Shown here one piece after another: positions 1 through 64,000 of a stretch of DNA of 64,000 bases. This stretch comes from an uncultured Bacilli bacterium (lineage in GTDB: Bacteria; Bacillota_I; Bacilli_A; RF39; UBA660). The position numbers and the translations under genes are program-made. The notes under the pieces were generated by a model, which made no database searches, had not been told where the DNA came from, and saw only the letters and a list, made by a program, of their open reading frames with translations. The stretch covers positions 340,896-404,895 of the forward strand of contig CAKOOM010000001.1 in assembly GCA_934098395.1 (NCBI GenBank), in the 5' to 3' direction. Numbering within the stretch: the first letter of the stretch is position 1; each line of letters opens with the position of its first letter.

Positions 1-44
1 ATCATATTCGAAGATGCAATTCAATCGAATACATTATCAAAGAA

Positions 45-272
45 ATGGACAAATATTTTGGGCGAGCAGTAAGCAGAAAAAGACTAGAACAATTATCTGA
101 AAAAGATTTTTGGGATAAGTATGATGCGATGTTAGAACTTATTAAGACAAAACTTCCAGACAATTCTGGTAAGAAAAAATTAATACAAGCATATTTTGGA
201 GAAATAGATCTATCCAAAAATGACTTAGAAAACGCAGTAGCAAATGGCTACGAAGAAGAAATGGAGAAATAA
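45..272 (+). CDS. hypothetical phage protein (reading frame open to window start, possibly 5'-partial)
   Basis: ORF track; no stop in this frame between position 3 and 45. Confidence 0.4.
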   Translation: MDKYFGRAVSRKRLEQLSEKDFWDKYDAMLELIKTKLPDNSGKKKLIQAYFGEIDLSKNDLENAVANGYEEEMEK

Positions 273-274
273 TT

Positions 275-613
275 ATGGAAAATAAAAATATAAATAAAGA
301 AATTAAAAAATTTTATGATGAAATAATGAAGGGGAACAATAGAGCAGCAATAATGTTTACAGATAATTCCTCATTAATTTATGGAACTGGATTAGAACTA
401 ATAGCTATTTTAACGACAATATTGAAAATAATGAGAAAAAATGGCACTCCTGAAAGTTTACTAGAAAAAGCTTTTGAAATTTCAAAAAAGACAGATGAAG
501 AAATAGAAAAAGGAGAAATAGAAAAAGGTGCATCCAAAAATGTAGTAAAAAATAAGGTTAAAGCAATAAGAGAAATGTTAGATTTTTTGGAGGAAATAGA
601 CAATGAATGGTAA
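275..613 (+). CDS. hypothetical phage protein
   Basis: 112-aa ORF tightly packed with neighbours. Confidence 0.45.
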   Translation: MENKNINKEIKKFYDEIMKGNNRAAIMFTDNSSLIYGTGLELIAILTTILKIMRKNGTPESLLEKAFEISKKTDEEIEKGEIEKGASKNVVKNKVKAIREMLDFLEEIDNEW

Positions 614-1496
614 AAAGCAAATAGCAGTAATAGAACAATTACCAAAAATAACAGAAAAGATTGAAAAAGTTGGTGCAGATTTAGATAAAAGACTTGCTGA
701 TTTAAAACTAGATTCATTAGTTTGCAGTGAAGAAACAAGAAAAGAAATTAAAACATTGAGAACACAATTAGGCAAGGAGCTTAAAGACTTTGAAAGCCAA
801 AGAAAAGCTATAAAAGAAAAAATAAATGCTCCATATGAAAAATTTAATGAAACTTATGAGAAAGAAATAAAAACAAAATATCAAAATGCAGATTTAATTT
901 TAAAAAATAAAATTGATATTGTTGAAGCTGAGATTAAAAACAAAGCAAAAGTGTTAATTGTAGATTTTTTTGAAGAACATAAAAAATCAAAGGCATGTCT
1001 AAAAGAAAATTATATTAAGTTTGATGAACTTAACTTATCAATTGGATTGGATGCTTTAACAGAAAAGGGTTTATTAGCAAAAAAATACAAAGATGCAATT
1101 ATTGAAAAAGTAGACAATGTTGAAAGAGACATTGAAACAATAAATACTATGGAACGTCATGATGAAATACTTGTAGAATATTTGAAACATAAAAATCTAT
1201 CATTAGCAATAAAAGAAGTAAATGATAGACATGTAATACTAGATCAAGTACAAAGAGATTATGAAATAGTGCAAGAAAAGCAAAAACAAGAAGAACAAGT
1301 TATTGAAAAAGTAGAAGAAGTATTATCAGCCCCAGTTGAAGAAACAATACAAGGTCAAATGACTATTGATGATTTTGAAGAAACCGAAAAAACAAATGAA
1401 GAAATTTATGAGATGACATTTACAGTAAAAGCAACTTTATCAAAGTTAAAAGAATTAAAAGAATATTTAATTCAGGAGGGATACATTAATGAATAA
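603..1496 (+). CDS. hypothetical K/E-rich coiled-coil phage protein immediately upstream of recT (possible recombination accessory)
   Basis: 297-aa ORF; ATGA overlap with the recT start. Confidence 0.5.
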   Translation: MNGKKQIAVIEQLPKITEKIEKVGADLDKRLADLKLDSLVCSEETRKEIKTLRTQLGKELKDFESQRKAIKEKINAPYEKFNETYEKEIKTKYQNADLILKNKIDIVEAEIKNKAKVLIVDFFEEHKKSKACLKENYIKFDELNLSIGLDALTEKGLLAKKYKDAIIEKVDNVERDIETINTMERHDEILVEYLKHKNLSLAIKEVNDRHVILDQVQRDYEIVQEKQKQEEQVIEKVEEVLSAPVEETIQGQMTIDDFEETEKTNEEIYEMTFTVKATLSKLKELKEYLIQEGYINE

Positions 1497-2361
1497 TCAA
1501 TTACAAAGTAAACCAAAGTTTAGTTTGGCTATTCAAAGTGAAGGATACAAAAAGTTAATTAATAATACGTTAGGTGATTCAAAAAGATCAGCAAAGTTTA
1601 TTGCAGCAATAAGTAGTGCGGTAGCTACTAATTCTAGTTTGCAAGAGTGCGATGCCGGAAGTATTCTTAGTGGAGCATTACTTGGAGAAGCACTTAACTT
1701 AAGTCCAAGTCCTCAATTAGGCCAATACTATTTAGTACCATTTGAACAAAAAAAATATAATGAAAAAACAAGAAAATATGAAACAATATCTAAAAAAGCA
1801 CAGTTCCAACTAGGATATAAAGGTTATATTCAATTAGCAATTAGAAGCGGTCAATATAAAGACATTGATGTTATAGAAGTAAGAGAAGGTGAGTACTTAG
1901 GTAGAGACAAAATTACTGGTAAACATCAATTTGAATTTATAGAAGATGAGGTTGAAAGAGATAATAAACCAATAATTGGTTATATGGCTTATTTTGAATA
2001 TCTAAATGGTTTTTATAAAAACTTATACTGGTCAAAAGAAAAAATGCAAAAGCATGCACTAGAGTATTCACAAGCATATGCTAGTGACATAAAAAAGGGA
2101 ACTAATTATTCATTTTGGAGTAAAGACTTCAATGGCATGGCTTTTAAAACAATGCTAAGACAATTAATTTCAAAATGGGGAATTATGAGTATAGATATGC
2201 AAGAAGCTTTGACTAAGGATATGTCAGTGGTAAAAGAAGATGGAACTTACGATTATGTTGATAATCAACCAGTAATGGAAGTTCCAAGTGAAGAACGAGT
2301 TGAACAAACAGCAGAAACTGCTACAGTTGAAGTGAAACAGGTCAACATAAATGAACTTTAA
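1489..2361 (+). CDS. recT: RecT-family single-strand annealing recombinase
   Basis: N-terminal region (FIAAISSAVATNSSLQECDAGSILSGALLGEALNLSPSPQLGQYYLVPF) matches RecT as recalled; sits upstream of SSB. Confidence 0.8.
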   Translation: MNNQLQSKPKFSLAIQSEGYKKLINNTLGDSKRSAKFIAAISSAVATNSSLQECDAGSILSGALLGEALNLSPSPQLGQYYLVPFEQKKYNEKTRKYETISKKAQFQLGYKGYIQLAIRSGQYKDIDVIEVREGEYLGRDKITGKHQFEFIEDEVERDNKPIIGYMAYFEYLNGFYKNLYWSKEKMQKHALEYSQAYASDIKKGTNYSFWSKDFNGMAFKTMLRQLISKWGIMSIDMQEALTKDMSVVKEDGTYDYVDNQPVMEVPSEERVEQTAETATVEVKQVNINEL

Positions 2362-2971
2362 AATAATTAATACTGGTTCTGATGGTAATGGATTGATAAT
2401 AGAAGACACTATTTTAATTGACTGCGGAGTATCATTTAAAAAACTAAATGAATATTATAAGCAATTTAAAATAGTACTTCTTACACATTGCCATGGCGAT
2501 CATTTCAATAAAGAAACTATATCAAAATTAGCTTATGAAAGACCAACTTTAAGATTTGGATGTTGCGAATGGTTGGTAAAAAAATTAATTGACTGTGGAG
2601 TAAACAAAAAGCAAATAGACGTCTATGAAACAGGCAAAATTTACTCATATAACGAGTTTAAAGTTATTCCTATCAAATTGTATCATGATGTACCACAATG
2701 TGGCTACAAATTGAAAATAAATGGAAATAAAATAATATATGCAACTGATACAAACAAGATAGAACATGTTATTGCCAAAAATTATGATTATTACTTCATA
2801 GAGGGCAATTATGAAAATGAAGAAGAATTACATAAGAGATCGGAAAATAAATATTATGAAAGCCGAGTAAAAAATACGCATTTGAGCAAAGTACAAGCTA
2901 CAGAGTGGCTTATGAAAAACATAGGGGATAACTCTAAATATATATTTATGCACGAGCATAAAGAAAGGTAG
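2351..2971 (+). CDS. MBL-fold metallo-hydrolase (phage-associated)
   Basis: HxHxDH motif THCHGDHF followed by downstream His/Asp residues; typical partner of RecT/SSB in Firmicute phages. Confidence 0.7.
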   Translation: MNFKIINTGSDGNGLIIEDTILIDCGVSFKKLNEYYKQFKIVLLTHCHGDHFNKETISKLAYERPTLRFGCCEWLVKKLIDCGVNKKQIDVYETGKIYSYNEFKVIPIKLYHDVPQCGYKLKINGNKIIYATDTNKIEHVIAKNYDYYFIEGNYENEEELHKRSENKYYESRVKNTHLSKVQATEWLMKNIGDNSKYIFMHEHKER

Positions 2972-2982
2972 TGAATTAAAAA

Positions 2983-3435
2983 ATGAATAAAGTGTTTTTA
3001 ATAGGAAGATTATCAAGAGATCCTGAATTAAGACATACTTCAAATAACACACCATTTTGTCAAATAAATGTGGCAATATCAAGACCTGTAGGTCAAGGTA
3101 AAGAGCCTGAAACCGATTTTATAAATGTTGTTGTATGGAATAAACAAGCAGAAAATTTAGTTAAGTATGTTAAAAAAGGAAATCAAATAGCAATTGAAGG
3201 AAGAATTCAAACAAGAAGTTATGATAATGAAGAAGGTAAAAAAGTATATGTAACTGAAGTATTAGCTAATCATGTCGAATTTATCGGAAACAACAGCAAT
3301 AAAACAAATGACAATCAAACACAAACACAAGATAATAAAACTTCATATACTGCCGAGGAAATAGATAATATTGATGATCCATATGATAATTTTGGCAAAA
3401 GAGTAGAAGTGACAGATGATATGCTGCCATTTTAG
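2983..3435 (+). CDS. ssb: single-stranded DNA-binding protein
   Basis: OB-fold N-terminus MNKVFLIGRLSRDPELR...; acidic C-terminal tail ending DDMLPF. Confidence 0.85.
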   Translation: MNKVFLIGRLSRDPELRHTSNNTPFCQINVAISRPVGQGKEPETDFINVVVWNKQAENLVKYVKKGNQIAIEGRIQTRSYDNEEGKKVYVTEVLANHVEFIGNNSNKTNDNQTQTQDNKTSYTAEEIDNIDDPYDNFGKRVEVTDDMLPF

Positions 3436-3445
3436 GAGTTAAAAT

Positions 3446-3970
3446 ATGGAAAATATAAATTATTGTGATAAGTGTGGTAATTGTAGTCGTTGTGGTGAAT
3501 GTTGTGTTGCAACACTACCAATTACTAAAGCAGAAGAAAAAAAGATAAAAGAGTATATTTCTAAAAATAATATAGAGCCTGAATTTTTTCAAAAAGATGA
3601 CACTATTAACTTACAATGTTGTTTTTATGATAGGACTAACAAAGTATGTAAGATATATGAGGTGAGACCTAGTATATGTCGGACTTTTAAATGCAATAAA
3701 CCAGTTGAAGAACTTGAAAAAGAAAAAGAAGAGGCACATAAAAAAGCATGCTGGAACAAGTTGGCTGGTGGTAAGACTACTAATGTAACAGATATGAGAT
3801 TGTTGTTTTATGGAGATCCTAGAAGTTTGATAGCAAGGATAATACATTATATTACAGATGGTACAATGCAATGTAATAAAGAACAATTTGGTTTTGTAAA
3901 AATGTTTTTAGCAACACATGGACAAAAAGAATTAGCAAAAAGTATAGTCGGAGAATTAAGTGATAGATGA
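3446..3970 (+). CDS. Cys-rich protein with a CxxCxxCC (YkgJ / UPF0153-type) Fe/Zn-chelating motif
   Basis: CDKCGNCSRCGECCV near the N-terminus plus additional Cys pairs. Confidence 0.5.
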   Translation: MENINYCDKCGNCSRCGECCVATLPITKAEEKKIKEYISKNNIEPEFFQKDDTINLQCCFYDRTNKVCKIYEVRPSICRTFKCNKPVEELEKEKEEAHKKACWNKLAGGKTTNVTDMRLLFYGDPRSLIARIIHYITDGTMQCNKEQFGFVKMFLATHGQKELAKSIVGELSDR

Positions 3971-4454
3971 TACTGGAAAGATAGAAAAGTTCTTGCCACT
4001 AATATTTAGATTAGATAAAGATACTGTATATGATATAAAAATAATCAAACACGTGGAAAAAAGAACATTAAAGGCTAATAGATACTGTTGGAAGTTATGT
4101 ACTGAAATAGCAGCTGTTTTAAATAAAACAAAAAATCAAATTTATTACGAAATGTTATGTGATTATGGTGTGTTTAAAACTGATGAAAAAGGAGAAATAA
4201 TTGCTGGAATATTTCCTAAAGAAATGGAAGTAACTAGAATCTGTGATGGATATTGGCAATATATTGAACCAATAAATTATAAAGGATTTGTAGCAAAGAA
4301 ATATTACTTGATAAAAGGTTCATCTGAATATAACAAAAATGAGATGAGAATATTTCTGAATGGGATAGTACAAGAAGCTAGAAATTTGGGAATAAAAACA
4401 AAAGATGATATAGAGTTAGAAAGAATGATTGATTCATTAAAACTAACAGATTAG
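3960..4454 (+). CDS. hypothetical phage protein
   Basis: 164-aa ORF; ATGA overlap with upstream gene. Confidence 0.45.
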   Translation: MIDDTGKIEKFLPLIFRLDKDTVYDIKIIKHVEKRTLKANRYCWKLCTEIAAVLNKTKNQIYYEMLCDYGVFKTDEKGEIIAGIFPKEMEVTRICDGYWQYIEPINYKGFVAKKYYLIKGSSEYNKNEMRIFLNGIVQEARNLGIKTKDDIELERMIDSLKLTD

Positions 4455-4463
4455 GAGTATGAT

Positions 4464-4625
4464 ATGAAAAAATTAAAAAGAATAAGTGCAAGGTTGAAAA
4501 GGTTGTTTAAAGAATTTGAGGCATATGACATAATGCACGATGGTAAATTAAGTAGTGCATTGATTGCTGGAATATCATTTCTATTAATTTTATTAGCAGC
4601 AATATATTTTGTATTATTTGGGTAG
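4464..4625 (+). CDS. small membrane protein (53 aa, below ORF-track cutoff)
   Basis: ATG with GGAG RBS; C-terminal hydrophobic segment IAGISFLLILLAAIYFVLFG. Confidence 0.3.
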   Translation: MKKLKRISARLKRLFKEFEAYDIMHDGKLSSALIAGISFLLILLAAIYFVLFG

Positions 4626-4633
4626 GTGAAAAT

Positions 4634-4900
4634 ATGGAAGAAGAAAGAGATTTATTCTTGACTGATGAAGAAATACATGGATTGGATGAGCCAACTCCAG
4701 AAGAAATAGAAATAGAAAAACTGAAAGAAGAAAACAAGAAGATGAAATACAAACTGGAGGATATCAAAATAGTAATTGATAAAATGTATAAACAAGCAAC
4801 TAAAGCGTTAAAAGAAGAAATAGCACCAAGTGTAAAAAAGTATCTAGAGTATGACATAAGGGATATAAGAGAGTTGTTAGAGATTTTGAGTGATGATTAA
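4634..4900 (+). CDS. hypothetical acidic coiled-coil phage protein
   Basis: ORF track. Confidence 0.45.
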   Translation: MEEERDLFLTDEEIHGLDEPTPEEIEIEKLKEENKKMKYKLEDIKIVIDKMYKQATKALKEEIAPSVKKYLEYDIRDIRELLEILSDD

Positions 4901-5073
4901 TGACTGCAAGAGAAAGAGAAGAGATAATCGATTTCGCGATAGGAAAACTGACAGAATTAAAGATTAAGGCTGATTTTGAAGATAGAGCTAGAAAAAAGAT
5001 AAGATATGTGAAAAAATCACAAGCATATCAAGATTTAATTAATTTTTTAAAGGAAATGAAATATTATGGGTAA
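4900..5073 (+). CDS. hypothetical small phage protein (57 aa, below cutoff)
   Basis: TAATG overlap with the upstream stop; ends overlapping the next ATG. Confidence 0.3.
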   Translation: MTAREREEIIDFAIGKLTELKIKADFEDRARKKIRYVKKSQAYQDLINFLKEMKYYG

Positions 5074-5260
5074 AATGAAAGAATATGCACTGTATATAGG
5101 TGATAAGTTTATTGATATAGGTACTAAAGAATATTTAGCTAGCTTATTAAATGTAAGAAAAGAAACAATTGAATTTTATGCCTCTCCAACTCAACTTAAA
5201 AGAAATAGAGATAACGGTTATGTAGTAGTGAGGATTGATGATGATGAAAGAGAAAAATAA
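5066..5260 (+). CDS. hypothetical phage protein
   Basis: ORF track. Confidence 0.4.
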   Translation: MGKMKEYALYIGDKFIDIGTKEYLASLLNVRKETIEFYASPTQLKRNRDNGYVVVRIDDDEREK

Positions 5261-5501
5261 AAAAGATGAAATAGTAATAATGATGATAAGTTTCTTTATA
5301 AATGAAATGATTGAAAATGGCATAGCAACCGATAAAGAAATATCAGACTATTTTAATGAATCAAACGATAAGCAATTTAGGAAAATGATTAAAGAATATA
5401 AAGAAATAACATTAATAACAAGAAGTAAATCAATTAAAAAAATTAAGGAATTAAAAGAAGAAATTAAAACTTTAAAAAGTGATATCAAGATATCAGAATA
5501 A
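5235..5501 (+). CDS. hypothetical phage protein
   Basis: ORF track. Confidence 0.4.
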   Translation: MMMMKEKNKKDEIVIMMISFFINEMIENGIATDKEISDYFNESNDKQFRKMIKEYKEITLITRSKSIKKIKELKEEIKTLKSDIKISE

Positions 5502-5576
5502 GTAAATAAAGTTATTTAATTGGTAAGTATGTATGTTTACATACTTACAATTGTAATTACATTAGGAGAAATAGTT

Positions 5577-5807
5577 ATGAATAAAGAAGAAATTAAAGAC
5601 TATTTGAAAAGAGTTGATGAGTTAGGGGCTAAACTGACGGGAGAAGATAAAGAAACTTATATTTGGTTAATTTATGGCTATAATCAATGTGCTAAATTGT
5701 TAAATGAAACAAAACAACAATGTGAAAAACAAAAAGAAATAATTGATAAGGCAATAAATAAAATAGAAAAAACAAAAAAAGAAGATATTTATTCGAAAAC
5801 GAAATAG
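5577..5807 (+). CDS. hypothetical phage protein (start moved to the ATG with an AGGAGA RBS; ORF track lists 5520)
   Basis: RBS spacing. Confidence 0.4.
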   Translation: MNKEEIKDYLKRVDELGAKLTGEDKETYIWLIYGYNQCAKLLNETKQQCEKQKEIIDKAINKIEKTKKEDIYSKTK

Positions 5808-5838
5808 AAGTATTAAATATATTTAAAGAGGTGTCAGA

Positions 5839-6195
5839 ATGAACAAAGAAGAAGTATTAAAACAATTATTTCAATTACCTAAAAATGATATATTAGACAT
5901 TTTTGAAATTATAAATGGTTATAAAGAGAGAGTAAATAAAAGTAAAAAAGATACTTTACTTGTGAGATGTGTATTTATGAAAAATTATCATAGTATAAAA
6001 GAATTTTATGAAAAAAACAAAATAACAAAAGACAGTATGTTGGCAAATGCTTTAAATTATGAAACAGCAAATTTAAAAGCATATTTAAGATTAAAAAACA
6101 GTTTATGTATAAATAATGAAATGTTTAACAACATTCTTTTAGAACTAGAGCAAGGAAGTGATAATAATGAACAAAGAAATATTAGAAATAACTAA
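5839..6195 (+). CDS. hypothetical phage protein
   Basis: AGAGGTG RBS. Confidence 0.45.
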   Translation: MNKEEVLKQLFQLPKNDILDIFEIINGYKERVNKSKKDTLLVRCVFMKNYHSIKEFYEKNKITKDSMLANALNYETANLKAYLRLKNSLCINNEMFNNILLELEQGSDNNEQRNIRNN

Positions 6196-6565
6196 ACGAT
6201 TTCATGATACATACGAAAAATTATCTAGTGATTACAATTATGAAACTAGAAAAGATACTAAAGCATTCGATGTTAATTCTAGTAATGGAAAACTCATGTA
6301 TGCAACAGTCAGTGAAGTAGTTAACCCAATTTTAGAAGAAAACAAACAACTAAACAAAAGAGTTGCTTATTTAGAAAGAAGTAATGACAGAAGAGAAGAA
6401 ACTATATTAGAGCAAAGACAAGAAATTGTTGGATTAGAAACTCGTTGGAATATATTAAAAGAATGTCTTAAAGATGTTATGAATAGTTCTGATTCTGATG
6501 ATAAAGATTTTGTAGAAACAATTTTAGATATAATGCAAGAAATAGAACAAGGAAGTGACGAATAA
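6167..6565 (+). CDS. hypothetical phage protein (ATG at 6167; the ORF track start at 6158 is a GTG)
   Basis: GGAAGTGA RBS 8 nt upstream. Confidence 0.45.
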   Translation: MNKEILEITKRFHDTYEKLSSDYNYETRKDTKAFDVNSSNGKLMYATVSEVVNPILEENKQLNKRVAYLERSNDRREETILEQRQEIVGLETRWNILKECLKDVMNSSDSDDKDFVETILDIMQEIEQGSDE

Positions 6566-7153
6566 ATGACAAATGAATTGTTAGCAAGAATTGATTTGTT
6601 TGAAAAAGAAAACAAACAATTAAAAGAGAAACTATCTAAAATAGAAACATTAATAATAAACCATAATTGCGATACTGGTGATATTTATTATAAGTATAAT
6701 AGCAGATTTTTAAAAAGTGAATTAAAACAAAGAATATTAGAGATAGTATATGAAGAAGAAAGTGGGAGTAATAAAGCTAAAGATGAAAATAAAGAATTAA
6801 AGAAACAACTTGAAGTAGGAGAAGAACAATATAATGATTTAATAGAAGAAAAAGAGATTTTACAAGAGCAACTATCAATTAAAACTTTACAGTTGGAAGA
6901 ATTAAAGGAACAAGTAAATAAGGGATTATACAATATTTGTATGCCATATACAACTGGTTATAATAAAGCAACGAAAGATAAAGAAACTCAACAAAAAGAG
7001 TTTATAAATTATTTAGAAGATTTAATAAAACAAAATGAAACAGTTGTTGAAGTATCAAAATATGGATTACCTAAAAATTGTTCTAAATTATTAATAGATT
7101 TTTATAAAGAAATTTTACAAAAATATAAAGAAATAATAGGAGATGATAAATAG
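6566..7153 (+). CDS. hypothetical coiled-coil phage protein
   Basis: 195-aa ORF; TAAATG junction. Confidence 0.45.
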   Translation: MTNELLARIDLFEKENKQLKEKLSKIETLIINHNCDTGDIYYKYNSRFLKSELKQRILEIVYEEESGSNKAKDENKELKKQLEVGEEQYNDLIEEKEILQEQLSIKTLQLEELKEQVNKGLYNICMPYTTGYNKATKDKETQQKEFINYLEDLIKQNETVVEVSKYGLPKNCSKLLIDFYKEILQKYKEIIGDDK

Positions 7154-7776
7154 TGATAAAAAAGGAAATATATCCTAAAACAAAAAGAGTTAGCTGTAAA
7201 GGTAATAAAGTATATATTACGGAAAAGTTGGATGGAAGTAATTTAGTATTTTTTAAAAAGAATAATGAATTATATATAGCTCAAAGAAAAAGTATATTTA
7301 AAATAAGTGAATTAGAAGAAGTGAAAGACATTTTATACAAAGGATTATATCAATGGCTGATTGATAATAAAAACGTTTTAATTGATGAATTACATGATAA
7401 CAGTGCTATTTGTGGCGAGTGGCTAGGAATGGGTTGTTTGAAATACAACATTGATGAATTTGACAAGAGATGGTATATGTTTGCAAAAGCAAATATAGAT
7501 GATGATTATAATTTATATAATTTAATTTACAATCATGATTTGTTTATTTATCCATTTGTAAATCAACAAATACCTAATTTTATTGGTGTAGTTCCTGAGG
7601 TAATAGAATTAGTGAATATACCAAATAAGGAACAGTTAGATAGTATTTACGAAAAATATCAAAGCAAAGTAAAAAGAAATGTTGAAGGATTTGTTATCAA
7701 CTACAACAACGATATTACTAAATATGTCAGAATGAAAAATGGTAAATTACAAGAGCATTTTGATAGAGGAGAGTAA
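7153..7776 (+). CDS. RNA-ligase-family nucleotidyltransferase (ATP-dependent RNA/DNA ligase-like, PF09414-type)
   Basis: GTG start. Ligase motifs in order: I TEKLDGSN (KxDGxN), III ICGEWLG, IV EGFVIN, V KYVRMKNGK. Confidence 0.6.
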   Translation: MIKKEIYPKTKRVSCKGNKVYITEKLDGSNLVFFKKNNELYIAQRKSIFKISELEEVKDILYKGLYQWLIDNKNVLIDELHDNSAICGEWLGMGCLKYNIDEFDKRWYMFAKANIDDDYNLYNLIYNHDLFIYPFVNQQIPNFIGVVPEVIELVNIPNKEQLDSIYEKYQSKVKRNVEGFVINYNNDITKYVRMKNGKLQEHFDRGE

Positions 7777-7780
7777 AAAG

Positions 7781-8083
7781 TTGAAAGTAAAAAGGAAAAC
7801 ATTTAGATACAATGATGACTATTTTGAATTCTATGATAGAAATAAAAACAAGATAAACATAATATCATTAAAAATATTAGCAGATAAAATAGTGTTAGAG
7901 TATGAGGAGTTAATTGATGACAAAGAAAGATATAAAGAATTAAAAACAAAACTAGCAGCAACAACAGATAATAGACAATTAATGATAGCTGAATTAAATA
8001 AGAGAGAAAAACAGTTGAACTGTCCTTATAAGAATAGGAGATATACAGAGGAAGAATTACAAAAGATACTAAAAGGGGTGTAA
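7781..8083 (+). CDS. hypothetical phage protein (probable TTG start after AGAGGAGAG RBS; ORF track lists 7739)
   Basis: RBS spacing; the upstream portion overlaps the ligase gene. Confidence 0.4.
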   Translation: MKVKRKTFRYNDDYFEFYDRNKNKINIISLKILADKIVLEYEELIDDKERYKELKTKLAATTDNRQLMIAELNKREKQLNCPYKNRRYTEEELQKILKGV

Positions 8084-8086
8084 TTA

Positions 8087-8506
8087 ATGTATTTAGAATA
8101 TCATGAATTATTGAAAAAATTTAAAAAAGCAGAAAAAAATTACAACGAAGCACTAGAAAAGAAAAGTGAGTTAATACTATCAGTAATGCCAGGAGCAGTT
8201 AAACCAAAAGAAGTTATAACAACTAGCAATACTTCACCAGACACTAATTTAATTGATTACACAAGTGAAATAGATGAAGTTGATAGATTAATCAATCAGA
8301 GTAGAAACACACGAGATATGCTAAATTATGAGTTAAAGAAGAAGTTAATTAAGATGAGAGAAGAAGGAGATGTATATGACAAGATATACATTTATCGATG
8401 GATAGAACATAGATCTGTTTATAAGTTTTATCGTTTAGTTGGCTACAGTGTTAGACAAACATATAATTATATTGAAGAAATGAAAGAAAAATTGTATAAA
8501 AATTAA
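8087..8506 (+). CDS. putative late-gene transcriptional activator (ArpU/RinA-like)
   Basis: Last early-type ORF before the terminase block; C-terminal region YIYRWIEHRSVYKFYRLVGYSVRQTYNYIEEM resembles sigma-region-4-like HTH of phage late activators. Confidence 0.4.
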   Translation: MYLEYHELLKKFKKAEKNYNEALEKKSELILSVMPGAVKPKEVITTSNTSPDTNLIDYTSEIDEVDRLINQSRNTRDMLNYELKKKLIKMREEGDVYDKIYIYRWIEHRSVYKFYRLVGYSVRQTYNYIEEMKEKLYKN

Positions 8507-8508
8507 AA

Positions 8509-8528
8509 TTGCACAAAATTGCACAAAA
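8509..8528. repeat. tandem direct repeat 2 x TTGCACAAAA
   Basis: Exact 10-bp duplication immediately after the regulator stop codon. Confidence 0.8.
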
Positions 8529-8529
8529 T

Positions 8530-8768
8530 TAGGTATACACTAGTATCGTGAGAAAATAAATAATTCACACATAATACCTAACACTATCTTAACAGTTGGG
8601 TTACTAATACCATAGCCTTAGTGAAGGCAAGTCTTGATAGTGAGCTATAGACTACCTTCTATGGAGAACTCACTTTATGGTATTGTTATACTATCTTTAA
8701 TAGATAGTGTACTGATGATATAAGTCTGGTGTACAGGTGGCTAATAGAATAGTTTGTTAGTATACCTA
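8530..8768 (+). ncRNA. candidate structured non-coding element (four properly nested helices) in the 420-bp gap upstream of the terminase block; may instead be a cos/packaging DNA structure
   Basis: Complementary pairs: 8530-8538/8760-8768, 8581-8588/8703-8710, 8606-8615/8675-8684, 8639-8644/8669-8674. Local GC is visibly higher than the surrounding DNA. No ORF. Confidence 0.35.
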
Positions 8769-8857
8769 TTCAAAAGCACCTTAAAAAAGTAAAACTAACA
8801 TTTACCGTTATGTCATTAGTACAGTATTTACTAAAACGAAACATATAACTTCCTTTA

Positions 8858-8884
8858 CGAGAGACTAATAGTCTCTTTTATTAT
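8858..8884 (+). terminator. rho-independent terminator
   Basis: AGAGACT-AAT-AGTCTCT followed by TTTTATT. Confidence 0.6.
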
Positions 8885-8930
8885 GCAAATATCCTCAATA
8901 GAGAATTAAATATAGCAAAGGGGTGATCAT

Positions 8931-9329
8931 ATGAAAGAGGTCACTAAACTATTAATCAATGATTTTAAGATTAAACAGTTGAACTACGACTTTATGGGCT
9001 ATTCTCTGCAAAAGGGAGATATATATACATTTCATCATTTCTTAGTAGCCAATAGAAATAACGGTCCATATACTTACTGGAATGGTGTGATATTGTGTGG
9101 TAAAACTTCACATCCATATTTACACTTGATAGAAAGCAAAGATGAAGATAGATTCTATGATATAACAAGTGAGTTTTTGGATATGAAGAACAAAGGATAT
9201 TTAGATATAGAAAACTTAAGATACATAGATGCTATATTAGCAAGTTTTGAAAGGGAATATTGCGGTAAGAGAAGTAAAAAAGGAAAGATATTAATAAAAG
9301 AAGAATATACAAAAAGGGTAAAATTATGA
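8931..9329 (+). CDS. putative HNH-family endonuclease (terminase-associated)
   Basis: TFHHFLVANRNNGPYTYWNGVILCGKTSHPYLH resembles an HH..N..H HNH core; positioned directly upstream of terS. Confidence 0.45.
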   Translation: MKEVTKLLINDFKIKQLNYDFMGYSLQKGDIYTFHHFLVANRNNGPYTYWNGVILCGKTSHPYLHLIESKDEDRFYDITSEFLDMKNKGYLDIENLRYIDAILASFEREYCGKRSKKGKILIKEEYTKRVKL

Positions 9330-9508
9330 ATTGGAATAAATGTATGAAAAATTTTAATTGCAAAGTATGTAGTGATTACAATTATTGCAAAGATGAAATT
9401 TTAAATAAAAAAAACAAAAAAACAAGAAGACAAACTTGTATAAAAATAGGAAGTGATAATGATGGCTTTAAACATAAAACAAGAAAAATTTATTCAAAAC
9501 ATAGTTAA
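9326..9508 (+). CDS. small Cys-rich protein (60 aa)
   Basis: ORF track; overlaps the terS start. Confidence 0.3.
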   Translation: MNWNKCMKNFNCKVCSDYNYCKDEILNKKNKKTRRQTCIKIGSDNDGFKHKTRKIYSKHS

Positions 9509-9875
9509 AGGTATGAGTCAAAGAGAAGCATATAAAGATGCTTACAATGCTAAATACAAAGATGAAGTTATAGATGTTAGGGCTTGCGAGTTATTTAATT
9601 CTAGTAAGGTTCAGGTAAGGTATAAAGAGATTATGGTTCAATTAGAAGATAAAACTATTATGAGTGCTAAAGAACGTATGAAATGGTTAACCGAAGTTGT
9701 AAAGGGAATACAAACAAATACAACTTATGGCGAAAACGGGCAAGAATACGAAAATGAAGCATATATAAGCGATAAAATGAAAGCAATCGATTTATTAAAT
9801 AAAATGGATGGTCAATATGTTCAAAGATTTGAAGCAGATTTAGATTTCAATATAAGAGTTGAATTAGATGACTAA
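9453..9875 (+). CDS. terS: terminase small subunit
   Basis: AGGAAG RBS; N-terminal LNIKQEKFIQNIVKGMSQREAYKDAYN typical of terS; ATGA overlap with terL. Confidence 0.75.
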   Translation: MIMMALNIKQEKFIQNIVKGMSQREAYKDAYNAKYKDEVIDVRACELFNSSKVQVRYKEIMVQLEDKTIMSAKERMKWLTEVVKGIQTNTTYGENGQEYENEAYISDKMKAIDLLNKMDGQYVQRFEADLDFNIRVELDD

Positions 9876-11370
9876 AGAAATAAAAATATCAATATCGAAA
9901 AAAGTATTTAATGATGTATATATACCTTATTTAGATAATATAAGCAGATATTTGATATTTTATGGTGGCGCTGGTAGTGGAAAGTCTTTCTTTGTTGTTG
10001 AAAGATATATATATAAAATACTTAATTCAAAAATGATGAACCTATTGACAGTTCGTGCTACTGGTAAGAGCAACAGAGATAGTACATTTGCTTTGTTTAA
10101 GCAAGTTATTAATAAATGGCACTTAGGTATGCACTTCAAAATAAATGAAAGTGATCTAAGAATAAAGTGTTTACTTAATGGCAATGAAATAATATTTAGT
10201 GGACTAGATGATGTTGAAAAGTTAAAATCAGTAACTTTTAGCAAAGGAGAACTTACTGATATATGGATAGAAGAAGCTTCTGAAATACTAGAAAGTGATT
10301 TTAATCAATTAGATGTCAGATTAAGAGGTAAAGGAACTAAAAAACAAATAGTTATATCTTTTAATCCAATTGATATTAATCATTGGTTAAAAAAGAAGTT
10401 CTTTGATGTACCAAGAGATAATTTAACTATAGTACATACAACATATAAGGATAATAAGTTCTTAGATGAAGATTATAAGAAGTTACTAGAAAGTTATAAG
10501 TATACTGATGAGTATTATTATAATGTGTACTGCTTAGGTCAATGGGGTGTTCTAGGAAAGACTGTATTTGATGCGAGAGCAGTAAGCAGAAGATTGCAAG
10601 AAATAACTAGACCAATCAAGACTGGTTATTTTGAATATAAATATGATGATACAATGCCTATTGGAAAGAAGATTACTGATGTAAAATGGGTAAACGACGA
10701 AAATGGTTATATAGAACTATATGAATTGCCTAACCTATACAAATATTGTGTAGGTGGTGATACTGCTGGTGATGGCTCTGATTGGTTTACCGGACACGTT
10801 CTTAATGCTAAAACAGGTAAACAAGTTGCAAGGTTAAGACATCAGATGGATGAGGATTTATATGTAAGGCAAATGTATTGTTTAGGCTGGTATTATGCTA
10901 ATAAGAACTTAAAAACTGGTGTAGTAACACCTGCTCTTATGTGTATTGAAAGTAATTTTAGTAGTTTTCCTAATAAAGAATTAGTACGATTAGGTTATCC
11001 TAATATGTTCGTAAGGGAGAAAGAAGATAGATATACAGGTGTAATGGACAAGTCTTATGGATTCAAAACCACTTCATTAACAAGACCTGTTATAATAGCA
11101 GAACTAGTTAAAATAGTTCGTGAAAATGTTGAATTAATAAATGATAAATTAACACTTGAAGAAATGCTAACTTTTGTCAGAAATGAAAAGGGAAGACCTG
11201 AGGCACAGCAAGGAGCACATGATGATTTGGTTATGGGGCTTGCTATAGCCTATTATTCAAGGACACAAGTAGTATTTGATGTTGAACCGATAAAAGTAAG
11301 TCAAGTATTTAACTTCAAGTCAGAAGAGCCACTAGAGGCTGATTATGGAGAGGAGATAGTGATCATATAA
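9868..11370 (+). CDS. terL: terminase large subunit (PBSX / Terminase_6-type)
   Basis: Walker A YGGAGSGKS; 500 aa; conserved C-terminal nuclease Asp residues. Confidence 0.9.
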   Translation: MTKEIKISISKKVFNDVYIPYLDNISRYLIFYGGAGSGKSFFVVERYIYKILNSKMMNLLTVRATGKSNRDSTFALFKQVINKWHLGMHFKINESDLRIKCLLNGNEIIFSGLDDVEKLKSVTFSKGELTDIWIEEASEILESDFNQLDVRLRGKGTKKQIVISFNPIDINHWLKKKFFDVPRDNLTIVHTTYKDNKFLDEDYKKLLESYKYTDEYYYNVYCLGQWGVLGKTVFDARAVSRRLQEITRPIKTGYFEYKYDDTMPIGKKITDVKWVNDENGYIELYELPNLYKYCVGGDTAGDGSDWFTGHVLNAKTGKQVARLRHQMDEDLYVRQMYCLGWYYANKNLKTGVVTPALMCIESNFSSFPNKELVRLGYPNMFVREKEDRYTGVMDKSYGFKTTSLTRPVIIAELVKIVRENVELINDKLTLEEMLTFVRNEKGRPEAQQGAHDDLVMGLAIAYYSRTQVVFDVEPIKVSQVFNFKSEEPLEADYGEEIVII

Positions 11371-11546
11371 TGAAAAAGAGAGTATATAGAAAAAGACATA
11401 ATAAGGAAATAACTGAAGAAATAGTTCAAGTCGTTGCAAATGCGATTATAGAACTGGCAGATGAAGAAGAAAGAACCGTTGAAGACGTTGTTAATGATAT
11501 TGTTGAAGAAAGCAAATCAGATGACTTTGAAAAAGGTGATAAGTAA
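11370..11546 (+). CDS. hypothetical small acidic phage protein (58 aa, below cutoff)
   Basis: TAATG junctions at both ends. Confidence 0.3.
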   Translation: MKKRVYRKRHNKEITEEIVQVVANAIIELADEEERTVEDVVNDIVEESKSDDFEKGDK

Positions 11547-11794
11547 TGGAAACAATAGCATTACTTTTTTTATTTGGTATTTTTATAATTTTAGCTTATA
11601 CTTTAGGGCTTAAAAATGGTCAAAAATTAAAGAATAATGAAGAGATAAAAATGCCTGAAATTAATCCTATTAAAATAGTTAGAAATGAAATAGATGCTTT
11701 TGAACAAAGAAAGAAACAAGATGTTTACGATACCATAATGGCTAATATAGATAACTATGATGGAACAGGATTAGGACAGAAAGATATTAACTAA
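11546..11794 (+). CDS. small membrane protein
   Basis: N-terminal transmembrane segment IALLFLFGIFIILAYTLGL. Confidence 0.45.
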   Translation: METIALLFLFGIFIILAYTLGLKNGQKLKNNEEIKMPEINPIKIVRNEIDAFEQRKKQDVYDTIMANIDNYDGTGLGQKDIN

Positions 11795-11806
11795 TTAGGA
11801 GGTGAC

Positions 11807-13516
11807 ATGATGGATTTAAACGAAGTAAAAGAAACTGATATATGGGAGCTATATGAAAGAGGTAGAAATTATAATCGACTAAAAGGCCTATATTCAGATA
11901 CTGATAAAAATTATAGAATGTATAATGGTAATCAATGGGCTGGATTAAAGATCAGCGGAATAGAACCCATTCAATTAAATATAATAAAGCCAATAATTAA
12001 GTATAAAGTCGGAGTAATCAACAATAATATGTATTTACCTGTGTTTAGTGCTGAAAACTTTGAAAATAAAGAGTTTAAAGATGTAGCAAATAAAACCTGT
12101 GAACTTCTTAATAAACTAGCTGCTAAAGTATGGGAAAAAGACAATATGGACTACAAAACAAGAGCAATAAGCAAACATTCTGCTATTAATGATGAGTGCC
12201 CAATTTATGTTGACTATGATGAGAAGGCAAATATGCCACAAAATGAGATATTATCAAAGAACGATGTATATTATGGCAATGAGAACGATTCAGATATACA
12301 GAATCAGCCATATATTTTAATTAAGCATAGAAAACCAGTTATTAATACTATTGAAATGGCTAGATTATCAGGAGTGTCAGAGGACAAACTTAGGTATATA
12401 GTTGGTGATAATGATACTTTTGAAGAAGCTGGAGAAGACTCTAGAGAAGAAAAAGATGATATGGTAACTATTATTACTAAACTATATAAAGAAAATGGTA
12501 CAGTCCATTTTAGTCAAGCAACAAGATATTGTGATATAAAAGAAGACAAAGACACAGGGCTTACACTTTATCCACTAGAGCACATGCTTTGGGAAGAAAA
12601 AGAAGGATATGCTCGAGGAGAAGGTGAAGTCAGATATTTAATACCTAACCAGTTAGAAATTAATAAGACTATAATGAGAAGATTAATATCTGCAAAAACT
12701 ACCGCTTATCCACAAAAAATTGTTGATATATCTAAAATACAAAATCCTAATGCAATAGACAAAATTGGTGGCACTATTAAAGTTAATGGTATAAATGTAG
12801 ATGATGTTAAGAAGGCAATTGGAGTTCTTCAGCCAGCGCAAATGAGTGCAGATGTTGAAAAGGTAATGAATGAATTAATATCTACTACTAGAGAATTAGC
12901 TGGTGCTGGAGATATTGCTACTGGTGATGTTAATCCGGAAAGTGCGAGTGGTAAGGCAATATTGGCAGTACAGCAAGCATCACAGATGCCAGTAACTGAA
13001 CAAACATTGTCATTAAAGACCACTTTAGAGGGATTAGCAAGAATTTGGTTAGATATGTGGAAGACATATGCTACCGATGGCTTAGTAATAGACTATGAAG
13101 AATCCAATCCTGCTACTGGTGAAGTAAGTTCTAGACCAGTAAAAGTACCTTATAGTGTATTACAAGAATTACAAGCAAATGTAAAGATAGATATTACACC
13201 AAAGAGCCCTTATGATAAATATGCTCAAGAATTATCACTTGAGAATATGTTAAAGGCAGGATACTTTACTGCTGAAAGATTAGCAGAACTAGAAGTATAT
13301 GTAAGTCTATTAGATGATGACAGTTCAATGCCTAAATCTAAGTTAGAAGAAGCAATAAAGAAAATGAAAGAATCTCAGCAAAGAATAGCAGATGTTCAGA
13401 CAAAGGCTCAAGAATTGCAAATGAAAGCTAATAAATTTATCGCTAATCAACAAGATATAACTGGCATAGGACAATATGGAAATCAATTAATTAATCAAGC
13501 AATGACTACACAATAG
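11807..13516 (+). CDS. portal protein
   Basis: AGGAGGTGAC RBS; 569 aa, directly downstream of terL. Confidence 0.8.
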   Translation: MMDLNEVKETDIWELYERGRNYNRLKGLYSDTDKNYRMYNGNQWAGLKISGIEPIQLNIIKPIIKYKVGVINNNMYLPVFSAENFENKEFKDVANKTCELLNKLAAKVWEKDNMDYKTRAISKHSAINDECPIYVDYDEKANMPQNEILSKNDVYYGNENDSDIQNQPYILIKHRKPVINTIEMARLSGVSEDKLRYIVGDNDTFEEAGEDSREEKDDMVTIITKLYKENGTVHFSQATRYCDIKEDKDTGLTLYPLEHMLWEEKEGYARGEGEVRYLIPNQLEINKTIMRRLISAKTTAYPQKIVDISKIQNPNAIDKIGGTIKVNGINVDDVKKAIGVLQPAQMSADVEKVMNELISTTRELAGAGDIATGDVNPESASGKAILAVQQASQMPVTEQTLSLKTTLEGLARIWLDMWKTYATDGLVIDYEESNPATGEVSSRPVKVPYSVLQELQANVKIDITPKSPYDKYAQELSLENMLKAGYFTAERLAELEVYVSLLDDDSSMPKSKLEEAIKKMKESQQRIADVQTKAQELQMKANKFIANQQDITGIGQYGNQLINQAMTTQ

Positions 13517-13605
13517 TTGTTGCTTTTTAATAGTCCAAGCATTGTAAGACTTTAAAAGAAGATGGAATAGTGAAGTCAAACACTTAAAAAAATAGGAGGA
13601 AAAAA

Positions 13606-14463
13606 ATGAACGAAGAATATGATGTTCAAACACCTGTTACAGATGTAACTGAAAACACTGAAGCTCAATCAGTAGAAGAAAATGAGGAAGGTATAGAATT
13701 AACTGATACCACTTCTCAAGAGGAAGAAAAACAAGAAGTTAAAACTTATACTGCAGAAGAAGTAGAAAAGATGGTTAATGATAGATTAAATACTTTACTT
13801 CCGAAGAAAATCGAAAGAGAAAAAAGGAAAATGGAAAAGCAATATTCTGATAAATTAGCCAAATATGAAGAAACTGACAGTATATTAAAGGCAGGCCTTG
13901 GAACTAAAGATATCTCTGAATCTAATCAAAGAATGAGAGAATTTTATAAAGAACAAGGAATTGATATACCTGCTTATTCAAAACCTAAATATTCTGAAGA
14001 AGATGAAAAGATTTTAGGCAAAGCAGAGGCTACTAAAATCATTGATTTAGGATTTGAAGAAATGCAAGAAGAGGCAAATAGACTGGCTGCTATTGGTGCA
14101 GACAAAATGACACCTAGAGAGAAAGTTATATTTAATACTCTTGCAGATGAACTAACTCATCAAAAACAAGTTAAAGAGTTAGCGGAATTAGGTGTAAAAG
14201 AAGAAATACTAAATAATTCTGAATTCAAAGAATTTGCTAGTCAATTTACTTCAAAAACACCAATTAAAACAATATATGAAATGTATACTGTTACACATCA
14301 GTCTAAACCAAAGATTGAAAAGATAGGAAGCATGAAAAACAATATTTCAAAGGAAGAAAAAGACTTTTATACTCCAGATGAGGTAAATGCACTTACTCCT
14401 GAGGAATGGGAAAAACCAGGTGTCTGGGAAAAAGTAATGGCTTCTCAAAGAAAATGGAAATAA
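13606..14463 (+). CDS. probable scaffolding protein
   Basis: Acidic N-terminus, helical and charged, located between portal and capsid. Confidence 0.55.
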   Translation: MNEEYDVQTPVTDVTENTEAQSVEENEEGIELTDTTSQEEEKQEVKTYTAEEVEKMVNDRLNTLLPKKIEREKRKMEKQYSDKLAKYEETDSILKAGLGTKDISESNQRMREFYKEQGIDIPAYSKPKYSEEDEKILGKAEATKIIDLGFEEMQEEANRLAAIGADKMTPREKVIFNTLADELTHQKQVKELAELGVKEEILNNSEFKEFASQFTSKTPIKTIYEMYTVTHQSKPKIEKIGSMKNNISKEEKDFYTPDEVNALTPEEWEKPGVWEKVMASQRKWK

Positions 14464-14477
14464 AGGAGTGATAGAGA

Positions 14478-15443
14478 ATGAATGATGCAAGACAAACGAT
14501 TTGGCATCAAGGGTATGAAAGAGCCCTAAAGACTATAACTTCATTAAGAAATCATAGCGATTTCAAATATGAAAAAGATACACATAATGCAAGAAAAGTA
14601 ATAATTTTAAATGCAGATAAACCTTTAGTAAGAAAATATACACCAGGAGTTTCAATTGAGAGAGATAAAGCAAGTGTAACTAAAAAAGAATTCGAAATGG
14701 ATCAAATGTATTATTTCAATGTTGGAATAGATCATGTTGATAAAGCACAAACTGTTCCAGGAGCATTAGAAGCAATCTGCGAAGAAGGAGCAATTGCACT
14801 TTCTGAAGAAGGAGACAAATATGTTGCTAAACTAGTTAATGATGGTGTTAATGCTGGTACTGTTGAAGTGGTTGATGGTACATCTGCTACTAAATCAAAT
14901 GCTGTCGAAAAATTAGAAGAAGGCTTTGTTAAATTATATAGAAATAATGTTCCTAAAAACACTGAATTATATTCAGAAAATGATCCAGGATTTTACAGTA
15001 AAATCAGACAAAACTTAACAGAGCTATATACTAACAATGTTGATATGGCTAAGAAAGGTATTGTAGGTAAATATGGTAATGCTTTAATTACTATTGAAAA
15101 CCTTTTACCTAAATTAGATCCAACATATGCTGTTACAACTGATACAGATATTGTTGAAGGCAAAACATATTATACAAGAAGTGGAGAATCAAGTGCTTAT
15201 GTTTATACTGAGGTTACTTCTCCAGCTAAAGCAAGTATAAGTTCTTATTATGAAATTACTGGTTACGGAAAAGTTCTTAATTTCTTAAGAACTAAAAAAG
15301 CTGTTGCATTTGCAGAACAAATTGAAAAAGTAGTTAACTACGAAGTTCAAGATGGCTTTGAAACAGCTCAAAAGGGTTTATATGTGTATGGTGGTCTTTT
15401 AGTAAGACCTAAAGAAATTGTGTGTATCAAGACAAGTCTTTAA
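14478..15443 (+). CDS. major capsid protein (HK97-fold inferred)
   Basis: AAAGGAG RBS; 321 aa after the scaffold gene; strong terminator downstream. Confidence 0.65.
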   Translation: MNDARQTIWHQGYERALKTITSLRNHSDFKYEKDTHNARKVIILNADKPLVRKYTPGVSIERDKASVTKKEFEMDQMYYFNVGIDHVDKAQTVPGALEAICEEGAIALSEEGDKYVAKLVNDGVNAGTVEVVDGTSATKSNAVEKLEEGFVKLYRNNVPKNTELYSENDPGFYSKIRQNLTELYTNNVDMAKKGIVGKYGNALITIENLLPKLDPTYAVTTDTDIVEGKTYYTRSGESSAYVYTEVTSPAKASISSYYEITGYGKVLNFLRTKKAVAFAEQIEKVVNYEVQDGFETAQKGLYVYGGLLVRPKEIVCIKTSL

Positions 15444-15444
15444 A

Positions 15445-15475
15445 AAAAAAGAGAGAGAAATCTCTCTTTTATCGT
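15445..15475 (+). terminator. rho-independent terminator after the capsid gene
   Basis: GAGAGAG-AAAT-CTCTCTT hairpin followed by TTTT. Confidence 0.7.
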
Positions 15476-15535
15476 GTGATTAGTGTTAAGAGTGGTGCAA
15501 TTCCACTCCTCACGACCAAATAGTAGGAGGAAATA

Positions 15536-15946
15536 ATGAAAGTTGAATATTATACATTAAAACCAAGTTTAAAACAGTATTTTGGAAGGAAAGTTAATAA
15601 ATCTTTAACATTTGATGAATGGACTGAAGATAAAAAAGTACATCAGACTTTGAAAGATTTAGAACTTGTAACTGAAATACATGATGAAAGAAAAATGAAA
15701 ATGATAGTTTTAGGAAAAGAAGAAACAATTACTACTGAAGAAATAAGTACTATAAAGCAGAAATTAGCAACTGGAGTGATTTTGATTTGGGATGAACAGC
15801 AAGGGTATATAATCCCACCATATGAAATGGCTACATTAGATGAAATAGAAAAAGATTTGATTGCCATGAAGGATGTATATAGGAGTGATGATAATGACAT
15901 TACTAGAAATGAAGAAAAAAGTATTAAGATTAATCGAGGAAATTAA
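15536..15946 (+). CDS. hypothetical virion / head-completion protein
   Basis: AGGAGG RBS; 136 aa. Confidence 0.45.
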   Translation: MKVEYYTLKPSLKQYFGRKVNKSLTFDEWTEDKKVHQTLKDLELVTEIHDERKMKMIVLGKEETITTEEISTIKQKLATGVILIWDEQQGYIIPPYEMATLDEIEKDLIAMKDVYRSDDNDITRNEEKSIKINRGN

Positions 15947-16448
15947 TGATAAAAGCAAATTATTAACTGATGATCCTGATATAGCAAACAAAATAAATGA
16001 TGTTATAAATCAGATTCAAAATGAAATTGCTAGAATAAAAAAAATACCTGCTAAAGAAGAGTTAGAGGTAACTAAAGGTGATGAGATTGATTTTTCTGAT
16101 ATAGCAAAGGATTTATTTCAAATTAACATTGTTAGAGGAGTTGAAAATGATATCGTAGGTAATACTATTAATTTTTATGGTGATGGTGTTGCTAAGATAT
16201 ATTATTATAAGTATCCTAAACAAATAACTGCTGATACAAAAGATAGTGAGTTTACTTTTGATTTATCAACAGATGTACTTGAAATAATGCCTTATGGTGT
16301 AGCTGGTGATTTACTTAAATCTGATATATCAGCTAGTTATGGACAAGTTTATTCAAATAGATATGAACAAATGTTACAAAGATTAGATCCAAGATTTCAT
16401 ACTGGTAGCATTTATATAGAAGGAGATGACACTTATGAGTTCTTATAG
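15894..16448 (+). CDS. hypothetical virion protein (start moved to the ATG 8 nt after AGGAG; ORF track lists 15873)
   Basis: RBS spacing. Confidence 0.45.
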   Translation: MTLLEMKKKVLRLIEEINDKSKLLTDDPDIANKINDVINQIQNEIARIKKIPAKEELEVTKGDEIDFSDIAKDLFQINIVRGVENDIVGNTINFYGDGVAKIYYYKYPKQITADTKDSEFTFDLSTDVLEIMPYGVAGDLLKSDISASYGQVYSNRYEQMLQRLDPRFHTGSIYIEGDDTYEFL

Positions 16449-18156
16449 TAGTTCAGGTGGCGTTCCAAGTGGGGCATTAGTAACAAGAAAAGTAGATAAC
16501 TTTGCTGGTGTCGATTTTAGTAATAGTGATACTAATTTAGCAAGAAGTCCTGATAGTTTAAATATGTGGAAAAATTATAAAAATAATAGTGCTGGTATAG
16601 AGACAAGGCCTGATATGGAATTAGTAAAAGAATACGATAATACCATATTTGGCCTCTTTTTTTATGATATAGGTAATGAAACTCATAAAATAGTTCATTC
16701 TGGGACTAAACTTTATGATAATGATACCGTAATATTTACTGGAATGAATTTAATTAGGAGCCAAGCATTTATATTTAATAATATATTTTATATAAAAGAT
16801 GGTTTAAATTATCTTGAGTATAACGGAACTGAAATAAAAGAAGTGGAAGGTACAATTCCAACTACAACTATAGGAGATGCTACCGGTGAGGGAACAACAT
16901 ATCAAGATGTAAACTTGCTTACAGGTCTTAGAAAAAATCTAAGAATAGGTGATGGAGAAACAACAAAGTTTAAACTAGATACTGAAAATATAGACAGTAA
17001 TTATGCAGTGACTGTTAAAGTAACTGTAGGCTTAAATGAAATAACTTATGTACAAGGGAAAGATTTTACCGTTAATGTTACAGAGGGAAGTATTACTTTT
17101 AATTCTGCTCCGGCTGCTCCTACTACAGAAGGTCAGCATAATGTAGAAATATTATTCAGAAAAACAATTCAAGGATATAGAGATAGAATTAATAAATGCA
17201 CTATGTTAGCTGTATTTGATAACAGAGTGTTCTTTAGTGGCAATCAAGATTATCCTAATGCAATATTCCATAGTTCATTAGAAGACCCTAGGTATGTTAG
17301 TGATTTAGATTATTGTAATGAGGGGATGGATTTGGCAAAGGTTAAAGCACTAATACCTAGTAATAATGCTCTATGGGTATTAAAAGAACCATCACAAGCT
17401 AATACAACAGTATTTTATCATAATCCGGTGTTAGATAATAATTATGGTAAAGTTTATCCAAGTACACATTCTAGTATATCAACAGGGTGCGTTTCTACTG
17501 GAATAAATTTTAATGATGACATAGTGTTCTTTTCAGATAGAGGGATGGAAGCTATTAGTGGCGATATAACCAGTGAACAAGTACTGGCACATAGATCTAG
17601 TATGATTGATGGCAAATTGCTAAAGGAAGTAAATTATAAAAATATGCTACTAGAAGAGTGGGAAGGCTATCTTTTAGTGATTATAGATAACAAAATTTAT
17701 TTAGCTGATAGTAGGCAAAAATATCAAAATATTAATGTTGAATATGAATGGTATTATTGGGAATTATCTTGTAATATTAGTTGCACTTCTGTTAAAAATG
17801 GAGTGCTTTATTTATGTGGTAACAATAAAATTTATAAATTGACTAAGACTAATGGTGAAATAAATTCTTATTGGACTACTAAGCACCATGATTTTAAATA
17901 TCCTGAATATCAAAAAACCACTAACAAAAGAGGTGGAATTGCTGAAGTAGAAGGTGAAAATATAAAAATAGAAGTTAAAACTGATAGTAATGATTTTGAG
18001 GAAGTTAACACTTATGATAATGTTAAAGGATATATAGTTTATAGAATAAAAAAGAAAAAATGGAAACGTTTGCAAATGAAGTTTAGTTCTACTAAACCAT
18101 TTGGTTTAAATAACTATACATTAGAGTCATTTGTAGGCGGATATGTAAAGAGGTGA
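16435..18156 (+). CDS. virion structural protein, 574 aa (unassigned; tail or collar candidate)
   Basis: Position in the morphogenesis block; GAAGGAG RBS. Confidence 0.5.
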   Translation: MSSYSSSGGVPSGALVTRKVDNFAGVDFSNSDTNLARSPDSLNMWKNYKNNSAGIETRPDMELVKEYDNTIFGLFFYDIGNETHKIVHSGTKLYDNDTVIFTGMNLIRSQAFIFNNIFYIKDGLNYLEYNGTEIKEVEGTIPTTTIGDATGEGTTYQDVNLLTGLRKNLRIGDGETTKFKLDTENIDSNYAVTVKVTVGLNEITYVQGKDFTVNVTEGSITFNSAPAAPTTEGQHNVEILFRKTIQGYRDRINKCTMLAVFDNRVFFSGNQDYPNAIFHSSLEDPRYVSDLDYCNEGMDLAKVKALIPSNNALWVLKEPSQANTTVFYHNPVLDNNYGKVYPSTHSSISTGCVSTGINFNDDIVFFSDRGMEAISGDITSEQVLAHRSSMIDGKLLKEVNYKNMLLEEWEGYLLVIIDNKIYLADSRQKYQNINVEYEWYYWELSCNISCTSVKNGVLYLCGNNKIYKLTKTNGEINSYWTTKHHDFKYPEYQKTTNKRGGIAEVEGENIKIEVKTDSNDFEEVNTYDNVKGYIVYRIKKKKWKRLQMKFSSTKPFGLNNYTLESFVGGYVKR

Positions 18157-18163
18157 TAATAAT

Positions 18164-19231
18164 ATGGCAATTTATGATGTTAATTATGATGATAAGAGAT
18201 TTAAAGATGTTGAGAACGAAAAACAAAGCGAATTAAACAAATATAATGAAACTTATGATAATTTGATAAATGAAAGAAATAATTTTACTAAGGAACAACA
18301 AGATATGGTTGATAGGTGGGAAAATACTCAAAAAGATATTGCTAATAAGAACCTTCAATATCAGAAAGATTTGATAGAACAACAAAGGAAAAAGGCTGAA
18401 CAAGCATATCAAAACGAGGCAAAATCATCCTATATCGACTATCAAAAAGAAGTTGATAAGTATGGTGTTAGTAGAGAAAATGTTGTAAGTAACGGTCTTT
18501 CAAATAGTGGCTATGCTGAAAGCTCCAAAGTTGATATGTATAATACTTATCAAAATAGACTTGGCACTGCTAGAAAAAGCATGCAAGATGCTGCATTAGA
18601 GTTTGATAATGCAATAAGACAGGCACAGTTATCAAATGATGAAACATTAGCACAAAATGCGTTAAAAGCATTACAAGATAAATTAAATATTGCATTGGAA
18701 GGATTTAATTATAAATCAGAACAAGAAAATAATAGATTGAATTGGAATAATACTATTAATAACAATTATTACAATAGATATAAGGATGTTGAGAGTCAAA
18801 TTAATTATGAGAATGAAACCGCTGAAAAAATTAGACAATATAATGAAAATATGGCATATCAAAAAGAACAACAAAGATTAGAACAACAAAGATGGGAACA
18901 AGAAATGGCATATCAAAAACAACAAGATGCTATTGCTAATGCTCAAAAATGGGCTAGTATAAATGCTAGTTATGGTGGTAGTGGTGGAAGTTCATTGACA
19001 GATGGTGGAACAAATGAATTGAGTGGTAAGAATTCTAATTCAAGTTCGAATTCGAATTATACAAAAACAGATGATATTTTTCAAATAAATGGTAAAAATT
19101 ATCCTGTATATAAAGGTAAAGATGGATTTATATATTATTTAAAAGGCAATAGTTATATAAGAATTGCAAACACACGTAAAGGCGGTGGAACAAATTCAGC
19201 TGGTTACGGTGGTAAAAGTGGTGGAAGATAG
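18164..19231 (+). CDS. Q/N-rich virion protein with a Gly-rich C-terminus (internal or core protein candidate)
   Basis: Compositionally biased; coiled-coil; C-terminal GGSGG repeats. Confidence 0.45.
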   Translation: MAIYDVNYDDKRFKDVENEKQSELNKYNETYDNLINERNNFTKEQQDMVDRWENTQKDIANKNLQYQKDLIEQQRKKAEQAYQNEAKSSYIDYQKEVDKYGVSRENVVSNGLSNSGYAESSKVDMYNTYQNRLGTARKSMQDAALEFDNAIRQAQLSNDETLAQNALKALQDKLNIALEGFNYKSEQENNRLNWNNTINNNYYNRYKDVESQINYENETAEKIRQYNENMAYQKEQQRLEQQRWEQEMAYQKQQDAIANAQKWASINASYGGSGGSSLTDGGTNELSGKNSNSSSNSNYTKTDDIFQINGKNYPVYKGKDGFIYYLKGNSYIRIANTRKGGGTNSAGYGGKSGGR

Positions 19232-19242
19232 GAGTAGTTTTT

Positions 19243-22200
19243 ATGGGACATTTGTTTATAGCTAATTCAAACGGAAGTATATCAAAGCAAAAAATAGAAA
19301 AGAAAACAAAAATTATAAAAAACGCTGATGGAACATTAGATTTAAAATACTCTGGAATGCAAAGAATAAAAAATAGTATCAAATCCACAGGTAATTTAGT
19401 TACTAAAGGTGCTATAAAGGAAGCTGAAAGTCAATTAGACTGGATGAATAAAGCTAACTCAAAAGTTATGAGCGGTGCATATAATTTACTTGGAAGAAAA
19501 GATTTATCTCAAAGACAAACAGAAAATAGTAATGACTTTATAAAAAAAGATCTTACTCAAAAGTTATGGAATAAAACAGGATTACAAAATTCTCTAGAAA
19601 ATCAAGCAATAAATGGTTCAATAATAAAGGAAAATAATATTGGTGGTCAAATAGCATATGGCTTAGGACAACAGGGTGTAAGAATTGCTGAAGGAGCATT
19701 ATTGAGTGGCGGAGCAAATATTGGAAAAATAGATGACTTAGATAATTTAAGTAAATTTAAAAAAATTGGAGTTCAATTAGCGATAGATGCTCCTAGTAAT
19801 GTTGCTATGTATGCAAGTTCTTATGGTAGTGGATATGAGCAAGCTTTACAAGAAGGTGCTACTACTAAACAAGCAGAAAAATATGCTAAAGGAAGTGCGG
19901 CTGTAGAATTTGCTACAGAAATGATGACCGGCGGAATTCCTGGAACTAATGGTAAAGGATTTTTAGATTATGGTGCTGAGAAAGTAATAGATAAAATATC
20001 TAAAAAGGCAAGTTCAAAAGTAGCCAATATAGCTCTTAAATATGGATACCATATTGTTGGTGAAGGATTCGAAGAAGCAATGTCTGAAATTCTTAATCCA
20101 TATTTAAAAAATGCAACATATAGTTCTAACGAAAAAATAGATTGGAATCAAGTATGGAATGCTGCTGTTGTAGGCGGTGTTATTGGCGGAATATTGGAAG
20201 CACCAGGAACTGTTAGTGAATTAAAGTATAACAAAATAAACAGAGATGAAAAATCACAAATTCAAGAAAATAATACAAACACTACAAATAATATAAATCA
20301 AAATATTAATGATAAATCACATAATATCAATGTTCGTGGTGAGAATTTAGAACAAATACAAAGTGAAATACAACAATTAGAAGTTTTAGAAAAAAACAAC
20401 AATATAACTAAACAACAAGAACAATATTTAAATGAATTAAAAAAACAGTTAAATGACATTCAAAATCAAAATACTGATACAGATTTTTCTTTACCAACAA
20501 GAGAAAGTTTACCTACAGTTCAAGATATAGTTCAGCAAGAAAAAACAAATCAAAGTAATATTAATTTGCCAGTATATAATCAGCAAAGTAATGTTAACAA
20601 TTCTGATAAGGCTATTTTGCCTACTGTGAACGATTTTAATAGTTCTAATGCAAATATGCCTGCTAGTGATATAAAGGTTGACATGACTAAAATAAAGCCT
20701 GAAATATTAAATGATATTAAAGGTTTTAAATTAGGAGATCCTAATATTGAAGGATACAAAGGCAGTTATATAAAAACAATGTTAAATGAAGTTGGTATAA
20801 AAGTGCCTACTGCTATGAATTATGTAAGTGAAGTAAGGCCAGATATGAGTTTTACTACAACTAAAGATTTAACTAGACAACAATATGCTTCAATTGGAAA
20901 TGCTCTTCAAAAATTAAGAAGTGTAGATGTGACTAGTGTTAATAATGCTAATTATAGTATTCCAATAGGCAATTATCAATATGTTAAAAGTTCTAATGCA
21001 AATATAAATGAATTAAGAAGAACCGCCAGCATGTATTTAAATAATACTGCTAGATCGAACAACACTATTAGGCTACTAGAAAATATAATAAAAGATAGGA
21101 ATTATATAATAAGATTCAATCCTAATATAACTAATGAACAAGGTGTACCTGTTAACGGATTAATTACAAAAGAAAATGGTAAAACTATAATTGAATTAAA
21201 TCCTAATGCTGATAATTATGTTGAGTTTTTGGTTGTTCATGAAATAACTCATGACATAGCAACAAAAGAAATGAAGGAATTAATACTTGATTATGCTAAA
21301 CAAGATCCTGAGTTTGAAAAATCATTAGAATCATTAAAGGAAAGGTATAAAACTAATGATGTATCAGATGAAGTAGTGGCAGATGTATGTGGTGAATTGT
21401 TTGGCAATAGAGAATTCATTCAATCAGTTGTTGAAAAGAAACCAAATATATTTAAGAAAATACTAAATAATATTAGAAAATTAGCAGAAAAAATTAAGGG
21501 TACTGGTGCTAATGAGTATGTAAGTTTTGTTGAGAAGTTAAAAACTATGTGGGAAGATACCTATTATAGTAATAGAAGTAATCTTAATGAAACCAAATAT
21601 ATGATGACTAGTATTAAAGGAATGAAAAATGGTATCAAAGTTAATAATAAATATCAGGACATTAAAAATAGATATGATTTTGCATTAAAATTAGAAAATA
21701 CGGGCAATTATACAAACGAAGATATCAGAAAAAAGACAGGATGGTTTAAGGATAATAAAGGAAATTGGAAATTTGAAATATCCGATACAAATACATATAT
21801 CATTAAAAATCCTATAAAAAATACAAATTATGATTTATCTGATATTTTTGAGGCTAAAACATTATATGAAATGTATCCTAATTTGAAAAAAGTTTCTGTA
21901 AACTTTGGCGAAATAAAGGGAAATGCTTCTTACAATTCGAAAACAAAAACAATCAAAGTATCAAACAAATTAATTAATAATAATGACAGTTTAAGAGGCA
22001 CATTACTTCATGAAATACAACACTATATTCAAAGCGAAGAAAATTTGCCAACCGGAACAACGATTTTATTTGGAAATGAACAATATGCAAATAATCTTGG
22101 TGAAATAGAAGCTGCCGATACCAAAAATAGGAGAAATTTAACTGTTGCAGAGAGAAAAAAATCTATTCCAGAAAGTGCTAAATTAAATCCTACTCATCCA

Positions 22201-25200
22201 AATCGTGATGCAATTTTGAATCATAAAAGGAATACTATTGAAAAAATTGCAGAAAAATTATATAATTTACTTGGTGATAAGGCAAATGAAGTTTTTGAAG
22301 AAAACGATATTGAAACCACTAAAGAAAATCTTTCGAAAAATAGTAAGAATGATTCCAGTGGATTGGGGAACAGACGAAAATATGATGTAGAAGAACTAGA
22401 TAATAGTTCTTTTCTTTTGAAAAATAATGAAGGTAATGATATTGATATCACTAATTTAAAAGAGAACGATTCGATGTTGAGAATGCACTGTAAAAGAGTT
22501 TATGATAAAAACACGGTAAAAGCATATAGAGGTGTGAGCGAAAATACAGGATCAAATGGTGCATTTTATGGATTGGGATTATATACAACGTTGGATAAAA
22601 ATTATGCAAAAAAATATGGGGAAGTATTTGAAGTAGATAATGATTTATTGCCAAATAATCCTTTAATGTTTAAGACACAAAATGATTTTCAAATTTGGGA
22701 ACAACAATTAGCACAAGAATTAAATATAAGAAAAAATAAATTATATTCGAATAATTATGGCGTGGAACAATATATAAAAAGACTTGGTTATGATGGTTTA
22801 ATGATTGGCAGTGGTAAAGATACAGATTTAATTTCTTTTAAAGATGTATCAAAAAAATATTCTCAAAGTGCTAAAGAGTGGAATGAGTATCTTAAAGAAA
22901 ACTTTCCATCAGCTGGAACTAAAACTAAAATGTCTGACATTAAATTACCTGTTAGAGACGATATAGGAAGTAGCTCTAATAAAAACAGAGTTTTAAATCC
23001 AAACGAAATATCAAAATCAACTAAAAAAAATACTAAAAATGAATCCGAAAAATTGGCAGAAATATTAAGAGAAAAACCTACTACTATTGAAGAAAAAGAT
23101 AATTGGTTAAGAAAACTTGCTACTATTAAGTTTATTGATAAAGGATACTATGTTGATAAACTGGCAAGAAAAGTTAAAAATAAAGAGTTAAGTTCTAAGT
23201 ACGATTATTCACTTTTATCTAATGGAATTGCTAATCAAATAATAGGAAATGGTAGATTCAATGATAAAGGCAATAAAATAGGTAAAGGATTATATGAGAT
23301 ATTTGAGCCTATCGAGAATAGTGGCTTGTTAGATGATTTTAGTAAATATATGTATCATAAACACAATATTGATAGAATGAGTTTACAAAATAGATTTAAT
23401 GAAGCAAATAAAGCTGTATTTGGGGATAGTATGACTTCTGATATGTCAGAAAAAGTAGTTAATGAATATGAAACTAAATATCCTGAATTTGAATCTTGGG
23501 CTGATGATATTTACGAATATAATAATGCTAATTTAGAAATGCTTGTTAAATATGGAGTATTATCAAAAGATAGTATGGAATATTACAATAAAAAATATCC
23601 ACATTATGTACCTACCATTAGAGAACAAACTAAAACAAAAACTCAAATGGATTTCTTATTAGGTAAAAAAGCAAGTGTTAACAATCCTGTAAAAAAAGCT
23701 AAAGGTGGAAATGGTAACATAATTCCATTAAAAGATGCAATGGCACTTAGAACTATGCAAACTGTTAACTCTGCTTTAAGAAATAATTTTGGACTTGAGT
23801 TGTTAAATAGTATTGAAACCGAACAAATAAGAAATCAGGAAAATATTGATAATATTGTTGAAGAAATTAATAGTGATGATTTATTAATTAAAAGTAGTGA
23901 GACTAGTCCTGCGACTTTAACTGTTTTTGATAAAGGTGAAAAAGTAACTTTTGAAATATCAGATGAAATATATGAGGCATTGAAACCTAGTAACATTAAA
24001 ACATTTAAGTTTTTAAATAAATTAAATAATATTAGAAGGGGATTGCTTACTGAATATAATCCGACATTTATGATAACTAATCCTTTAAAAGATATTCAAG
24101 ATGGTAGTATTAACAGTAAACATCCTAAATTATTTATTAAAAATTTACCAGAAGCAATTATGCAAATAAAAAATAATGGACAATATAAACAACTATATAT
24201 TGCAAATGGTGGTTCATATGAAACATATTTCAATTATAATACTGGAACTAACATAGTACCTAGCAAATTAGACAAAATAACTCCATTAAAGAAGATTAGT
24301 GAAATAAATGAGGTTATAGAAATGGCACCTAGGCTTGCTGAGTTTATTTCTTCCATTGAGGCAGGAGATAGTATAGAAACTGCTATGTATAATGCTTCCG
24401 AAATAACTACTAACTTTAAAAGAGGAGGAGATATAACTAAAACTCTTGATAGAAATGGTGTTACATTCTTAAATGCAGGAGTACAAGGTGCTGTAAAACA
24501 GGTAAGAAATGTTCAAGAGGCAAGAGTTGAAAGTATTAAAGGAATTACTAAATTGGCAGTTAGATGGACTATTGCTGGACTTACCCCAGCACTTCTTATG
24601 GGAATGCTTTGGGGTGATGATGACGAATATGAGGAATTATCTGATTATATTAAAAATAATTATTATATAATTGGTAAATATGGCAATGGAGAATTTATTA
24701 AGATTCCAAAAGGTAGAGTAGTTAGTGTTCTGCAAAAATTCTTTCAAAATTTAATAGATGGAGCAAATGGAAAAAAAATAGATTTGGAAGGTCTTGCAGA
24801 TTTGATTGAAAATAATTTACTACCATCCGATCCAAATGAAAGTAGTTTAATTGCTCCTATAAAACAAGCAATTAATAACGAAACTTGGTATGGTGGTGAT
24901 TTAGTTCCTACGAGACTTCAAAACTTGCCTAATGCAGAACAATATGATGAAACAACTGATAGTATTAGTATTTGGTTGGGGAAAAAGTTAAATATAAGTC
25001 CATATAAAATAAATTATGTACTAGATCAATATGCTGGGGCTATAGGAGATTATACATTACCTTATTTAACTCAAGCAGCCGAAAGTGGCAGTGACAGTTT
25101 TACAGGAAAATTATTAGCACCAGTTAAAGATAAATTTACTGTAGATAGCAATCTTAAAAATCAAAACATTTCTGATTTTTATAGTTTAAGCGAAGAATTG

Positions 25201-25818
25201 ACTAAAAAATCTAATAGTTCTACTGCTACAGATGAGGATATACTAAAAAATAAGTATATTAATTCTGTTAAAAGTGAAATTAGTAAATTATATGCTAAAA
25301 AGAGAGAAATACAAAGTTCTTCCTTAAAAGATAGCGAAAAGTATAATCAAAGTAAGGAAATTCAAAAACAAATCAACGAATTATCAAAGAATGCCATAAA
25401 TGGTTATGATAAGGTTGAGTTATATGATAATTATGCTATTATCAGTGATAAAGAATATTATAAAAATAGTAATAATGAGTGGACTAAAGTAGATAAAACA
25501 AGTACAAAATATAAAACTGCAAAATTAATTACCAAATATAATGTTTACTTATCATGTGATAATGAAATAAAAAAGTTAAAAAAACAAAATAATAATTCTA
25601 ATAGTAGAAAGATAGCAATTATTAAATATATTAATTCCTTGGATTTAAGTGTTCCTCAAAAAGCTATGCTTATTAAAATGAATTACTCTTCTTATAATAG
25701 TTATAACAATCAAATAATTAATTATGTGAATAATCAAAATATTTCTTTAGATGAAAAAAAGGAAATACTTGAAGAACTGGGATTCAAGGTAAGAAATGGT
25801 AAGGTGTATTCGAAATGA
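19243..25818 (+). CDS. giant multidomain virion protein, 2191 aa (polyvalent or injected-protein-like, or atypical tape measure)
   Basis: HEITH at 21238-21252 (aa 666-670). HEIQH at 22009-22023 (aa 923-927); HEIQHYIQ resembles the DUF4157-type zincin signature. Gly-rich hydrophobic segment near aa 300. YRGVS...GLYTT segment near aa 1095-1180. Hydrophobic TIAGLTPALLMGMLWG segment near aa 1760. Confidence 0.6.
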   Translation: MGHLFIANSNGSISKQKIEKKTKIIKNADGTLDLKYSGMQRIKNSIKSTGNLVTKGAIKEAESQLDWMNKANSKVMSGAYNLLGRKDLSQRQTENSNDFIKKDLTQKLWNKTGLQNSLENQAINGSIIKENNIGGQIAYGLGQQGVRIAEGALLSGGANIGKIDDLDNLSKFKKIGVQLAIDAPSNVAMYASSYGSGYEQALQEGATTKQAEKYAKGSAAVEFATEMMTGGIPGTNGKGFLDYGAEKVIDKISKKASSKVANIALKYGYHIVGEGFEEAMSEILNPYLKNATYSSNEKIDWNQVWNAAVVGGVIGGILEAPGTVSELKYNKINRDEKSQIQENNTNTTNNINQNINDKSHNINVRGENLEQIQSEIQQLEVLEKNNNITKQQEQYLNELKKQLNDIQNQNTDTDFSLPTRESLPTVQDIVQQEKTNQSNINLPVYNQQSNVNNSDKAILPTVNDFNSSNANMPASDIKVDMTKIKPEILNDIKGFKLGDPNIEGYKGSYIKTMLNEVGIKVPTAMNYVSEVRPDMSFTTTKDLTRQQYASIGNALQKLRSVDVTSVNNANYSIPIGNYQYVKSSNANINELRRTASMYLNNTARSNNTIRLLENIIKDRNYIIRFNPNITNEQGVPVNGLITKENGKTIIELNPNADNYVEFLVVHEITHDIATKEMKELILDYAKQDPEFEKSLESLKERYKTNDVSDEVVADVCGELFGNREFIQSVVEKKPNIFKKILNNIRKLAEKIKGTGANEYVSFVEKLKTMWEDTYYSNRSNLNETKYMMTSIKGMKNGIKVNNKYQDIKNRYDFALKLENTGNYTNEDIRKKTGWFKDNKGNWKFEISDTNTYIIKNPIKNTNYDLSDIFEAKTLYEMYPNLKKVSVNFGEIKGNASYNSKTKTIKVSNKLINNNDSLRGTLLHEIQHYIQSEENLPTGTTILFGNEQYANNLGEIEAADTKNRRNLTVAERKKSIPESAKLNPTHPNRDAILNHKRNTIEKIAEKLYNLLGDKANEVFEENDIETTKENLSKNSKNDSSGLGNRRKYDVEELDNSSFLLKNNEGNDIDITNLKENDSMLRMHCKRVYDKNTVKAYRGVSENTGSNGAFYGLGLYTTLDKNYAKKYGEVFEVDNDLLPNNPLMFKTQNDFQIWEQQLAQELNIRKNKLYSNNYGVEQYIKRLGYDGLMIGSGKDTDLISFKDVSKKYSQSAKEWNEYLKENFPSAGTKTKMSDIKLPVRDDIGSSSNKNRVLNPNEISKSTKKNTKNESEKLAEILREKPTTIEEKDNWLRKLATIKFIDKGYYVDKLARKVKNKELSSKYDYSLLSNGIANQIIGNGRFNDKGNKIGKGLYEIFEPIENSGLLDDFSKYMYHKHNIDRMSLQNRFNEANKAVFGDSMTSDMSEKVVNEYETKYPEFESWADDIYEYNNANLEMLVKYGVLSKDSMEYYNKKYPHYVPTIREQTKTKTQMDFLLGKKASVNNPVKKAKGGNGNIIPLKDAMALRTMQTVNSALRNNFGLELLNSIETEQIRNQENIDNIVEEINSDDLLIKSSETSPATLTVFDKGEKVTFEISDEIYEALKPSNIKTFKFLNKLNNIRRGLLTEYNPTFMITNPLKDIQDGSINSKHPKLFIKNLPEAIMQIKNNGQYKQLYIANGGSYETYFNYNTGTNIVPSKLDKITPLKKISEINEVIEMAPRLAEFISSIEAGDSIETAMYNASEITTNFKRGGDITKTLDRNGVTFLNAGVQGAVKQVRNVQEARVESIKGITKLAVRWTIAGLTPALLMGMLWGDDDEYEELSDYIKNNYYIIGKYGNGEFIKIPKGRVVSVLQKFFQNLIDGANGKKIDLEGLADLIENNLLPSDPNESSLIAPIKQAINNETWYGGDLVPTRLQNLPNAEQYDETTDSISIWLGKKLNISPYKINYVLDQYAGAIGDYTLPYLTQAAESGSDSFTGKLLAPVKDKFTVDSNLKNQNISDFYSLSEELTKKSNSSTATDEDILKNKYINSVKSEISKLYAKKREIQSSSLKDSEKYNQSKEIQKQINELSKNAINGYDKVELYDNYAIISDKEYYKNSNNEWTKVDKTSTKYKTAKLITKYNVYLSCDNEIKKLKKQNNNSNSRKIAIIKYINSLDLSVPQKAMLIKMNYSSYNSYNNQIINYVNNQNISLDEKKEILEELGFKVRNGKVYSK

Positions 25819-27458
25819 TAAACAAAAGAGATATAAATAAGTTACGAACACCAGAAGATTTAGAAAGAAGATATAATCTTAAAGATATTTTCAAGTTAAA
25901 AGAAAACTATGAATTACAAAAAAATGGACTCAATAAAGTTGAAAATGAATTAAATAATTTTGTTATTGCAACTGGAAAAAACTTAAAAGAACTTCAAGAC
26001 CAGGTAGATGGAAACATTACTACCTGGTTTTATTCTGGAGTTCCTACAGATAATAATGAACCCGCTAAAAATTGGACTACTGATAATGAAAAAAACAATC
26101 ATTTAGGTGATCTTTATTATGATAAAGAAACTGGTTATGCTTATAGATATTCACTTGATAATGAAATTTATGATTGGATAAAAATTACTGATACTGATGT
26201 AACACAAGCTTTAGCAATAGCAAATACAGCTAAGGACACTGCTGATAGTAAAAGAAGAGTGTTTATTGTTCAACCATCACCACCATATGATTGTGGGGAT
26301 TTATGGCTTAAGGATGAAGAATTATATAGATGTCAAACTACTAAAACAAAAGATGAAATATTTGAAGAAAATGATTGGATAATAGCTACTAAGTATACTG
26401 ATGATACAAAAGCAAATCAAGTTGGGGAAAATCTAACAATATTAAGCGGTACTGTTACCGAAATAAGAAAAGATGTAGACAAATTAGATACTACTATGAC
26501 TAATACTACTAAACTAGTTGATGAACAAGGCAAAACTATTGGGACACTTGAAACAAAACAAAGTCAAACTGAGCAAACAGTGGAGGAAATATCAAATTCT
26601 GTTTCATCTGTTGGTACAAGGGTTACAACAATAGAAAATTCAGTACCAAAATATCAAACTGAACTAGATATATACAACATAACAATACCTGTTGATAGTG
26701 AACTGAAACCTCTAGAAAACAAAGACTATTTAGTTAGTTATAGCACTAAATTTGAAGGTGCAGAAGTAGAATCAACAGTTAGTTCTCAAAGTGAGAATAC
26801 TGGTATTACATTTGGATTACCAAATAATAAAATAACCTTATCAGTTCTAACAAGTGGTGCTATTACAAGTTTAAGTAATGAATTTGTAATAGATTTCGAA
26901 TATGAAAAAGATAATACTACTTATAATGATTCCAAAAAATTAGTAGTGGATTTATTAATAGTTGTGGATGATGAATTAAATGATTTGCAAAATCAAATCA
27001 ATGACACTAATAAAGATTTGAATAATAACTATACCAACAACACAGAACTAGACCAAAAACTAGAAAATCAAAAGCAAACTATAACAGAAGAATTTAGCAC
27101 AAGGATCACTCAAACTAAATCGGAATGGCAAGCAAGTGTAATTGAATACATAAATACTAATGGTGTAGAAAAATTTGTTAATACTTTGGTAACAATTGAT
27201 ATTGATGGTTTAAAACTATCTAAAAGCGATGAGGACATAGTTTCTTTGTTAAATAACAAAGGTCTGTATGTTAGTGATGGTAAATTGAGGGAAGATTTAG
27301 CTAATTTGCTTATGAAAGTAGATAGAACTGGTGCTTATTTAAAGTTACTTGAAATATTAGGAACTATAAAAGAACAAGGGATTATTCAAAAGGAAAAAAT
27401 AACTGATGATGAATTTGGAGAGTGTCAAGCATGGTATTGGATAGGGAGTGATAATTAA
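25815..27458 (+). CDS. tail fibre / coiled-coil fibre protein
   Basis: TTWFYSGVPT..N.PA..W N-terminal motif common in Firmicute phage fibre proteins; long central coiled coil. Confidence 0.5.
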   Translation: MINKRDINKLRTPEDLERRYNLKDIFKLKENYELQKNGLNKVENELNNFVIATGKNLKELQDQVDGNITTWFYSGVPTDNNEPAKNWTTDNEKNNHLGDLYYDKETGYAYRYSLDNEIYDWIKITDTDVTQALAIANTAKDTADSKRRVFIVQPSPPYDCGDLWLKDEELYRCQTTKTKDEIFEENDWIIATKYTDDTKANQVGENLTILSGTVTEIRKDVDKLDTTMTNTTKLVDEQGKTIGTLETKQSQTEQTVEEISNSVSSVGTRVTTIENSVPKYQTELDIYNITIPVDSELKPLENKDYLVSYSTKFEGAEVESTVSSQSENTGITFGLPNNKITLSVLTSGAITSLSNEFVIDFEYEKDNTTYNDSKKLVVDLLIVVDDELNDLQNQINDTNKDLNNNYTNNTELDQKLENQKQTITEEFSTRITQTKSEWQASVIEYINTNGVEKFVNTLVTIDIDGLKLSKSDEDIVSLLNNKGLYVSDGKLREDLANLLMKVDRTGAYLKLLEILGTIKEQGIIQKEKITDDEFGECQAWYWIGSDN

Positions 27459-29323
27459 TGGCAACATTTAATGGTAATATTGGTACTCCAAGCGGTGGTT
27501 TTAACTTAAAGGTTGATTATAATTTATCTGCAGTTAACGATAACATATCAACAAATGCAACTAAAATAATTTCAATCGTAGGTCAAGTAAAAAGAAATAA
27601 CAGTAGCTACTATCCTTTTAACGATACTAAAAGTGCTAGTATAAAAATAGAAAGACAAAAAGAAAATGGACAATGGGAAACAGTAAAAACATTGTCCGTA
27701 ACATCTGGAAGCTATTCACTTAATAATAATAACTATCAAACATGGGTAAGTGGAACAAATATATCGATATCACATAAGAATAATGGTACTCAAAAAATAA
27801 GAATTACATTTAGCGTAGATGGTAAACTAAGTAATTATTATCCAGTTGGTAGTATTAGTAAAGAAATAGAACTCCCTACAATTCCTAGAGCCAGTGATAT
27901 AGCAATAGCTAATACTGATTTGGGACAGAATATACCGATTACAATAGGTAAAAAGGTGGATTCATTTACAAGTACATTAACTTATACCATTGGAACACTG
28001 ACAGGGACAATAGTAGAAAAAACTAATTTGTCTAACTATCCATGGGTAATGGGTGAAGAACTTATTAGTCAGATAAAAAATGCTTATCCTAATACAGGAT
28101 CATATGCTAAAGGTGGAATTGAAACAAAGGTTACTTGTAAAACATATAACGGAACAACTTTGATAGGTTCCAAAGAGGCAACATTTAAATTGTATATAAC
28201 TGATAAACCTGTTATTAGTAGTGCTACAAGAACTGAATTAAACACTAAAATAAAAGCATTAACTACAAGTGTATTAAGGCACGCATCACAGAATAAATTT
28301 ACAATTACTGCAACTGCTCCAACTGGTGCTACAATTACTGGTTATAGGGTAAAAAATGGCACGCAAGATAGTGGACTATCAACAAGTAATGTAGTTAATC
28401 TAAACGATATTCAAACTTATTATACAGAAAGTAATGTATTAAAGACTAAGTTCATAGTTACTTGTGTAGATTCGAGAGGAAATGAATCAGAAGAATTTCT
28501 CGTGGTGTGCAATTTTATTAATTACATACAAGTATCAATCAATAAGACTGATGTAACTATAAAACGAAGCTCAGGAACTTCTACAGATTGCAAAATTTAT
28601 GCGACTGGTAATTTTTTCAATGGTAAGATTGGAACGACCAGTAATACAATTGCGTTTAAGGTAAGATCTAAACTAAAAACTGCTACTACATGGGGAAGTT
28701 GGACAACAGTATCAACAACATATACTGGCAATACATTTAAAGTTAATAATGTCACTATAGCAGGTACATTCAGTTATACTGAAAATTATGATTTCGAACT
28801 TATGGCAACTGACAAAATAGGTGAATACGATGATTATACTAAGGTATTTGTAAATAGTGTGCCGACAGAGAAACATCATAGTAAGGGTGCTTGGATAAGG
28901 GAACTATCTACTGATAAATTAGATGCTAAAGCAATAACTGATAATTTCTTGGGATTAATTATTGAAAAAGGCAACAATGAAAAAGGAAGTTGGATAAAAT
29001 TCGCTGATGGAACAATGATTTGTCGATTTACTCAAATAAAAAATATTGCTGTAGAAACAGCTTGGGGTTCTCTGTATGGTGGAAAAGGCACTTTACATGA
29101 TTATCCTCAAGAATTTGTTGGTATACCTGACACATGTATCACTTTATTATCAAATGAACAAACAGATGGTGGCAATTGGGCAGGCTGGCTTAATGCAAAT
29201 GGTGGTTCAGACGATATAAGACCTACAAACAAGAATTTCGGAACAGTCGGTATAGCACGACCTACCAAGGCATCGTATGCGTATTATAAGTTTAGTGTTA
29301 TAGCAATAGGTAGATGGAAGTGA
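27458..29323 (+). CDS. receptor-binding or distal tail protein (Thr/Ser/Gly-rich, beta-rich)
   Basis: Composition and position upstream of the lysis cassette; TGA stop. Confidence 0.5.
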   Translation: MATFNGNIGTPSGGFNLKVDYNLSAVNDNISTNATKIISIVGQVKRNNSSYYPFNDTKSASIKIERQKENGQWETVKTLSVTSGSYSLNNNNYQTWVSGTNISISHKNNGTQKIRITFSVDGKLSNYYPVGSISKEIELPTIPRASDIAIANTDLGQNIPITIGKKVDSFTSTLTYTIGTLTGTIVEKTNLSNYPWVMGEELISQIKNAYPNTGSYAKGGIETKVTCKTYNGTTLIGSKEATFKLYITDKPVISSATRTELNTKIKALTTSVLRHASQNKFTITATAPTGATITGYRVKNGTQDSGLSTSNVVNLNDIQTYYTESNVLKTKFIVTCVDSRGNESEEFLVVCNFINYIQVSINKTDVTIKRSSGTSTDCKIYATGNFFNGKIGTTSNTIAFKVRSKLKTATTWGSWTTVSTTYTGNTFKVNNVTIAGTFSYTENYDFELMATDKIGEYDDYTKVFVNSVPTEKHHSKGAWIRELSTDKLDAKAITDNFLGLIIEKGNNEKGSWIKFADGTMICRFTQIKNIAVETAWGSLYGGKGTLHDYPQEFVGIPDTCITLLSNEQTDGGNWAGWLNANGGSDDIRPTNKNFGTVGIARPTKASYAYYKFSVIAIGRWK

Positions 29324-29324
29324 G

Positions 29325-29660
29325 GTGATAAAATTGGAAAGTATAACGGTTAGTGAAATTTATGATACTTTAAAATTTATTACTGAATTTGTAGGTATAA
29401 TAGTTACAATACTAATAGGTAGTAAAAGAATAATAAACAAGCAACTAGAACCAGTAACAAAGAAAATTGATAAAATAGATGAAAATCAGTGTCGAAATTT
29501 TCTTGTGAATTTTCTTGCTGATGTAGAAAAAGGAATCGAAAAGGATGATGTACAAATTAAAAGGGCATACGAGGTTTATGAACATTATACAAAAGATTTA
29601 CATAAAAATTCATATATCCATGACAAATGGGAAAAATCAAAGAAAGAAGGTAAAATATAA
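29325..29660 (+). CDS. lysis-cassette membrane protein (holin-associated; non-ATG start, GTG 29325 or TTG 29334)
   Basis: N-terminal transmembrane segment ITEFVGIIVTILIGS; GAGGTGA RBS. Confidence 0.4.
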   Translation: MIKLESITVSEIYDTLKFITEFVGIIVTILIGSKRIINKQLEPVTKKIDKIDENQCRNFLVNFLADVEKGIEKDDVQIKRAYEVYEHYTKDLHKNSYIHDKWEKSKKEGKI

Positions 29661-29854
29661 TGAAAATCAAAGAAAGAATAGCAAAATTAATTGATTTAAA
29701 GAGTATTCTATCACTAATTGTTGTATTATCTTATACAATTATGTGTTTCAAAGGAATAGTAGAGGCAGATTATAAAGATTTGGTAATAATGATAATGACA
29801 TTTTATTTCGCAAGTAAAGTAGAAAAGAAAGGAAATGATAGTAATGAAATGTAG
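29660..29854 (+). CDS. holin (64 aa, two transmembrane segments)
   Basis: Two hydrophobic segments; directly precedes the endolysin. Confidence 0.55.
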   Translation: MKIKERIAKLIDLKSILSLIVVLSYTIMCFKGIVEADYKDLVIMIMTFYFASKVEKKGNDSNEM

Positions 29855-30569
29855 AGTATTAGAAAGTGGAATTTGTGAAGTAACACAAGAATATAAAGGA
29901 GCACAGCATGGCGGGATTGATGTTGTAAATAAAGGTTATACATTAGGAAATATTGTAGCACATACTGAAGGGCAAGTTGTTGAAGTAAGAAATAATTGTA
30001 ATTCTTTTGAGCCTAACGGAAGTTATGGTAATTATGTTAAAATTAAACATGATAATGGATACTATACTTTATACGCACACATGGCATATAACACTGTAAA
30101 AGTATCTAAAGGTCAAAGAGTATCTAAAGGACAATTACTTGGATACATGGGTGCTACAGGTACTGCTTATGGCGGTCATTTGCACTTTGAAGTAAGAAAT
30201 GAAAACAATATAAGAATTAATCCTACCGAGTATTTGGAAAAAGATTTATTTACAAAAAAAGTTAATAAATCAGTAGATGAATTGGCTAAAGAAGTTATAG
30301 CTGGTAAATACGGTAATGGTGAAGAAAGAAAAAAAACTTTAGGAGATAGATATAGTGAGGTACAAGCAAGAGTTAATGAAATCCTAACACCAGCACAAAA
30401 AACAAGTGTGAATATATTAGATTTAGTAAAAAAGACTATTAGAGGAGACTTCGGTAATGGTGATGCAAGAAAGAATGCTCTAGGTTCTAACTATGCTGAG
30501 GTTCAAAGACAAGTGAATCTTAATTTCCAAAATGGAACTACAAGCTGGGATAATATAAGATTATATTAA
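29844..30569 (+). CDS. endolysin: M23 peptidase domain plus two CW_7 (Cpl-7-like) cell-wall-binding repeats
   Basis: M23 motifs HGGIDV ... HLHFEV; two GNG..R+..LG..Y.EVQ..VN repeats. Confidence 0.8.
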   Translation: MKCRVLESGICEVTQEYKGAQHGGIDVVNKGYTLGNIVAHTEGQVVEVRNNCNSFEPNGSYGNYVKIKHDNGYYTLYAHMAYNTVKVSKGQRVSKGQLLGYMGATGTAYGGHLHFEVRNENNIRINPTEYLEKDLFTKKVNKSVDELAKEVIAGKYGNGEERKKTLGDRYSEVQARVNEILTPAQKTSVNILDLVKKTIRGDFGNGDARKNALGSNYAEVQRQVNLNFQNGTTSWDNIRLY

Positions 30570-30572
30570 ATT

Positions 30573-30602
30573 GAAGTAGGCTAAGTGTCTACTTCTTTTT
30601 TT
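30573..30602 (+). terminator. rho-independent terminator after the endolysin
   Basis: GAAGTAG-GCTAAGTGT-CTACTTC followed by T7. Confidence 0.7.
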
Positions 30603-30611
30603 ATGTTAAAT

Positions 30612-30640
30612 TTGCACTTTTCTTTATTATATGCTATAAT
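30612..30640 (+). promoter_or_regulatory. sigma-A-type promoter TTGCAC-N17-TGcTATAAT
   Basis: Consensus -35/-10 with extended TG; drives the small ORF 30665-30772. Confidence 0.5.
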
Positions 30641-30664
30641 ACAAAACCAACAAAGGGGAATATT

Positions 30665-30772
30665 ATGGATGAAAAAATTATAAAAGGTCCACTACCATTT
30701 GTTGGCTTTCCAGAAACAAAGGAGGGAGAGACTCCAGAAGGATGGACTAAAGTAGAAACGAAAGAGGAGTAA
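30665..30772 (+). CDS. 35-aa acidic mini-ORF (moron-like)
   Basis: AAAGGGGAA RBS; own promoter and terminator. Confidence 0.3.
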   Translation: MDEKIIKGPLPFVGFPETKEGETPEGWTKVETKEE

Positions 30773-30790
30773 TACCTCTTCTTTTACTTT
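30762..30790. terminator. bidirectional terminator hairpin between convergent genes
   Basis: AAGAGG-AGTAATA-CCTCTT with T-runs on both strands. Confidence 0.45.
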
Positions 30791-31317
30791 AAATAATTTC
30801 TTCTAAATACCTTAATAAATTCTTCTCTAGAACCAATAAACTCTTCCCAGTATAATTGACCTTGTTTATGCCAATAATCGTTAAATTGGCTATTTTCTTG
30901 CTCTCTAGAATGGCAATTTAAACACATTCTCAAACATAGACCATTTTTCATAGAATTTTGTCTATTCTTTCCAGCATAGATTTCATGCCACGTTAGTTTA
31001 TAGGTGCTACCACATAGGTAGCATTTTTTAGTATCATTGCTGAATACACTATATCTATTTCTTTCTAATTTTGTCAATTTTTTCGATTTATTGTGCATTT
31101 TTGTTTTTTTGAGAACACTTTTTCCCAATGATTGTGCATTTTTTCTCATTTGACTGTTATTTGATTGTCCGGTTAAGGCTGGACTTTTCCACTTATAATC
31201 GGATTTTTTATATTCCTTATTATTACATTCCTTACAATATGAAAATGAAATTTCTTTCCTTATTATATAGCAGTATGGTTTTGACTTCCTTTTTCTTAAA
31301 TATTTGCAATAGTTCAT
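30784..31317 (-). CDS. zinc-ribbon plus HNH-like nuclease domain protein (start moved to the ATG with AAAGGAGG RBS; ORF track lists 31359)
   Basis: N-terminal four-Cys cluster; C-terminal CYLCGSTYKLTWHEIYAGKNRQN...LCLRMCLNCH fits the HNH pattern. Confidence 0.45.
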   Translation of the reverse strand: MNYCKYLRKRKSKPYCYIIRKEISFSYCKECNNKEYKKSDYKWKSPALTGQSNNSQMRKNAQSLGKSVLKKTKMHNKSKKLTKLERNRYSVFSNDTKKCYLCGSTYKLTWHEIYAGKNRQNSMKNGLCLRMCLNCHSREQENSQFNDYWHKQGQLYWEEFIGSREEFIKVFRRNYLK

Positions 31318-31443
31318 ATAAGCCTCCTTTGATGTCCCTTTTGTAATACGAACCGCCATACTGAGTAACGAGATATTTAGCCATTCTTAAATCTTTTTTC
31401 TTAATATTTACGGGGTATTGTAAAGTTTTTACGTATTTCCACA

Positions 31444-31887
31444 TTATTTTGTTCCCTCCCAAGGCCAAGGTGATTGTAACCAAGACCAGCTATTATTATT
31501 TGATGGGTCATCTAGAGTTAGAGGACCAAAATTTTTAGTGTATTCAAAGCAAGCTCTCTTTTTTTCTTCTAGATATTGGTTGTATAGATTTATCATGTTT
31601 CTATCTTTTGGATAAATGTCTAGATATAAGTTTAGTTCTGTTAGAACAAAATCATATCTTAGTACATTAAGTAATAGTTCTTCTCTTTTGTTAGTAGCTG
31701 TTAAATTATTATATTTATAGTTTTTATATGGATCATAGAGATTATTAAAGAGATTTCCTCGATCAAGGGCTAAATTAATAGTAGCTAATTGATTAGAGGC
31801 CATATTATTTGAATAAAAAGTATCATTAAATTCTTTATACCAGTTTTCTGGTATGTCATAAAAGTTATTGTTCATTATTCCTCCCAT
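31444..31887 (-). CDS. cotJB: fused CotJA-like / CotJB spore-coat protein homolog
   Basis: C-terminal ~90 aa (YDFVLTELNLYLDIYP...FGPLT...WLQSPWPWE) match B. subtilis CotJB as recalled. N-terminal LALDRGNLFNNLYDPY resembles the CotJA GTLWP..Y.PY motif. Confidence 0.6.
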   Translation of the reverse strand: MGGIMNNNFYDIPENWYKEFNDTFYSNNMASNQLATINLALDRGNLFNNLYDPYKNYKYNNLTATNKREELLLNVLRYDFVLTELNLYLDIYPKDRNMINLYNQYLEEKKRACFEYTKNFGPLTLDDPSNNNSWSWLQSPWPWEGTK

Positions 31888-31928
31888 ATTAATCTATGAT
31901 AATTGCATATATGTGTATAGATTAGTGC

Positions 31929-32126
31929 CTATAACATATATAGGGAAGTATCTGGTTCTTTGTAAGTATCGTTGTTTTTTTCATTTTCTAATCGTGATAT
32001 TCTTAATTCTAGTTTTTTTAGACGATTAGATATATCATTTAATTCTCTAGCAATGTCTGGCATCATAGGGTTATACATCATAGGCATTGGGTTATTATTT
32101 ATGGGAGTATTATCAAAAAAATTCAT
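31929..32126 (-). CDS. hypothetical Pro/Met-rich small protein
   Basis: ORF track; A-ending codon preference like the phage genes. Confidence 0.35.
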   Translation of the reverse strand: MNFFDNTPINNNPMPMMYNPMMPDIARELNDISNRLKKLELRISRLENEKNNDTYKEPDTSLYML

Positions 32127-32208
32127 AAGATCACATCCATAGTATTATATTCAAAATAATTATTTTGGTTATTGACATGATATATTTAATTTGCTATCAT
32201 ATGCTTAA

Positions 32209-33777
32209 TTGGAGGGATATGGAATGAATGAGGAATTGAGTTTTCTTTCTTTGGTTGATAAAAATATTTTATTTAATAGTAAACTATCTGAATCTGAGGA
32301 AAAGATTATAGAGATGCTTTTTTCTAATAAAAAAGAGATGGGTGATTTATCTAGTCAAGAATTAATGGATATATCTGAATTAATAAGATTATGTGGTATA
32401 TATAAAGGATTTCTTGTTTTAATTTACGAGATAAATGATTTAATATGGGATAAGGAAAAGATTAATTTATGTGTTAAGAAGAGTAATGCTGCGATAAAAT
32501 GTTTTGTTGAAATTATTAATAATCCTAGATGTCAAGTATTTTTTGATAAGATAAATGATGATAATGATAGGTTTGTTAAAGTTCTGGATTTGGTTATTAG
32601 TAGAGAGTTAGCAATTGATGATAATAGTAGTTTAATAAATACGATAAATACGGAATCAGAAACATTATCTTGTATGATGGGAAAATATTTAAAAGAAATA
32701 ATAAATAATATGGATGATAAGTCTGAAAATTATATTAATATAAAGAAAAAGATTAATGCAATGAGTGATTTATCTGTATTTGATATAAATATTTATAGGT
32801 TATCTTTGTTTATGGATAATAGTAGTGAATACTACGAAAAGTATGAAGAGATTTTTAATAGATATGTATCAACGCTTAATAATAATATTAAAGATATTAA
32901 GAATTTTGGCTTAGAGATAAATGAATATAAGACTAAGATAATGAATGTTATGAGTACATATTTAGATGCTAAGAAAAAGAGACGTTTATATAATAGTGCA
33001 CCAATTGTTTTAACTGGTATTTCTTTAGTAGCAACAATATGTGCATTAAATTCTAATTATCAAAAAGTTACTACGGAGAGTTTTGTTAATAATAATTATG
33101 AGATAAGTGAGGTATATGTTCCTGATGATAGTAATGTGTATAATGGAATATATGTTGATGTATATGGCGATGTTGTAGATATAGTTGTTAATAATAAGGT
33201 TGATCAGGGAGTTGTTGTTAATAGATATGATGCAAGTGGTATGGGGATAGATGATATATATGATTATGAAAAAATAGATATGAATAAACTAAATAAGCTT
33301 GTTTCTACGTTGATAGTGAATGTTCCTGATAATGATGAATGGAAAGAAGAACTTGTAAGAATTTCTAAGATAACTAGTGAAGAGGTGACTAGCTTTGAGA
33401 AAGAGACTGGTCAATATATATTTATTATTATATATTTTAGTGTTATATATTATTTGATCTTTGCTTTACTAAATAAACAATTATTTGGTAAAAAGATTGA
33501 TAGTTATGTAGATGTAATTAAAAATATGGATAATGATATAGATAAATGTATTTCTTTGATTGAGTTACTAGGAAATGAGATTAATGATAATAATAAACTT
33601 ATGGAAAATTTTAAAGAATTTTATATAAATAAAGATTATATATTTAATGATATAGATAAATATAAGAATGAATATTGTGAAATAAGAAAATGGTTTGATT
33701 TTGAACAATCATTTGATTATGTTGATTATAATTATTTTATTAATAGGGTTAAGAAAAGGACTAAATATAAGAAATAG
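32209..33777 (+). CDS. hypothetical membrane protein (two transmembrane segments)
   Basis: GGAGGG RBS; host-like codon usage. Confidence 0.5.
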   Translation: MEGYGMNEELSFLSLVDKNILFNSKLSESEEKIIEMLFSNKKEMGDLSSQELMDISELIRLCGIYKGFLVLIYEINDLIWDKEKINLCVKKSNAAIKCFVEIINNPRCQVFFDKINDDNDRFVKVLDLVISRELAIDDNSSLINTINTESETLSCMMGKYLKEIINNMDDKSENYINIKKKINAMSDLSVFDINIYRLSLFMDNSSEYYEKYEEIFNRYVSTLNNNIKDIKNFGLEINEYKTKIMNVMSTYLDAKKKRRLYNSAPIVLTGISLVATICALNSNYQKVTTESFVNNNYEISEVYVPDDSNVYNGIYVDVYGDVVDIVVNNKVDQGVVVNRYDASGMGIDDIYDYEKIDMNKLNKLVSTLIVNVPDNDEWKEELVRISKITSEEVTSFEKETGQYIFIIIYFSVIYYLIFALLNKQLFGKKIDSYVDVIKNMDNDIDKCISLIELLGNEINDNNKLMENFKEFYINKDYIFNDIDKYKNEYCEIRKWFDFEQSFDYVDYNYFINRVKKRTKYKK

Positions 33778-33830
33778 TCTTTTTCTTTACAAAGATATAT
33801 TAATATGTTAACATACTTAATATGGAGGTA

Positions 33831-34460
33831 ATGATGAGACTTAAGAATGTTAAAGGAGCTAATGAAATAATTGTTTTAGGAAAGTATTATGTGTTAGATC
33901 CAAAGGAGAACAAGGGTAAGTGGAAGAGTGTTTTTGGTAATGATAATCCAATATATATAGAAATAGGTATGGGAAAAGGCGATTTTATTATTGAAAATGC
34001 TAAGAGGTATAAAAATATAAATTTTATAGGAATAGAAAAATATGATAGTGTTATAGTTAGAGCTATTCAAAAGTCTAATGAATTAGAACTTGATAACTTG
34101 AGAATAGTTAGGATGGATGCGAAGGATATAAATTTAGTTTTTGATAAAGAGATAGATTTAATTTATTTAAATTTTTCTGATCCATGGCCTAAAGATAGGC
34201 ATGCAAAGAGAAGATTAACTAGTCCTAATTTTCTTAGATTATATGATGATATATTTAGGGATAAGTGTCATATTATAATGAAGACTGATAATGTATTGTT
34301 GTTTGATTATTCATTAGATAGTTTGACTAATTATGGATATGAAATTAAGTATATGACAAGAAATCTTGATTGTTTAAATGAGGATAATATTATGACGGAA
34401 TATGAAAGTAAATTTTATAATAAAGGAGTAAAAATTAATAAATTAGAGGGAATTAAATAA
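33831..34460 (+). CDS. trmB: tRNA (guanine-N7)-methyltransferase
   Basis: IEIGMGKGDF SAM motif; DPWPK...HAKRR. Confidence 0.8.
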   Translation: MMRLKNVKGANEIIVLGKYYVLDPKENKGKWKSVFGNDNPIYIEIGMGKGDFIIENAKRYKNINFIGIEKYDSVIVRAIQKSNELELDNLRIVRMDAKDINLVFDKEIDLIYLNFSDPWPKDRHAKRRLTSPNFLRLYDDIFRDKCHIIMKTDNVLLFDYSLDSLTNYGYEIKYMTRNLDCLNEDNIMTEYESKFYNKGVKINKLEGIK

Positions 34461-34528
34461 ATTGCTTGAATTTTACTTTTAATTATGATAAAATTATGTT
34501 AGTTATAGAATAGAGGAGGTATTTTGTT

Positions 34529-34906
34529 ATGGCCTTTAGAAACAAGATTAAAGAGATAATTTCAGATGAAGATACGAATGAAGATTCATATTATACTGCT
34601 GATAGTGTAGCGGTACCTACAGGAACTGGTAAGATGATTTTACTTGAACCAAGAGCTTTTTCTGAGAGTCAGCAAATTGCTGATCATTTGAAGAAAAGAA
34701 ATACAGTAGTTGTTAATATGAAGAGAGTAACAGCAGAGCAAGCTAAGAGAATTATCGATTTTTTAAGTGGTACAGTATATGCAATTGGCGGAGACTTACA
34801 AAAAATAGGAGTAGGTATATTTTTGTGTACTCCGAAGAATGTTAATGTTGAGGGATCAATATCAGATGAAGATGGCAATAAGAAACAAGAAAATATAGAT
34901 TTATAA
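34529..34906 (+). CDS. sepF: cell division protein SepF
   Basis: DUF552 core: [33 protein letters not shown]...[23 protein letters not shown]. Confidence 0.75.
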
Positions 34907-34916
34907 TGGTGATATT

Positions 34917-35351
34917 ATGAAGAGATTTAGTATAGTAGATCGTGGATATGATATTGATGAAGTTAATAGATTTATTGATATTGTAATTGGTAGATTAGAA
35001 AAACTTAATACAGAGAATGCGACGTATGCTGCTAAAATAGATAAGTTAAATCAAAAATTGAAAACAAATAGTGTTAGTGATACGGTAAAATTAGAAAAAG
35101 CTATTTTAGCGGTCCAAGAAACTGCTGATAAGATGAAAGAAGTTTCAAGAGAAGAAGCTAGAATAATAGTTGAAGAAGCTAAGAATAATGCTAATTCAAT
35201 ATTACATGAGGCTTTAGTTAAAGCTGAAAAAACTGAAAATGAGAGAATGATATTAGAAAAGAATATTAGGGTATATAAGGAAAGAGTAAGATCTTTATTA
35301 GAAGCTCAGTTGTTAGTATTAGATGATATAGATAAGGTTGAGCTTGATTAG
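34917..35351 (+). CDS. DivIVA-domain protein
   Basis: N-terminal F..RGYD.DEV..F motif followed by coiled coil. Confidence 0.7.
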   Translation: MKRFSIVDRGYDIDEVNRFIDIVIGRLEKLNTENATYAAKIDKLNQKLKTNSVSDTVKLEKAILAVQETADKMKEVSREEARIIVEEAKNNANSILHEALVKAEKTENERMILEKNIRVYKERVRSLLEAQLLVLDDIDKVELD

Positions 35352-35360
35352 GAGGACTGT

Positions 35361-37664
35361 ATGAATATAGAAACGGTTAAACAAGAATACATGATAATGT
35401 ATGATTCTCTTAAAAGAAAGATAGAAGATGAACTAAAAAAGTTTACATATTCTACTTTTTTTGTTGATAGTCAATCATTTGGTATTGTAGATAATATTAT
35501 TAAAACAGATGTTAGTGCATTATTTGAAAGATCTAAGATAATAAGTGCGAGTAATGATGATGATAAAAATACATATAGAGAAAATGATTCTAGAATTAAA
35601 GATATGATAGCTAATTTAAAATCTTTAATGATTAATAATTATAATGCTAGATTATATTATATTAGACAGATTAGAGATGAAGCACTAAATGAAGTTTCTA
35701 GTGATGTAGAACTTACAGCACGTATTAGAGATATTAATATTCCGGACAATGTTAATAGTAATGGGATTAATTATAGAACTAATATTAGTAAAAGAGTAGG
35801 TACTTTTATTGATAGTGAGGCAATACTTAATAATATTTTTGATATACAACAAGAGTATAATGAAAAAGTACATAAGTTAGAGGAAGAAAAGCGTCAAGAA
35901 GAAGATAGAAAAAATAATATTAGATTATCGATAATAAGTGATATTGCAACTTTCGAAGATATCGTTAATGACTTTGAAAATGGTGTTAAAACAAGTCTTT
36001 TAATGAGTGAAATAAGGGATGAATATAATAGAATAACTGACTTTGGTAAAGTTGCAATGAAAAAAGTTAATGACGCAAAGAATGAGGGCATTTTAAATGA
36101 AACTGAATGGAATAATTATTATCATAAGTTAGCAGCAGACGATGATAGATTATATCGAATTAAAAATAGTATTCCTATGAATATGGATGATATTCATGAT
36201 AAGAAAATTTCTGAATATAAGGAGTTAAAATATGATTTATATATGCTTGATGGAGAAATATTAAATTATATTGACACAGTTATGGGAATGTTTGATGAGG
36301 ATGATGCAGATCTTGAAATGTTCATAGAAGATTATATGGATATGTTTAAGAGCCTTGAAGAAATTAAGCGTGATGTTGAGAAAAAATATAAAGAAAAAAT
36401 AATTGATAAGCAATTATATGATAATTTAATTAATTATTATTCTAAGTGTATCGGACATCTTGATGAACTTGGAAATAAAATTAAAAAGATAGATGATAAG
36501 AAAATAGATGAGATAGTAGTCAAAGAACTAAAAATAGATTCGAGTAAAAATATTAAGGCTTTAGAGGAAATGGTTAAACATTTTGAAGATTTAATTAATA
36601 ATGATTTTTGGGATGCTTGGAAAAGAAAAAGAATTGATGATTTATTTAAATATTATGACAATAAAGTTCAAGAAGTATATGGAATGATTAATGTTAATGA
36701 TGAAAAAAATGCAGAATTAATTAGTAGATTAGATGTGTTAAAAGCTAAATTAGACCAATTACATAATCATGAAAATATAATAAAATATCAAAATACAAAA
36801 ATAGATAATTTAAAGATATCAGAAACTAATAAAAAGAATTTTTCAGAATTTAAGGTGAAAGCTGTTAAGTCAGCAAAAGATTTTTATAAAAAACATAAAG
36901 ATGTGCCATTAAATGTATTAGGACTTATAAAGTTATCGTTTAAACATCCGACAATTGTACCAGCTTTAGTACATGGAATGATTGTGGAAAAATTACCGGT
37001 TAGAGATAAGCTTATTGAAATGTTTCCTGATAAATTTAGAAAAGATGGCGATAAAGTATATATGGCTAATGGAATGGAAGTTAACTCAAAAACAGCCGTA
37101 TCTTCAATGTTAAAGGCAATAGCTGATAGTGATGTTAGTAATCCGAAAATAGTAACAAATATGGTACAGGGTGTTAGAAATGTTATAGGTAAAGTAAAGA
37201 AAATGACTGAAAAAGTTAATGAAAATTTAAAAGCGGTATTTACCAATGAGGAAAGTAATGAATACTCTGATTATATTAGAAAATTAGCAAGTCAATATTT
37301 ACTTACTGATATGGATTTAGAGGAGTTTTGTAATAAAAATAATATTTCTAAAGAAGATAAATATAATTTAGGAAGCTTTATAGATGAAAAATATTATTGG
37401 GATTTAGCAAAAGAATATATTAATGGTGATGAAACTGATTACGCAAAATTTGTGGATGAAAAGCATTTAACACAAGAAGATAGTAGTCATGTTGTTGAAA
37501 TAATAGATCAAATTTACTACAACAATTTGATTGGTGAATATACAAATTCTGGAATGAGTTTTGATGAATTTTGCGAAGAAAAAGCTAAGAGTAGTAGTAG
37601 ATTTTCTAAGGAACAATTTGCTAATTTGTTAGATACTAAGACAAGAACTAGAGGTGCTAGATAA
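35361..37664 (+). CDS. large hypothetical coiled-coil protein (767 aa)
   Basis: ORF track; AGGAGG RBS; no recognisable catalytic motif. Confidence 0.5.
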   Translation: MNIETVKQEYMIMYDSLKRKIEDELKKFTYSTFFVDSQSFGIVDNIIKTDVSALFERSKIISASNDDDKNTYRENDSRIKDMIANLKSLMINNYNARLYYIRQIRDEALNEVSSDVELTARIRDINIPDNVNSNGINYRTNISKRVGTFIDSEAILNNIFDIQQEYNEKVHKLEEEKRQEEDRKNNIRLSIISDIATFEDIVNDFENGVKTSLLMSEIRDEYNRITDFGKVAMKKVNDAKNEGILNETEWNNYYHKLAADDDRLYRIKNSIPMNMDDIHDKKISEYKELKYDLYMLDGEILNYIDTVMGMFDEDDADLEMFIEDYMDMFKSLEEIKRDVEKKYKEKIIDKQLYDNLINYYSKCIGHLDELGNKIKKIDDKKIDEIVVKELKIDSSKNIKALEEMVKHFEDLINNDFWDAWKRKRIDDLFKYYDNKVQEVYGMINVNDEKNAELISRLDVLKAKLDQLHNHENIIKYQNTKIDNLKISETNKKNFSEFKVKAVKSAKDFYKKHKDVPLNVLGLIKLSFKHPTIVPALVHGMIVEKLPVRDKLIEMFPDKFRKDGDKVYMANGMEVNSKTAVSSMLKAIADSDVSNPKIVTNMVQGVRNVIGKVKKMTEKVNENLKAVFTNEESNEYSDYIRKLASQYLLTDMDLEEFCNKNNISKEDKYNLGSFIDEKYYWDLAKEYINGDETDYAKFVDEKHLTQEDSSHVVEIIDQIYYNNLIGEYTNSGMSFDEFCEEKAKSSSRFSKEQFANLLDTKTRTRGAR

Positions 37665-37927
37665 TGGTTGATAAAATAGTAGAATTAGAAAATGATAATA
37701 AATATTTAATTCTAGATTCTAAAGAATTAGATTTGATTAATTATTATTATGCATTATTACTTGATGAGAACGATAATCCTACACAAGAATATTTGTTTTT
37801 TAAGGAAGAGAAAAATGGTGATGATGTATATTTATTACCTGTTAGCGATAAGTTATTAGAAAAGACTTTAATTACAGCATTTTCAATAAATTATGTTGAT
37901 AAGGCATATGATAATGCTAATTACTAA
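37664..37927 (+). CDS. hypothetical protein
   Basis: ATGG overlap, translationally coupled to the upstream gene. Confidence 0.4.
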   Translation: MVDKIVELENDNKYLILDSKELDLINYYYALLLDENDNPTQEYLFFKEEKNGDDVYLLPVSDKLLEKTLITAFSINYVDKAYDNANY

Positions 37928-37937
37928 AAAATAACAA

Positions 37938-37975
37938 TAAACAGACTAAGATTTACTTTTAGTCTGTTTTTATGT
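37938..37975 (+). terminator. rho-independent terminator
   Basis: AAACAGACTAA...TTAGTCTGTTT followed by T-run. Confidence 0.7.
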
Positions 37976-37999
37976 ATAATATTGTTGTGAGGTGAGAAA

Positions 38000-38740
38000 A
38001 TGCGCTATTTTATGACATTTTCATATGATGGAAGTGATTTTCAAGGTTATCAAAAACAACCTAGACAAAGAACTATACAAAAGGAATTGGAGGATGCTTT
38101 AAAACAGATAAATGGTGGAGAAGCGGTTAGTGTTTGTGCATCAGGTAGAACTGATGCAGGAGTACATGCCTTAAATCAAAAAGCTCATTTTGATATGAAG
38201 GTAAAAATAACTTGTGATAAACTACTTAAAGGGTTAAATAGTTTGTTACCGGAGGATATTTATGTAAAAAAGATAGATGAAGTAGCAGATGATTTTCATG
38301 CGAGATTTAATGCAATTGGTAAAGAATATGTTTATAAGATTAATATGGGTGAATATTCTCCAATAGAAAGAAAGTATTGTTATCAATATAATAAAAATCT
38401 TGATGTTGTAGCTATTGAGAGGGGACTTAAATATTTTGAAGGAGAACATAATTTTAAATCTTTTACAAAGGCAAATGATGAAATAGAAGATTATGTTAGA
38501 ACTATTAGTCAAACTTCAATAATTAGAGATCCGAAAGATATTAATAAATTAATAATAACTTTTGTTGGTACAGGATTTATGAGATATATGGTTAGAAATA
38601 TGATTGGTTTTTTAATTGAAGTTGGTGAAGGAAAAAGAAAGCCAGAAGAAATAATAAATATTCTTAAAAAGGAAGATAGGACTTTAGCAGGTAAAACTGC
38701 TCCAGCATGTGGTTTATACTTAAGGAATGTTTTTTATTAG
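38000..38740 (+). CDS. truA: tRNA pseudouridine(38-40) synthase
   Basis: FSYDGSDFQGYQ, GRTDAGVHAL catalytic Asp motif. Confidence 0.85.
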   Translation: MRYFMTFSYDGSDFQGYQKQPRQRTIQKELEDALKQINGGEAVSVCASGRTDAGVHALNQKAHFDMKVKITCDKLLKGLNSLLPEDIYVKKIDEVADDFHARFNAIGKEYVYKINMGEYSPIERKYCYQYNKNLDVVAIERGLKYFEGEHNFKSFTKANDEIEDYVRTISQTSIIRDPKDINKLIITFVGTGFMRYMVRNMIGFLIEVGEGKRKPEEIINILKKEDRTLAGKTAPACGLYLRNVFY

Positions 38741-38791
38741 GGTTGATTTATTTGTAAAAAAAGTGTAGAATATTTGTTAGGAGGTAAGATT

Positions 38792-39268
38792 ATGAAAAAG
38801 AGTGATATTATCCTTATAGGAATAGTATTAGTTATAGTTGTGGTAGCAATATTTGCTTCGAAAGGAACAAGTGCCCTTGAAGATATTGATTTTCCACTTG
38901 AATTAGAAGGAGAAAAAGGACTTAATCAAATAACATATTCTGAATATAAAGAAATGGTTGATAATGATAAAGCATTTATTGTTATTATAGAAAGAGCAGG
39001 ATGTAGTTATTGTCAAATGTATATGCCACTTGTAGAAGAAGTAGCTAAGGAGAAAAAAGTAGCTATTACTTATATAGATACGGATACGCTTAGTGAGGAA
39101 GAAGCTAATGAACTTTCTACGACAAATGCATATTTAAAGAAAAATGATTGGGGTACTCCGACAACATTATTTATGTTAGGAGATAGAGTGGTTGACTCAA
39201 TAGGTGGATATGTAGAGAAGGAAACATTCGAGAAATTTATTGCTGATAGAGTAGTAATGGGTGAATAG
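38792..39268 (+). CDS. membrane-anchored thioredoxin-fold protein (CSYC motif)
   Basis: N-terminal transmembrane segment; CxxC motif. Confidence 0.55.
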   Translation: MKKSDIILIGIVLVIVVVAIFASKGTSALEDIDFPLELEGEKGLNQITYSEYKEMVDNDKAFIVIIERAGCSYCQMYMPLVEEVAKEKKVAITYIDTDTLSEEEANELSTTNAYLKKNDWGTPTTLFMLGDRVVDSIGGYVEKETFEKFIADRVVMGE

Positions 39269-39707
39269 AATGAATAATTGTTATAGCTATTTAAAAAAGT
39301 TTATGAGTAAATATCCACTTACTGTAGCGTGGAGAATTAAGGCTCATAGTAAAATTATTGATAAGCATTTAAATGAAGGAGAAGAAATATTATATGCTTT
39401 TGTAGGACAAAAGAATGATAGATCAGTTGATATATTTAATACTTATGCAGTAGTTTTAACTAATAAAAGAATAATGGTAGCTACGAAGAGAGTAGTTTTT
39501 GGTTATTTTCTTAAATCTATTACTCCAGATATGTATAATGACTTAACAATAGGTAAAGGTATTATATGGGGAAGAGTAGTAATAGATACGATAAAGGAAG
39601 TAATAACTATTACTAATATAGATGCAAGAGCATTAGATGAAGTAGAAACTAATATTACTGAAATAATGATTAAAGCAAAGAAAGAATATGAAGAAAAGAA
39701 AGATTAA
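39261..39707 (+). CDS. bacterial PH-domain (YdbT/YokE-like) protein
   Basis: beta-rich core YAFVGQK...VVLTNKRIMVA. Confidence 0.4.
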   Translation: MNRMNNCYSYLKKFMSKYPLTVAWRIKAHSKIIDKHLNEGEEILYAFVGQKNDRSVDIFNTYAVVLTNKRIMVATKRVVFGYFLKSITPDMYNDLTIGKGIIWGRVVIDTIKEVITITNIDARALDEVETNITEIMIKAKKEYEEKKD

Positions 39708-39762
39708 TGTTTAAATATCTTTCTTTTTTTATGTCTTTTTTTATTTTTTTTCATATCTTATA

Positions 39763-40224
39763 TTGGGAGTGATTAAATTGTATGATACATATATAGTTAA
39801 AAAAAATGATACGATTGATAGTATCTCTTTAAAATATGGTACTTCTCCGGAAGTATTATATCAGCTAAATGGTTATGAATTTAGTTTAGATGAGGGTATG
39901 ACTTTGATAGTTCCTAGAAGAACTAGTAAATATTTTGATTATTATACGGTTAAGAAAGGGGATACTTTGTATAAAATAGCTAGCGATACGAAGATAGATC
40001 CGAATTTGTTGGCCCAACTTAATGGAATAAATACGAGTGATTATATATATCCGAATCAAGTATTGTTAATACCTAAAGCTGGTTCTATTTTATATATTAC
40101 TGCTGTAGGAGATACTTTAGCTGAGGTAGCTACGGGTCTTAAAACGAATATAGATGAATTAGTTAAACAAAATGATAAGATATATTTACAACCAGAGCAA
40201 CTTATTGTATATAAATATAAATAA
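39763..40224 (+). CDS. LysM-repeat protein (3 repeats; non-ATG start, TTG/GTG region 39763-39778)
   Basis: Three Y.VKKGDTL..IA...........LNG motifs. Confidence 0.6.
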   Translation: MGVIKLYDTYIVKKNDTIDSISLKYGTSPEVLYQLNGYEFSLDEGMTLIVPRRTSKYFDYYTVKKGDTLYKIASDTKIDPNLLAQLNGINTSDYIYPNQVLLIPKAGSILYITAVGDTLAEVATGLKTNIDELVKQNDKIYLQPEQLIVYKYK

Positions 40225-40273
40225 TATTTGTTTAAAGAAGAAATACATGTTATAATTATTCTAGGTGATAGGG

Positions 40274-41338
40274 ATGATACTTAGAAAACCATATGCTTTT
40301 TTAATAAAACATTTTAAGTTAATACATTTAGTTATTACTGGTATTTTATTTTATTTAGTACTTAAGTATAGGGATGTTTATGTGTTTTTAAGAAAATGTG
40401 TAACAGATAATGCCTATAAATATAATGCTTTGGAGTATATAGATTATACGATATATATATTTATATTAATTGCTATTTTATTACTAGGAGGTATATATTT
40501 CTTATTAAAATATAAAGATAAACCTCGTAGACAATATATATTTTCAATAGGAGTATATATAATTATTGGTATTGTAATGCTTGCTATTTATGGTTATTTA
40601 AGAGATATAATTAATAATTTAATAGAACAAAAGACTATTAGATTTTATAGAGATATTACTTTTATATCATTATTATTTCAATATTATATAATTGCTGTTA
40701 TGTTAATTAGAGGACTTGGATTTGATATAAAGAAATTTAATTTTGGAAAAGATGTTCAAGAATTGAATTTAACTGATGAAGATGGCGAAGAGATTGAAGT
40801 TAATGTAGGAATAGATACGACTAATATAGTTAGAGGAATAAGAAAGAAAAAAAGAGAATTAGGTTATTTTTATAGAGAGTATACGAAATATATTTTAGTT
40901 ATTATATTTATAATATTAATTATATTAGGGGTAAAAGGTTATAATTATTTTAATAGAGAATTTAAAGTTTATAATCAAGGAGATACTGTAGGGGTACATG
41001 ATTTCATAAAAATTACTGATAGTTATTATGATAAGAGTGATGATGGTAATTATATAATAGTTAAGTTTGATGTGTATAGAAACGGTGTTAGACAGAGACT
41101 TGATGTTGGTAGAGTTTCTTTATATGTAAATAAAAAGAAATATAATGCTGATAAGAATGTGTGTTATAAATATGATGTAGTTGGAAACTGTTATAAAAAG
41201 CAATATATTTTAGAGAAAGAAAAGAGTTATATATTGGTATATCCAGTAGATAAGATGAATACTAAGAACAGTTATATAATTTATAATGAAGATTATGATA
41301 ATAATTATAAGATAAAGTTATCAATAAGTGAATATTAA
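40274..41338 (+). CDS. hypothetical polytopic membrane protein
   Basis: Multiple transmembrane segments; ATG after AGGTGA. Confidence 0.5.
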   Translation: MILRKPYAFLIKHFKLIHLVITGILFYLVLKYRDVYVFLRKCVTDNAYKYNALEYIDYTIYIFILIAILLLGGIYFLLKYKDKPRRQYIFSIGVYIIIGIVMLAIYGYLRDIINNLIEQKTIRFYRDITFISLLFQYYIIAVMLIRGLGFDIKKFNFGKDVQELNLTDEDGEEIEVNVGIDTTNIVRGIRKKKRELGYFYREYTKYILVIIFIILIILGVKGYNYFNREFKVYNQGDTVGVHDFIKITDSYYDKSDDGNYIIVKFDVYRNGVRQRLDVGRVSLYVNKKKYNADKNVCYKYDVVGNCYKKQYILEKEKSYILVYPVDKMNTKNSYIIYNEDYDNNYKIKLSISEY

Positions 41339-41364
41339 GAATGATTTAGTCATTCTTTTTTTAA
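41339..41364 (+). terminator. rho-independent terminator
   Basis: AGAATGA-TTTAG-TCATTCT followed by T7. Confidence 0.7.
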
Positions 41365-41442
41365 TAAAACTGACTTTTTTTGCATATATTATATTGTAAA
41401 AAAGATTTTTTTTTGATATAATTAATATGTCTTTTAAGTGAT

Positions 41443-41516
41443 GGACCTATAGCCAAGTGGTAAGGCATGGGACTGCAACTCCCTGATCGTTGGTTCAAAT
41501 CCGACTGGGTCCTCCA
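41443..41516 (+). tRNA. tRNA-Cys (anticodon GCA), CCA encoded
   Basis: Hand fold. Acceptor GGACCTA/TGGGTCC with one G-U pair; D-loop contains GG; anticodon loop CTGCAAC; T-arm GTTGG-TTCAAAT-CCGAC; discriminator T, then CCA. Confidence 0.85.
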
Positions 41517-41528
41517 TTATAAATATTA

Positions 41529-41558
41529 GCAAAACTAAGAATTGGTTTTGCTTTTTTT
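41529..41558 (+). terminator. rho-independent terminator after the tRNA
   Basis: GCAAAAC-TAAGAAT-TGGTTTTGC followed by T7. Confidence 0.7.
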
Positions 41559-41620
41559 ATGTTTTTTACTTGATTTATTAATTAAAAAATATTATTATGT
41601 ATTTAAGGGAGGTAGTAACT

Positions 41621-42385
41621 ATGGGTAAAAATAAAGGTTATAAAGCGTATAATAAATTTGTTTCTGAACTATTAGTAGATGAAAGTATAAGAGAAGAAGT
41701 AATAACAAGAATTGGTAGTTTTTTAAAGTATGGAAATGTTTGCTTTGAAGGTAATAGTTTATTTGGTAAATGTTTTGATTTTGAAGATGCAGAATACTTA
41801 GAAATAAAATATGATAAGAATGGTTTTGTTTATAATCATACTGAAGGGGCATGTAGGACTAATGTAAAAATAACACAATATAATTTAAAACAAGGAAATG
41901 TAAAAGTTGAAAGAGAAGAACAAGTAAATTATGATATAGATGATAAACATAGTCATGAGGAAGATAGGGAAATATTAAGAAGAATTTATAATAAAGATAA
42001 TGTATTGATTTATGAAGAAAAGTACAGTGAAAATAGACGTTACAATTTCAACAATAATGGTTTACTATATTCTGATAGTGGTTTTGGAAATAAGTTTAAA
42101 ATTGAAAAACAATGGAATATATCAAATGGTTCGATAATTCAGTATAGATTGAGAAAAGATTTTTATGATGATTCTTTATTGGAAGAAAATTATTATATAA
42201 GTGAAGGATTATATAGAGATCCTTTGGGGTTTGGTATGTATTATTTTGATGATTTGGATAAAGATCTTTTTGAGTTATTTATGACTGGTAAAATAACTAT
42301 AAAAGAAGTAATAGAGAAAACTAGAGAAAAAAATAAACAGAAAGAAAAGATTCGTAAAAAGAAGAATTTGTCTAATCAAGAGTAA
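41621..42385 (+). CDS. hypothetical protein
   Basis: GGGAGG RBS 8 nt upstream of ATG 41621. Confidence 0.45.
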   Translation: MGKNKGYKAYNKFVSELLVDESIREEVITRIGSFLKYGNVCFEGNSLFGKCFDFEDAEYLEIKYDKNGFVYNHTEGACRTNVKITQYNLKQGNVKVEREEQVNYDIDDKHSHEEDREILRRIYNKDNVLIYEEKYSENRRYNFNNNGLLYSDSGFGNKFKIEKQWNISNGSIIQYRLRKDFYDDSLLEENYYISEGLYRDPLGFGMYYFDDLDKDLFELFMTGKITIKEVIEKTREKNKQKEKIRKKKNLSNQE

Positions 42386-42420
42386 TAACAAATTGTTACT
42401 ACTCTTGATTTTTATTTTTA
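42380..42420 (+). terminator. rho-independent terminator
   Basis: AGAGTAATAAC...GTTACTACTCT followed by T-run. Confidence 0.55.
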
Positions 42421-42460
42421 AATTAGATATAATTTATATATGTTAGATGGAGGTAATAAT

Positions 42461-43267
42461 ATGAAATGTGTAGTTATAACAGGTAGTGCTAGAGGATTAG
42501 GTTTTGAAATGGCTAAACGTTTTAGAAAGAAGAATTTCAATGTTGTTATAAGTGATTTATTTAAAAATGACATAGATAATGCTAAGAATAAACTATTAGA
42601 TATAAAGAGTGATGGAGATGTGTTATCTATAGTTTGTGATGTTACACAAGAAAGTGATATTAAAAAGTTAATTAAAAGTTCTAAAAAGAAATTTGGAAAT
42701 ATAGATATATGGATTAATAATGCCGGGGTTAATCAACCTGATAAAATGATATGGGAACTTAGTGGAGAAGAGATAAGTAAGTTAATTGATATTGATTTAA
42801 AGGGTACGATGATAGCTTCAAAATTAATTATGGAAGAGATGATTAAACAAGGAAAAGGTGCTATATATAATGTTGAAGGTCATGGTAGTAATGATGCAGT
42901 AATACCTGGTTTATCGGTATATGGCACTGCTAAGAGAGGGGTAACTTATTTTACTAATGCACTTGCTAAAGAAATAGAAAATAGAAAAGTGGATATTATG
43001 GTAGGTAAGTTAGCTCCGGGAATAATGATTACTGATTTTGTAGTTAATGCTTTTAGAGATAAGAAAATAAAACTAAGTAAAAAGAATAAACGAGTATATA
43101 ATATATTAGGGGATTATCCAGATGTTGTAGCTAATTTTTTAGTTAATCGAATGATTAGTAATACGGATAATAATGTTAGAATTAATTGGCTTACTAACAG
43201 AAAAGCAGCATTTAGATTTATGAGTAGTTTTATTAGAAAAAGAGACTTTTTTGGTGAAAAAAAATAG
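42461..43267 (+). CDS. short-chain dehydrogenase/reductase (SDR)
   Basis: TGSARGLG Rossmann motif; catalytic Tyr and Lys later in the sequence. Confidence 0.7.
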   Translation: MKCVVITGSARGLGFEMAKRFRKKNFNVVISDLFKNDIDNAKNKLLDIKSDGDVLSIVCDVTQESDIKKLIKSSKKKFGNIDIWINNAGVNQPDKMIWELSGEEISKLIDIDLKGTMIASKLIMEEMIKQGKGAIYNVEGHGSNDAVIPGLSVYGTAKRGVTYFTNALAKEIENRKVDIMVGKLAPGIMITDFVVNAFRDKKIKLSKKNKRVYNILGDYPDVVANFLVNRMISNTDNNVRINWLTNRKAAFRFMSSFIRKRDFFGEKK

Positions 43268-43292
43268 AGTTTTTTAAAAACTCTATTTTATT
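43262..43292. terminator. bidirectional terminator between the convergent SDR and clpB genes
   Basis: ATAGAGTTTTTTAAAAACTCTAT palindrome. Confidence 0.6.
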
Positions 43293-45397
43293 ATGAATAA
43301 ATTATTTGAAACATCAATTGTAATAGTACTATTAAATTTAACTTTGTCTTCAAGGATTTGATTAGCTATTAATGATTCAATATGTTTAACAACGTATCTT
43401 TTTATTGGTCTAGCACCAAAAGATTCATCATATGAATTGTCAATAATATAATCTTTAGCATCTTTAGTTAAGACTAGTTTTATTTGTTTATCTTCAAGTC
43501 TTGTTTCAATGTCTTTTACAATATTGTCTAAGATTTTATATACAGTATCTTTACTTAATGAATTAAAGGTAATTATTTCATCAATTCTATTTAAAAATTC
43601 TGGTTTGAATGTACGTTTTAATTCATCGTTAACTAGTTCTTTAGTATTTGGTAATTTATTTAAGATATATTCACTACCTAAGTTAGATGTCATGATGATA
43701 ATGGTATTTTTAAAGTCGACAGTTCTACCTTGTGAATCGGTTATTCTTCCATCATCTAATATTTGAAGTAATATATTAAAGACATCTTTGTGTGCTTTTT
43801 CTATTTCATCAAATAATACGATTGAATAAGGATTTTTTCTCACGGCTTCGGTTAATTGTCCACCTTCATCATATCCGATGTATCCTGGAGGAGAACCTAC
43901 AAGACGTGATACGGAATGACTTTCCATATATTCGGACATATCGATACGAATGATATGTTTTACGTCATCAAATAGTTCATAGGCAAGAGTCTTTGCGACT
44001 TCTGTTTTACCAACACCAGTTGGCCCAAGAAACATAAATGAACCAATTGGCCTACGAGGATCTTTTATACCAGCACGTGCTCTTTTTATGGCTTCGGCAA
44101 CTAAATGAATAGCATTATCTTGACCGATTACATGTTTTTTCATGTTATCTTCAAGATTAAGTAATTTTTCTCTTTCTGAACCTACTAATTTAGTTACAGG
44201 GATATTCGTCCATTTTGAAATAACGGTAGCTACTTGGTTTTCATCAACGGTATTACTTAGTAATGATGAGTTCTCATTATTAAATTTTAGAGTGGCTAAT
44301 TCTTCTTGTAATTTAGGAATTGTACCATGTTTTAAAACAGCAGCTTGTTCATAATCATAATTAGATTCGGCTAATTCTAATTTATGATTAGCTATTTCTA
44401 ATTCTTCTTTCTTTTCTTTAATTTTGGTACTTAATTGTTTTTCTTCATTCCATTTGTTTCTTAATACTTTTTCTTTTTCTTCAAGTTCTGTCAATTTTTT
44501 ATTGATTTCTTCAGTTCTTTTTAATGAAAGTTCATCTTTTTCTTTTTTTAATGATTCACGTTCTATTTGAAGAGTCATGATTTCTCTTGTTAGGTAATCT
44601 AATTTTACGGGAACTGATTCCATTTGTACTTTAATAGTAGCGCATGCTTCATCTACAAGGTCAATGGCTTTATCTGGTAAATATCTATCAGTTATGTATC
44701 TATTTGACAGATTAGCTGCTGCTACAAGAGCGGCATCTTTGATAGTTACTCCATGAAATACTTCGAAACGAGATTTTAAACCTCTTAATATAGCAATAGT
44801 ATCTGATACAGTTGGCTCTGATACGAGTACTTTTTGAAATCTTCTTTCAAGAGCACCATCTTTTTCGATATATTTGCGATATTCATTTAGGGTGGTAGCT
44901 CCGATACATAGTATTTCACCACGGGCTAGCATAGGTTTTAATAAATTACCAGCATCCATGGCTCCTTCGGTTGCTCCAGCTCCGACAAGTAAATGAATTT
45001 CATCAATAAATAAAATGATTTTTCCATCGGAATCTTTTATTTCTTTTAAGACAGCTTTTAATCTTTCTTCGAATTCTCCACGATATTTAGCTCCGGCAAT
45101 TAAAGCTCCCATATCTAATGACCAAATAGTTTTATCTTTTAAATTATTTGGAATATCTCCCTTAATTATTCTTGTAGCAAGTCCTTCGATAATGGCAGTT
45201 TTACCAACACCGGGAACTCCTACTAGGACGGGATTGTTTTTAGTTTTTCTTGATAATATTCTGGTGATATTACGAATTTCTTCATCTCTACCAATGACAG
45301 GATCTATTTTACCATCTTTGGCTTCTTGAGTAATATCACGTCCGTATTTTTCTAAGACATTTTGTAAATTTTCTTCATATGGATTTTGATTATTCAT
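43283..45397 (-). CDS. clpB: ATP-dependent chaperone ClpB lacking the N-terminal domain
   Basis: Two AAA+ modules ([16 protein letters not shown]) with the long coiled-coil M-domain; begins at the NBD1 linker ([28 protein letters not shown]). ATG 45397 follows a GGAAGTGG RBS; the ORF-track start at 45406 is a GTG. Confidence 0.85.
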
Positions 45398-45426
45398 AAT
45401 AACCACTTCCTTTCTAATTATAATTA

Positions 45427-45469
45427 TAGCACAAAATTAGCAATTGTCAATGTTAATTGCTAATTTTCT
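45427..45469. promoter_or_regulatory. CIRCE-like palindromic operator in the divergent clpB/hsp20 promoter region
   Basis: Perfect TTAGCAATT-N9-AATTGCTAA at 45427-45453. A second 9-bp inverted repeat, AATTGTCAA-N20-TTGACAATT (45432-45469), overlaps the -35 TTGACA of the hsp20 promoter (TTGACA-N16-TGcTATAAT). Confidence 0.5.
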
Positions 45470-45522
45470 ATTGACAATTAAAAATATAGTGCTATAATTA
45501 GTTTAGAAAGGAAGTGAAGAGA

Positions 45523-45909
45523 ATGTTACCAAGTAGAATATTTTTTGATAATTTCTTAGATGATATAGATTCAAAGAAATTTGATAAGATGATGAAATGT
45601 GATATATATGAAGAAGATAATATGTATCATGTATTAGTTGAAGTTCCTGGATTTAAAAAGGAAGATATTAAAATTGAATTTGAAAATGGTTATTTAAAAG
45701 TTATTGCTGAAAATAGTCAAGAAGAAAATGAAGATAAAAAATATCTTCGTAAAGAAAGAACTTCAATGACAAGATGCGAAAGATCATTTTATTTTGGGGA
45801 ACTTAATGAAGATTTGATTAAAGCAGAATTTAAAGATGGTATTTTAAATATTTCAGTTCCTAAAGATAAACGTGAGGAAGTAGTTAAAAAAATAATAAAT
45901 ATAGACTAG
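45523..45909 (+). CDS. Hsp20 / alpha-crystallin small heat-shock protein
   Basis: alpha-crystallin domain; IxI-type C-terminus (INID); AGGAAGTGA RBS. Confidence 0.8.
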   Translation: MLPSRIFFDNFLDDIDSKKFDKMMKCDIYEEDNMYHVLVEVPGFKKEDIKIEFENGYLKVIAENSQEENEDKKYLRKERTSMTRCERSFYFGELNEDLIKAEFKDGILNISVPKDKREEVVKKIINID

Positions 45910-46008
45910 AAATAGTCTATATTTATTTTGTTATTGTAAATTAAAGTTACATTTATTGACATTATTATAAATTATAGATATACTTAATGTAGATAGGAAG
46001 GTATATTT

Positions 46009-46533
46009 ATGAATAATATGGATTTTTCTTGGATAATTAAAGATATAAATGATAGTTTAATTATAAAAGCTTTTTATGAAGAGAAGAGTACTAGTTTTGA
46101 TGTATGTAATTATAGTGCTAAAGAAATACTTTCAACTACGGGAGATGAACTAGTGGTTGAAGAATTAAATGTTAGTGATATTAGTAATTTTTTAAATATG
46201 GGGATAGTTAGATTTGGAAATAGTAATGGTGGAATTATGGATATTCCTCTTCGTAATATTTATGTGTTATATAGTCATGCAGTTGATTTTTATAAAGATA
46301 ATGATAGTTCTGATATAATTGATTTTTCTTCAATTGAGGGTTTTTCGGTGCAAAAAATTTATGATCTTCAGTCATTTATTATTTCTACCGTGCCTAGTAT
46401 TTTGTTAGAAATATTAGAAATAGCTAAGAATTTCTCTGTTATGGATAATAATAAAAAATATAAGGCTTTGGTTAGAGTAATGGAGATTAATAGAGAAATG
46501 GTGATTAAGAATGTTAAAAACAAGAAATTTTAA
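46009..46533 (+). CDS. hypothetical protein
   Basis: ORF track; AGGAAGG RBS. Confidence 0.45.
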   Translation: MNNMDFSWIIKDINDSLIIKAFYEEKSTSFDVCNYSAKEILSTTGDELVVEELNVSDISNFLNMGIVRFGNSNGGIMDIPLRNIYVLYSHAVDFYKDNDSSDIIDFSSIEGFSVQKIYDLQSFIISTVPSILLEILEIAKNFSVMDNNKKYKALVRVMEINREMVIKNVKNKKF

Positions 46534-46616
46534 TCTTGTTTTTTTGTTAAGACTTATTTGCATGGTCATATTGACTTTGATATTTTTAATTATTATAATT
46601 TATATAAGGATGTGGT

Positions 46617-48794
46617 ATGATGTATGCGAATGTTATAATTGAATATGGTAATAAGGCTGTAGATACTTTGTTTACATATATTATACCAGATAATTTAAGA
46701 GAAAAAATTAGGATTGGTCATAGGGTGTTGGTGCCTTTTAATAATAGAGAAATAGAAGGCTTTGTTTTAGGTATTAGTAATGAGTTTAATAGTAAGTATG
46801 AACTTAAGGAGATTAGTTCTTTATGTGATTTAGAACCAGTACTTAATGAGGAAATGATAATACTTGGAGAAAAAATACAAAAAGAAATTTTGTGTAGTAG
46901 GATTTCTATATATCAAGCTATGCTTCCTAAAGCACTTAAAGCTAAACATAATATGAATATTGGAATAAAGATGAATAGATATATTACGCTTAATATATCT
47001 CGAGATGAAGCTTTAAGGTATATAGAAGGGTGTAGGTTTGCTAAACAGAGGGAAATAATTTCAAAATTGTTAGATAATGATAAAATTTTATTAAGTAATG
47101 TTAATTCTAGTATTAATACTTTAATTCGTAATGATGTTATTAAGTATATCTATGAAGAGGTTAATAGATATGTAAGTAAAAGTAGTGGTAAATATAGAAT
47201 TGTTAAACTTAATTCACTTCAGGAAGAAGTAGTAAATAGTGTTAAATTGGAAGAATATAACAAATATTTATTGTGGGGAGTAACGGGTAGTGGAAAGACT
47301 GAAGTGTATATGGAACTTATAGATAGAGTTTTAAAACAGGGTAAAAATGCAATTATGTTAGTACCAGAGATTAGTTTGACTCCACAAATAGTAGATAGAT
47401 TTGTTACAAGATTTGGAACGGATATTGCTATTTTACATAGTGGATTATCTGATTATGAAAAATATGATGAATATAGAAAAATAATAAATGAAAAAGTTAG
47501 AATTGTGGTAGGAGCTAGAAGTGCTGTATTTGCTCCGCTTAAGAATATTGGGATAATTATTATGGATGAAGAACACAGTAGTACTTATAAGCAAGATAAT
47601 TCTCCGAGATATCATGCAAGGGATGTTGCTATGATGAGGGGTGAATATCATAATGCACCAGTACTTCTTGGTAGTGCTACACCATCTCTTGAGTCTTTTG
47701 CAAGAGCTGGACGAGGTGTGTATAAACTTCTTACTTTAACAAAAAGAGCTGGTGGCGGAGAATTACCTGATGTCCAAATTGTCGATATGAAAAGTGAAAT
47801 AAAGAAAGGTAATTTTATTTTATCAGAGTTACTTGTAAAAAAAATAAAAGAAAAATTAACAAATAATGAACAGATAATTTTGTTGCTTAATCGTAGAGGG
47901 TATTCTTCGATGCTTACTTGTAGAGATTGCGGTAATGTTTTGAAATGTCCTAATTGTGATATCTCATTAACATATCATAAAAGTAGTAATACAAATAGAT
48001 GTCATTATTGTAATTATAGTATTAAAAATGTAGATAAATGTAATGTATGTGGTAGTAGTAATATTAAAGAGTATGGTCTTGGTACAGAAAAATTAGAAGA
48101 AGAAATTGTTCGAATGTTTTCGGCTAGAGTAGTTAGAATGGATATGGATACGACTAGTAAAAAGGGAATGCATGAAAAGATTATTGCTGATTTTGGGGAT
48201 CATAAATATGATATATTACTTGGTACACAGATGATAGCTAAAGGACTTGATTTTCCTCTTGTTACTTTAGTAGGAGTAATCAATGCAGATTCTTCTTTAA
48301 ATGTACCTGATTTTAGAAGCGCTGAGAATACTTATCAATTGCTTAGTCAAGTAGCAGGAAGAGCAGGGAGAGGAAACTTGGTTGGAGAAGTAATAATTCA
48401 GAGTTATAATCCAGAACATTATAGTATAACGTATGCGAAAAAGCATGATTATTTGAGTTTTTATAAGGAAGAGATGAGTATAAGAAAGTTGCTTAATTAT
48501 CCACCATACTACTACATTACTTTAGTTAATATAAGTAGTAGAAATTATGATGATGGATTTAAGGAAGCAAATAAGATTGGCGAATATTTGAAACGTAATC
48601 TAGATAAAAATACGATAGTTTTAGGGCCATCAATGGCTAATGTATTTAGAATTAATAATGTATATCATTATCAATGTATTATTAAATATAAAAAAGATTT
48701 ATTACTAAATCAGGTATTAACTAAATTAGATGAAATATATAAAAGTAATACGAAAGTACAAATACTATTGGATGTTAATCCAGTAAGGATGTGA
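46617..48794 (+). CDS. priA: primosomal protein N' (PriA helicase)
   Basis: Walker A GVTGSGKTEVY, DEEH box, Cys-rich zinc fingers (CRDCGNVLKCPNCD...CHYCNY). Confidence 0.85.
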   Translation: MMYANVIIEYGNKAVDTLFTYIIPDNLREKIRIGHRVLVPFNNREIEGFVLGISNEFNSKYELKEISSLCDLEPVLNEEMIILGEKIQKEILCSRISIYQAMLPKALKAKHNMNIGIKMNRYITLNISRDEALRYIEGCRFAKQREIISKLLDNDKILLSNVNSSINTLIRNDVIKYIYEEVNRYVSKSSGKYRIVKLNSLQEEVVNSVKLEEYNKYLLWGVTGSGKTEVYMELIDRVLKQGKNAIMLVPEISLTPQIVDRFVTRFGTDIAILHSGLSDYEKYDEYRKIINEKVRIVVGARSAVFAPLKNIGIIIMDEEHSSTYKQDNSPRYHARDVAMMRGEYHNAPVLLGSATPSLESFARAGRGVYKLLTLTKRAGGGELPDVQIVDMKSEIKKGNFILSELLVKKIKEKLTNNEQIILLLNRRGYSSMLTCRDCGNVLKCPNCDISLTYHKSSNTNRCHYCNYSIKNVDKCNVCGSSNIKEYGLGTEKLEEEIVRMFSARVVRMDMDTTSKKGMHEKIIADFGDHKYDILLGTQMIAKGLDFPLVTLVGVINADSSLNVPDFRSAENTYQLLSQVAGRAGRGNLVGEVIIQSYNPEHYSITYAKKHDYLSFYKEEMSIRKLLNYPPYYYITLVNISSRNYDDGFKEANKIGEYLKRNLDKNTIVLGPSMANVFRINNVYHYQCIIKYKKDLLLNQVLTKLDEIYKSNTKVQILLDVNPVRM

Positions 48795-48797
48795 TTT

Positions 48798-49973
48798 ATG
48801 AAAATAAAAATTGAAGCAATGGATCATAATGGATCTGGAATAGGGAGAATAGATGATAAGGTTGTTTTTGTTCCTAAGAGTATTGTAGGGGATTATGTAG
48901 ATACAGAAGTAATTAGAGATAATAAAAAATATATGAATGGAATAATTAAAGAGATAATTACTCCGAGTAGTAAGAGACAGGAAGCAATATGCCCATACTA
49001 TGAGAAATGTGGAGGTTGTCAGATAAGTAATCTGTCTTATTTGGAACAGTTGGAATTTAAGAAAAATAAGGTAAAAAATATATTTTCTAGGTATTTAAAT
49101 AAATCAATAGATCCAGTAATAATAGATAGTGATAAGAGATATCAGTATAGAAATAAGATAACATTTCATAATGAGGGAGAACTAGGTCTTATATCAATAG
49201 AAAATAGATGTGTACCAATAGATAGATGTTTATTAGTTAGTGATAAGGTAAATCAAATATATGAACTTATTAAACGAGAAGATACGAGTAGATTAGATAA
49301 ACTGATTATTAAAGAATGTGATAATGGTATTATTCTTAGTATATATGGAATTATAAATTATAATAAGTTTAGAGATTTATGTATATCAATATATGTTGAT
49401 GATAAAAGAGTTTATTTTAAGGAAGATGGGTATATTTATATTAAAGATATTAAATATTTAATATCTAATAAATCTTTTTTTCAAATAAATACGAGTAATA
49501 TAAGTAAGTTATATGATTTAATTATTCAATATGGTAAGTTTAATGGTACTGAGAGAGTAATAGATTTGTACTGTGGTGTTGGAAGTATAAGTTTATATGT
49601 TTCTAGATATGTTGATAGTGTTCTTGGAATAGAGATAGTAGATGATGCGATTAAGGATGCAAGAAAGAATGCTAATAATAATATGATATCTAATGTATCT
49701 TTTATTTGTTCTGATGTATCTTTAGTAATAGATGATAATATTAATTGTGATGTATTAATTGTAGATCCTCCAAGAGTAGGAATTGATAAACATACGATAG
49801 ATGTTATTAATAAATCAGGTATAAAGAAAATAATATATGTATCTTGTGATCCGATGACTTTAGTTCGTGATATTAAAAGATTAGATAATTATGAATTTGT
49901 AGATATAACATTAGTAGATATGTTTCCACAAACACATCATGTGGAGTGTGTAAGTGTTTTAAAACTTAGATAG
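48798..49973 (+). CDS. rlmD: 23S rRNA (uracil-5)-methyltransferase RlmD/RumA family
   Basis: N-terminal TRAM domain, Cys cluster CPYYEKCGGCQ, SAM motif DLYCGVGSISL, VDPPRVG. Confidence 0.75.
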   Translation: MKIKIEAMDHNGSGIGRIDDKVVFVPKSIVGDYVDTEVIRDNKKYMNGIIKEIITPSSKRQEAICPYYEKCGGCQISNLSYLEQLEFKKNKVKNIFSRYLNKSIDPVIIDSDKRYQYRNKITFHNEGELGLISIENRCVPIDRCLLVSDKVNQIYELIKREDTSRLDKLIIKECDNGIILSIYGIINYNKFRDLCISIYVDDKRVYFKEDGYIYIKDIKYLISNKSFFQINTSNISKLYDLIIQYGKFNGTERVIDLYCGVGSISLYVSRYVDSVLGIEIVDDAIKDARKNANNNMISNVSFICSDVSLVIDDNINCDVLIVDPPRVGIDKHTIDVINKSGIKKIIYVSCDPMTLVRDIKRLDNYEFVDITLVDMFPQTHHVECVSVLKLR

Positions 49974-49988
49974 GTATTGATATTATAA
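49944..49988. repeat. direct repeat copy 1 (45 bp; the 3' end of rlmD including its stop codon)
   Basis: Identical 45-mer at 50990-51034; 56 bp with 2 mismatches when extended upstream. Confidence 0.85.
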
Positions 49989-50020
49989 GTAACTATTTAG
50001 TAAATGTTAAAATATAGAAA

Positions 50021-50944
50021 TTGTTAATGAAATTGAATAGTATGAAAACAACAGGGAGGTTTTGGTTAGTGAATGAATTATTGATAAATGAAAGTTTAAA
50101 AATTGAAAAAATGATTTTCGAAGTGAGGGGTAAACAGGTTATTTTATCTTCTGATGTTGCAAAGTTATATAAAACAGAAACGAGAATTATAAATCAAACG
50201 ATTAAAAGAAATATTATGAGATTTCCAGAATCATTTTGTTTTTAATTAACTATGGAAGAAGTTGTTGATTTGAGATCACAAGTTGTGACCTCAAGTTTAA
50301 AAACTAAACTTGCGCATGGTGGTTTAAGATATTTACCATATGTATTAACTGAACAAGGAATAATGATGCTATCTGGTCTTCTTAAAAGTGATATTGCAGT
50401 CAAAGTTAATGTTCAAATTATTGATGCATTTGTTGCTATGAGACAATATATTTCAAATACATTAGTAAATCAAAATTTTATAAATAGTTTGGTATATAAG
50501 CATGATGAAGAGATAAAGTTGCTAAAAGATTCTTTTGATAAGTTACAAGAAAATAAAAAATCAAACGCAATATTTTTTGATGGTCAAATTTATGATGCTT
50601 ATTCATTATTATTAGATATTTTAAATAGTGCAAAAAAGGAAATTATTATTATTGATAATTATGCAGGTAAAGAATTATTAGATATTTTAAAACAAATAGA
50701 TATTAACGTAATAATTTATTCTGCAAATATAAATGAAATATTAATTAAAAAATATATAAATCAGTATAGAAATGTTGAATTTTTTCATAATGATAAATTT
50801 CATGATAGATTTATTATCATAGATAAAAAGATTATATATCATTGTGGTAGTAGTTTTAAGGATTTAGGAAAGAAATGTTTTGCTATTAGTAAAATGGAAA
50901 GTGATACAATTTTAAATGATGTACTAAATAAAATAAATATCTAG
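50021..50944 (+). pseudogene. ORF6N-domain (phage antirepressor-related) gene interrupted by an in-frame TAA at 50243-50245
   Basis: ORFs 50021-50245 and 50252-50944 are in the same frame. Together they read ...IFEVRGKQVILSSDVAKLY..IINQTIKRNIMRFPESFCF*LTMEEVVDLRSQVVTSS...RYLPYVLTEQGIMMLSGLLKSDIAVKVNVQIIDAFV. This matches the ORF6N consensus as recalled, with the stop falling where Q (CAA) is expected. Confidence 0.6.
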
Positions 50945-50989
50945 TTTTTTTGAAGGGTATATATTCATAATAAATATTTTAATCACGTT

Positions 50990-51034
50990 GAGTGTGTAAG
51001 TGTTTTAAAACTTAGATAGGTATTGATATTATAA
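50990..51034. repeat. direct repeat copy 2
   Basis: Identical to 49944-49988; not part of any ORF. Confidence 0.85.
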
Positions 51035-51063
51035 AAGGTATGATTTAGAAAGGAGATGATAAT

Positions 51064-51702
51064 ATGACAGTAATTTATTTAATTAGACATTCAGCACCTT
51101 TTGTTGAAATAGATAATTATGATGATTATAAAAACATCTTATGGAGTGAATATAATAAAAATATGATTTTATCATCACAAGGAGAAGCTAATGCAAAGAA
51201 GTTATGTAATGTTAAAGAATTAACGGATATTAAGGAAATATATGCAAGTAATTCATCTCGAGCAATTGAAACAGCAAAATATCTTGCAGAAAGTAATAAT
51301 TTAAAAATAAAATTAGATGAGAGAATTAATGAAAGAGAATTTGGAGTTGAATATATAAAAGATTTACCAGATAATTTTAATAAAATATCATTTGATGATA
51401 AAACATTTAAAATGAAAGATGGAGAATCGTTAAATGATGTGGATAATAGATTTAAATCTTTTATTGATGAAATATTAAAAAAAGATGTTGATAAAATTGC
51501 AATAGTAATGCATGGAATTATTTTATTATCATATTTAAAAACTATTTGTGATTGTTTTGAATTTGATGGTAGGAAATTTAATATTAGTTATAATGATAAT
51601 ATAATTTTAAATGGGACTCCTAAAAATCCAAGTATTTATAAAATTGAATTTGATAGTAATAAAAATGTTAAAAATGTTAGTTATGTTGAATGTGATTTGT
51701 AA
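51064..51702 (+). CDS. histidine phosphatase family (phosphoglycerate-mutase-like) protein
   Basis: N-terminal LIRHS motif; His later in the sequence. Confidence 0.65.
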   Translation: MTVIYLIRHSAPFVEIDNYDDYKNILWSEYNKNMILSSQGEANAKKLCNVKELTDIKEIYASNSSRAIETAKYLAESNNLKIKLDERINEREFGVEYIKDLPDNFNKISFDDKTFKMKDGESLNDVDNRFKSFIDEILKKDVDKIAIVMHGIILLSYLKTICDCFEFDGRKFNISYNDNIILNGTPKNPSIYKIEFDSNKNVKNVSYVECDL

Positions 51703-51859
51703 TGACTGTTTTATGGAATATATAAAAAATAGAGATAAGTATTTGAATGAATATTTATAGTGAGATTAAATGCTATGATTAGCAGCATAAATGTATGGTT
51801 AAATTGCTTTATTAGATATTAAATATTTAGTATATTATTATCAAGAAGGAGATGATAAT

Positions 51860-52114
51860 ATGACGTTAGGTCAAAAATTAAAAGAAATAAGAAAAAGATT
51901 TGGCTTATCTCAAGAACAACTTGCGGAAATTATTAATGTTTCTAGACAAGCGATAACTAAATGGGAAAGTGATAATGGATTACCTGATGTTAGTAATTTA
52001 CAAGAATTGTCAAAAGTGTTTGGAGTAACAGTAGATTATTTATTAAATGGTGAAAATAAATTACCAGCCTTAGCTATGAGAAGAAATTTGTGTATGGGAA
52101 AAATAAATTTATAA
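51860..52114 (+). CDS. XRE-family helix-turn-helix transcriptional regulator
   Basis: LGQKLKEIRKRFGLSQEQLAEIINVSRQAITKWE. Confidence 0.7.
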   Translation: MTLGQKLKEIRKRFGLSQEQLAEIINVSRQAITKWESDNGLPDVSNLQELSKVFGVTVDYLLNGENKLPALAMRRNLCMGKINL

Positions 52115-52282
52115 ATTGTGGAAAATTAAAGATAAATAACAAATAATAAGATTTTAGTTAGTAAGGGGTATGATATATATTAGATAAAATTAGTGAAATA
52201 TAGAAAGGAAAGAATTTTTATTGTGTTGTAATAACAATAAATAGTTATATGATTATTATGACACATAGTATTGGTGATAAAG

Positions 52283-53029
52283 ATGGAAAAGAAACTTAAT
52301 TCAAATCATTTAAAAATAATTGCAATAATAGCAATGACTTTGGATCACATGGCTGATTTATTTTATCCGAATATGCCTAATAGTATTGTTTCTAATATAT
52401 TGCATATTATAGGAAGGTTAACAGCTCCGATTATGTTTTTCTTCATATGTGAGGGTTTTTATTATACGAAGAATTTAGGTAAATATATTAAGCGATTATT
52501 TTTATTTGCAATAATTTCGCATTTTGCATATTGTTTTGCATTTGGAATTAACTATATTCCTTTTAGTACAGGAGATATATTTAATCAAACAAGTATTATG
52601 TGGACACTTGCTTGGTCGGTGGTGGCACTTTATGTAGTATATGGAGATACTAAACTGAAAGAGTGGATGAAGTGGGTGTTAATTATTTTAATAAATATAA
52701 TTACTTTTTCAGCAGATTGGAGTTCAATAGCAGTAATGATAATTATATTTATGTATAAAGATAGAGGTAATTTGAAGAAACAGATGAAGAGTTTAATGAT
52801 GTGGACATCTATTTATGCATTAGTATCATTTATATTTGTAAATAAAAATTATGGTATTATTCAATTATTTGTTATATTGGTTTATCCATTACTAAAAATG
52901 TATAATGGGGAGAGAGGAAATATTAAATGGATGAAATGGTTTTTCTATTTATATTATCCACTTCATTTAATAATTATAGGTATTGTTAGATTGATGATGT
53001 ATGGGAATGTAGCATTATTATTTAATTAA
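52283..53029 (+). CDS. TraX-family membrane protein
   Basis: N-terminal LKIIAIIAMTLDHMA motif; polytopic membrane protein. Confidence 0.5.
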   Translation: MEKKLNSNHLKIIAIIAMTLDHMADLFYPNMPNSIVSNILHIIGRLTAPIMFFFICEGFYYTKNLGKYIKRLFLFAIISHFAYCFAFGINYIPFSTGDIFNQTSIMWTLAWSVVALYVVYGDTKLKEWMKWVLIILINIITFSADWSSIAVMIIIFMYKDRGNLKKQMKSLMMWTSIYALVSFIFVNKNYGIIQLFVILVYPLLKMYNGERGNIKWMKWFFYLYYPLHLIIIGIVRLMMYGNVALLFN

Positions 53030-53044
53030 AAATAGATATGATTA

Positions 53045-53077
53045 CAAGGAAAATCAACAATTTCCTTGTATTTTTTT
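53045..53077 (+). terminator. rho-independent terminator
   Basis: ACAAGGAAA-ATCAACAAT-TTCCTTGT followed by T7. Confidence 0.7.
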
Positions 53078-53124
53078 GAATTTTGTCATATAATTATGAC
53101 TTGTGTGAAGAAAGAAGGGTAAAT

Positions 53125-54945
53125 ATGAATGATAAAATAAGAAATATAGCTATTATTGCTCATGTTGACCATGGTAAGACAACTCTTGTTGATAAATTAT
53201 TGGAAAAATCAGGTACATTTAGAGAAAATGAACAAGTAGAAGTTAGGGCTATGGATTCGAATGATTTGGAAAGAGAAAGAGGAATAACTATTTTAGCTAA
53301 AACTACAGCAATTAATTATAAGGATTATAAGATTAATATATTAGATACTCCAGGACATGCTGACTTTGGTGGAGAAGTTGAGAGAATAATGAATATGGTT
53401 GATGGAGTGTTATTGTTAGTAGATGCTTATGAAGGAACAATGCCACAAACTAGATTTGTATTAAAGAAGGCTCTTGAAGCTAAGGTTAAACCTATTGTAG
53501 TTATTAATAAAGTAGATAAGCCTACGGCTAGATTAAAAGAGGTAGTAGATGAAGTAATAGACTTGTTTATTGAACTTGGAGCTGATGATGATCAGTTAGA
53601 TTTTAAAGTAGCTTATGTTTCTGCATTAAATGGTACTGCTTCGATGAGCGAAGATATAAGTACTCAATCAAGCGATTTTTCATGTATTTATGATTTAATT
53701 ATTAATGAAATTCCTGCTCCGAATGTAGATGTTAATGGAACTTTAAAATTTCAACCAGCATTACTTGATTATAATGAATATGTTGGAAGAATAGGGATTG
53801 GTTTAGTTAAAGCAGGAAGTATTAAGGAAAATCAAATGGTTTCTTGTGTAAGATTAGATGGAAGTATTAAACAGTTTAGAATTCAAAAGTTATTTGGATT
53901 TTTGGGGCTTAAAAGAATTGAAATAAAAGAGGCTCATGCGGGTGAAATAATTGCTATTTCTGGTATGCCAGATATTTCTGTTGGAGAAACTGTATGTGAA
54001 ATAGGACATGAGGAAGCTTTACCAATATTAAGAATTGATGAACCAACATTAAAGATGACTTTTATGACAAATGATAGTCCATTTGTTGGAAGAGATGGAG
54101 AATTTATAACTGCAAGAAAGATTGAGGAAAGATTGTTTAAAGAGACTCAAAAGGATGTATCTTTGAGAGTTGAAACATCGGGACAAGATTCTTGGATAGT
54201 TAGTGGTAGAGGTGAATTACATTTATCTATTCTTATTGAGAATTTAAGAAGAGAAGGATATGAACTTCAAGTATCTAAACCAGAAGTTATTATTAAAGAG
54301 ATAGATGGTGTTAAGTGTGAACCATATGAAGAAGTTCAAATAGAAGTTCCTGAAGAATCTGTTGGTAATGTTATTGAAGCTCTTGGATTACGTGGAGCAA
54401 AGATGGAAAATATGACAAATGTTAATAATTTAGTTAGATTATTATATACGATACCTTCAAGGGGACTTATTGGTTTTACTACAGATTTTATGACAATGAC
54501 TAAGGGTTATGGAATATTAAATCATACATTTAAAGAATTCTTACCAGTAGAGGATGTTTTAGTTGGAGAAAGAAAACTTGGAGTACTTGTTTCTATGGAA
54601 AATGGTAAGGCTACAGCGTATGCGATTGGTAACTTGGAAGATAGAGGAGTAATGTTTATTGAACCAGGTACTGAGGTATATGAGGGTATGATTGTTGGTG
54701 AATGTAATCGTGAAAATGATTTAGCAGTAAATGTTGTTAAGGGAAAACAATTAACTAATACACGTGCTGCTGGATCTGATCATACGGTTGTATTAAAAAG
54801 ACCTAGACCAATAACTTTAGAGTATTGTTTAGATTATATTAATACTGATGAATTAGTTGAAATTACTCCACATTTCTTGAGATTAAGAAAGAAAATTTTA
54901 AATACTGAATCAAGAAAGAAATTTGATGCGAAGAAAAATGGATAA
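53125..54945 (+). CDS. typA: translational GTPase TypA/BipA
   Basis: G motifs AHVDHGKTT, DTPGH, NKVD; EF-G-like domains; start at MNDKIRNIAIIAHVDHGKTTL. Confidence 0.85.
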   Translation: MNDKIRNIAIIAHVDHGKTTLVDKLLEKSGTFRENEQVEVRAMDSNDLERERGITILAKTTAINYKDYKINILDTPGHADFGGEVERIMNMVDGVLLLVDAYEGTMPQTRFVLKKALEAKVKPIVVINKVDKPTARLKEVVDEVIDLFIELGADDDQLDFKVAYVSALNGTASMSEDISTQSSDFSCIYDLIINEIPAPNVDVNGTLKFQPALLDYNEYVGRIGIGLVKAGSIKENQMVSCVRLDGSIKQFRIQKLFGFLGLKRIEIKEAHAGEIIAISGMPDISVGETVCEIGHEEALPILRIDEPTLKMTFMTNDSPFVGRDGEFITARKIEERLFKETQKDVSLRVETSGQDSWIVSGRGELHLSILIENLRREGYELQVSKPEVIIKEIDGVKCEPYEEVQIEVPEESVGNVIEALGLRGAKMENMTNVNNLVRLLYTIPSRGLIGFTTDFMTMTKGYGILNHTFKEFLPVEDVLVGERKLGVLVSMENGKATAYAIGNLEDRGVMFIEPGTEVYEGMIVGECNRENDLAVNVVKGKQLTNTRAAGSDHTVVLKRPRPITLEYCLDYINTDELVEITPHFLRLRKKILNTESRKKFDAKKNG

Positions 54946-54948
54946 AAT

Positions 54949-54978
54949 TAAAAACGACTTTTTTGTCGTTTTTTTAGT
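54949..54978. terminator. bidirectional terminator
   Basis: AAAACGAC-TTTTTT-GTCGTTTT. Confidence 0.7.
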
Positions 54979-55435
54979 ATCCGATTGAAGTAATTAATTT
55001 TTCTACAGTATCTTTATTAGTAAGAGGTGTCTTACAGAATACTAAGGTATTATCGATTCTAGAACTAATCATATAATAGTTATTTGATATTAGAATGTAT
55101 TTGTAATAGTTTTTACCTTTATCTTTAGTTTCAGCAGCACCAGTACTTTTTAGGGTATTAAAGCCTTTTATTTGACTATCTTGTACTTTCTTAGCATTAT
55201 CTTCAGTATCATAAGTAATAAATTCGATAGATATATCTTCGTTGTACCTAGCAATATAAGCGCTTAAAATATAATTATAGTTACTGTATGAAGTTAGGTT
55301 ATCTTCATAAGTAAAATTATTAGATGTAGCATTATTTGCAAATGTTTCACTAGTAATTGCTTCTTTACTGGTATTAGAACATCCAGATATAAAAATACAT
55401 AAAATTAATATAAATGTTAAATAAATTTTTTTCAT
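54974..55435 (-). CDS. lipoprotein
   Basis: Signal peptide with lipobox-like ISGC. Confidence 0.55.
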   Translation of the reverse strand: MKKIYLTFILILCIFISGCSNTSKEAITSETFANNATSNNFTYEDNLTSYSNYNYILSAYIARYNEDISIEFITYDTEDNAKKVQDSQIKGFNTLKSTGAAETKDKGKNYYKYILISNNYYMISSRIDNTLVFCKTPLTNKDTVEKLITSIGY

Positions 55436-55530
55436 TCTTTTACTCCTTTACTATAATTTTATTATAACACTAAATAGATAATATATGTTAAAAAATATTT
55501 GATTTTACATATAATGTATTAGGTGGTAAG

Positions 55531-55881
55531 ATGAGTAAGATAGATGATTTTAAGTTATTTGCTAAGAAAAATCCAAGTTTTGCTAACTATATAAAAGATG
55601 GCTCAATGACATGGCAAAAGTTTTATGAATTATATGATATGTATGGAGAAGATTCTTCAGTATGGAATGAATATGCTGAAAAGATAGATGATAAAAAGAG
55701 TTCAACTACATTAAATGATGTTATAAATATGGCAAAGAATATTGATATAGATAAGTTACAAGATGGAGTTAATTCTTTATCTAAAGCAGTATCTTTATTT
55801 AGTGATTTATTTGTAGGTAAAGGTAAAGGCAGTGGTGATAGTTATAAACCAAGAGCTATATATAAGAGGTTTGAGGATTAA
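55531..55881 (+). CDS. ylbD: YlbD-like (spore-coat-associated) protein
   Basis: Resembles B. subtilis YlbD as recalled (F..F.K..P.F...+.G..TWQ....+.Y..GED...W); synteny with rsmD. Confidence 0.45.
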   Translation: MSKIDDFKLFAKKNPSFANYIKDGSMTWQKFYELYDMYGEDSSVWNEYAEKIDDKKSSTTLNDVINMAKNIDIDKLQDGVNSLSKAVSLFSDLFVGKGKGSGDSYKPRAIYKRFED

Positions 55882-56102
55882 TGAGATTAGATATTCAATA
55901 TAGAATATTCGAAGATCCGAGACAAAGAATGTTTTTAAGAGAAAACTCTTATTGGTATAAATATTTAAATAGAAGAGGAGAATATTATAAAGATTTTATT
56001 GAAGATATGAAAGAAAAATATAAGTTAAAACCAGCAGATAAGATTAATAAAATAATGGATAATATTCAGATGGTTAGAACATTTCTTGATGTATTAAAAT
56101 AA
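55881..56102 (+). CDS. YlbE-like small protein
   Basis: YWY+.L.R motif; position between the ylbD-like and ylbF-like genes. Confidence 0.35.
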   Translation: MRLDIQYRIFEDPRQRMFLRENSYWYKYLNRRGEYYKDFIEDMKEKYKLKPADKINKIMDNIQMVRTFLDVLK

Positions 56103-56130
56103 TTGTGTTATTATATAAACAGGTGAAAAA

Positions 56131-56427
56131 ATGACTGATATTATTGCTAGTACTTATAAGTTGTTAGATGTAATGGATGAATCTGATTTGATAAAAGAAA
56201 TAGAAAAGTATAAAAGAAAAATAGAAGGTAATAGTTATATTTTAGAGAAAGTTAAGTTATATAATTCGATAGATAATTTAGAAGAAAAGATTAAGATAAA
56301 GAAAGAATTATATAATAATTTAGATTATAAACGTTATATGGAATGTTATAATGAACTTTCTTTAATAGTATTAAAAATAGATAAACAATATAAAAAGTAT
56401 ACGAGTACAAAGATACATAATTGTTAG
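56131..56427 (+). CDS. YlbF/YmcA-family (Com_YlbF-like) protein
   Basis: Helical 98-aa protein directly upstream of rsmD, as ylbF is in Bacillus. Confidence 0.35.
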   Translation: MTDIIASTYKLLDVMDESDLIKEIEKYKRKIEGNSYILEKVKLYNSIDNLEEKIKIKKELYNNLDYKRYMECYNELSLIVLKIDKQYKKYTSTKIHNC

Positions 56428-56438
56428 TTAGGAGTATT

Positions 56439-56999
56439 ATGAAGGTTATTAGTGGTAAATTACGTGGTAGAAAAATAGATGGTTATGATATTAATGGTAC
56501 AAGACCTACGATGGACAGAGTAAAAGAATCTTTGTTTGGAATGATTCAAGAGAATATATATGATAGTGTGGTATTAGATTTGTTTGCTGGTAGTGGCCAA
56601 TTAGGAATTGAAGCTATATCAAATGGTGCTAATACTTGTTATTTTATTGATAATAATAATATAGTTATTAATATACTTAAGAAAAATATTAGTAATTTGG
56701 GTATTAATGATAATTCAAAAATAATATTATCTGATTGGAAAAGAGCAATAAATAATTTTGGTGATAAGGGTATTAAATTTGATTTAATATTTGTTGATCC
56801 TCCATATGACTATGATGTATATGAAAAGATTCTTAGAAAGGTAGATGAACTAAATTTACTTAATGATAAGGGATTGATTGTTTTAGAACATCATAATTTA
56901 AGATTTGATAATGAGTATGGTAATTTAGTTAAGTATAAAGAGAGAAACTATGGTAATAAAGATATTACTATTTATAAAAATAATGTCAAAAGTGATTAA
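56439..56999 (+). CDS. rsmD: 16S rRNA (guanine966-N2)-methyltransferase
   Basis: LDLFAGSGQLGIEA, FVDPPY. Confidence 0.75.
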   Translation: MKVISGKLRGRKIDGYDINGTRPTMDRVKESLFGMIQENIYDSVVLDLFAGSGQLGIEAISNGANTCYFIDNNNIVINILKKNISNLGINDNSKIILSDWKRAINNFGDKGIKFDLIFVDPPYDYDVYEKILRKVDELNLLNDKGLIVLEHHNLRFDNEYGNLVKYKERNYGNKDITIYKNNVKSD

Positions 57000-57005
57000 T
57001 TGCAA

Positions 57006-57034
57006 TTGACATTATTTTTTTGTTATGTTATATT
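57006..57034 (+). promoter_or_regulatory. strong sigma-A promoter TTGACA-N17-TGtTATATT for the pilin gene
   Basis: Consensus -35 and extended -10; AGAGGAGG RBS downstream. Confidence 0.5.
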
Positions 57035-57056
57035 TTAATCATAGAGGAGGATAGAA

Positions 57057-57503
57057 ATGAAAAGATTAAATAGAAAAGGATTTACTTTAGTAGAATTATT
57101 AGCAGTTATCGTTATTTTAGCTATTGTAGTAGGTATTACTTTAGTTACTGTATTACCAACACTTAAGAAATCACGTCAGGAGGCATTTAACTTAACAGCA
57201 CAAACAGCAGCTGATTATGTTGAAAAACAATATCAATTATCTTTAGTTGGTTCTAATATTTCAGGAAATACTTTAGAAATAACAAATTTTGGTAGTTCTA
57301 CTACTCCATATGAGATTAAGCCTGCAGATTTTGAAAAAGCTGGATTAAAGGCAGATAATTATGACTGTACTGTTAAAAATTCTTGCATATGGTACATTAA
57401 CGAATCAACTGGTAGAGCTTGTGTTAAATTAACACGTAGTACTTCAGGTGAATATAATGATGCAAATGATAACAATGGAGTAGCTGAATCAACAGGTTGC
57501 TAA
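57057..57503 (+). CDS. type IV pilin / pseudopilin (prepilin-type N-terminal cleavage/methylation domain)
   Basis: KGFTLVELLAVIVILAIV class-III signal with Glu at +5; C-terminal Cys pair. Confidence 0.65.
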   Translation: MKRLNRKGFTLVELLAVIVILAIVVGITLVTVLPTLKKSRQEAFNLTAQTAADYVEKQYQLSLVGSNISGNTLEITNFGSSTTPYEIKPADFEKAGLKADNYDCTVKNSCIWYINESTGRACVKLTRSTSGEYNDANDNNGVAESTGC

Positions 57504-57515
57504 AAATGATTAATT

Positions 57516-57541
57516 AGACTCTTCGGAGTCTTTTTTCTTTT
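57516..57541 (+). terminator. rho-independent terminator
   Basis: AGACTC-TTCG-GAGTCT followed by T-run. Confidence 0.7.
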
Positions 57542-57579
57542 GAAAAAAAATGATATAATTATATTAGGGTGATGTAAAT

Positions 57580-58488
57580 ATGGATAATTTAATAATAGGG
57601 TGTCATGTTGGTTTTAATAATAAGACACAGTTAGTAGGTAGTGTAATGGAAGCTGTTAGTTATGGGGCTAATACTTTTATGTTTTATACAGGAGCTCCAC
57701 AGAATACGAATAGATTACCTATTAATAATAATTTAACAAATGAAGCTTATAAAATAATGGAGGATAATGGAATAGATTTATCTAAAGTGATAGTACATGC
57801 ACCATATATAGTTAATCTTGGTAATTTAGATAAGTTTGATTTTTCAGTTAATTTTTTGATTGAAGAAGTAAAGAGAATAGCTAAGTTAGGGATAAAATAT
57901 ATGGTTTTACATCCGGGAGCTTATGTTAAGTATGAGAGAGAAGATTCGATTAATTCAATTATTGATGGGTTGAATATTATTCTTGATAATGAAATGGATG
58001 TAACTATTTTGCTTGAAACTATGGCTGGTAAGGGAACAGAGATAGGTAGTAACATGGAGGATATTAAAAAAATTATTATGGGGGTTAAATATAAGGAAAA
58101 GATAGGGATATGTTTAGATACTTGTCATTTATTTGATAGTGGAGTTGATATGAATAAGTTTGATGAATACTTAGATTTGCTTGATAGGGAAATTGGAATT
58201 AATTATATTAAGTGTATTCATGTTAATGATTCGAAGAATATGATAGGCAGTCATAAGGATAGGCATGAGAATATTGGTATTGGGAATATTGGTTTTGATA
58301 CGCTTATTAAGATTATATATAATGATAGGCTTAAGGATATTCCTAAGATATTAGAGACACCTTATGTAACACGAGAAGATGGTAGTAAAGAGAAGGTTTA
58401 TCCGCCATATAAGATAGAGATAGAAATGATTAGGAATAAATGTTTTTATGATGATTTAATAGATAGAGTAAGGGAAGAATATAAGTAA
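57580..58488 (+). CDS. nfo: endonuclease IV (AP endonuclease family 2)
   Basis: TIM-barrel motifs HAPYIVNL, LHPGA, His/Asp/Glu metal ligands. Confidence 0.8.
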   Translation: MDNLIIGCHVGFNNKTQLVGSVMEAVSYGANTFMFYTGAPQNTNRLPINNNLTNEAYKIMEDNGIDLSKVIVHAPYIVNLGNLDKFDFSVNFLIEEVKRIAKLGIKYMVLHPGAYVKYEREDSINSIIDGLNIILDNEMDVTILLETMAGKGTEIGSNMEDIKKIIMGVKYKEKIGICLDTCHLFDSGVDMNKFDEYLDLLDREIGINYIKCIHVNDSKNMIGSHKDRHENIGIGNIGFDTLIKIIYNDRLKDIPKILETPYVTREDGSKEKVYPPYKIEIEMIRNKCFYDDLIDRVREEYK

Positions 58489-58967
58489 TGAATGAAATAA
58501 AGAAAAAAGCAATAAATATGGCAATATTGGAATCTGTTAAGAATGCAAGAAATAATTATCGTGATGGTGGTCCTTTTGGGGCTGTTATAGTACGGGGAGA
58601 TGAAATTATTAGTCACGCACATAATACGGTTATTAAGAGTAAGGATCTGACGGCTCATGCGGAAGTTAATGCGATAAGAATGGCAGCGAAAAAACTTGAT
58701 ACGCATGATTTATCTGGATGTGTATTATATACGAGTGCTGAACCTTGTCCGATGTGTTTATCAGCAATAGTATGGGCTAATATACGTGAGGTATATTATG
58801 CGAATAGTAGAGAGGATACGGAAGATATTGGTTTTAGAGATGATAAGATATATGAATATATTAAGGGTAATAGAAAGAGATTGATTAAATTAAATCAGAT
58901 AAAGAGTGAAGATGCAAAGAAGATATTTGATGATTTTATTTCTAGAGAAGAAAAGAGCATTTATTAG
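58488..58967 (+). CDS. guaD: guanine deaminase GuaD-like CDA-fold deaminase
   Basis: GGPFGAVIV...HAEVNAIR...EPCPMCLSAIVWA...GFRDDKIY matches B. subtilis GuaD as recalled. Confidence 0.7.
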   Translation: MNEIKKKAINMAILESVKNARNNYRDGGPFGAVIVRGDEIISHAHNTVIKSKDLTAHAEVNAIRMAAKKLDTHDLSGCVLYTSAEPCPMCLSAIVWANIREVYYANSREDTEDIGFRDDKIYEYIKGNRKRLIKLNQIKSEDAKKIFDDFISREEKSIY

Positions 58968-58975
58968 AGGGATAT

Positions 58976-59608
58976 ATGAAGAGATTAGTTGTAGGAATAA
59001 TTACATTTTTATTATTTATAAATGTAAGTTATGCACTTGATGAAGTAAAATTATCTAAGTGTGTAGATGGAGATACGATAAAGGTTAAAATAGATGATAA
59101 AGAGTATACTGTTAGGATGCTAGCAATAGATACACCTGAGAGTGTTCATCCGAAGAAAAAGGTTGAATACTATGGTAAAGAAGCTAGTGAATATACGTGT
59201 AATATAGTTAGTAATGCAAAGAAGATAGAACTTGAGTATGATAGTGGTAGTGATAAGACTGATAAGTATGATAGACTACTTGCTTGGGTAATTGTAGATG
59301 GAGAATTACTTCAGGATAAATTAGTATCTTTGGGATATGCAAAGGTAGCTTATTTATATGGAGATTATAAATATACATCTTTGTTAGAGGAACATCAAGA
59401 GTTGGCATCAGCTAAGAATTTGGGAATATGGAATCAACAAGAGAAAGATAAGTTTGATAATAATAGTAATAGTACAGATAATAATGATAATAATTATAGT
59501 ACACAAGATATAGTTATGATAGTTATACTTCTTTTAGTTATTACTTTTGTGGGAGATAAAACTATTAAGAGAAAGGCTAAAAAGAAATTAAATAAATATT
59601 TGAAATAG
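58976..59608 (+). CDS. secreted or membrane-anchored thermonuclease (SNase-like)
   Basis: Signal peptide; GDTIKV...R.L.IDTPE...YDR.LA motif; C-terminal transmembrane anchor. Confidence 0.7.
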   Translation: MKRLVVGIITFLLFINVSYALDEVKLSKCVDGDTIKVKIDDKEYTVRMLAIDTPESVHPKKKVEYYGKEASEYTCNIVSNAKKIELEYDSGSDKTDKYDRLLAWVIVDGELLQDKLVSLGYAKVAYLYGDYKYTSLLEEHQELASAKNLGIWNQQEKDKFDNNSNSTDNNDNNYSTQDIVMIVILLLVITFVGDKTIKRKAKKKLNKYLK

Positions 59609-59628
59609 TACGTGAGTGGGAGAAATTG

Positions 59629-60231
59629 ATGAAGGATATAATAAACATAGATAAAACTATAAGTAGAGAATTGTTAAGAGATAAGGATAATTTATGGGAA
59701 GTATTACCAGAGATTAATAATTATATTATGAAGGTAGTAGATAAGAGTGGATATACGGAGATAGATAGTAATGTTTGGGTTGGAGAAAATGTTATAATAG
59801 ATAAATTATCTACGATAATAGGGCCATGTATAATAGGTAGTAATACAGAAGTTAGACCAGGAGCATATATTAGAGGAAATGCTATTATTGGAAAAAATTG
59901 TATTATCGGTAATAGTACAGAGATAAAGAATTCAATTATTTGTGATAATTGTCAGTTATCGCATTACAACTATGTTGGTGATTCTATTTTGGGATATAAT
60001 GTTCGATTAGGAGCAGGAGTAATACTTAGTAATTTAAAAATTAATAATAGAGAAAAAACAAAAATTGGTTCTATTATTGGGGATGATGTGATGATAGGAT
60101 GTAATAGTGTATTATATCCAGGGACGATTGTGGGAAAGAATACGGATATTTATCCTTTGGTAAGAGTAAGAGGGGTAATAGCTTCTAATAGTATTATGAA
60201 AGATGAGAATTTAGTAATAGAAAAAGAATAG
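59629..60231 (+). CDS. hexapeptide-repeat (left-handed beta-helix) protein, probable acyl/nucleotidyl-transferase-like
   Basis: Tandem [LIV]GxxxxI hexapeptides. Confidence 0.5.
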   Translation: MKDIINIDKTISRELLRDKDNLWEVLPEINNYIMKVVDKSGYTEIDSNVWVGENVIIDKLSTIIGPCIIGSNTEVRPGAYIRGNAIIGKNCIIGNSTEIKNSIICDNCQLSHYNYVGDSILGYNVRLGAGVILSNLKINNREKTKIGSIIGDDVMIGCNSVLYPGTIVGKNTDIYPLVRVRGVIASNSIMKDENLVIEKE

Positions 60232-60282
60232 GATGTTTAAAAAAGCTTCTTTTGTAACAATATAGTTATGAAAGGAGTTTTT

Positions 60283-61056
60283 ATGGCTAGATATAAAGTT
60301 GATATATGTGGAATTAATACGAGTAAATTAAAAGTTTTAAGTAATGAGGAGAACTATGAATTGTTTAAAAAGATGCAGGAAGGAGATCCATTTGCTAGAG
60401 ATGAGATAATTAATGGTAATTTAAAACTTGTTTTATCAATACTTAAGAAATTTAATAATAAAGTTGATAATTTGGATGATTTATTTCAGGTAGGGTGTTT
60501 GGGATTAGTTAAAGCAATAGATAATTTTGATATGTCTTATAATGTTACTTTGTCAACATATGCTTGTCCTTTGATAATAGGGGAAATGAAACGATATATT
60601 AGGGATAATATTTCTCTTAGAATATCTAGAAGTGTTAAGGATTTAGCTCATAAAGTAATAAAACTTAAGGAAGAATTAACTACAAGTGATGGAAGAGTAC
60701 CTAGTGATATGGAATTAGCTAAGATACTTGGAGTTAGTGAATATGAGATTGCTAATGCACTTACTTCACTTAAAGAACCTGTTAGTATGTATGAACCAAT
60801 ATATAATGATGGAGGGGATACGATATATTTAAGTGATCAGTTATCAATGCCAGAAGATAATTTTGATAAAGATTTAAGATTAGCGGTAGAAAAGGCAATG
60901 GAAGGGTTAAAAGTTAGAGAACTTAGAATACTAAAGGATAGATTTTTGATTGGAAAAACACAGATGGAGATAGCAGAAGAATTGGGAATATCACAGGCAC
61001 AAATATCAAGAATTGAAAAAAGTGCTATTAGTAATATCAAAAAATTAATTAAATAG
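60283..61056 (+). CDS. sigG: sporulation sigma factor SigG
   Basis: MARYKVDICGINTSKLKVL...DLFQVGCLGLVKAIDNFD...TQMEIAEELGISQAQISRIEK matches B. subtilis SigG (not SigF) as recalled; AAAGGAG RBS; followed by ylmC as in Bacillus. Confidence 0.8.
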   Translation: MARYKVDICGINTSKLKVLSNEENYELFKKMQEGDPFARDEIINGNLKLVLSILKKFNNKVDNLDDLFQVGCLGLVKAIDNFDMSYNVTLSTYACPLIIGEMKRYIRDNISLRISRSVKDLAHKVIKLKEELTTSDGRVPSDMELAKILGVSEYEIANALTSLKEPVSMYEPIYNDGGDTIYLSDQLSMPEDNFDKDLRLAVEKAMEGLKVRELRILKDRFLIGKTQMEIAEELGISQAQISRIEKSAISNIKKLIK

Positions 61057-61079
61057 AATATATTTAATTAGGTGGTAAT

Positions 61080-61304
61080 ATGAGATTATCTGATCTTCAG
61101 ATGAAAGAAATAGTTAATATTGTTGATGGAAAAAGAATAGGAGTAATAATAGATGCTGTAGTAGATGAGAAAGGGGTTATTACTAATTTAGTATTGGAAG
61201 AAAAAAGAGGAAGAAAATTTTCTAGAGAAGAATATAATATTTTATGGAAACAAATTGTTAAAATAGGGGATGATATTATTTTGGTAGATACGAGAAATAA
61301 ATAG
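61080..61304 (+). CDS. ylmC: YlmC/YmxH-family (PRC-barrel) sporulation protein
   Basis: DL.MKEIVNI.DGKRIG...NIVKIGDDIILVD pattern. Confidence 0.65.
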   Translation: MRLSDLQMKEIVNIVDGKRIGVIIDAVVDEKGVITNLVLEEKRGRKFSREEYNILWKQIVKIGDDIILVDTRNK

Positions 61305-61374
61305 CTAGTTTTGTCGAATATATAGAAATATAATTAAAAGAGTGATATTATCTAGATATGTAAAGGAGATAATG

Positions 61375-61473
61375 ATGCCAGATTATATTTTATTAGATGA
61401 TATTATTGATGATATGATAGATGATATATCATATATTAAACTTAGGACTTATCTTGATGTTAATGAAGAGTAA
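61375..61473 (+). CDS. 32-aa acidic peptide ORF with strong RBS (speculative)
   Basis: TAAAGGAG-N6-ATG; MMPDYILLDDIIDDMIDDISYIKLRTYLDVNEE. Confidence 0.2.
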   Translation: MPDYILLDDIIDDMIDDISYIKLRTYLDVNEE

Positions 61474-61517
61474 TTGAAAAATTATTCTTTTTATTTTATA
61501 ATTATATTGGTGATTAT

Positions 61518-62132
61518 ATGGATAATTATAAATATGAAAAAGAGTTATATAAAAAGGGAATTAAGTATATAGCAGGAGTAGATGAAGTAGGAAGAGGACC
61601 TTTAATAGGTGCAGTGGTAGCGGCGGCGGTTATTTTACCAAATGATTTTTATTTAGAGGGATTAACGGATTCGAAGAAATTATCTGAAAAGAAGAGAGAA
61701 GCTTTTTATAAAGTAATAATGGATAAGGCTTTAGCTGTAGGAATAGGGATTGTTTCTGAGAAGAGGATAGATGAGATAAATATTTATGAAGCTACGAAGG
61801 AAGCTATGATTATGGCTATTAATAATTTAAGTATTAAACCAGAACATGTTTTAATAGATGCGATGAAGTTAGATATAGATATAGATACGACATCTATTAT
61901 TAAGGGGGATTTACTTAGTGTAAGTATATCAGCAGCTTCAGTAGTGGCTAAAGTTACGAGAGATCATATGTTAATAGAGATGGATCGGGAATATCCAGTA
62001 TATGATCTTAAGAATAATAAGGGTTATGGTACGAAGAAACATATCGAAGCTATAAAGAAATATGGGATATGTAAGTATCATAGAAGAAGTTATAAACCGG
62101 TTAGTGATTATGCGGATAAGATATATGAATAA
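61518..62132 (+). CDS. rnhB: ribonuclease HII
   Basis: IAGVDEVGRGPLIGAVVAAAVILP catalytic DE motif. Confidence 0.85.
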   Translation: MDNYKYEKELYKKGIKYIAGVDEVGRGPLIGAVVAAAVILPNDFYLEGLTDSKKLSEKKREAFYKVIMDKALAVGIGIVSEKRIDEINIYEATKEAMIMAINNLSIKPEHVLIDAMKLDIDIDTTSIIKGDLLSVSISAASVVAKVTRDHMLIEMDREYPVYDLKNNKGYGTKKHIEAIKKYGICKYHRRSYKPVSDYADKIYE

Positions 62133-62196
62133 TATGTCTTTTTCTTGACATGAATATAAAAATAGATTAATATATTTTGTTAGAAAGAGAGAGAAA

Positions 62197-62661
62197 ATGA
62201 TGAAGAAGAATAATTATCCGATTAAATATGCGATAATGGCATTAGAAGAATATAAGGGTGATGAAGTAGATGCGAAGGATGTAGATAAAAACTTTGATAT
62301 ATATGCATATATAGTAAGTGAATGTTATTTGATAGGAGAGAGAATTATTTATTTACCAGATGGTGATAATAGACATAAATATGAAATAGTATATAGTTTT
62401 AATCCGGATACGGATGAAGAAGTATATCCGGAATATAGTAATAATGGAATATGTTATAATTCTGTTTTGGTAGATATGGTGTATGAAGATTTGGAATTAG
62501 CAATGATGCATGCACGTATGAAGAATGAGAAGTTAAAAATATATGAATTAAATAATAATGGATATATGGATATTAATAAAGCTTCACTTATGATAGATGA
62601 AATGTATTTATCAGCATATAAGAAAGAAGCTATGCAATTAAGTAGAAATTTAAAAAAATAG
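62197..62661 (+). CDS. hypothetical protein
   Basis: ORF track. Confidence 0.45.
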   Translation: MMKKNNYPIKYAIMALEEYKGDEVDAKDVDKNFDIYAYIVSECYLIGERIIYLPDGDNRHKYEIVYSFNPDTDEEVYPEYSNNGICYNSVLVDMVYEDLELAMMHARMKNEKLKIYELNNNGYMDINKASLMIDEMYLSAYKKEAMQLSRNLKK

Positions 62662-62677
62662 AATATTTGGGGGAAGT

Positions 62678-63625
62678 ATGAATATTTGTGAAAAGGCGGC
62701 ATTAGCTTCGATTAAGTTTGAGATGACTAATACAGAATTAAAGAGAAGATATTTAATTAATAATATAGAAAAGGTACATAGTATTATGGAGATTACTCCA
62801 GGATATAGTGGTACTTATGGTACAGGGTATCCTTTTTATGCTTTAAATAGTGAACTTTTAGGGGAATTGCCAATTATAATGGAACAAATAAGATATGATA
62901 ATGAATTGTTAGAAAATTGTTTGGGAATGAATACGGAGTGGTGTTGTGCTAATTGTTTAGAGAGAAATAGTCATTTAATGCCTGATTTGAAGAGAATATG
63001 TAAACCTTGTAAGAGAATAGATAATGATTTAAAACCGAGAAAGGTTATTAATAGATTACCGGATATAGATATGTGGATGGTATGTAATGATGATAATATA
63101 GATAAGGCAATGACTGAGATAGTGTTAGAATTAGATAAGAATAAAATGTATACATCAGATATAGATCCGGTTGGTACGATAAATAGTGTTTATCATATTG
63201 CATCAATACTTAGTGATAAGATGATGCCTAGTTATAGTTTACCAATTGATATTCATATAATTGAATATAGTAAGATATATGAATTATTATGTCAGATAGA
63301 GGGAGAGATCCAGTATAGTATTAATACAGGGCATATGCCTTATTTACCTATATTACCACATTCACTTAGAAAGACATGGCAATATGATGATGAAGCTTAT
63401 AATTTTGTATTAGATTATATGTTTAGTATGACACCATTTAATATGGATAATTTAATATATGAAAAATTAGTAGATACGAGATACAATATAGCTAATAGCT
63501 ATAGTTTAGAACAATTATATGATATATTTTATATGGTATCAGGAGAAGCTGTTAAGAGAAGATTTGATACGAAGGAATTAAAAAGAATATATGAGAGAAG
63601 GATTAATTCATGGAAAAGAAGATAG
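62678..63625 (+). CDS. hypothetical Cys-rich protein (zinc-ribbon-like CCANC...CKPCK)
   Basis: GGGGGAAG RBS. Confidence 0.45.
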   Translation: MNICEKAALASIKFEMTNTELKRRYLINNIEKVHSIMEITPGYSGTYGTGYPFYALNSELLGELPIIMEQIRYDNELLENCLGMNTEWCCANCLERNSHLMPDLKRICKPCKRIDNDLKPRKVINRLPDIDMWMVCNDDNIDKAMTEIVLELDKNKMYTSDIDPVGTINSVYHIASILSDKMMPSYSLPIDIHIIEYSKIYELLCQIEGEIQYSINTGHMPYLPILPHSLRKTWQYDDEAYNFVLDYMFSMTPFNMDNLIYEKLVDTRYNIANSYSLEQLYDIFYMVSGEAVKRRFDTKELKRIYERRINSWKRR

Positions 63626-64000
63626 ATTTACATATTCATACGAATTGTTCTGATGGGGATAATAGTATTTATGAAGTTATAGATATGGCTATAAATAATA
63701 AGTTAGATATGATATCTATTACTGATCATGATACGGTTATGGCATATAGTGATGAAGTATTTAAATATGCTTATGATAGAGGAATAGAACTTGTTACGGG
63801 GGTAGAGATATCAGTTAAATATAATAATGAAACAATACATGTACTTGGTTATAATATTGATGTTGAAAATGAAAATTTAAATATTAAGTTAGAAATGATA
63901 CGTAATCAAAGACATATTTATTTAAGGGATGTAGCTGATAAGTTTATGACACTTGGATATATAGTTAATGTAGATAGTTTGGATAAGATTGAAGCAGTTA
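63610..64000 (+). CDS. PHP-domain phosphoesterase (3'-partial)
   Basis: IDLHIHTNCSDG...ISITDHDT PHP motifs; runs off the window end. Confidence 0.55.
   Translation, partial: MEKKIDLHIHTNCSDGDNSIYEVIDMAINNKLDMISITDHDTVMAYSDEVFKYAYDRGIELVTGVEISVKYNNETIHVLGYNIDVENENLNIKLEMIRNQRHIYLRDVADKFMTLGYIVNVDSLDKIEAV

Follow-up and report, generated by a model that had tools for sequence, protein, structure and literature searches.

What does the gap between the late regulator gene and the terminase genes contain, at 8505–8930 of the stretch of DNA analysed here (the window, 64 kb), and on which strand and in which molecule does it act? A preliminary description, which had correctly reported the lack of an ORF (there is none of 30 amino acids or longer within 8507–8930), proposed either a structured RNA or the cos/packaging-recognition DNA. 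It is reasonably probable, at about 0.6, that the gap is the late-operon control region of a prophage in an uncultured, low-GC human-gut Bacillota host, and that this region is made up of a regulator-binding repeat with a promoter, a leader RNA folded into two long hairpins and, ahead of the first late gene, a terminator. This arrangement is already known from RinA-type phages, and the cassette, judged from its sequence, appears to be a RinA/Ltr-type late cassette with a lambda-Q-like geometry.

Composition of the gap and comparative set

The gap was compared with about 90 related prophage loci. Its sequence is identical in two further contigs, whereas a DNA similarity search gave no match among known phages, and in one relative (L001), whose gap was located via the downstream ORF and aligned pairwise, no homology was found except for a different triple repeat. 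Short perfect inverted repeats are modestly (about 2–3-fold) above shuffled sequences, with 7 observed versus 3.5 expected for 8-mers and 3 observed versus 0.9 expected for 9-mers. The folding-energy z-score of the whole gap is −3.6 on the + strand and −2.7 on the − strand, and that of the predicted transcript (8548–8884) is −5.35. The GC content, which had been described as visibly higher than in the flanks, shows a small rise over the upstream sequence (0.31–0.33 versus 0.26–0.29) but is similar to that of the downstream ORF; the loss of the coding purine skew in the gap is a clearer signal.

The regulator and its repeat

The gene upstream of the gap closes the early/replication module, lies directly 5′ of the terS–terL–portal block and occupies the same position in about 90 relatives, and its designation as a late regulator in the preliminary description is supported.

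8087–8506, + strand: late regulator of 139 amino acids, modelled by AF2 (pLDDT 82) as a long helical hairpin with a three-helix HTH at its C-terminus
Roughly residues 121–130 (SVRQTYNYIE): recognition-helix region of the regulator
8505–8528, + strand: tandem direct repeat with cores TTGCAC at 8509–8514 and 8519–8524, each flanked by A4 tracts

The window protein has no match in Pfam (E up to 10), NCBIfam (E up to 1) or PHROG, matches none of the RinA (TIGR01636), ArpU and DUF1492 models, has no Pfam match of any kind to the Q families, and gave only coiled-coil matches in a fold search; its alignment to RinA of 80alpha by hhalign (probability 0.8) is not significant. When 90 distant members of its family were searched, matches were to sigma70-ECF (18), DUF1492 (seven) and phage_rinA (one), as well as Sigma70_r4_2 and HTH_23.

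The exact tandem duplication of a 10-mer reported at 8509–8528 was confirmed (TTGCACAAAA twice), and the same duplication can be read as 8505–8524 (AAAATTGCAC twice); it consists of two 6-nt cores with a 10-nt period and is the sole copy within the window. Across 87 loci, six repeat-core variants correspond one-to-one to six recognition-helix variants, although part of this correspondence could be linkage, because the repeat and the recognition helix lie less than 150 nt apart. Relatives that are 87–88% identical to the window regulator carry other repeats and differ from it mainly in residues 121–130, the differences to the closest proteins with other repeats being enriched there (p = 2e-4 and 4e-3), and relatives that are just 65–74% identical keep both the recognition helix and TTGCAC. 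We infer that the tandem repeat TTGCAC(AAAA) is the DNA site (operator) of the upstream sigma-region-4-like regulator, and such a one-to-one helix–operator code may provide orthogonal regulator/operator pairs.

Promoter and predicted transcript start

The sequence that follows the repeat carries two further conserved elements.

8536–8549, + strand: two −10-like hexamers, TACACT (8536–8541) and TATCGT (8544–8549)
8548–8568, + strand: HP1, the 5′-terminal leader hairpin, in which GUGAG (8548–8552) pairs with UUCAC (8564–8568)

In all 44 distinct sequences a TAnnnT hexamer is found exactly 11 nt past the second repeat core, and in all 44 a second TAnnnT begins 2 nt after the first. The 11-nt spacing persists in L051, where 165 nt part the gene from the repeat, and the repeat is tied to the putative −10 box at an invariant distance rather than to the stop codon of the regulator. 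TACACT at 8536–8541 is the putative −10 box of the late promoter, and the predicted transcription start is G8548, which is overlapped by TATCGT; relative to this start the second TAnnnT would lie at −4 to +2 and the repeats at about −39 to −24. In 34 of 38 distinct relatives an HP1-type hairpin starts on the predicted +1 or no more than one base away from it; the stems are unrelated in sequence among relatives, with G·U pairs as the intermediates.

The leader RNA

Five complementary pairs had been listed in the preliminary description, and all of them exist (9/9, 8/8, 9/10, 6/6 and 8/9 positions). The single domain of nested helices into which four of them had been arranged is not found, as helices 2–4 belong to two tandem modules.

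About 8548–8884, + strand: predicted leader RNA of 337 nt with two tandem hairpin modules
8581–8689, + strand: module 1, a diverged tandem copy
8581–8589, + strand: orphan strand of module 1, ACACUAUCU, the 3′ arm of its HP2 being degenerate (8594–8601)
8602–8614/8676–8688, + strand: stem P3-1 of module 1
8615–8675, + strand: cargo of module 1, with two predicted hairpins
8690–8708, + strand: HP2 of module 2, ACUAUCU (8690–8696), loop UUAAU and AGAUAGU (8702–8708)
8709–8723/8808–8822, + strand: long-range stem P3-2, enclosing the hypervariable cargo 8724–8807
8823–8835, + strand: conserved motif AGUAUUUACUAAA (strand 3), pairing with 8696–8708 (the loop and 3′ arm of HP2)

The third of the listed helices is part of P3-1, the stem of module 1, and the fourth is one of the two cargo hairpins of this module; the second (8581–8588/8703–8710) exists as a pairing, but joins one module to the other. 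In the first (8530–8538/8760–8768), the 5′ arm falls within the conserved promoter block, before the predicted start, and the 3′ arm within a segment that is hypervariable, and the pairing crosses the covariation-supported stem 8709–8723/8808–8822; this helix is probably chance complementarity, without comparative support. This last stem, the best-supported helix of the region, was missing from the list.

In P3-2 both-side (compensatory) changes occur at 13 of the 15 pairs and 92.7% of the cells are paired, and in the extension of P3 by strand 3 compensatory changes occur at four of the 12 pairs and 94.9% are paired (47 distinct relatives in both cases), counts that overstate the independent events because the relatives are metagenomic and mutually related. 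Taken together, P3 and its extension are paired in 93.7% of cells, compared with 30–54% in slid controls, and the P3 structure is recovered independently by RNAalifold. The non-Watson–Crick pairs of P3, read on the + strand, comprise 68 G·U and one A·C, and the stem therefore seems to be selected as + strand RNA. The structured RNA proposed earlier is supported by evidence other than the helices then listed, namely this covariation, RNAalifold and the G·U bias.

HP2 is kept in nearly all relatives, and its arm variants are compensatory (ACTACCT/AGGTAGT, ACTATCT/AGATAGT, ACTACTT/AAGTAGT and ATTACCT/AGGTAAT), with intermediates that are G·U only. The pairing of 8823–8835 extends P3 and excludes HP2; in the window, the conformer with HP2 and P3 has an energy of −84.6 kcal/mol versus −87.1 kcal/mol for the MFE fold, a gap of about 2.5 kcal/mol. 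The switch between two pairings proposed earlier survives in modified form, as 8688–8696/8702–8710 is the conserved HP2, but its competitor is the P3 extension at 8823–8835. Each module, from the alignments, has a conserved stem of about 27–30 bp (P3 and extension) around an unconstrained variable loop, with the small hairpin HP2 competing with the basal part of the stem, and the region downstream of the promoter as a whole appears to be selected as + strand RNA with a 5′-terminal hairpin and one or more hairpin modules. No conserved pairing that couples the HP2 switch to the terminator was found, and an anti-terminator pairing of the freed HP2 strand with the terminator, sought by eye, was dropped, as it is a 6-nt match in L009-type sequences with none in the window or L032.

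For 8590–8696 a window-specific insertion was considered and rejected when alignment of the closest relatives gave the diverged tandem module 1. These relatives (L055 and L056) pass straight from AATACCTAACACTATCT into HP2, and P3-1 and P3-2, read from the sequence, differ by three compensatory double changes. The MFE fold predicts a Y-shape for module 1, of which no further copy was found in the window or in related loci and an exact 22-mer of which is absent from IMG/VR. The cargo varies from about 20 to 140 nt among relatives; a functional structured cargo was rejected, since it has no more structure than shuffled sequences (mean z −0.5). A hammerhead, suggested by CUGAUGA after HP2, was also rejected, as the strand varies freely among relatives (CAGAGUAG, UAGAAUAG and CAACGAUAG) while pairing is kept.

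The hairpin module matches no Rfam family: two Rfam 15 scans of the window (one on 361 nt with lax filters) gave at best 19.8 bits versus thresholds of 45–80, and a scan of 20 related loci gave only tRNAs. A covariance model of the stem without cargo mis-aligns real loci because of the large loop and was left out of the counting, and a pattern scan for HP2 in IMG/VR was too unspecific (nine true modules among 120 matches) but revealed other contexts. Tandem modules occur in the window and in L055, L128, L170 and L191, and other phages (L102 and L194) carry modules between head genes. Within the window there is no second copy of the module, cargo or motif, one weak model match at 57620 lying inside a coding gene, and there is one module locus per genome here. 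The leader ranges from 16 to about 380 nt among relatives; three minimal natural variants (L084, L046 and L051) keep the repeat, −10 box, terminator and RBS and have lost the hairpin modules, the leader of L084 being only about 16 nt.

Terminator and first late genes

The gap ends in a terminator, as had been described, followed by a Shine–Dalgarno sequence and the late genes.

8849–8856, + strand: pyrimidine block CUUCCUUU, in place of which relatives carry CCUCCUUU or AUCACCUCCUUUC (aligned gaps)
8859–8884, + strand: intrinsic terminator, stem GAGAGACU/AGUCUCUU, loop AAU and tail UUAUUAU
8920–8927, + strand: Shine–Dalgarno sequence GGGGUGAU
8931–9329, + strand: first late ORF, 132 amino acids, with an HH..N..H..H motif
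9453–9875: terS
9868–11370: terL
11807–13516: portal

The terminator stem has 8 bp with three G–C pairs and a 3-nt loop and is formed on the + strand only; 8859–8877 with its T-run is the sole terminator-like site in 7000–10500. Nearly all relatives have a terminator, whose stem covaries among them (GACAC/GUGUC, GAGAC/GUCUC and GAGCC/GGCUC), and the distance from the end of its stem to the first start codon is 18–35 nt in most relatives and 53 nt here. Its conservation 18–53 nt 5′ of the first late gene indicates that late transcription probably reads through it. As a separate observation, CCUCCUUU and AUCACCUCCUUUC of the relatives resemble the 3′ end of 16S rRNA (anti-Shine–Dalgarno-like).

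The ORF at 8931–9329 is optional in the family: the small Cys-rich ORF, terS and terL come next, and in many relatives the terminator is followed directly by the small Cys-rich ORF or terS. It has no Pfam, PHROG or NCBIfam match, and its resemblance to the HNH domain of IscB is at motif level and non-significant (E 0.65), so that the label HNH given to it earlier is unconfirmed. TerL is of the PBSX/Terminase_3 type and the portal is P22-like, a combination typical of headful packaging.

Proposed mechanism and alternatives

From the comparative sequences we infer a start site, a promoter and read-through of the terminator, which may be combined as follows. The regulator would bind the repeats at about −39 to −24, replacing a −35 element and switching on the promoter with a start at about 8548, and RNA polymerase would transcribe the 337-nt leader and have to pass the terminator at 8859–8884 to reach the HNH-like ORF, terS, terL, the portal gene and the rest of the operon. 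The terminator would block early read-through, whereas polymerase loaded at the regulator-bound promoter would read through it. Such a Q-like reading is the most economical, because the promoter and the terminator are kept together even in L084, with its very short leader. The long double-stranded stems would be optional accessories of the leader, and some relatives do without the modules. Their most likely role would be in processing or stability, as RNase III-type substrates, or in the insulation of folding, which is the weakest step of the proposal.

How RinA/Ltr regulators act has been a puzzle since 2011, as a long distance and a terminator separate their repeats from the mapped terS start. 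These activators bind direct repeats directly past their own gene, and in the Ltr phages a terminator between the ltr gene and terS stops read-through without the activator (PMC3753634, PMC3152322). In phi11 and 80alpha, mapping on RNA that had been cleared of processed ends placed a RinA-dependent 5′ end 23 nt before terS, and the sequences required by RinA are more than 155 bp upstream (PMC3152322); as this 5′ end lies downstream of the terminator, it favours a second promoter there. The control region could consist of two units, with the repeat-proximal promoter or early read-through making only a non-coding RNA that ends at the terminator (the regulator 3′-UTR or an sRNA of about 340 nt), and the late operon being transcribed from its own promoter overlapping the terminator tail, on which the regulator acts from a distance, a mode that has been suggested for RinA. 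The conserved tail UUUUAUUAU does include a TAnnnT hexamer, TATTAT, as a possible −10 box. No terminator was found between the regulator stop codon and 8859, so that the leader is also the 3′-UTR of the regulator gene, which is compatible with the suggestion of a regulator 3′-UTR in the preliminary description. However, such a tail promoter would lie about 60 bp from the repeat in L084 and more than 400 bp from it at the other extreme, but the spacing from the repeat to the first −10 box is invariant; the short spacing between stem end and start codon in most relatives would leave a 5′-UTR of about 10–15 nt, and in most relatives there is no −35 region outside the terminator stem. Activation from a distance is therefore judged unlikely.

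That the inverted repeats act as DNA, as a pac or cos site, a recombination site or a miniature inverted-repeat mobile element, has a low probability. The site adjoins the terminase genes, modules occur in tandem or between head genes in the loci named above, the duplicated ACTATCT that flanks module 1 resembles a target duplication, and conserved arms with exchangeable cargo fit recombination-driven mosaicism. Against this, the 68 G·U versus one A·C in P3 and the G·U-only intermediates in HP2 show selection on one strand, a bias that argues against duplex DNA sites only, because a single-stranded DNA hairpin also tolerates G·T. A cos or pac site would co-vary with terS, and a cos site would also have an HK97-type terminase and an HNH partner, but neither the repeat type nor the cargo type follows that of terS, the same types being found with different terS families, and the HNH is unconfirmed. 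The absence of modules from L046, L051 and L084, the single locus per genome here, the PBSX-type TerL and the P22-like portal also speak against it, and the cos/packaging DNA of the preliminary description is not supported. The several copies per genome of a dispersed element (MITE- or BOX-like) are not found within the window.

It is highly improbable that chance alone accounts for the complementarity of the nested helices, in AT-rich non-coding DNA that serves as spacing only: the modest excess of inverted repeats, the shuffle-like folding of the cargos and helix 1, for which chance is the best reading, would fit, but for HP1, HP2, P3 and the terminator chance is largely refuted by the covariation with its slid controls, by RNAalifold, by the z-score of the transcript and by their conservation across regulators that are just 41–65% identical.

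The joint proposal that RinA/Ltr-type regulators are Q-like and non-remote and that the hairpin module represents a phage RNA element of a new class is tentative and, taken as a whole, rather doubtful. If it were true, these regulators would act at a repeat-abutting promoter and drive read-through of the late-operon terminator, which would be Q-like antitermination in a protein family unrelated to Q and would resolve the puzzle of a binding site more than 155 bp from the start. The module would then be a bistable, arrayable double-stranded stem of about 30–40 bp with a hypervariable loop and a late-infection function of its own, for example in directing RNase III to a programmed processing of the late transcript, or as a decoy for host double-stranded-RNA sensors. 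This gut-phage family forms a natural deletion and swap series, with six operator/recognition-helix alleles and with modules present, absent or duplicated, that points to a repeat-fused promoter and an obligatory terminator passage, and a minimal template of about 100 bp, L084 for instance, would allow a direct test of activation versus antitermination. The module itself is a well-supported RNA motif absent from Rfam, with a conserved two-state junction, in abundant human-gut prophages.

Comparison with known systems

As in the Ltr superfamily (RinA, ArpU and LtrA–C; Ferrer 2011, Quiles-Puchalt 2013), the last gene of the early module, directly before terS, encodes a protein of about 140 amino acids with a C-terminus resembling sigma region 4, and specificity would come from direct repeats past the gene, with allelic regulators and allelic repeats. 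Mosaicism of the intergenic sequence beyond the repeats is shared as well, and so is a terminator between the regulator gene and terS. The rinA–terS gap of 80alpha has the same order of elements: two copies of TGGCAG(T) are followed after about 11 nt by TAAAAT, then by a hairpin and a strong terminator, with 45 nt left to terS. The Ltr repeats are two to four in number and 7 nt long, whereas the window has two cores, each of 6 nt, with a period of 10 nt; the published Ltr model places the promoter downstream of the terminator, whereas the comparative data here put the −10 box beside the repeats; and the covariation-supported hairpin modules of the leader are not mentioned in the Ltr papers (PMC3753634, PMC3152322).

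The lambdoid Q/pR′/6S RNA/tR′ system also has its regulator gene directly upstream, and the geometry proposed here would share with it a regulator site within the promoter, a −10-like element repeated at the start of the transcribed region and a short non-coding transcript that stops at an intrinsic terminator, with the late genes behind. In contrast to that system, the regulator here has no homology to any Q family and the read-through is a predicted one; the second −10-like box here has an offset of 8 nt and overlaps the predicted +1, whereas it lies at +1 to +6 or later in the lambdoid system. The leader is structurally conserved here, unlike lambda 6S RNA, whose structure is not known to be conserved.

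Long-hairpin RNA elements include the RNase III processing sites of T7 and lambda and the BOX, ERIC and Correia repeat elements, which are modular, have imperfect stems of 25–40 bp with G·U pairs in non-coding operon stretches and in some cases occur in arrays or have a variable middle (boxA–boxB(n)–boxC). The module resembles them in stem size, imperfect G·U pairing and modularity, with no sequence relation, and differs from them in its conserved arms, hypervariable loop, conserved competing HP2 and single locus per genome. Finally, cabRNA is a structured, RNase III-sensitive late RNA from the terS–terL region of RinA-type phages that is sensed by CBASS cyclases, and an escaper produces an extended RNA beginning in rinA (Banh 2023); cabRNA lies inside the terS/terL coding sequence and is without a conserved sequence or covariation model, whereas the element described here is non-coding and upstream of terS.

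The gap and its genetic context

The non-coding gap at 8507–8930 is a late-operon cassette of the RinA/Ltr kind, comprising promoter, leader and terminator, for which we infer, with moderate confidence, a mechanism of activation and read-through. The surrounding genes are as follows.

7153–7776, + strand: RNA-ligase-family gene (PF09414, E = 4e-12)
8087–8506, + strand: 139-aa regulator ORF, ending a run of small + strand genes left of the gap
8931–9329, + strand: 132-aa ORF, the first right of the gap
9326–9508: 60-aa Cys-rich ORF (CxxxxCxxC..C), overlapping the 3′ end of the 132-aa ORF
after the 60-aa ORF: terS (Terminase_2)
after terS: terL (Terminase_3/PBSX)
after terL: portal (P22-like)

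The late block on the + strand extends to ~30.5 kb and is followed by bacterial genes, so the locus is a prophage. The RNA-ligase-family gene is found two genes before that of the regulator and is also present in the identical contig L221. The 132-aa ORF, previously called HNH, matched no family; it has the invariant residues HH..NG..H..YLH and weakly matches the HNH domain of IscB, and it is optional, being missing from many relatives and upstream of the leader in one (L208). The 60-aa ORF likewise matched no family and in many relatives is the first gene past the terminator, directly before terS.

No ORF of at least 30 aa was found in the gap on either strand, as the preliminary description had stated, and the exact 10-nt tandem repeat, all five complementary pairs and the single terminator-like site (8859–8877 plus a T-run) that it listed are present. 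These elements are real, though they were put together wrongly. The reported rise in GC content is slight, and the clearer signal is loss of the purine skew of the coding flanks. Short inverted repeats exceed those in shuffles just 2–3-fold, but the gap has a low folding energy (+ strand z = −3.6, − strand z = −2.7).

The gap DNA matched no known phage. Related loci were found via the 139-aa protein (39 from IMG/VR, 45 from metagenomes and eight from MAGs of uncultured gut Bacilli, 'Tenericutes' and Clostridiales), with regulators 41–99% identical to that of the window. Except in L033, the viral loci have a non-coding gap of ~115–610 nt 3′ of the regulator gene, followed by several unrelated terS types; since the gap is retained while terS types differ, it is a conserved mosaic boundary. 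The 424-nt gap is identical in two more contigs with an identical regulator (22 such contigs were read).

The regulator and its operator

The window regulator matched no curated family. A profile search gave 121 cluster representatives, and the 90 checked against family models included 18 matches to sigma-70/ECF, six to Sigma70_r4_2, 16 to HTH_23, seven to DUF1492 and one to phage_rinA. In the predicted structure, a long helical hairpin is followed by a bundle of three helices at the C-terminus. The repeat cores vary between phages, both copies in concert, and across 87 loci the residues opening the last helix correspond one-to-one with the core.

Table. Recognition helix of the regulator and core of the tandem repeat
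S[VI]RQxY[NY]: TTGCAC
[ST]VRQxYR: TGGCAC or TGTCAC
SRPQVYR: TGAGAC
SK[TS]QVYD: TCGGAC
SLSRTYD: TCGGAA

In proteins 87–88% identical to the window regulator but with other repeats, the differences from it are concentrated in residues 121–130 (6/17 and 5/18; p = 2e-4 and 4e-3), and proteins only 65–74% identical retain both the helix and TTGCAC; the correspondence is thus hard to attribute to linkage alone. Judged from these comparisons, the tandem repeat is the operator of the regulator and part of a probable promoter, and the regulator represents a new protein family whose operator code is clear. The 64-kb window contains no second copy of the operator repeat.

The predicted promoter

A TAnnnT hexamer (TACACT, TACAAT, TATAAT, TATGAT and others) lies exactly 11 nt 3′ of the second core in all 44 distinct sequences, and a second TAnnnT follows 2 nt past the first in the same proportion (44/44; TATCGT at 8544–8549 in the window); this second hexamer may represent a −10 box alternative to the first, or a sigma-dependent pause element. 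A purine is always present 7 nt past the first hexamer, and in 34 of 38 distinct sequences a hairpin starts at most one base from that purine position, with unrelated stems and G·U intermediates. On the basis of the fixed spacing, the purine and the hairpin start, a regulator-dependent promoter is placed at the repeat, with the repeats spanning roughly −39 to −24, the putative −10 box at 8536–8541 and a start expected at ~8548. The repeat overlaps the last regulator codons in some phages and is 165 nt from the gene in L051; it is tied to the downstream sequence and not to the gene. A4 tracts recur in helical phase, every 10 nt, across 8505–8533 (AAAA-TTGCAC-AAAA-TTGCAC-AAAA-TTAGG), and predict intrinsically bent DNA at the promoter.

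The leader RNA

An alignment of 47 distinct sequences was anchored where a small palindrome ends and on the motif AGUAYUUAYUAA; the strands flanking both anchors paired in register in all of them. In the long stem P3 (8709–8723/8808–8822) 13 of 15 pairs are changed on both sides, as are four of 12 in its extension (8696–8708/8823–8835). Overall, 93.7% of cells are paired, compared with 30–54% when the partner is slid by 1–3 columns; none of 500 shuffles reached the observed covariation score, and RNAalifold independently predicted these helices, 15 of the 23 pairs being compensatory. Non-Watson–Crick cells in P3 comprise 68 G·U and one A·C, and therefore the + strand is under selection in single-stranded form. 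The predicted transcript 8548–8884 has a folding z of −5.35. By these alignments, the leader is a structured + strand RNA built of hairpin modules, and the module, with strong covariation support, is absent from Rfam, a scan of which with the gap gave no family match.

The small palindromic hairpin HP2 (8690–8696/8702–8708) is conserved as well: its arm variants are compensatory, and the only intermediates are G·U. Its loop and 3′ arm are the nucleotides that pair with 8823–8835, so HP2 and the P3 extension are mutually exclusive; in the window the two conformers are 2.5 kcal/mol apart. No link between this switch and the terminator was found. The loop enclosed by P3, here termed the cargo, is 20–140 nt long, unrelated between phages and no more structured than shuffles. 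The module stem is double-stranded and nearly perfect over 27–40 bp, suggesting a possible role in RNase III-type processing, in stability or as a folding insulator. In the MFE fold, an outer pairing GUUAUA/UAUAAC (8684–8689/8843–8848) lengthens the module-2 hairpin; L047 and L054 have UUUAUA/UAUAAA at these positions, a compensatory change, and the 3′ segment is missing in L055, L056 and L046.

In the closest relatives (L055 and L056), AATACCTAACACTATCT runs directly into HP2, where the window has 107 additional nucleotides. This segment is a diverged module copy, module 1, with the following parts.

8581–8589: strand ACACUAUCU
HP2 3′ arm: degenerate
8602–8614/8676–8688: stem, with three compensatory double changes relative to the second stem
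cargo: 61 nt

Tandem modules are also found in L055, L128, L170 and L191, and L102 and L194 have a module between head genes. The four helices formerly proposed as one nested domain are accordingly reassigned. The pairing 8606–8615/8675–8684 is the module 1 stem; 8639–8644/8669–8674 is re-read as a cargo hairpin; 8581–8588/8703–8710 joins the orphan strand of module 1 to the HP2 3′ arm of module 2; and the supposed alternative pairing 8688–8696/8702–8710 is HP2 itself. The outermost helix (8530–8538/8760–8768) is best taken as chance, because it links the promoter block with hypervariable cargo and crosses P3. A weak stem-model match at 57620–57730 (15.4 bits, E 0.8), which includes UUAGUAGGUAGUGUA, falls within a coding ORF (57580–58488) of the window's bacterial portion; it, too, is attributed to chance.

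Terminator and late genes

Nearly every relative has a conserved hairpin with a U-run, whose stems covary and whose tail is UUUUAUUAU. The first start codon follows the stem end at 18–35 nt in most relatives, against 53 nt in the window, an interval made up essentially of the U-run plus the Shine–Dalgarno sequence. Late-gene transcription from the repeat-proximal promoter would have to traverse the terminator. Natural variants indicate that repeat, promoter, terminator and RBS travel together and that the hairpin modules are accessories: L084 retains just the repeat, −10 box, ~16 nt, terminator and RBS, L046 is without HP2, P3 and cargo, and L051 retains just a downstream hairpin.

A pyrimidine block just 5′ of the terminator (8849–8856, CUUCCUUU in the window; CCUCCUUU or AUCACCUCCUUUC 3′ of a hairpin in the gaps of L032, L034 and L039) resembles the 16S rRNA 3′ end (anti-Shine–Dalgarno) and, in transcripts that pass the terminator, could pair with the strong Shine–Dalgarno sequence GGGGUGAU (8920–8927) of the first late gene. 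The leader region contains tRNA genes in L031 (3733–3806), L034 (3687–3758), L035 (910–982) and L038 (2162–2233), directly past the terminator and ahead of the late genes in the first three; the anticodon loop in L031 and L034 reads, by eye, CAU.

Comparison with known late-control systems

RinA/Ltr activators are ~140 aa long and encoded just 5′ of terS; direct repeats immediately 3′ of the activator gene are necessary and set activator specificity, the intergenic region is mosaic, and without activator a terminator stops read-through (PMC3753634, PMC3152322). The phage 80alpha gap (L220, 1422–1607) has the same order of elements as the window: TGGCAG(T) twice, ~11 nt, TAAAAT, a hairpin (GUAGGAUA/UAUCUUAC), a strong terminator (10 bp, 45 nt before terS) and terS. 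Because the published features and this order correspond, the window region is a new, sequence-unrelated member of this kind. Its geometry also resembles that of lambda Q/pR′/tR′: the regulator site lies within the predicted promoter, a −10-like box is repeated and a terminator precedes the late genes; however, its regulator has no homology to Q, and read-through of the terminator is here only presumed. The terminase region of staphylococcal phages also gives rise to a structured late RNA, the cabRNA, but this one lies within coding sequence.

The RinA site is >155 bp from the 5′ end mapped 23 nt before terS, a distance that is unexplained (PMC3753634, PMC3152322). This published 5′ end downstream of the terminator, together with a TATTAT within the conserved terminator tail, speaks for a second late promoter there, a two-promoter model that we consider improbable. 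The cos or packaging site offered in the preliminary description is unsupported, given strand-asymmetric pairing, optional modules, repeat and cargo types that are independent of terS type, and a headful-type terminase and portal. With just one locus present, a dispersed mobile element is also unlikely here.

In L001, a different, 149-aa protein is encoded ahead of a 132-aa ORF homologue, with three direct repeats AAATCTTG (2480–2530) at a 10–11 nt period 3′ of its gene. The ~480-nt gap of this locus has no homology to that of the window, and its layout suggests the same design with another regulator.

Follow-up and report, generated by a model that had tools for sequence, protein, structure and literature searches.

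A giant gene in a short-tailed prophage of an uncultured Bacilli bacterium probably encodes a polyvalent protein with two zincin-like domains and an ADP-ribosyltransferase-like module

Is a 2191-aa protein encoded in the structural operon of a prophage a tape measure, an ejection protein or an enzyme delivered into the host? The question arises in a 64,000-nucleotide stretch of DNA from an uncultured Bacilli bacterium (CAKOOM010000001.1:340896-404895), hereafter the window, in which the first-pass annotation had seen a giant virion protein with two zincin motifs at the usual place of a tape measure. Our analysis indicates, with a probability of roughly three in four, that the product is a large polyvalent protein of the phage type, probably packaged and expelled together with the DNA by a Pagevirus-like temperate phage.

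The gene and its surroundings

Translation confirmed the reading frame (Table 1), and the exact 2191-aa protein is present on at least 22 public contigs, these up to 486 kb long. To judge by its expression signals, the gene is translationally coupled inside a structural operon, being preceded by an AGGAG site and sharing the ATGA of its stop with the start of the next gene at 25815. Podovirus-type morphogenesis genes span 9868-19231 upstream, and the downstream genes span 25815-30569, all on the plus strand; two mid-sized proteins (576 and 355 aa) precede the giant gene, as first described, and two tail proteins, the 547-aa coiled-coil and the 621-aa DUF859 protein, follow it. The upstream genes matched by tblastn only Bacillus megaterium podophages and records of uncultured faecal phages, and the B. 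megaterium phages, which are podophages by electron microscopy, are the sole cultured relatives of the portal, the 576-aa protein and the C-terminal block of the giant protein. On sequence grounds, the host element is a short-tailed (Pagevirus-like) prophage of a low-GC spore-forming gut Firmicute. Searches of the module with Pfam and PHROGs detected no tape-measure, tube or sheath family, in agreement with the earlier reading, and no tube gene or tape-measure chaperone family next to the giant gene.

Table 1. Features of the giant gene and its neighbours, in positions of the window
Feature	Residues	Nucleotides	Strand	Basis or remark
Large terminase		9868-11370	+	PHROGs/Pfam
P22-like portal		11807-13516	+	PHROGs/Pfam
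Major capsid		14478-15443	+	PHROGs/Pfam
SU10-type adaptor		15873-16448	+	PHROGs/Pfam
Page_15-like structural protein, 576 aa		16426-18156	+	PHROGs/Pfam
355-aa protein without assigned function		18164-19231	+	directly 5' of giant gene
AGGAG ribosome-binding site, 8 nt 5' of ATG		19230-19234	+	read off sequence directly
Whole gene, phage-type polyvalent protein (probable)	1-2191	19243-25818	+	ORF list and translation; ATG start
N-terminal Gly-rich region, with hydrophobic segment aa 307-325 (nt 20161-20217)	~140-330	19660-20232	+	hydropathy
Asn/Gln-rich low-complexity linker	~331-560	20233-20922	+	composition per 100 aa
Zincin-like domain 1; HEITH aa 666-670 (nt 21238-21252)	~590-780	21010-21582	+	conservation, AlphaFold2, hhalign
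LPD23	817-850	21691-21792	+	Pfam PF18838, E 1.3e-7, 31.7 bits vs cut-off 27
Zincin-like domain 2; HEIQH aa 923-927 (nt 22009-22023)	~885-965	21895-22137	+	conservation, sub-threshold Pfam, predicted topology
Junction motif ELDNSSF, ending predicted disordered linker, just 5' of variable cassette	1051-1057	22393-22413	+	motif count, pLDDT
Divergent ART-PolyVal-like module; R1096 (YRG), Y1114 (LYTT), D1184 (GYDG)	~1090-1203	22510-22851	+	hhalign, conservation
Conserved joint, common to most relatives whatever the flanking cassettes	1205-1263	22855-23031	+	BLAST coverage profile and breakpoints
C-terminal block, mostly helical; hydrophobic segment aa 1771-1789 (nt 24553-24609)	1264-2089	23032-25509	+	Pfam, PHROGs, AlphaFold2
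LPD38	1793-1948	24619-25086	+	Pfam E 8.7e-27, 94.9 bits vs cut-off 27
C-terminal tail	2120-2191	25600-25815	+	coverage profile: present in 119/120 listed homologues
547-aa coiled-coil tail protein		25815-27458	+	ATGA overlap with giant gene
DUF859 tail protein, 621 aa		27458-29323	+	PHROGs/Pfam
M23+CW_7 endolysin		29835-30569	+	small ORFs between DUF859 gene and endolysin

Enzyme-like modules in the middle of the protein

The glycine-rich N-terminal region has no family match in Pfam or PHROGs, and the Asn/Gln-rich linker behind it gave just one spurious sub-threshold coiled-coil-type match in Pfam. A hydropathy scan located the hydrophobic segments previously placed near aa 300 and aa 1760 as the two most hydrophobic 19-mers, aa 307-325 (AAVVGGVIGGILEAPGTVS) and aa 1771-1789; their hydropathy is moderate, about 1.4-1.5 (1.39 for aa 307-325), and a segment comparable to the first is retained in distant relatives. 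The region from aa 575 to 1215 was modelled separately with AlphaFold2 (mean pLDDT 77.6) and is predicted to fold into globular domains that look enzyme-like, at a pLDDT of about 90.

Both HExxH motifs were found at the positions first given, HEITH at aa 666-670 and HEIQHYIQ at aa 923-930, as were YRGVS at aa 1095 and GLYTT at aa 1112. The pair of HExxH motifs is not due to chance: with 14 histidines in the protein, its composition predicts about 0.007 such motifs against the 2 observed, and both are near-invariant in the 109 diverse relatives across which conservation was scored. H666, E667 and H670 of domain 1 are kept in 101 of about 102 relatives and E710, a candidate third ligand, in 96%, while in domain 2 the corresponding counts are 91/104 for H923, 96/104 for E924 and 89/103 for H927, and Q930, E933 and E954 are conserved as well. 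The predicted topology is the same in both, three strands leading into the HExxH helix and then further helices, one of which bears a glutamate (E710 or E954), with pLDDT about 90 in domain 2, and hhalign of domain 1 against domain 2 gave 83%. Domain 2 has sub-threshold Pfam matches to SprT-like (E 7.7e-5) and MPTase-PolyVal (E 1.2e-3), the latter (PF18818) at 16.4-19.4 bits against a gathering score of 27.5; domain 1 matched neither MPTase-PolyVal nor any other Pfam family, and its relatives yield weak M78/M48 hints. Searches against solved structures returned no significant zincin match. The conservation together with a downstream glutamate, the modelled sheet-then-helix order and weak matches that are zincin throughout support the view that both motifs behave like zincin active sites, as the first-pass annotation had proposed. 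Its comparison of HEIQHYIQ with DUF4157 holds for the short HExxHxxQ pattern, which the two share, and not for the family, since PF13699 was unmatched by aa 851-1150 at E <= 5 and by the whole protein at E <= 1.

The third module had been likened, through YRGVS and GLYTT, to ADP-ribosyltransferases of the R-S-E type; the superfamily stands and the type does not. Aligned by hhalign with an ART-PolyVal profile, the module reached 96.6% (E 5.5e-10, 96-125 columns), with negative controls below 1%, and the alignment pairs R1096 with the catalytic His, Y1114 with Tyr and D1184 with Asp. In ART-PolyVal the active site consists of His on strand 1, Tyr on strand 2 and Asp on strand 5 (Iyer et al. 2017, PMC5512222). 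Here the Tyr and Asp of this H-Y-D configuration are present and conserved and the His is replaced by Arg, which occupies the position in 17/18 sequences; the motifs are kept in 17/18 and lie on predicted strands. By sequence comparison the module is a divergent member of the ART-PolyVal (H-Y-D) lineage with Arg for His. The Pfam model of ART-PolyVal (PF18760) found no match in aa 1060-1215 at E <= 10, and the cassette of one relative, P0020, scores 57.8 bits against it. Weak matches were to PARP15, diphtheria toxin and MbcT, and among solved structures no significant ART match turned up. The R-S-E exotoxin type (ADPrib_exo_Tox) was rejected: it had no Pfam match, and with Arg present and LYTT at the place of S-T-S, inspection by eye revealed no ExE motif, the conserved acidic residue that aligns with the catalytic position being the Asp of GYDG. 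In each of the three enzyme-like modules, relatives retain the residues presumed to be catalytic.

Polyvalent identity, probable delivery and alternative readings

The assignment to the polyvalent proteins follows from LPD38 and LPD23, which pass their Pfam thresholds, and from a Foldseek search of the aa 575-1215 model against BFVD, in which nearly all of the 21 matches at E <= 1e-3 carry a polyvalent-protein annotation. Within its 2191 aa the protein combines two zincin-like domains with an ART-like module, LPD23 and LPD38, and the gene stands in a prophage morphogenesis region between the terminase, portal, capsid and adaptor genes and those for tail and endolysin. The segment aa 480-1215 is matched by 2746 clusters (50% identity), and most of the 150 listed are 2000-2800 aa long. 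Relatives are mosaics that exchange effector cassettes (MuF_C, ART-PolyVal, LPD3, PBECR3) at fixed junctions, so that the middle modules are swapped and the joint and C-terminal tail stay constant. The junction motif ELDNSSF, preceded here by a linker with pLDDT < 50 in AlphaFold2, was counted in 122 of the 228 long relatives, of which one has it twice and the other 121 a single time, compared with once in shuffled sequences. The C-terminal block matches phrog_14770 (E 1.9e-28); an LPD38-type block is missing from two thirds of long relatives, therefore LPD38 itself is not a universal packaging element.

The giant protein is probably located in the virion and delivered at infection, by analogy with its LPD38-bearing relatives: JC1 gp69 gave 51 unique peptides from purified virions by mass spectrometry, and phi24B gp47 is abundant in virions and missing from the external cryo-EM map. 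An importance for infection is suggested, again by analogy, by the LPD38-only protein PTXU04_00025, without which infection is not efficient. Together with the Pfam and BFVD matches, this virion evidence bears out the initial idea of a probably injected multi-enzyme protein. As to packaging, ejection, processing, catalysis and targets, we infer the following course. The constant C-terminal part would be the chassis responsible for encapsidation and for exit through portal and tail, a role to which the helical, low-confidence AlphaFold2 model of the C-terminal 987 aa (mean pLDDT 48) lends no support. The hydrophobic segments may engage the membrane during ejection, and one or both zincins could cut the polyprotein at its linkers, host proteins, or both. 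The released transferase-like module would then use NAD+ to modify a host target, in defence or core machinery, within the first minutes of infection.

That the protein is instead a tape-measure-like ruler, or its functional replacement, was suggested by the gene's position and is scarcely credible. It is indeed of very great size, partly helical and encoded in the tail part of a structural operon in which no separate tape measure was found; however, none is expected, nor a tube or sheath, because the portal is P22-like, the adaptor SU10-type and every cultured relative a podophage. Moreover, only four genes separate it from the capsid gene, none matching tube, terminator or tape-measure chaperones, globular enzyme-like domains fill its middle, and Pfam gave no tape-measure match at E <= 1. 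It is also rather unlikely that the protein is mainly a structural ejection protein, which builds or extends a DNA conduit through the thick Gram-positive wall and the membrane after release and has no anti-defence role, its zincins acting on the cell envelope or in its own maturation. Exactly such a role was proposed for gp47 by the authors of the phi24B study, the requirement for PTXU04_00025 fits this reading too, and a long, helical, poorly modelled C-terminal block with a hydrophobic segment is what conformation-changing ejection proteins would be expected to have; the virion RNA polymerase of N4 likewise joins an HExxH subdomain to a large helical C-terminal domain. A conserved ART-like module and the free swapping of RNase, MuF_C, LPD3 and ART cassettes nevertheless make little sense for a pure conduit, and Pfam found no peptidoglycan hydrolase domain in the protein. 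The conduit and effector readings are compatible with each other.

A conserved junction motif with exchangeable cassettes behind it is also reminiscent of polymorphic toxin systems, and a MuF polymorphic toxin family has reportedly been described in temperate phages. That the protein is such a phage-borne toxin, MuF-associated-like and aimed at competing bacteria rather than at the phage's own host, is nonetheless very improbable, as the variable cassettes are internal and not C-terminal, the next gene is the overlapping tail protein and not a small immunity-like gene, and Pfam found no MuF head-morphogenesis domain. Within the preferred reading of a delivered polyvalent protein, a more specific and speculative version, which we consider unlikely, is a self-processing polyprotein, in which the two zincins in tandem would cleave at short conserved motifs (xKYS at aa 784 and aa 1204, ELDNSSF at aa 1051) in the linkers on either side of the swappable cassettes and release the transferase in a Gram-positive cell, with joint, C-terminal block and tail serving as a general cargo-carrying podovirus chassis. 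If true, the released enzyme would be a previously undescribed Arg-type variant of ART-PolyVal, and the processing of polyvalent proteins by MPTases, hypothesised in 2017, would become directly testable at defined sites.

Comparison with known systems

[quoted passage not shown] The phi24B gp47 protein (2811 aa; LPD5, LPD1, LPD38, MuF-C), compared by description, is a proposed ejection protein of a temperate podovirus that differs in its other payload domains and Gram-negative host. The N4 virion RNA polymerase, a giant that is encapsidated and then ejected, also has a zincin-like HExxH subdomain, which lies beside a large, mostly helical domain at the C-terminus (about 110 kDa) without structural relatives; in the present protein no RNA polymerase module was found, nor any sequence similarity to the N4 enzyme in PDB sequence searches. 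T4 Alt is a packaged and injected ADP-ribosyltransferase, an R-S-E enzyme that stands alone in a myovirus. It shares an Arg-type first motif and the concept of a transferase that leaves the capsid along with the DNA and modifies host proteins, whereas the module here is ART-PolyVal-related and embedded in a polyprotein.

Among cultured phages, the C-terminal block is closest to gp20 of the B. megaterium podophage Page (1679 aa) and its relatives, with about 23% identity over aa 1427-1784 and 22-25% across the podophage giants. These phages share a Gram-positive host and related portal and 576-aa structural proteins, and Page_20 has LPD38 near its C-terminus (aa 1395-1566) and no further Pfam domain at E <= 0.001; in these phages no match was found for the zincin and ART region. 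The polyvalent class itself is already known (Iyer et al. 2017, PMC5512222): like its members, the protein is a single giant polypeptide, encoded in a region of phage morphogenesis genes, in which zincin domains of MPTase type occur together with an ART and LPD domains. MPTase is the commonest hub domain of that class and occurs in more than one copy in about 8% of carriers (Iyer et al. 2017, PMC5512222). The zincin-like domains here fall under the MPTase-PolyVal threshold and the ART-like module, with Arg for the catalytic His, is missed by the Pfam model, and the giant gene would be a further member of the class with an unusual ADP-ribosyltransferase-like domain.

The giant protein and its phage

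The giant protein is a polyvalent, probably injected effector with zincin-like and ART-like modules, as the first-pass annotation had proposed; this reading was upheld by Pfam matches to LPD38 and LPD23, while its delivery is suggested by analogy. LPD families define polyvalent proteins, LPD38 is restricted to those of the phage type, the zincin MPTase is their commonest hub domain, and about 8 % of the MPTase-bearing members have more than one copy (Iyer et al. 2017, PMC5512222). When aa 480-1215 were searched exhaustively with HMMER, 2746 clusters (50 % identity) passed E <= 1e-3 and 207 passed E <= 1e-30. Most of the 150 clusters listed are proteins of 2000-2800 aa, and the family is a large one. 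In PHROGs a single family matched, at its C-terminal end; its profile is 3427 positions long. The PADLOC and NCBIfam scans and a PDB sequence search with the giant protein as single query returned nothing, and a PDB search with the A1 profile returned only Gln-rich noise (SNF5). A secreted polymorphic toxin was also considered and rejected.

The ORF listing and translation reproduced the open reading frame, both HExxH motifs, the YRGVS and GLYTT stretches and the hydrophobic segments that had been noted beforehand. The Gly-rich aa 307-325 and aa 1771-1789 are the two most hydrophobic 19-residue stretches of the protein, which contains 14 histidines in all; about 0.007 HExxH motifs are expected from its composition and two are observed. 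The gene is preceded by an AGGAG ribosome-binding site 8 nt 5' of the start, and its stop shares ATGA with the start of the next gene, so that it is translationally coupled inside the structural operon.

Features of the giant protein and of the window
Feature	Residues	Nucleotides (strand)	Evidence or conservation
Early region: DUF1351-like protein (sub-threshold Pfam), RecT, metallo-beta-lactamase-fold protein, SSB, RNA ligase family protein		603-3435 and 7153-7776 (+)	
Giant gene	2191 aa	19243-25818 (+)	ORF listing, translation
HEITH, zincin-like domain 1	666-670		H666, E667, H670 in 101 of about 102 segments; Y702, E710, D714, Y774 each at least 83 %
xKY[SM]	784-787	21592-21603	
LPD23	817-850		Pfam, E 1.3e-7, above threshold
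HEIQHYIQ, zincin-like domain 2	923-930		H923 91/104, E924 96/104, H927 89/103; Q930, E933, E954 about 85 %
ELDNSSF, form of [ED]LxN[SG]SF	1051-1057	22393-22413	
YRGVS	1095		
GLYTT	1112		
xKY[SM]	1204-1207	22852-22863	
LPD38	1793-1948		Pfam, E 8.7e-27, above threshold
547-aa coiled-coil protein		25815-27458 (+)	
tRNA-Cys, among host genes right of the prophage		41443-41516	

The giant protein had been placed where a tape measure would be expected. On its 5' side lie genes for the small and large terminase subunits, a P22-like portal (PF16510), the major capsid protein, an SU10-type adaptor (PF24175), and proteins of 576 aa and 355 aa, and on its 3' side those for the 547-aa protein, a DUF859 tail protein and an M23+CW_7 endolysin. 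Family searches found no tape measure, tube, sheath or chaperone family in the structural module, and a megablast of this module against 50,697 phage records gave no match. Cultured relatives of the portal, of the 576-aa protein and of the giant protein's C-terminal third come from a single set, the Bacillus megaterium phages Page, Pony, Palmer, Pascal, Pavlov, and Pookie, which have been described as podophages, with electron microscopy done for Page. By its gene content and its podophage relatives, the prophage is that of a short-tailed phage. A missing tape measure is to be expected in such a phage and the giant gene is no stand-in for one; the tape-measure reading was rejected. In the neighboring 547-aa protein, aa 29-212 match a domain found inside several giant 'tail protein' PHROGs (phrog_21973, E 2.6e-52) that corresponds to no Pfam family, and the coiled coil that follows is very weakly similar to the P22 gp26 needle (E 0.68).

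The right prophage end lies at about 30.6-31.9 kb and adjoins a minus-strand CotJB gene; the host genes beyond it (window ~30600-64000) show a very strong GC skew of 0.4-0.5. The host genes found to the right of the endolysin, i.e., CotJB, SepF, DivIVA, a ClpB-like ATPase, PriA, and BipA, assign the prophage to a low-GC Firmicute that forms spores. An identical giant protein is encoded on 22 or more human-gut metagenome contigs, the longest of 486 kb. Among species-representative genomes, a relative was found only in Bacilli bacterium MAG HGM10836 (locus L007; 50 % identity over aa 185-2189), and the host lineage seems to be poorly represented among reference genomes.

Zincin-like and ART-like modules

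Both HExxH domains are very probably zincin-like and missed by the present Pfam models, which agrees with the two zincin motifs reported earlier. Across 109 diverse aligned segments the motif residues are near-invariant, and about 8 % of the relatives have a degenerate second HExxH site. For aa 575-1215, AlphaFold2 with 40 diverse relatives as input gave a model with a mean pLDDT of 77.6, and of about 90 across domain 2. Three beta strands followed by the HExxH helix, with a conserved Glu on a later helix, are predicted for both domains, and this strand-helix order and Glu placement is in the model the zincin arrangement. A profile-profile comparison aligned the two domains over the strands and the HExxH helix at a probability of 83 % and a single-comparison E of 8e-6. 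Weak hints to zincin families came from diverse domain-1 sequences (Peptidase_M78/IrrE, E 0.024; M48, E 0.12; DUF6782, E 0.13), and the region around HEIQH in domain 2 gave sub-threshold Pfam matches to SprT-like and MPTase-PolyVal. A Foldseek search of the PDB returned no significant hit, and no solved zincin was matched significantly. The likeness of HEIQHYIQ to the DUF4157 signature was not confirmed, and membership in that family was rejected because its model gave no match to the giant protein.

The stretch formerly compared with R-S-E ADP-ribosyltransferases does belong to the ADP-ribosyltransferase superfamily by its profile, and only the lineage has to be corrected. The profile of the ART-like module (aa ~1090-1203) matched that of the ART-PolyVal cassettes of the relatives with 96.6 % probability (E 5.5e-10), and the two zincin profiles, compared with it as negative controls, stayed below 1 %. 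In the alignment, R1096 falls opposite the catalytic His of ART-PolyVal, Y1114 opposite its Tyr and D1184 opposite its Asp. The lineage is ART-PolyVal (H-Y-D) with Arg in place of His, and the R-S-E exotoxin assignment was rejected. All three residues lie on beta strands in the model, with pLDDT mostly 84-93. The YRG, GLGLYTT, NP, and GYDG motifs are kept in 17 of the 18 aligned sequences. Pfam gave no match to the module alone, and a PDB sequence search with the A2 family profile returned only PARP15 catalytic domains, weakly (E 0.13-0.35), at the Y-G-x-G-x-Y motif. Only some 12 of the 120 closest homologues listed carry the module, which also turns up in about a dozen separate clusters of the representative search. 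In two much larger relatives, P0177 (5812 aa) and P0262 (7040 aa), jackhmmer hits give some ten copies of an ART-PolyVal-like domain per protein, and such tandem amplification of a single effector type is unusual.

Mosaic structure and cassette junctions

BLAST comparison with the 120 closest homologues revealed sharp common breakpoints at aa ~570-588, 789-813, 1057-1069, 1205-1211, 1256-1263, 2083-2089, and 2120. At the variable positions the relatives carry nothing, a 116-aa unknown module, MuF_C, a canonical ART-PolyVal, LPD3, or PBECR3. The joint (aa 1205-1263) is retained in most and the last 72 residues in essentially all of the homologues listed. The LPD38-type block occurs in only 76 of 228 long relatives, and the other two thirds have instead an unrelated block of comparable size, 880-1140 aa (e.g., P0045, P0049, P0053, P0061, P0087, and P0121). 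These relatives keep the joint, the final 72 residues and, some 400 aa before the end, a hydrophobic segment. The family seems to use two or more alternative chassis blocks.

Two short linker motifs mark cassette borders in the giant protein and in its relatives P0008, P0020, P0043, and P0053. [ED]LxN[SG]SF is present in 122 of the 228 long relatives (twice in one) versus 1 in shuffled sequences, and xKY[SM] occurs 153 times versus about 30 in shuffles, an approximately five-fold enrichment. These motifs may be recombination joints and/or candidate protease sites.

Significance and proposed delivery

To our knowledge, few studies deal with polyvalent proteins, and next to none with those of phages of Gram-positive gut bacteria. 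This locus is a compact and well-delimited example, in which the tandem zincin core missed by Pfam, the Arg-type ART-PolyVal variant and the defined cassette junction motifs are mildly new. Its conserved residues and candidate sites at the junctions are concrete starting points for asking whether the zincins process the polyprotein, and those of the ART-like module offer a handle on what a transferase-like module modifies. For annotation, the tail type should be checked before a giant gene in a tail region is called a tape measure. According to a 2017 prediction, a polyvalent protein would deliver many anti-host activities together (Iyer et al. 2017, PMC5512222).

We hypothesize by analogy that the constant parts, i.e., the joint, the C-terminal block and the tail, would serve for packaging and ejection, that the zincins could process the polyprotein, host proteins, or both, and that the ART-like module with NAD+ might modify a host target early in infection. 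The AlphaFold2 model of aa 1205-2191 (31 mostly close homologues as input) is largely helical with a mean pLDDT of 48 and pTM of 0.32; it was therefore kept out of the fold comparison, and the function of the block is read from its context alone. The block shares 22-25 % identity with giants of Thalassomonas, Vibrio, and Bacillus podophages, and LPD38 lies 110-250 residues before the C-terminus in all cases examined (Page_20, VvAW1 gp01, JC1 gp69, and the giant protein). VvAW1 gp01, annotated "DarB-like", resembles the giant protein in this position of LPD38 and has in addition a methylase and an SNF2-type helicase. Among LPD38 proteins, JC1 gp69 is a virion protein by mass spectrometry, phi24B gp47 is abundant in virions, not seen in the external cryo-EM map and proposed as an ejection protein, and the LPD38-only protein of phage PTXU04 is required for efficient infection. 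The N4 vRNAP, which is ejected, likewise has an HExxH subdomain, together with a C-terminal domain that is large and helical.

Follow-up and report, generated by a model that had tools for sequence, protein, structure and literature searches.

Two perfect 45-nt direct repeats at the 3′ end of the rlmD gene of this uncultured Bacilli bacterium probably form the right-hand halves of the attL and attR sites that bound a cassette of about 1.0 kb, which encodes no recombinase and was inserted at rlmD. In six host lineages, the same one-gene unit is found at rlmD or in an array behind it. It is one of a family of co-oriented cassettes without recombinases that are stacked behind rlmD in uncultured low-GC gut Bacilli, and has spread horizontally between hosts. 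Here, we describe the site, the cassette, and its relatives, and weigh the ways in which the arrangement could have arisen.

The probable attachment site at the end of rlmD

The features of the site are listed below; positions refer to the window, that is, the whole 64-kb stretch of DNA that was analysed.

48798..49973, + strand: intact rlmD (rumA) gene, 391 aa (ORF list; Pfam tRNA_U5-meth_tr, 1.5e-30, and TRAM, 9e-9)
49917..49946, + strand: left (B) half of the proposed attachment site, GATATGTTTCCACAAACACATCATGTGGAG, codons DMFPQTHHVE (motif conservation; homology break; published GA target)
49944..49988, + strand: direct repeat copy 1, probable right half of attL (repeat search; alignment of 14 att sites)
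49958..49986, + strand: promoter-like site within copy 1 (TTTAAA-17-TGaTATTAT), facing the ORF6N gene (consensus scan only)
49989..50989, + strand: cassette body, 1001 nt, of which about 50034 to 50949 is common to the cassettes of other hosts
50069..50944, + strand: cargo gene, ORF6N with a C-terminal PLD-like domain, PDC-S05, a pseudogene here (Pfam, PADLOC, Foldseek)
50962..50989, + strand: right-end (P) arm, TATTCATAAT at 50962-50971, followed by 18 nt to GA (motif scan; alignments)
50990..51034, + strand: direct repeat copy 2, probable right half of attR, a non-coding copy of the rlmD tail (from 50982 in its 53-nt version)
51004..51032, + strand: second promoter-like copy, facing the histidine phosphatase gene (consensus scan only)
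51064..51702, + strand: histidine phosphatase gene, right chromosomal flank (Pfam His_Phos_1, 2e-23)

The 45-mer occurs as two exact copies in the window, at 49944-49988 and 50990-51034, both on the + strand and with 0 mismatches, as a preliminary description of this DNA had reported; no third copy was found in the 64 kb with up to 3 mismatches allowed. Two details of that description need correction. Copy 1 comprises the final 9 codons of rlmD (ECVSVLKLR), the stop codon (TAG, 49971-49973), and 15 non-coding nucleotides, rather than 10 codons plus stop, and the extended repeat found by the repeat search measures 53 nt with 2 mismatches (49936-49988 versus 50982-51034, at a spacing of 1046), rather than 56 bp, an extension that would start at 49933 and cost 5 mismatches.

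The repeat begins at the GA of a glutamate codon (HHV-E) that lies nine residues from the RlmD C-terminus. The B-half motif GATATGTTTCCACAAACACATCATGTGGAG is present once per host rlmD, with 0-6 mismatches, in all hosts examined, and the conserved target of serine-recombinase elements at this gene is a GA within codon 11 as counted from the rumA 3′ end (PMC4120198). The crossover dinucleotide would thus be the GA at 49944-49945, in the GAG that encodes the E of HHVE. As a full tail is still encoded past the point of insertion, rlmD remains intact; judged by its sequence, copy 1 joins the B half to restore a complete attB-like site. Copy 2 is taken to be the original rlmD 3′ end of the host. 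The genes upstream are clpB, hsp20, a 174-aa ORF, and priA, and downstream the histidine phosphatase gene keeps its position in all same-species contigs that bear the cassette.

Other strains of the species fix the insertion point. DNA homology between the window and same-species contigs (96.6-98.3%) breaks at 49946-49951, right after CATCATGTGGAG, in L141-L147. Beyond the break, L141, L142, and L144 carry a different gene set (DUF2797, HIT-like), and L146 and L147 carry unrelated sequence. Likewise, seven same-species RlmD variants (96-97% identical in amino acids) have ...QTHHVE in common, after which their tails diverge (CVSVLKLR, CVSVLKLK, CCVLMCLK, SCVLMCLK, SVILLQRKD, NVILLQRKD). The site is therefore polymorphic within the species, and the preliminary description's counter-case, in which related genomes would all carry the same arrangement, does not hold; its suggestion of a site-specific insertion at an att site that extends over the end of rlmD agrees with strains that diverge at this very point and continue with other tails and inserts. 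The cassette may still be mobile at the present day.

An empty site would read rlmD-45mer-AAGGTATG (longer form CCACAAACACATCATGTG + 45-mer + AAGGTATGATTTAG), and an excision circle TATTCATAAT...-45mer-GTAACTATTT (longer form TATTCATAATAAATATTTTAATCACGTT + 45-mer + GTAACTATTTAGTAAATG). Neither an empty site nor a circle junction was recovered for this species, in which all contigs with the window-type tail hold the cassette. No clean empty site was found in a near relative, the sister-species contig L140 (88%) stopping at the rlmD stop codon. In a contig search with RlmD, the closest species reached only 57-62% identity, and the representative of the species itself did not come up.

The cassette, its cargo gene, and its relatives in other hosts

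A single gene lies between the repeats, starting with GTG at 50069 and stopping at 50944. Pfam finds only ORF6N there, in agreement with the preliminary description, which had noted an ORF6N-domain gene and no integrase; the gene is, in addition, split by an in-frame TAA at 50243-50245, with the ORF6N match spread over both ORFs. The split goes back to a nonsense mutation (CAA>TAA), and strains L007 and L008, which keep the CAA, encode an intact 291-aa protein. Over residues 7-290, practically its full length, this protein matches the PADLOC family PDC-S05 (PDLC04869, E 1.1e-92), and we regard the cargo, from this sequence match, as a candidate anti-phage (defence) gene.

Pfam gave no match to the C-terminal domain, for which Foldseek returned NucT, Zucchini, and PLD2 (E 2e-4 to 1e-3; model pLDDT 70-89 in this part). 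Its motif, H245-D-R247-x4-D252...G260-S-S, has Arg where the PLD/HKD motif HxK(x)4D(x)6GSxN has Lys, and the H-x-R...D...G-S pattern is invariant; the predicted fold is accordingly described here as PLD-like. A PDB sequence search found nothing significant, a scan of viral contigs with the ORF6N protein found no relatives, and all phage and plasmid protein matches were below 60% identity.

In E. coli, the protection conferred by a RhuM-type member of PDC-S05 was 10- to 1000-fold (bioRxiv 10.1101/2024.09.26.614923). That tested member has a RhuM domain, unlike the ORF6N + PLD form found here, of which the window copy is a pseudogene; the RhuM form itself sits at the same hotspot in L010 and L155. 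The name PDC-S05 covers the cargo and not the mechanism of its insertion.

The ORF6N gene (82-90% identical) follows rlmD, or lies in an array behind it, in six host lineages. The RlmD proteins of the compared hosts are only 33-46% identical, against 82-90% for the ORF6N DNA (with the complete L154 gene standing in for the L148-type array in the RlmD comparison). By blastn, the cassette is 84-90% identical to those of L089, L093, L105, and L148, from 50034 or 50057 to 50937 or 50949. Homologs of at least about 80% identity directly follow rlmD in L089/L100, L093, L102, and L103/L105, and in L148 the gene lies within an array that begins at rlmD. L129 and L133/L134 have just an N-terminal ORF6N fragment at rlmD, and homologs below 70% identity do not adjoin it. 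Direct repeats of the host's own rlmD tail flank the cassettes of L102 (about 27 nt), L105 (about 95 nt), L154 (about 55 nt), and L148, and homology between L102 and L105 stops at the GA of attR. In L089/L100 and L093, the gene follows rlmD without the right arm or repeats; in L089, a fragment of a RhuM-like gene lies between rlmD and ORF6N.

The right end of the cassette is conserved. In 4 lineages the ORF6N unit ends in TATTCATAAT-N17-18-GA, beyond which comes a copy of the rlmD tail specific to the host. A scan of 1.47 Mb of fetched DNA for the motif TATTCATAAT-N(9-16)-GTNNAR.KTGT gave 23 matches, all of them at cassette junctions and on the same strand, and CTATTCATAAT, then 17-18 nt, then GA, is common to all non-first junctions. 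The arm also occurs on cassettes with other cargo, which gives rise to co-oriented arrays without recombinases. Cargo behind rlmD includes PDC-S05 in its ORF6N or RhuM form, PDC-S13, an MFS transporter (L155), and a 9-kb block encoding a two-component system and an ABC transporter (L154, in which no ORF6N gene was called in 20 kb); the L010 cassettes score as PDC-S05 at 2e-149 and PDC-S13 at 9e-112. Within the conserved end module of about 110 nt, which had no matches in a phage DNA database, there is a conserved ATTATGA/TCATAAT inverted pair. Single-stranded DNA folds of four end modules and of both window att sites, examined for attC-like hairpins, were no better than those of shuffles (z -1.4 to +0.1).

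Origin of the arrangement

No recombinase was found between the repeats or elsewhere in the annotated parts of the window, including 29.8-43 kb and its prophage part. The same holds for the 4-10 kb flanks of related loci and the inside of every cassette, for Pfam scans of selected ORFs of L102, L105, and L134, and for the gene tables of L144, L148, and L154-L158. Between the repeats there is no large serine recombinase (LSR) ORF, and a TGA lying 13 codons ahead of the GAG closes the frame upstream of copy 2. One candidate was rejected: frame-shifted frames at 9.3-9.8 kb of L148, immediately upstream of an att arm and considered as an LSR C-terminus, were empty in Pfam and NCBIfam, and proved to belong to a 162-aa protein whose homologs are all 162-209-aa proteins without domains. 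The one-gene unit has no conjugation or phage modules, and no inverted repeat joins its ends. A transposon or IS with a target-site duplication was likewise rejected, there being no transposase and no terminal inverted repeats, and the direct repeats varying from 27 to 95 nt by host.

Under the explanation that we prefer, conservative site-specific recombination would have placed the cassette at the GA of the HHV-E glutamate codon. The cassette starts with rlmD-tail sequence, leaving RlmD intact and regenerating an attB-like site beside the gene, and ends in the TATTCATAAT-N17-18-GA arm, which abuts the displaced original tail (copy 2). The recombinase would most likely have acted in trans, from a rumA-specific LSR element once integrated in tandem, which reportedly is the logic of CIMEs and pseudo-SCC elements. 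The 45-nt perfect identity, with 15 nt of it non-coding, and the host-specific repeats of 27-95 nt in other hosts go beyond what LSR chemistry alone would leave, as LSRs need only a 2-bp match. Also counting against the scheme are the negative searches for a recombinase, an empty site, and a circle junction, and the loci L089/L100 and L093, where arm and repeats are missing; the data are, for the most part, metagenome assemblies.

The preliminary description put first a decayed stump. On this view, a complete ICE, IME, or prophage that brought its own recombinase to rlmD was reduced by internal deletions to one gene and both att sites. Complete LSR elements are indeed known at the rlmD site, the cargo gene is decaying in the window, and L089 and L093, without the right arm, look like immobilised remnants. 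Independent decay would, however, have to yield the identical one-gene unit with its arm in at least four unrelated hosts; no recombinase pseudogene and no phage or ICE debris lies between the repeats, and the suspected LSR remnant of L148 was none. With the same unit at or behind rlmD in six hosts, and its right arm in four, we do not take this as the main reading and consider it unlikely. The alternative offered alongside it, a CIME-like unit lacking an integrase, agrees with the data.

Still less probable is homologous (Campbell-type) recombination, by which a circle carrying the gene and a host rlmD tail would have entered through a RecA-dependent single crossover in 45-95 nt of homology. 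The repeats are host-specific, 27-95 nt long, and include non-coding sequence, all of which would suit such an event, as would contig L104, which starts with a repeat that is of the attR type to its left and of the attL type to its right, the pattern that a crossover within the repeat would produce. The L104 pattern could, however, be an assembly chimera over a 28-nt identical stretch. Moreover, this route leaves unexplained why every repeat has its left edge at the same GA of the Glu codon, why the P arm is conserved at a fixed spacing, and how transfer took place between hosts whose rlmD DNA has only a short motif in common.

It is very improbable that the gene mobilises itself, its ORF6N + PLD-like protein recognising the rlmD end and catalysing insertion as a PLD-type phosphotransferase in the role of a recombinase or homing nuclease. 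The unit encodes no other protein, this one joins a DNA-binding domain to a PLD-like nuclease fold whose His is invariant, and within its subfamily of at least 80% identity the link to rlmD is strict. Against this, cassettes with other cargo (the 9-kb block of L154 and the MFS cassette of L155) share the arm and repeats, no ORF6N gene is called in L154, homologs below 70% identity are located elsewhere, and the family scores as a PDC-S05 defence candidate, a RhuM-type member of which protects against phage. We know of no recombinase of the PLD family.

Finally, a chance or generic intergenic repeat, for which the AT-richness of the region is the sole argument, is refuted because 100 dinucleotide-preserving shuffles yielded no such repeat; with just two copies in the window and no Rfam match at E ≤ 1, the repeat is not generic, contrary to the caution of the preliminary description, and this reading is next to impossible.

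Significance and comparison with known systems

The rumA/rlmD site has so far been known mainly from large resistance-carrying ICEs and pathogen prophages. Our data suggest that it also docks tiny recombinase-less cassettes in uncultured gut Bacilli, offering a concrete route by which single defence genes may reach distant hosts without mobility genes of their own. Cassette docking would explain the hypervariable RlmD C-terminus between strains, and TATTCATAAT-N17-18-GA together with a copy of the rlmD tail may serve as a signature for cassette discovery in metagenomes. The ORF6N + PLD-like version of PDC-S05 is flagged for functional study. On a wider reading, which we hold to be possible rather than probable, the rlmD 3′ end of low-GC gut Bacilli would be an integron-like gene-capture system with its recombinase in trans, with starts that mimic the RumA tail and regenerate attB, TATTCATAAT-N17-18-GA ends, and a stacked, strain-variable island of mostly defence-type genes, moving between hosts with RlmD proteins 33-46% identical. 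A more radical, conceivable version would have the ORF6N + PLD-like protein join in the recombination itself.

The closest known systems are found at the same gene. The preliminary description held that the 3′ end of rlmD/rumA is not a commonly reported hotspot, which is mistaken: serine-integrase ICEs, IMEs, and prophages are common there (PMC7168690, PMC5357655, PMC12785378), and the left ends of rumA elements supply RumA-like tails, with LSR genes at the right end (PMC4120198). The position is used by LSR ICEs, IMEs, and prophages in streptococci, enterococci, and Roseburia, and an Erysipelothrix prophage with a serine recombinase adjoins rlmD. These elements (the vanG element, ICE-r, phi-m46.1-type and phiEr670-type prophages, and IME_rumA) are like the unit described here in using the same GA/Glu of HHVE, about 10 codons from the end of the same gene, in giving RumA a new, similar tail at their left end while the native tail is displaced downstream, and in accreting in tandem at the site. 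In the window, too, the in-frame tail of the 391-aa RlmD lies in copy 1, and the tails of other strains differ; a phi-m46.1-like record of S. pyogenes has the same rum tail followed by two further rum-tail-like repeats. The known elements differ in measuring 16-71 kb, in having a recombinase at the right end fused to the rumA tail, and in carrying conjugation or phage modules and imperfect inverted repeats at their ends, whereas the unit here is 1 kb long, with no recombinase and a right arm that is conserved but non-coding. The direct repeat reported for them measures 2 bp, against a perfect 45 nt here.

Recombinase-less units bounded by att sites are known at other genes. CIMEs, which are cis-mobilisable, occupy the fda 3′ end of Streptococcus thermophilus and are viewed as ICE deletion derivatives; pseudo-SCC elements occupy the rlmH/orfX 3′ end of staphylococci, SCC itself using Ccr LSRs and targeting an rRNA methyltransferase gene. 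Both are thought to be moved by the recombinase of a related element after tandem integration. As in these systems, cargo without a recombinase of its own is surrounded by att repeats in which the 3′ end of a housekeeping gene is duplicated, and the repeats in the window are of the attL/attR type of a site used by integrase elements, with no recombinase inside. The target gene is a different one, however, as would be the recombinase, and the one-gene unit recurs in distant hosts with its own conserved end.

Integron arrays consist of small, co-oriented, recombinase-less cassettes with related end sequences and often defence cargo. The arrays behind rlmD resemble sedentary chromosomal integrons in their co-orientation and in having repeats that match each other more closely within one host than across hosts. 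They differ in that no IntI/attI platform adjoins the array, no recombinase lies within 6-10 kb of any locus, the end module has no significant single-stranded hairpin, attachment takes place inside the last codons of a gene, and the window cassette carries its own promoter-like site. Tycheposon-type arrays, lastly, involve tyrosine recombinases and tRNA genes in marine cyanobacteria. Serial site-specific insertions, cargo flanked by partial copies of the target's 3′ end, and variable islands are common to both, but the tyrosine recombinase of tycheposons is not seen at rlmD.

Repeat pair, insert and neighbouring genes

The window contains exactly two copies of the 45-mer GAGTGTGTAAGTGTTTTAAAACTTAGATAGGTATTGATATTATAA, one at 49944-49988 and the other at 50990-51034. 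A third copy was absent from the window at ≤3 mismatches and none is expected from 100 shuffles, which confirms the preliminary description of a perfect 45-bp repeat duplicating the end of rlmD. Ungapped extension lengthens the pair to 53 nt with two mismatches (49936-49988 versus 50982-51034). The associated features are:

48798-49973, rlmD (rumA), with TRAM and U5-methyltransferase domains
One per repeat copy, promoter-like TTTAAA-17-TGaTATTAT, facing the ORF6N gene (copy 1) or the histidine-phosphatase gene (copy 2); consensus match only

Given this rlmD reading frame, copy 1 comprises the last nine rlmD codons (ECVSVLKLR) with their TAG stop and runs on for a further 15 nt. The copies are separated by 1001 nt that contain a single gene, encoding an ORF6N domain, and no recombinase gene; the GC content is unremarkable.

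A perfect 19-nt direct repeat, AAGGAGATGATAATATGAC, occurs further downstream at 51050-51068 and 51846-51864 (796 nt apart), spanning the ribosome-binding site, ATG and first bases of the histidine-phosphatase gene and of an XRE-family gene alike. The latter (51860-52114, 84 aa, XRE/HTH) corresponds to a longer gene shortened by an internal deletion; the longer form reads through in the same-species contig L008 (6990-7480, a stretch containing a run of N), whereas contig L006 (6630-6840) has a gene without the N-terminal HTH part instead; the strains thus differ in their deletions of this gene. The left half of the window (1-30600) is a prophage, the integrase and att sites of which were not located in the window and may lie before its start:

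1489-2361, RecT
9868-11370, large terminase
11807-13516, P22-like portal
19243-25818, 2191-aa tail protein
27458-29323, siphovirus DUF859 protein
29835-30569, M23+CW_7 lysin

Polymorphism of the rlmD 3′ end within the species

Contigs with identical RlmD or histidine phosphatase, assembled from a number of human-gut metagenomes including Hadza ones, all have the order rlmD-ORF6N-histidine phosphatase with both repeats, the two copies in L006 differing at three positions. A protein search with RlmD also retrieved same-species variants (96-97% amino-acid identity) that are identical through ...DMFPQTHHVE and then continue into six different tails. The contigs of these strains are 96.6-98.3% identical to the window in DNA across priA and rlmD, and their homology with it vanishes at 49946-49951, right after CATCATGTGGAG. 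Another multi-gene insert follows in L141, L142 and L144 (DUF2797, HIT-like and other genes; >5 kb in L144), and unrelated DNA containing another rlmD-end-like motif follows in L146 and L147. Since tails, inserts and homology all change at this point, the left edge of the 45-mer is a recombination breakpoint that has been reused within the species; the cassette arrangement is fixed in one lineage, and the site is polymorphic across the species. Short-read contigs L003, L004, L140 and L143 end at or just past the rlmD stop, inside the repeat or the variable junction, which is the expected behaviour of an assembler that meets a repeat or a polymorphism within the population.

Cargo and recurrence of the cassette in other hosts

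The ORF6N gene of the window starts with GTG at 50069 and is broken by an in-frame TAA (50243-50245). This nonsense allele is shared by L001, L002, L005 and L006; in two other strains (L007 and L008) the codon is CAA, giving an intact 291-aa protein with >8000 homologs. In PADLOC the whole length of the protein aligns with the candidate defence family PDC-S05 (1e-92), and its match in PHROGs is confined to the N-terminal 'anti-repressor' part. Its AlphaFold model (pLDDT 70-89 in the C-terminal domain) has Foldseek matches to PLD-fold nucleases and TrmBL2, and an H-x-R-x4-D...G-S motif is invariant in the alignment. In Escherichia coli, a RhuM-type PDC-S05 gene lowered the plating of phages T7, T5 and T4 by a factor of 10 to 1000 (bioRxiv 10.1101/2024.09.26.614923).

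In L089/L100, L093, L102 and L103/L105 an rlmD gene is immediately followed by a homolog with about 80% identity or more, and another such homolog lies in an array starting with rlmD (L148). Only an N-terminal ORF6N fragment follows rlmD in L129 and L133/L134, and the upstream sequence of L101 and L104 is too short for placement. No homolog below 70% identity was found near rlmD. The surrounding genes vary from host to host, the upstream position being taken by priA, by vanY, or by a CNNM or pseudouridine synthase gene. The RlmD proteins compared share only 33-46% identity (the L148 type represented by the complete rlmD of L154, the L148 copy being truncated by the contig end), and the ORF6N DNA is 82-90% identical. 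The near-equality of protein and nucleotide identity between the window strain and L089 (89.3 and 89.7%) argues for recent horizontal spread of the unit rather than ancient linkage.

The right end of the cassette carries an invariant arm, TATTCATAAT, in L102, L105, L148 and the window, followed 17-18 nt on by GA and then by a copy of the host's own rlmD tail. The composite pattern has 23 matches in 1.47 Mb of fetched DNA, every one at a cassette junction and on the same strand. The tail repeats differ in length (~27 nt in L102, 45-53 nt in the window, ~55 nt in L154 and ~95 nt in L105), and their left edges fall at one common codon. Between L102 and L105, cassette homology starts where the host-specific repeat stops and ends at the GA of attR, the copy 2 side. 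L089 and L093 have the ORF6N gene without arm or repeats and look like immobilised remnants. The same arm accompanies other cargo:

L148, L154, L156: 9-kb block with two-component system, deacetylase, ABC transporter and 162-aa protein
L155: MFS gene

[quoted passage not shown] A conserved end module of ~110 nt (L102 4903-5012, L105 4903-5011, L148 9800-9906 and 10901-10980, L155 1975-2075) contains two TATTCATAAT-like motifs with an inverted ATTATGA between them; its first half resembles a degenerate att site, and the window cassette has only the last motif. In the related MAG contig L010 (1878-5500), at least two units behind rlmD, with a RhuM PDC-S05 gene and a PDC-S13-type gene, are split by rlmD-3′-end-like repeats (GTAGACATGTTTCCAC...). 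A similar motif is present in the same-species strain L146, and these repeats may represent a second att-arm family at rlmD.

Away from rlmD, L096 (3417-3509 and 6001-6864) has a 61%-identical ORF6N gene and, 2.5 kb upstream, a 70-nt copy of its 5′ end, the interval containing an Abi_2 gene and one of 208 aa; this is another insertion bounded by a duplicated gene end.

Insertion mechanism and known rumA elements

The preliminary description took the repeat for an att site overlapping the rlmD 3′ end, which is supported by the strain breakpoint at 49946-49951, and rlmD/rumA for a site not commonly reported as a hotspot, which is wrong: the GA of the window (49944-49945, the first two bases of copy 1) lies at a published target. 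The GA in the 11th codon from the rumA 3′ end is the conserved target of serine-recombinase elements in Streptococcus, Enterococcus and Roseburia (PMC4120198); rumA is a common site of serine-integrase ICEs, IMEs and prophages (PMC7168690, PMC5357655), and in Erysipelothrix a serine-recombinase prophage adjoins rlmD (PMC12785378). In place of the decayed stump of the preliminary description, the conserved arm and the ORF6N unit in other hosts indicate a recurrent cassette without a recombinase at a known hotspot.

The reading with most support is that the cassette entered the GA of rlmD by conservative site-specific recombination, with a recombinase supplied in trans, the most parsimonious candidate being the rumA-specific large serine recombinase of a tandemly integrated element. 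Because the cassette opens with rlmD-tail sequence, attL (the copy 1 side) is again a complete attB-like site, which would permit serial stacking as in L148, L155 and L010. Such insertion leaves the within-host likeness of the tails, non-coding bases included, unaccounted for; possible explanations are a recombinase requirement for a right half-site of roughly 45 nt, later homogenisation through homologous recombination, or formation of the cassette inside the host lineage. L104 (1-120 of a 1941-bp contig) opens inside a repeat with attR-type bases of the L105 host on its left and attL-type bases on its right, which hints at crossover within the repeat; it could be the resulting circle or tandem junction, or may be an assembly chimera over a 28-nt identical stretch. 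The loci examined yielded neither a recombinase nor an empty site or circle junction, and present-day mobility of the cassette is therefore putative.

Published rumA elements carry a 547-549-codon serine recombinase gene at the right end, fused to the displaced rumA tail, and encode RumA-like replacement tails at their left ends; many genomes have diverse short tails at the GA point (PMC4120198). These elements are large, with 2-bp repeats, whereas the unit in the window is ~1 kb with a 45-nt repeat. A deposited phi-m46.1-like junction of Streptococcus pyogenes (L159, JF501521.1) is 88% identical to the att region of the window over 42 nt. At 1660-1850 and 3190-3235 it has a rum tail plus two more rum-tail-like sequences (..HHIECVALLVKA and ..HVECVVLLIKE, each ending in a stop) between short segments, showing att remnants stacked likewise in a cultured pathogen.
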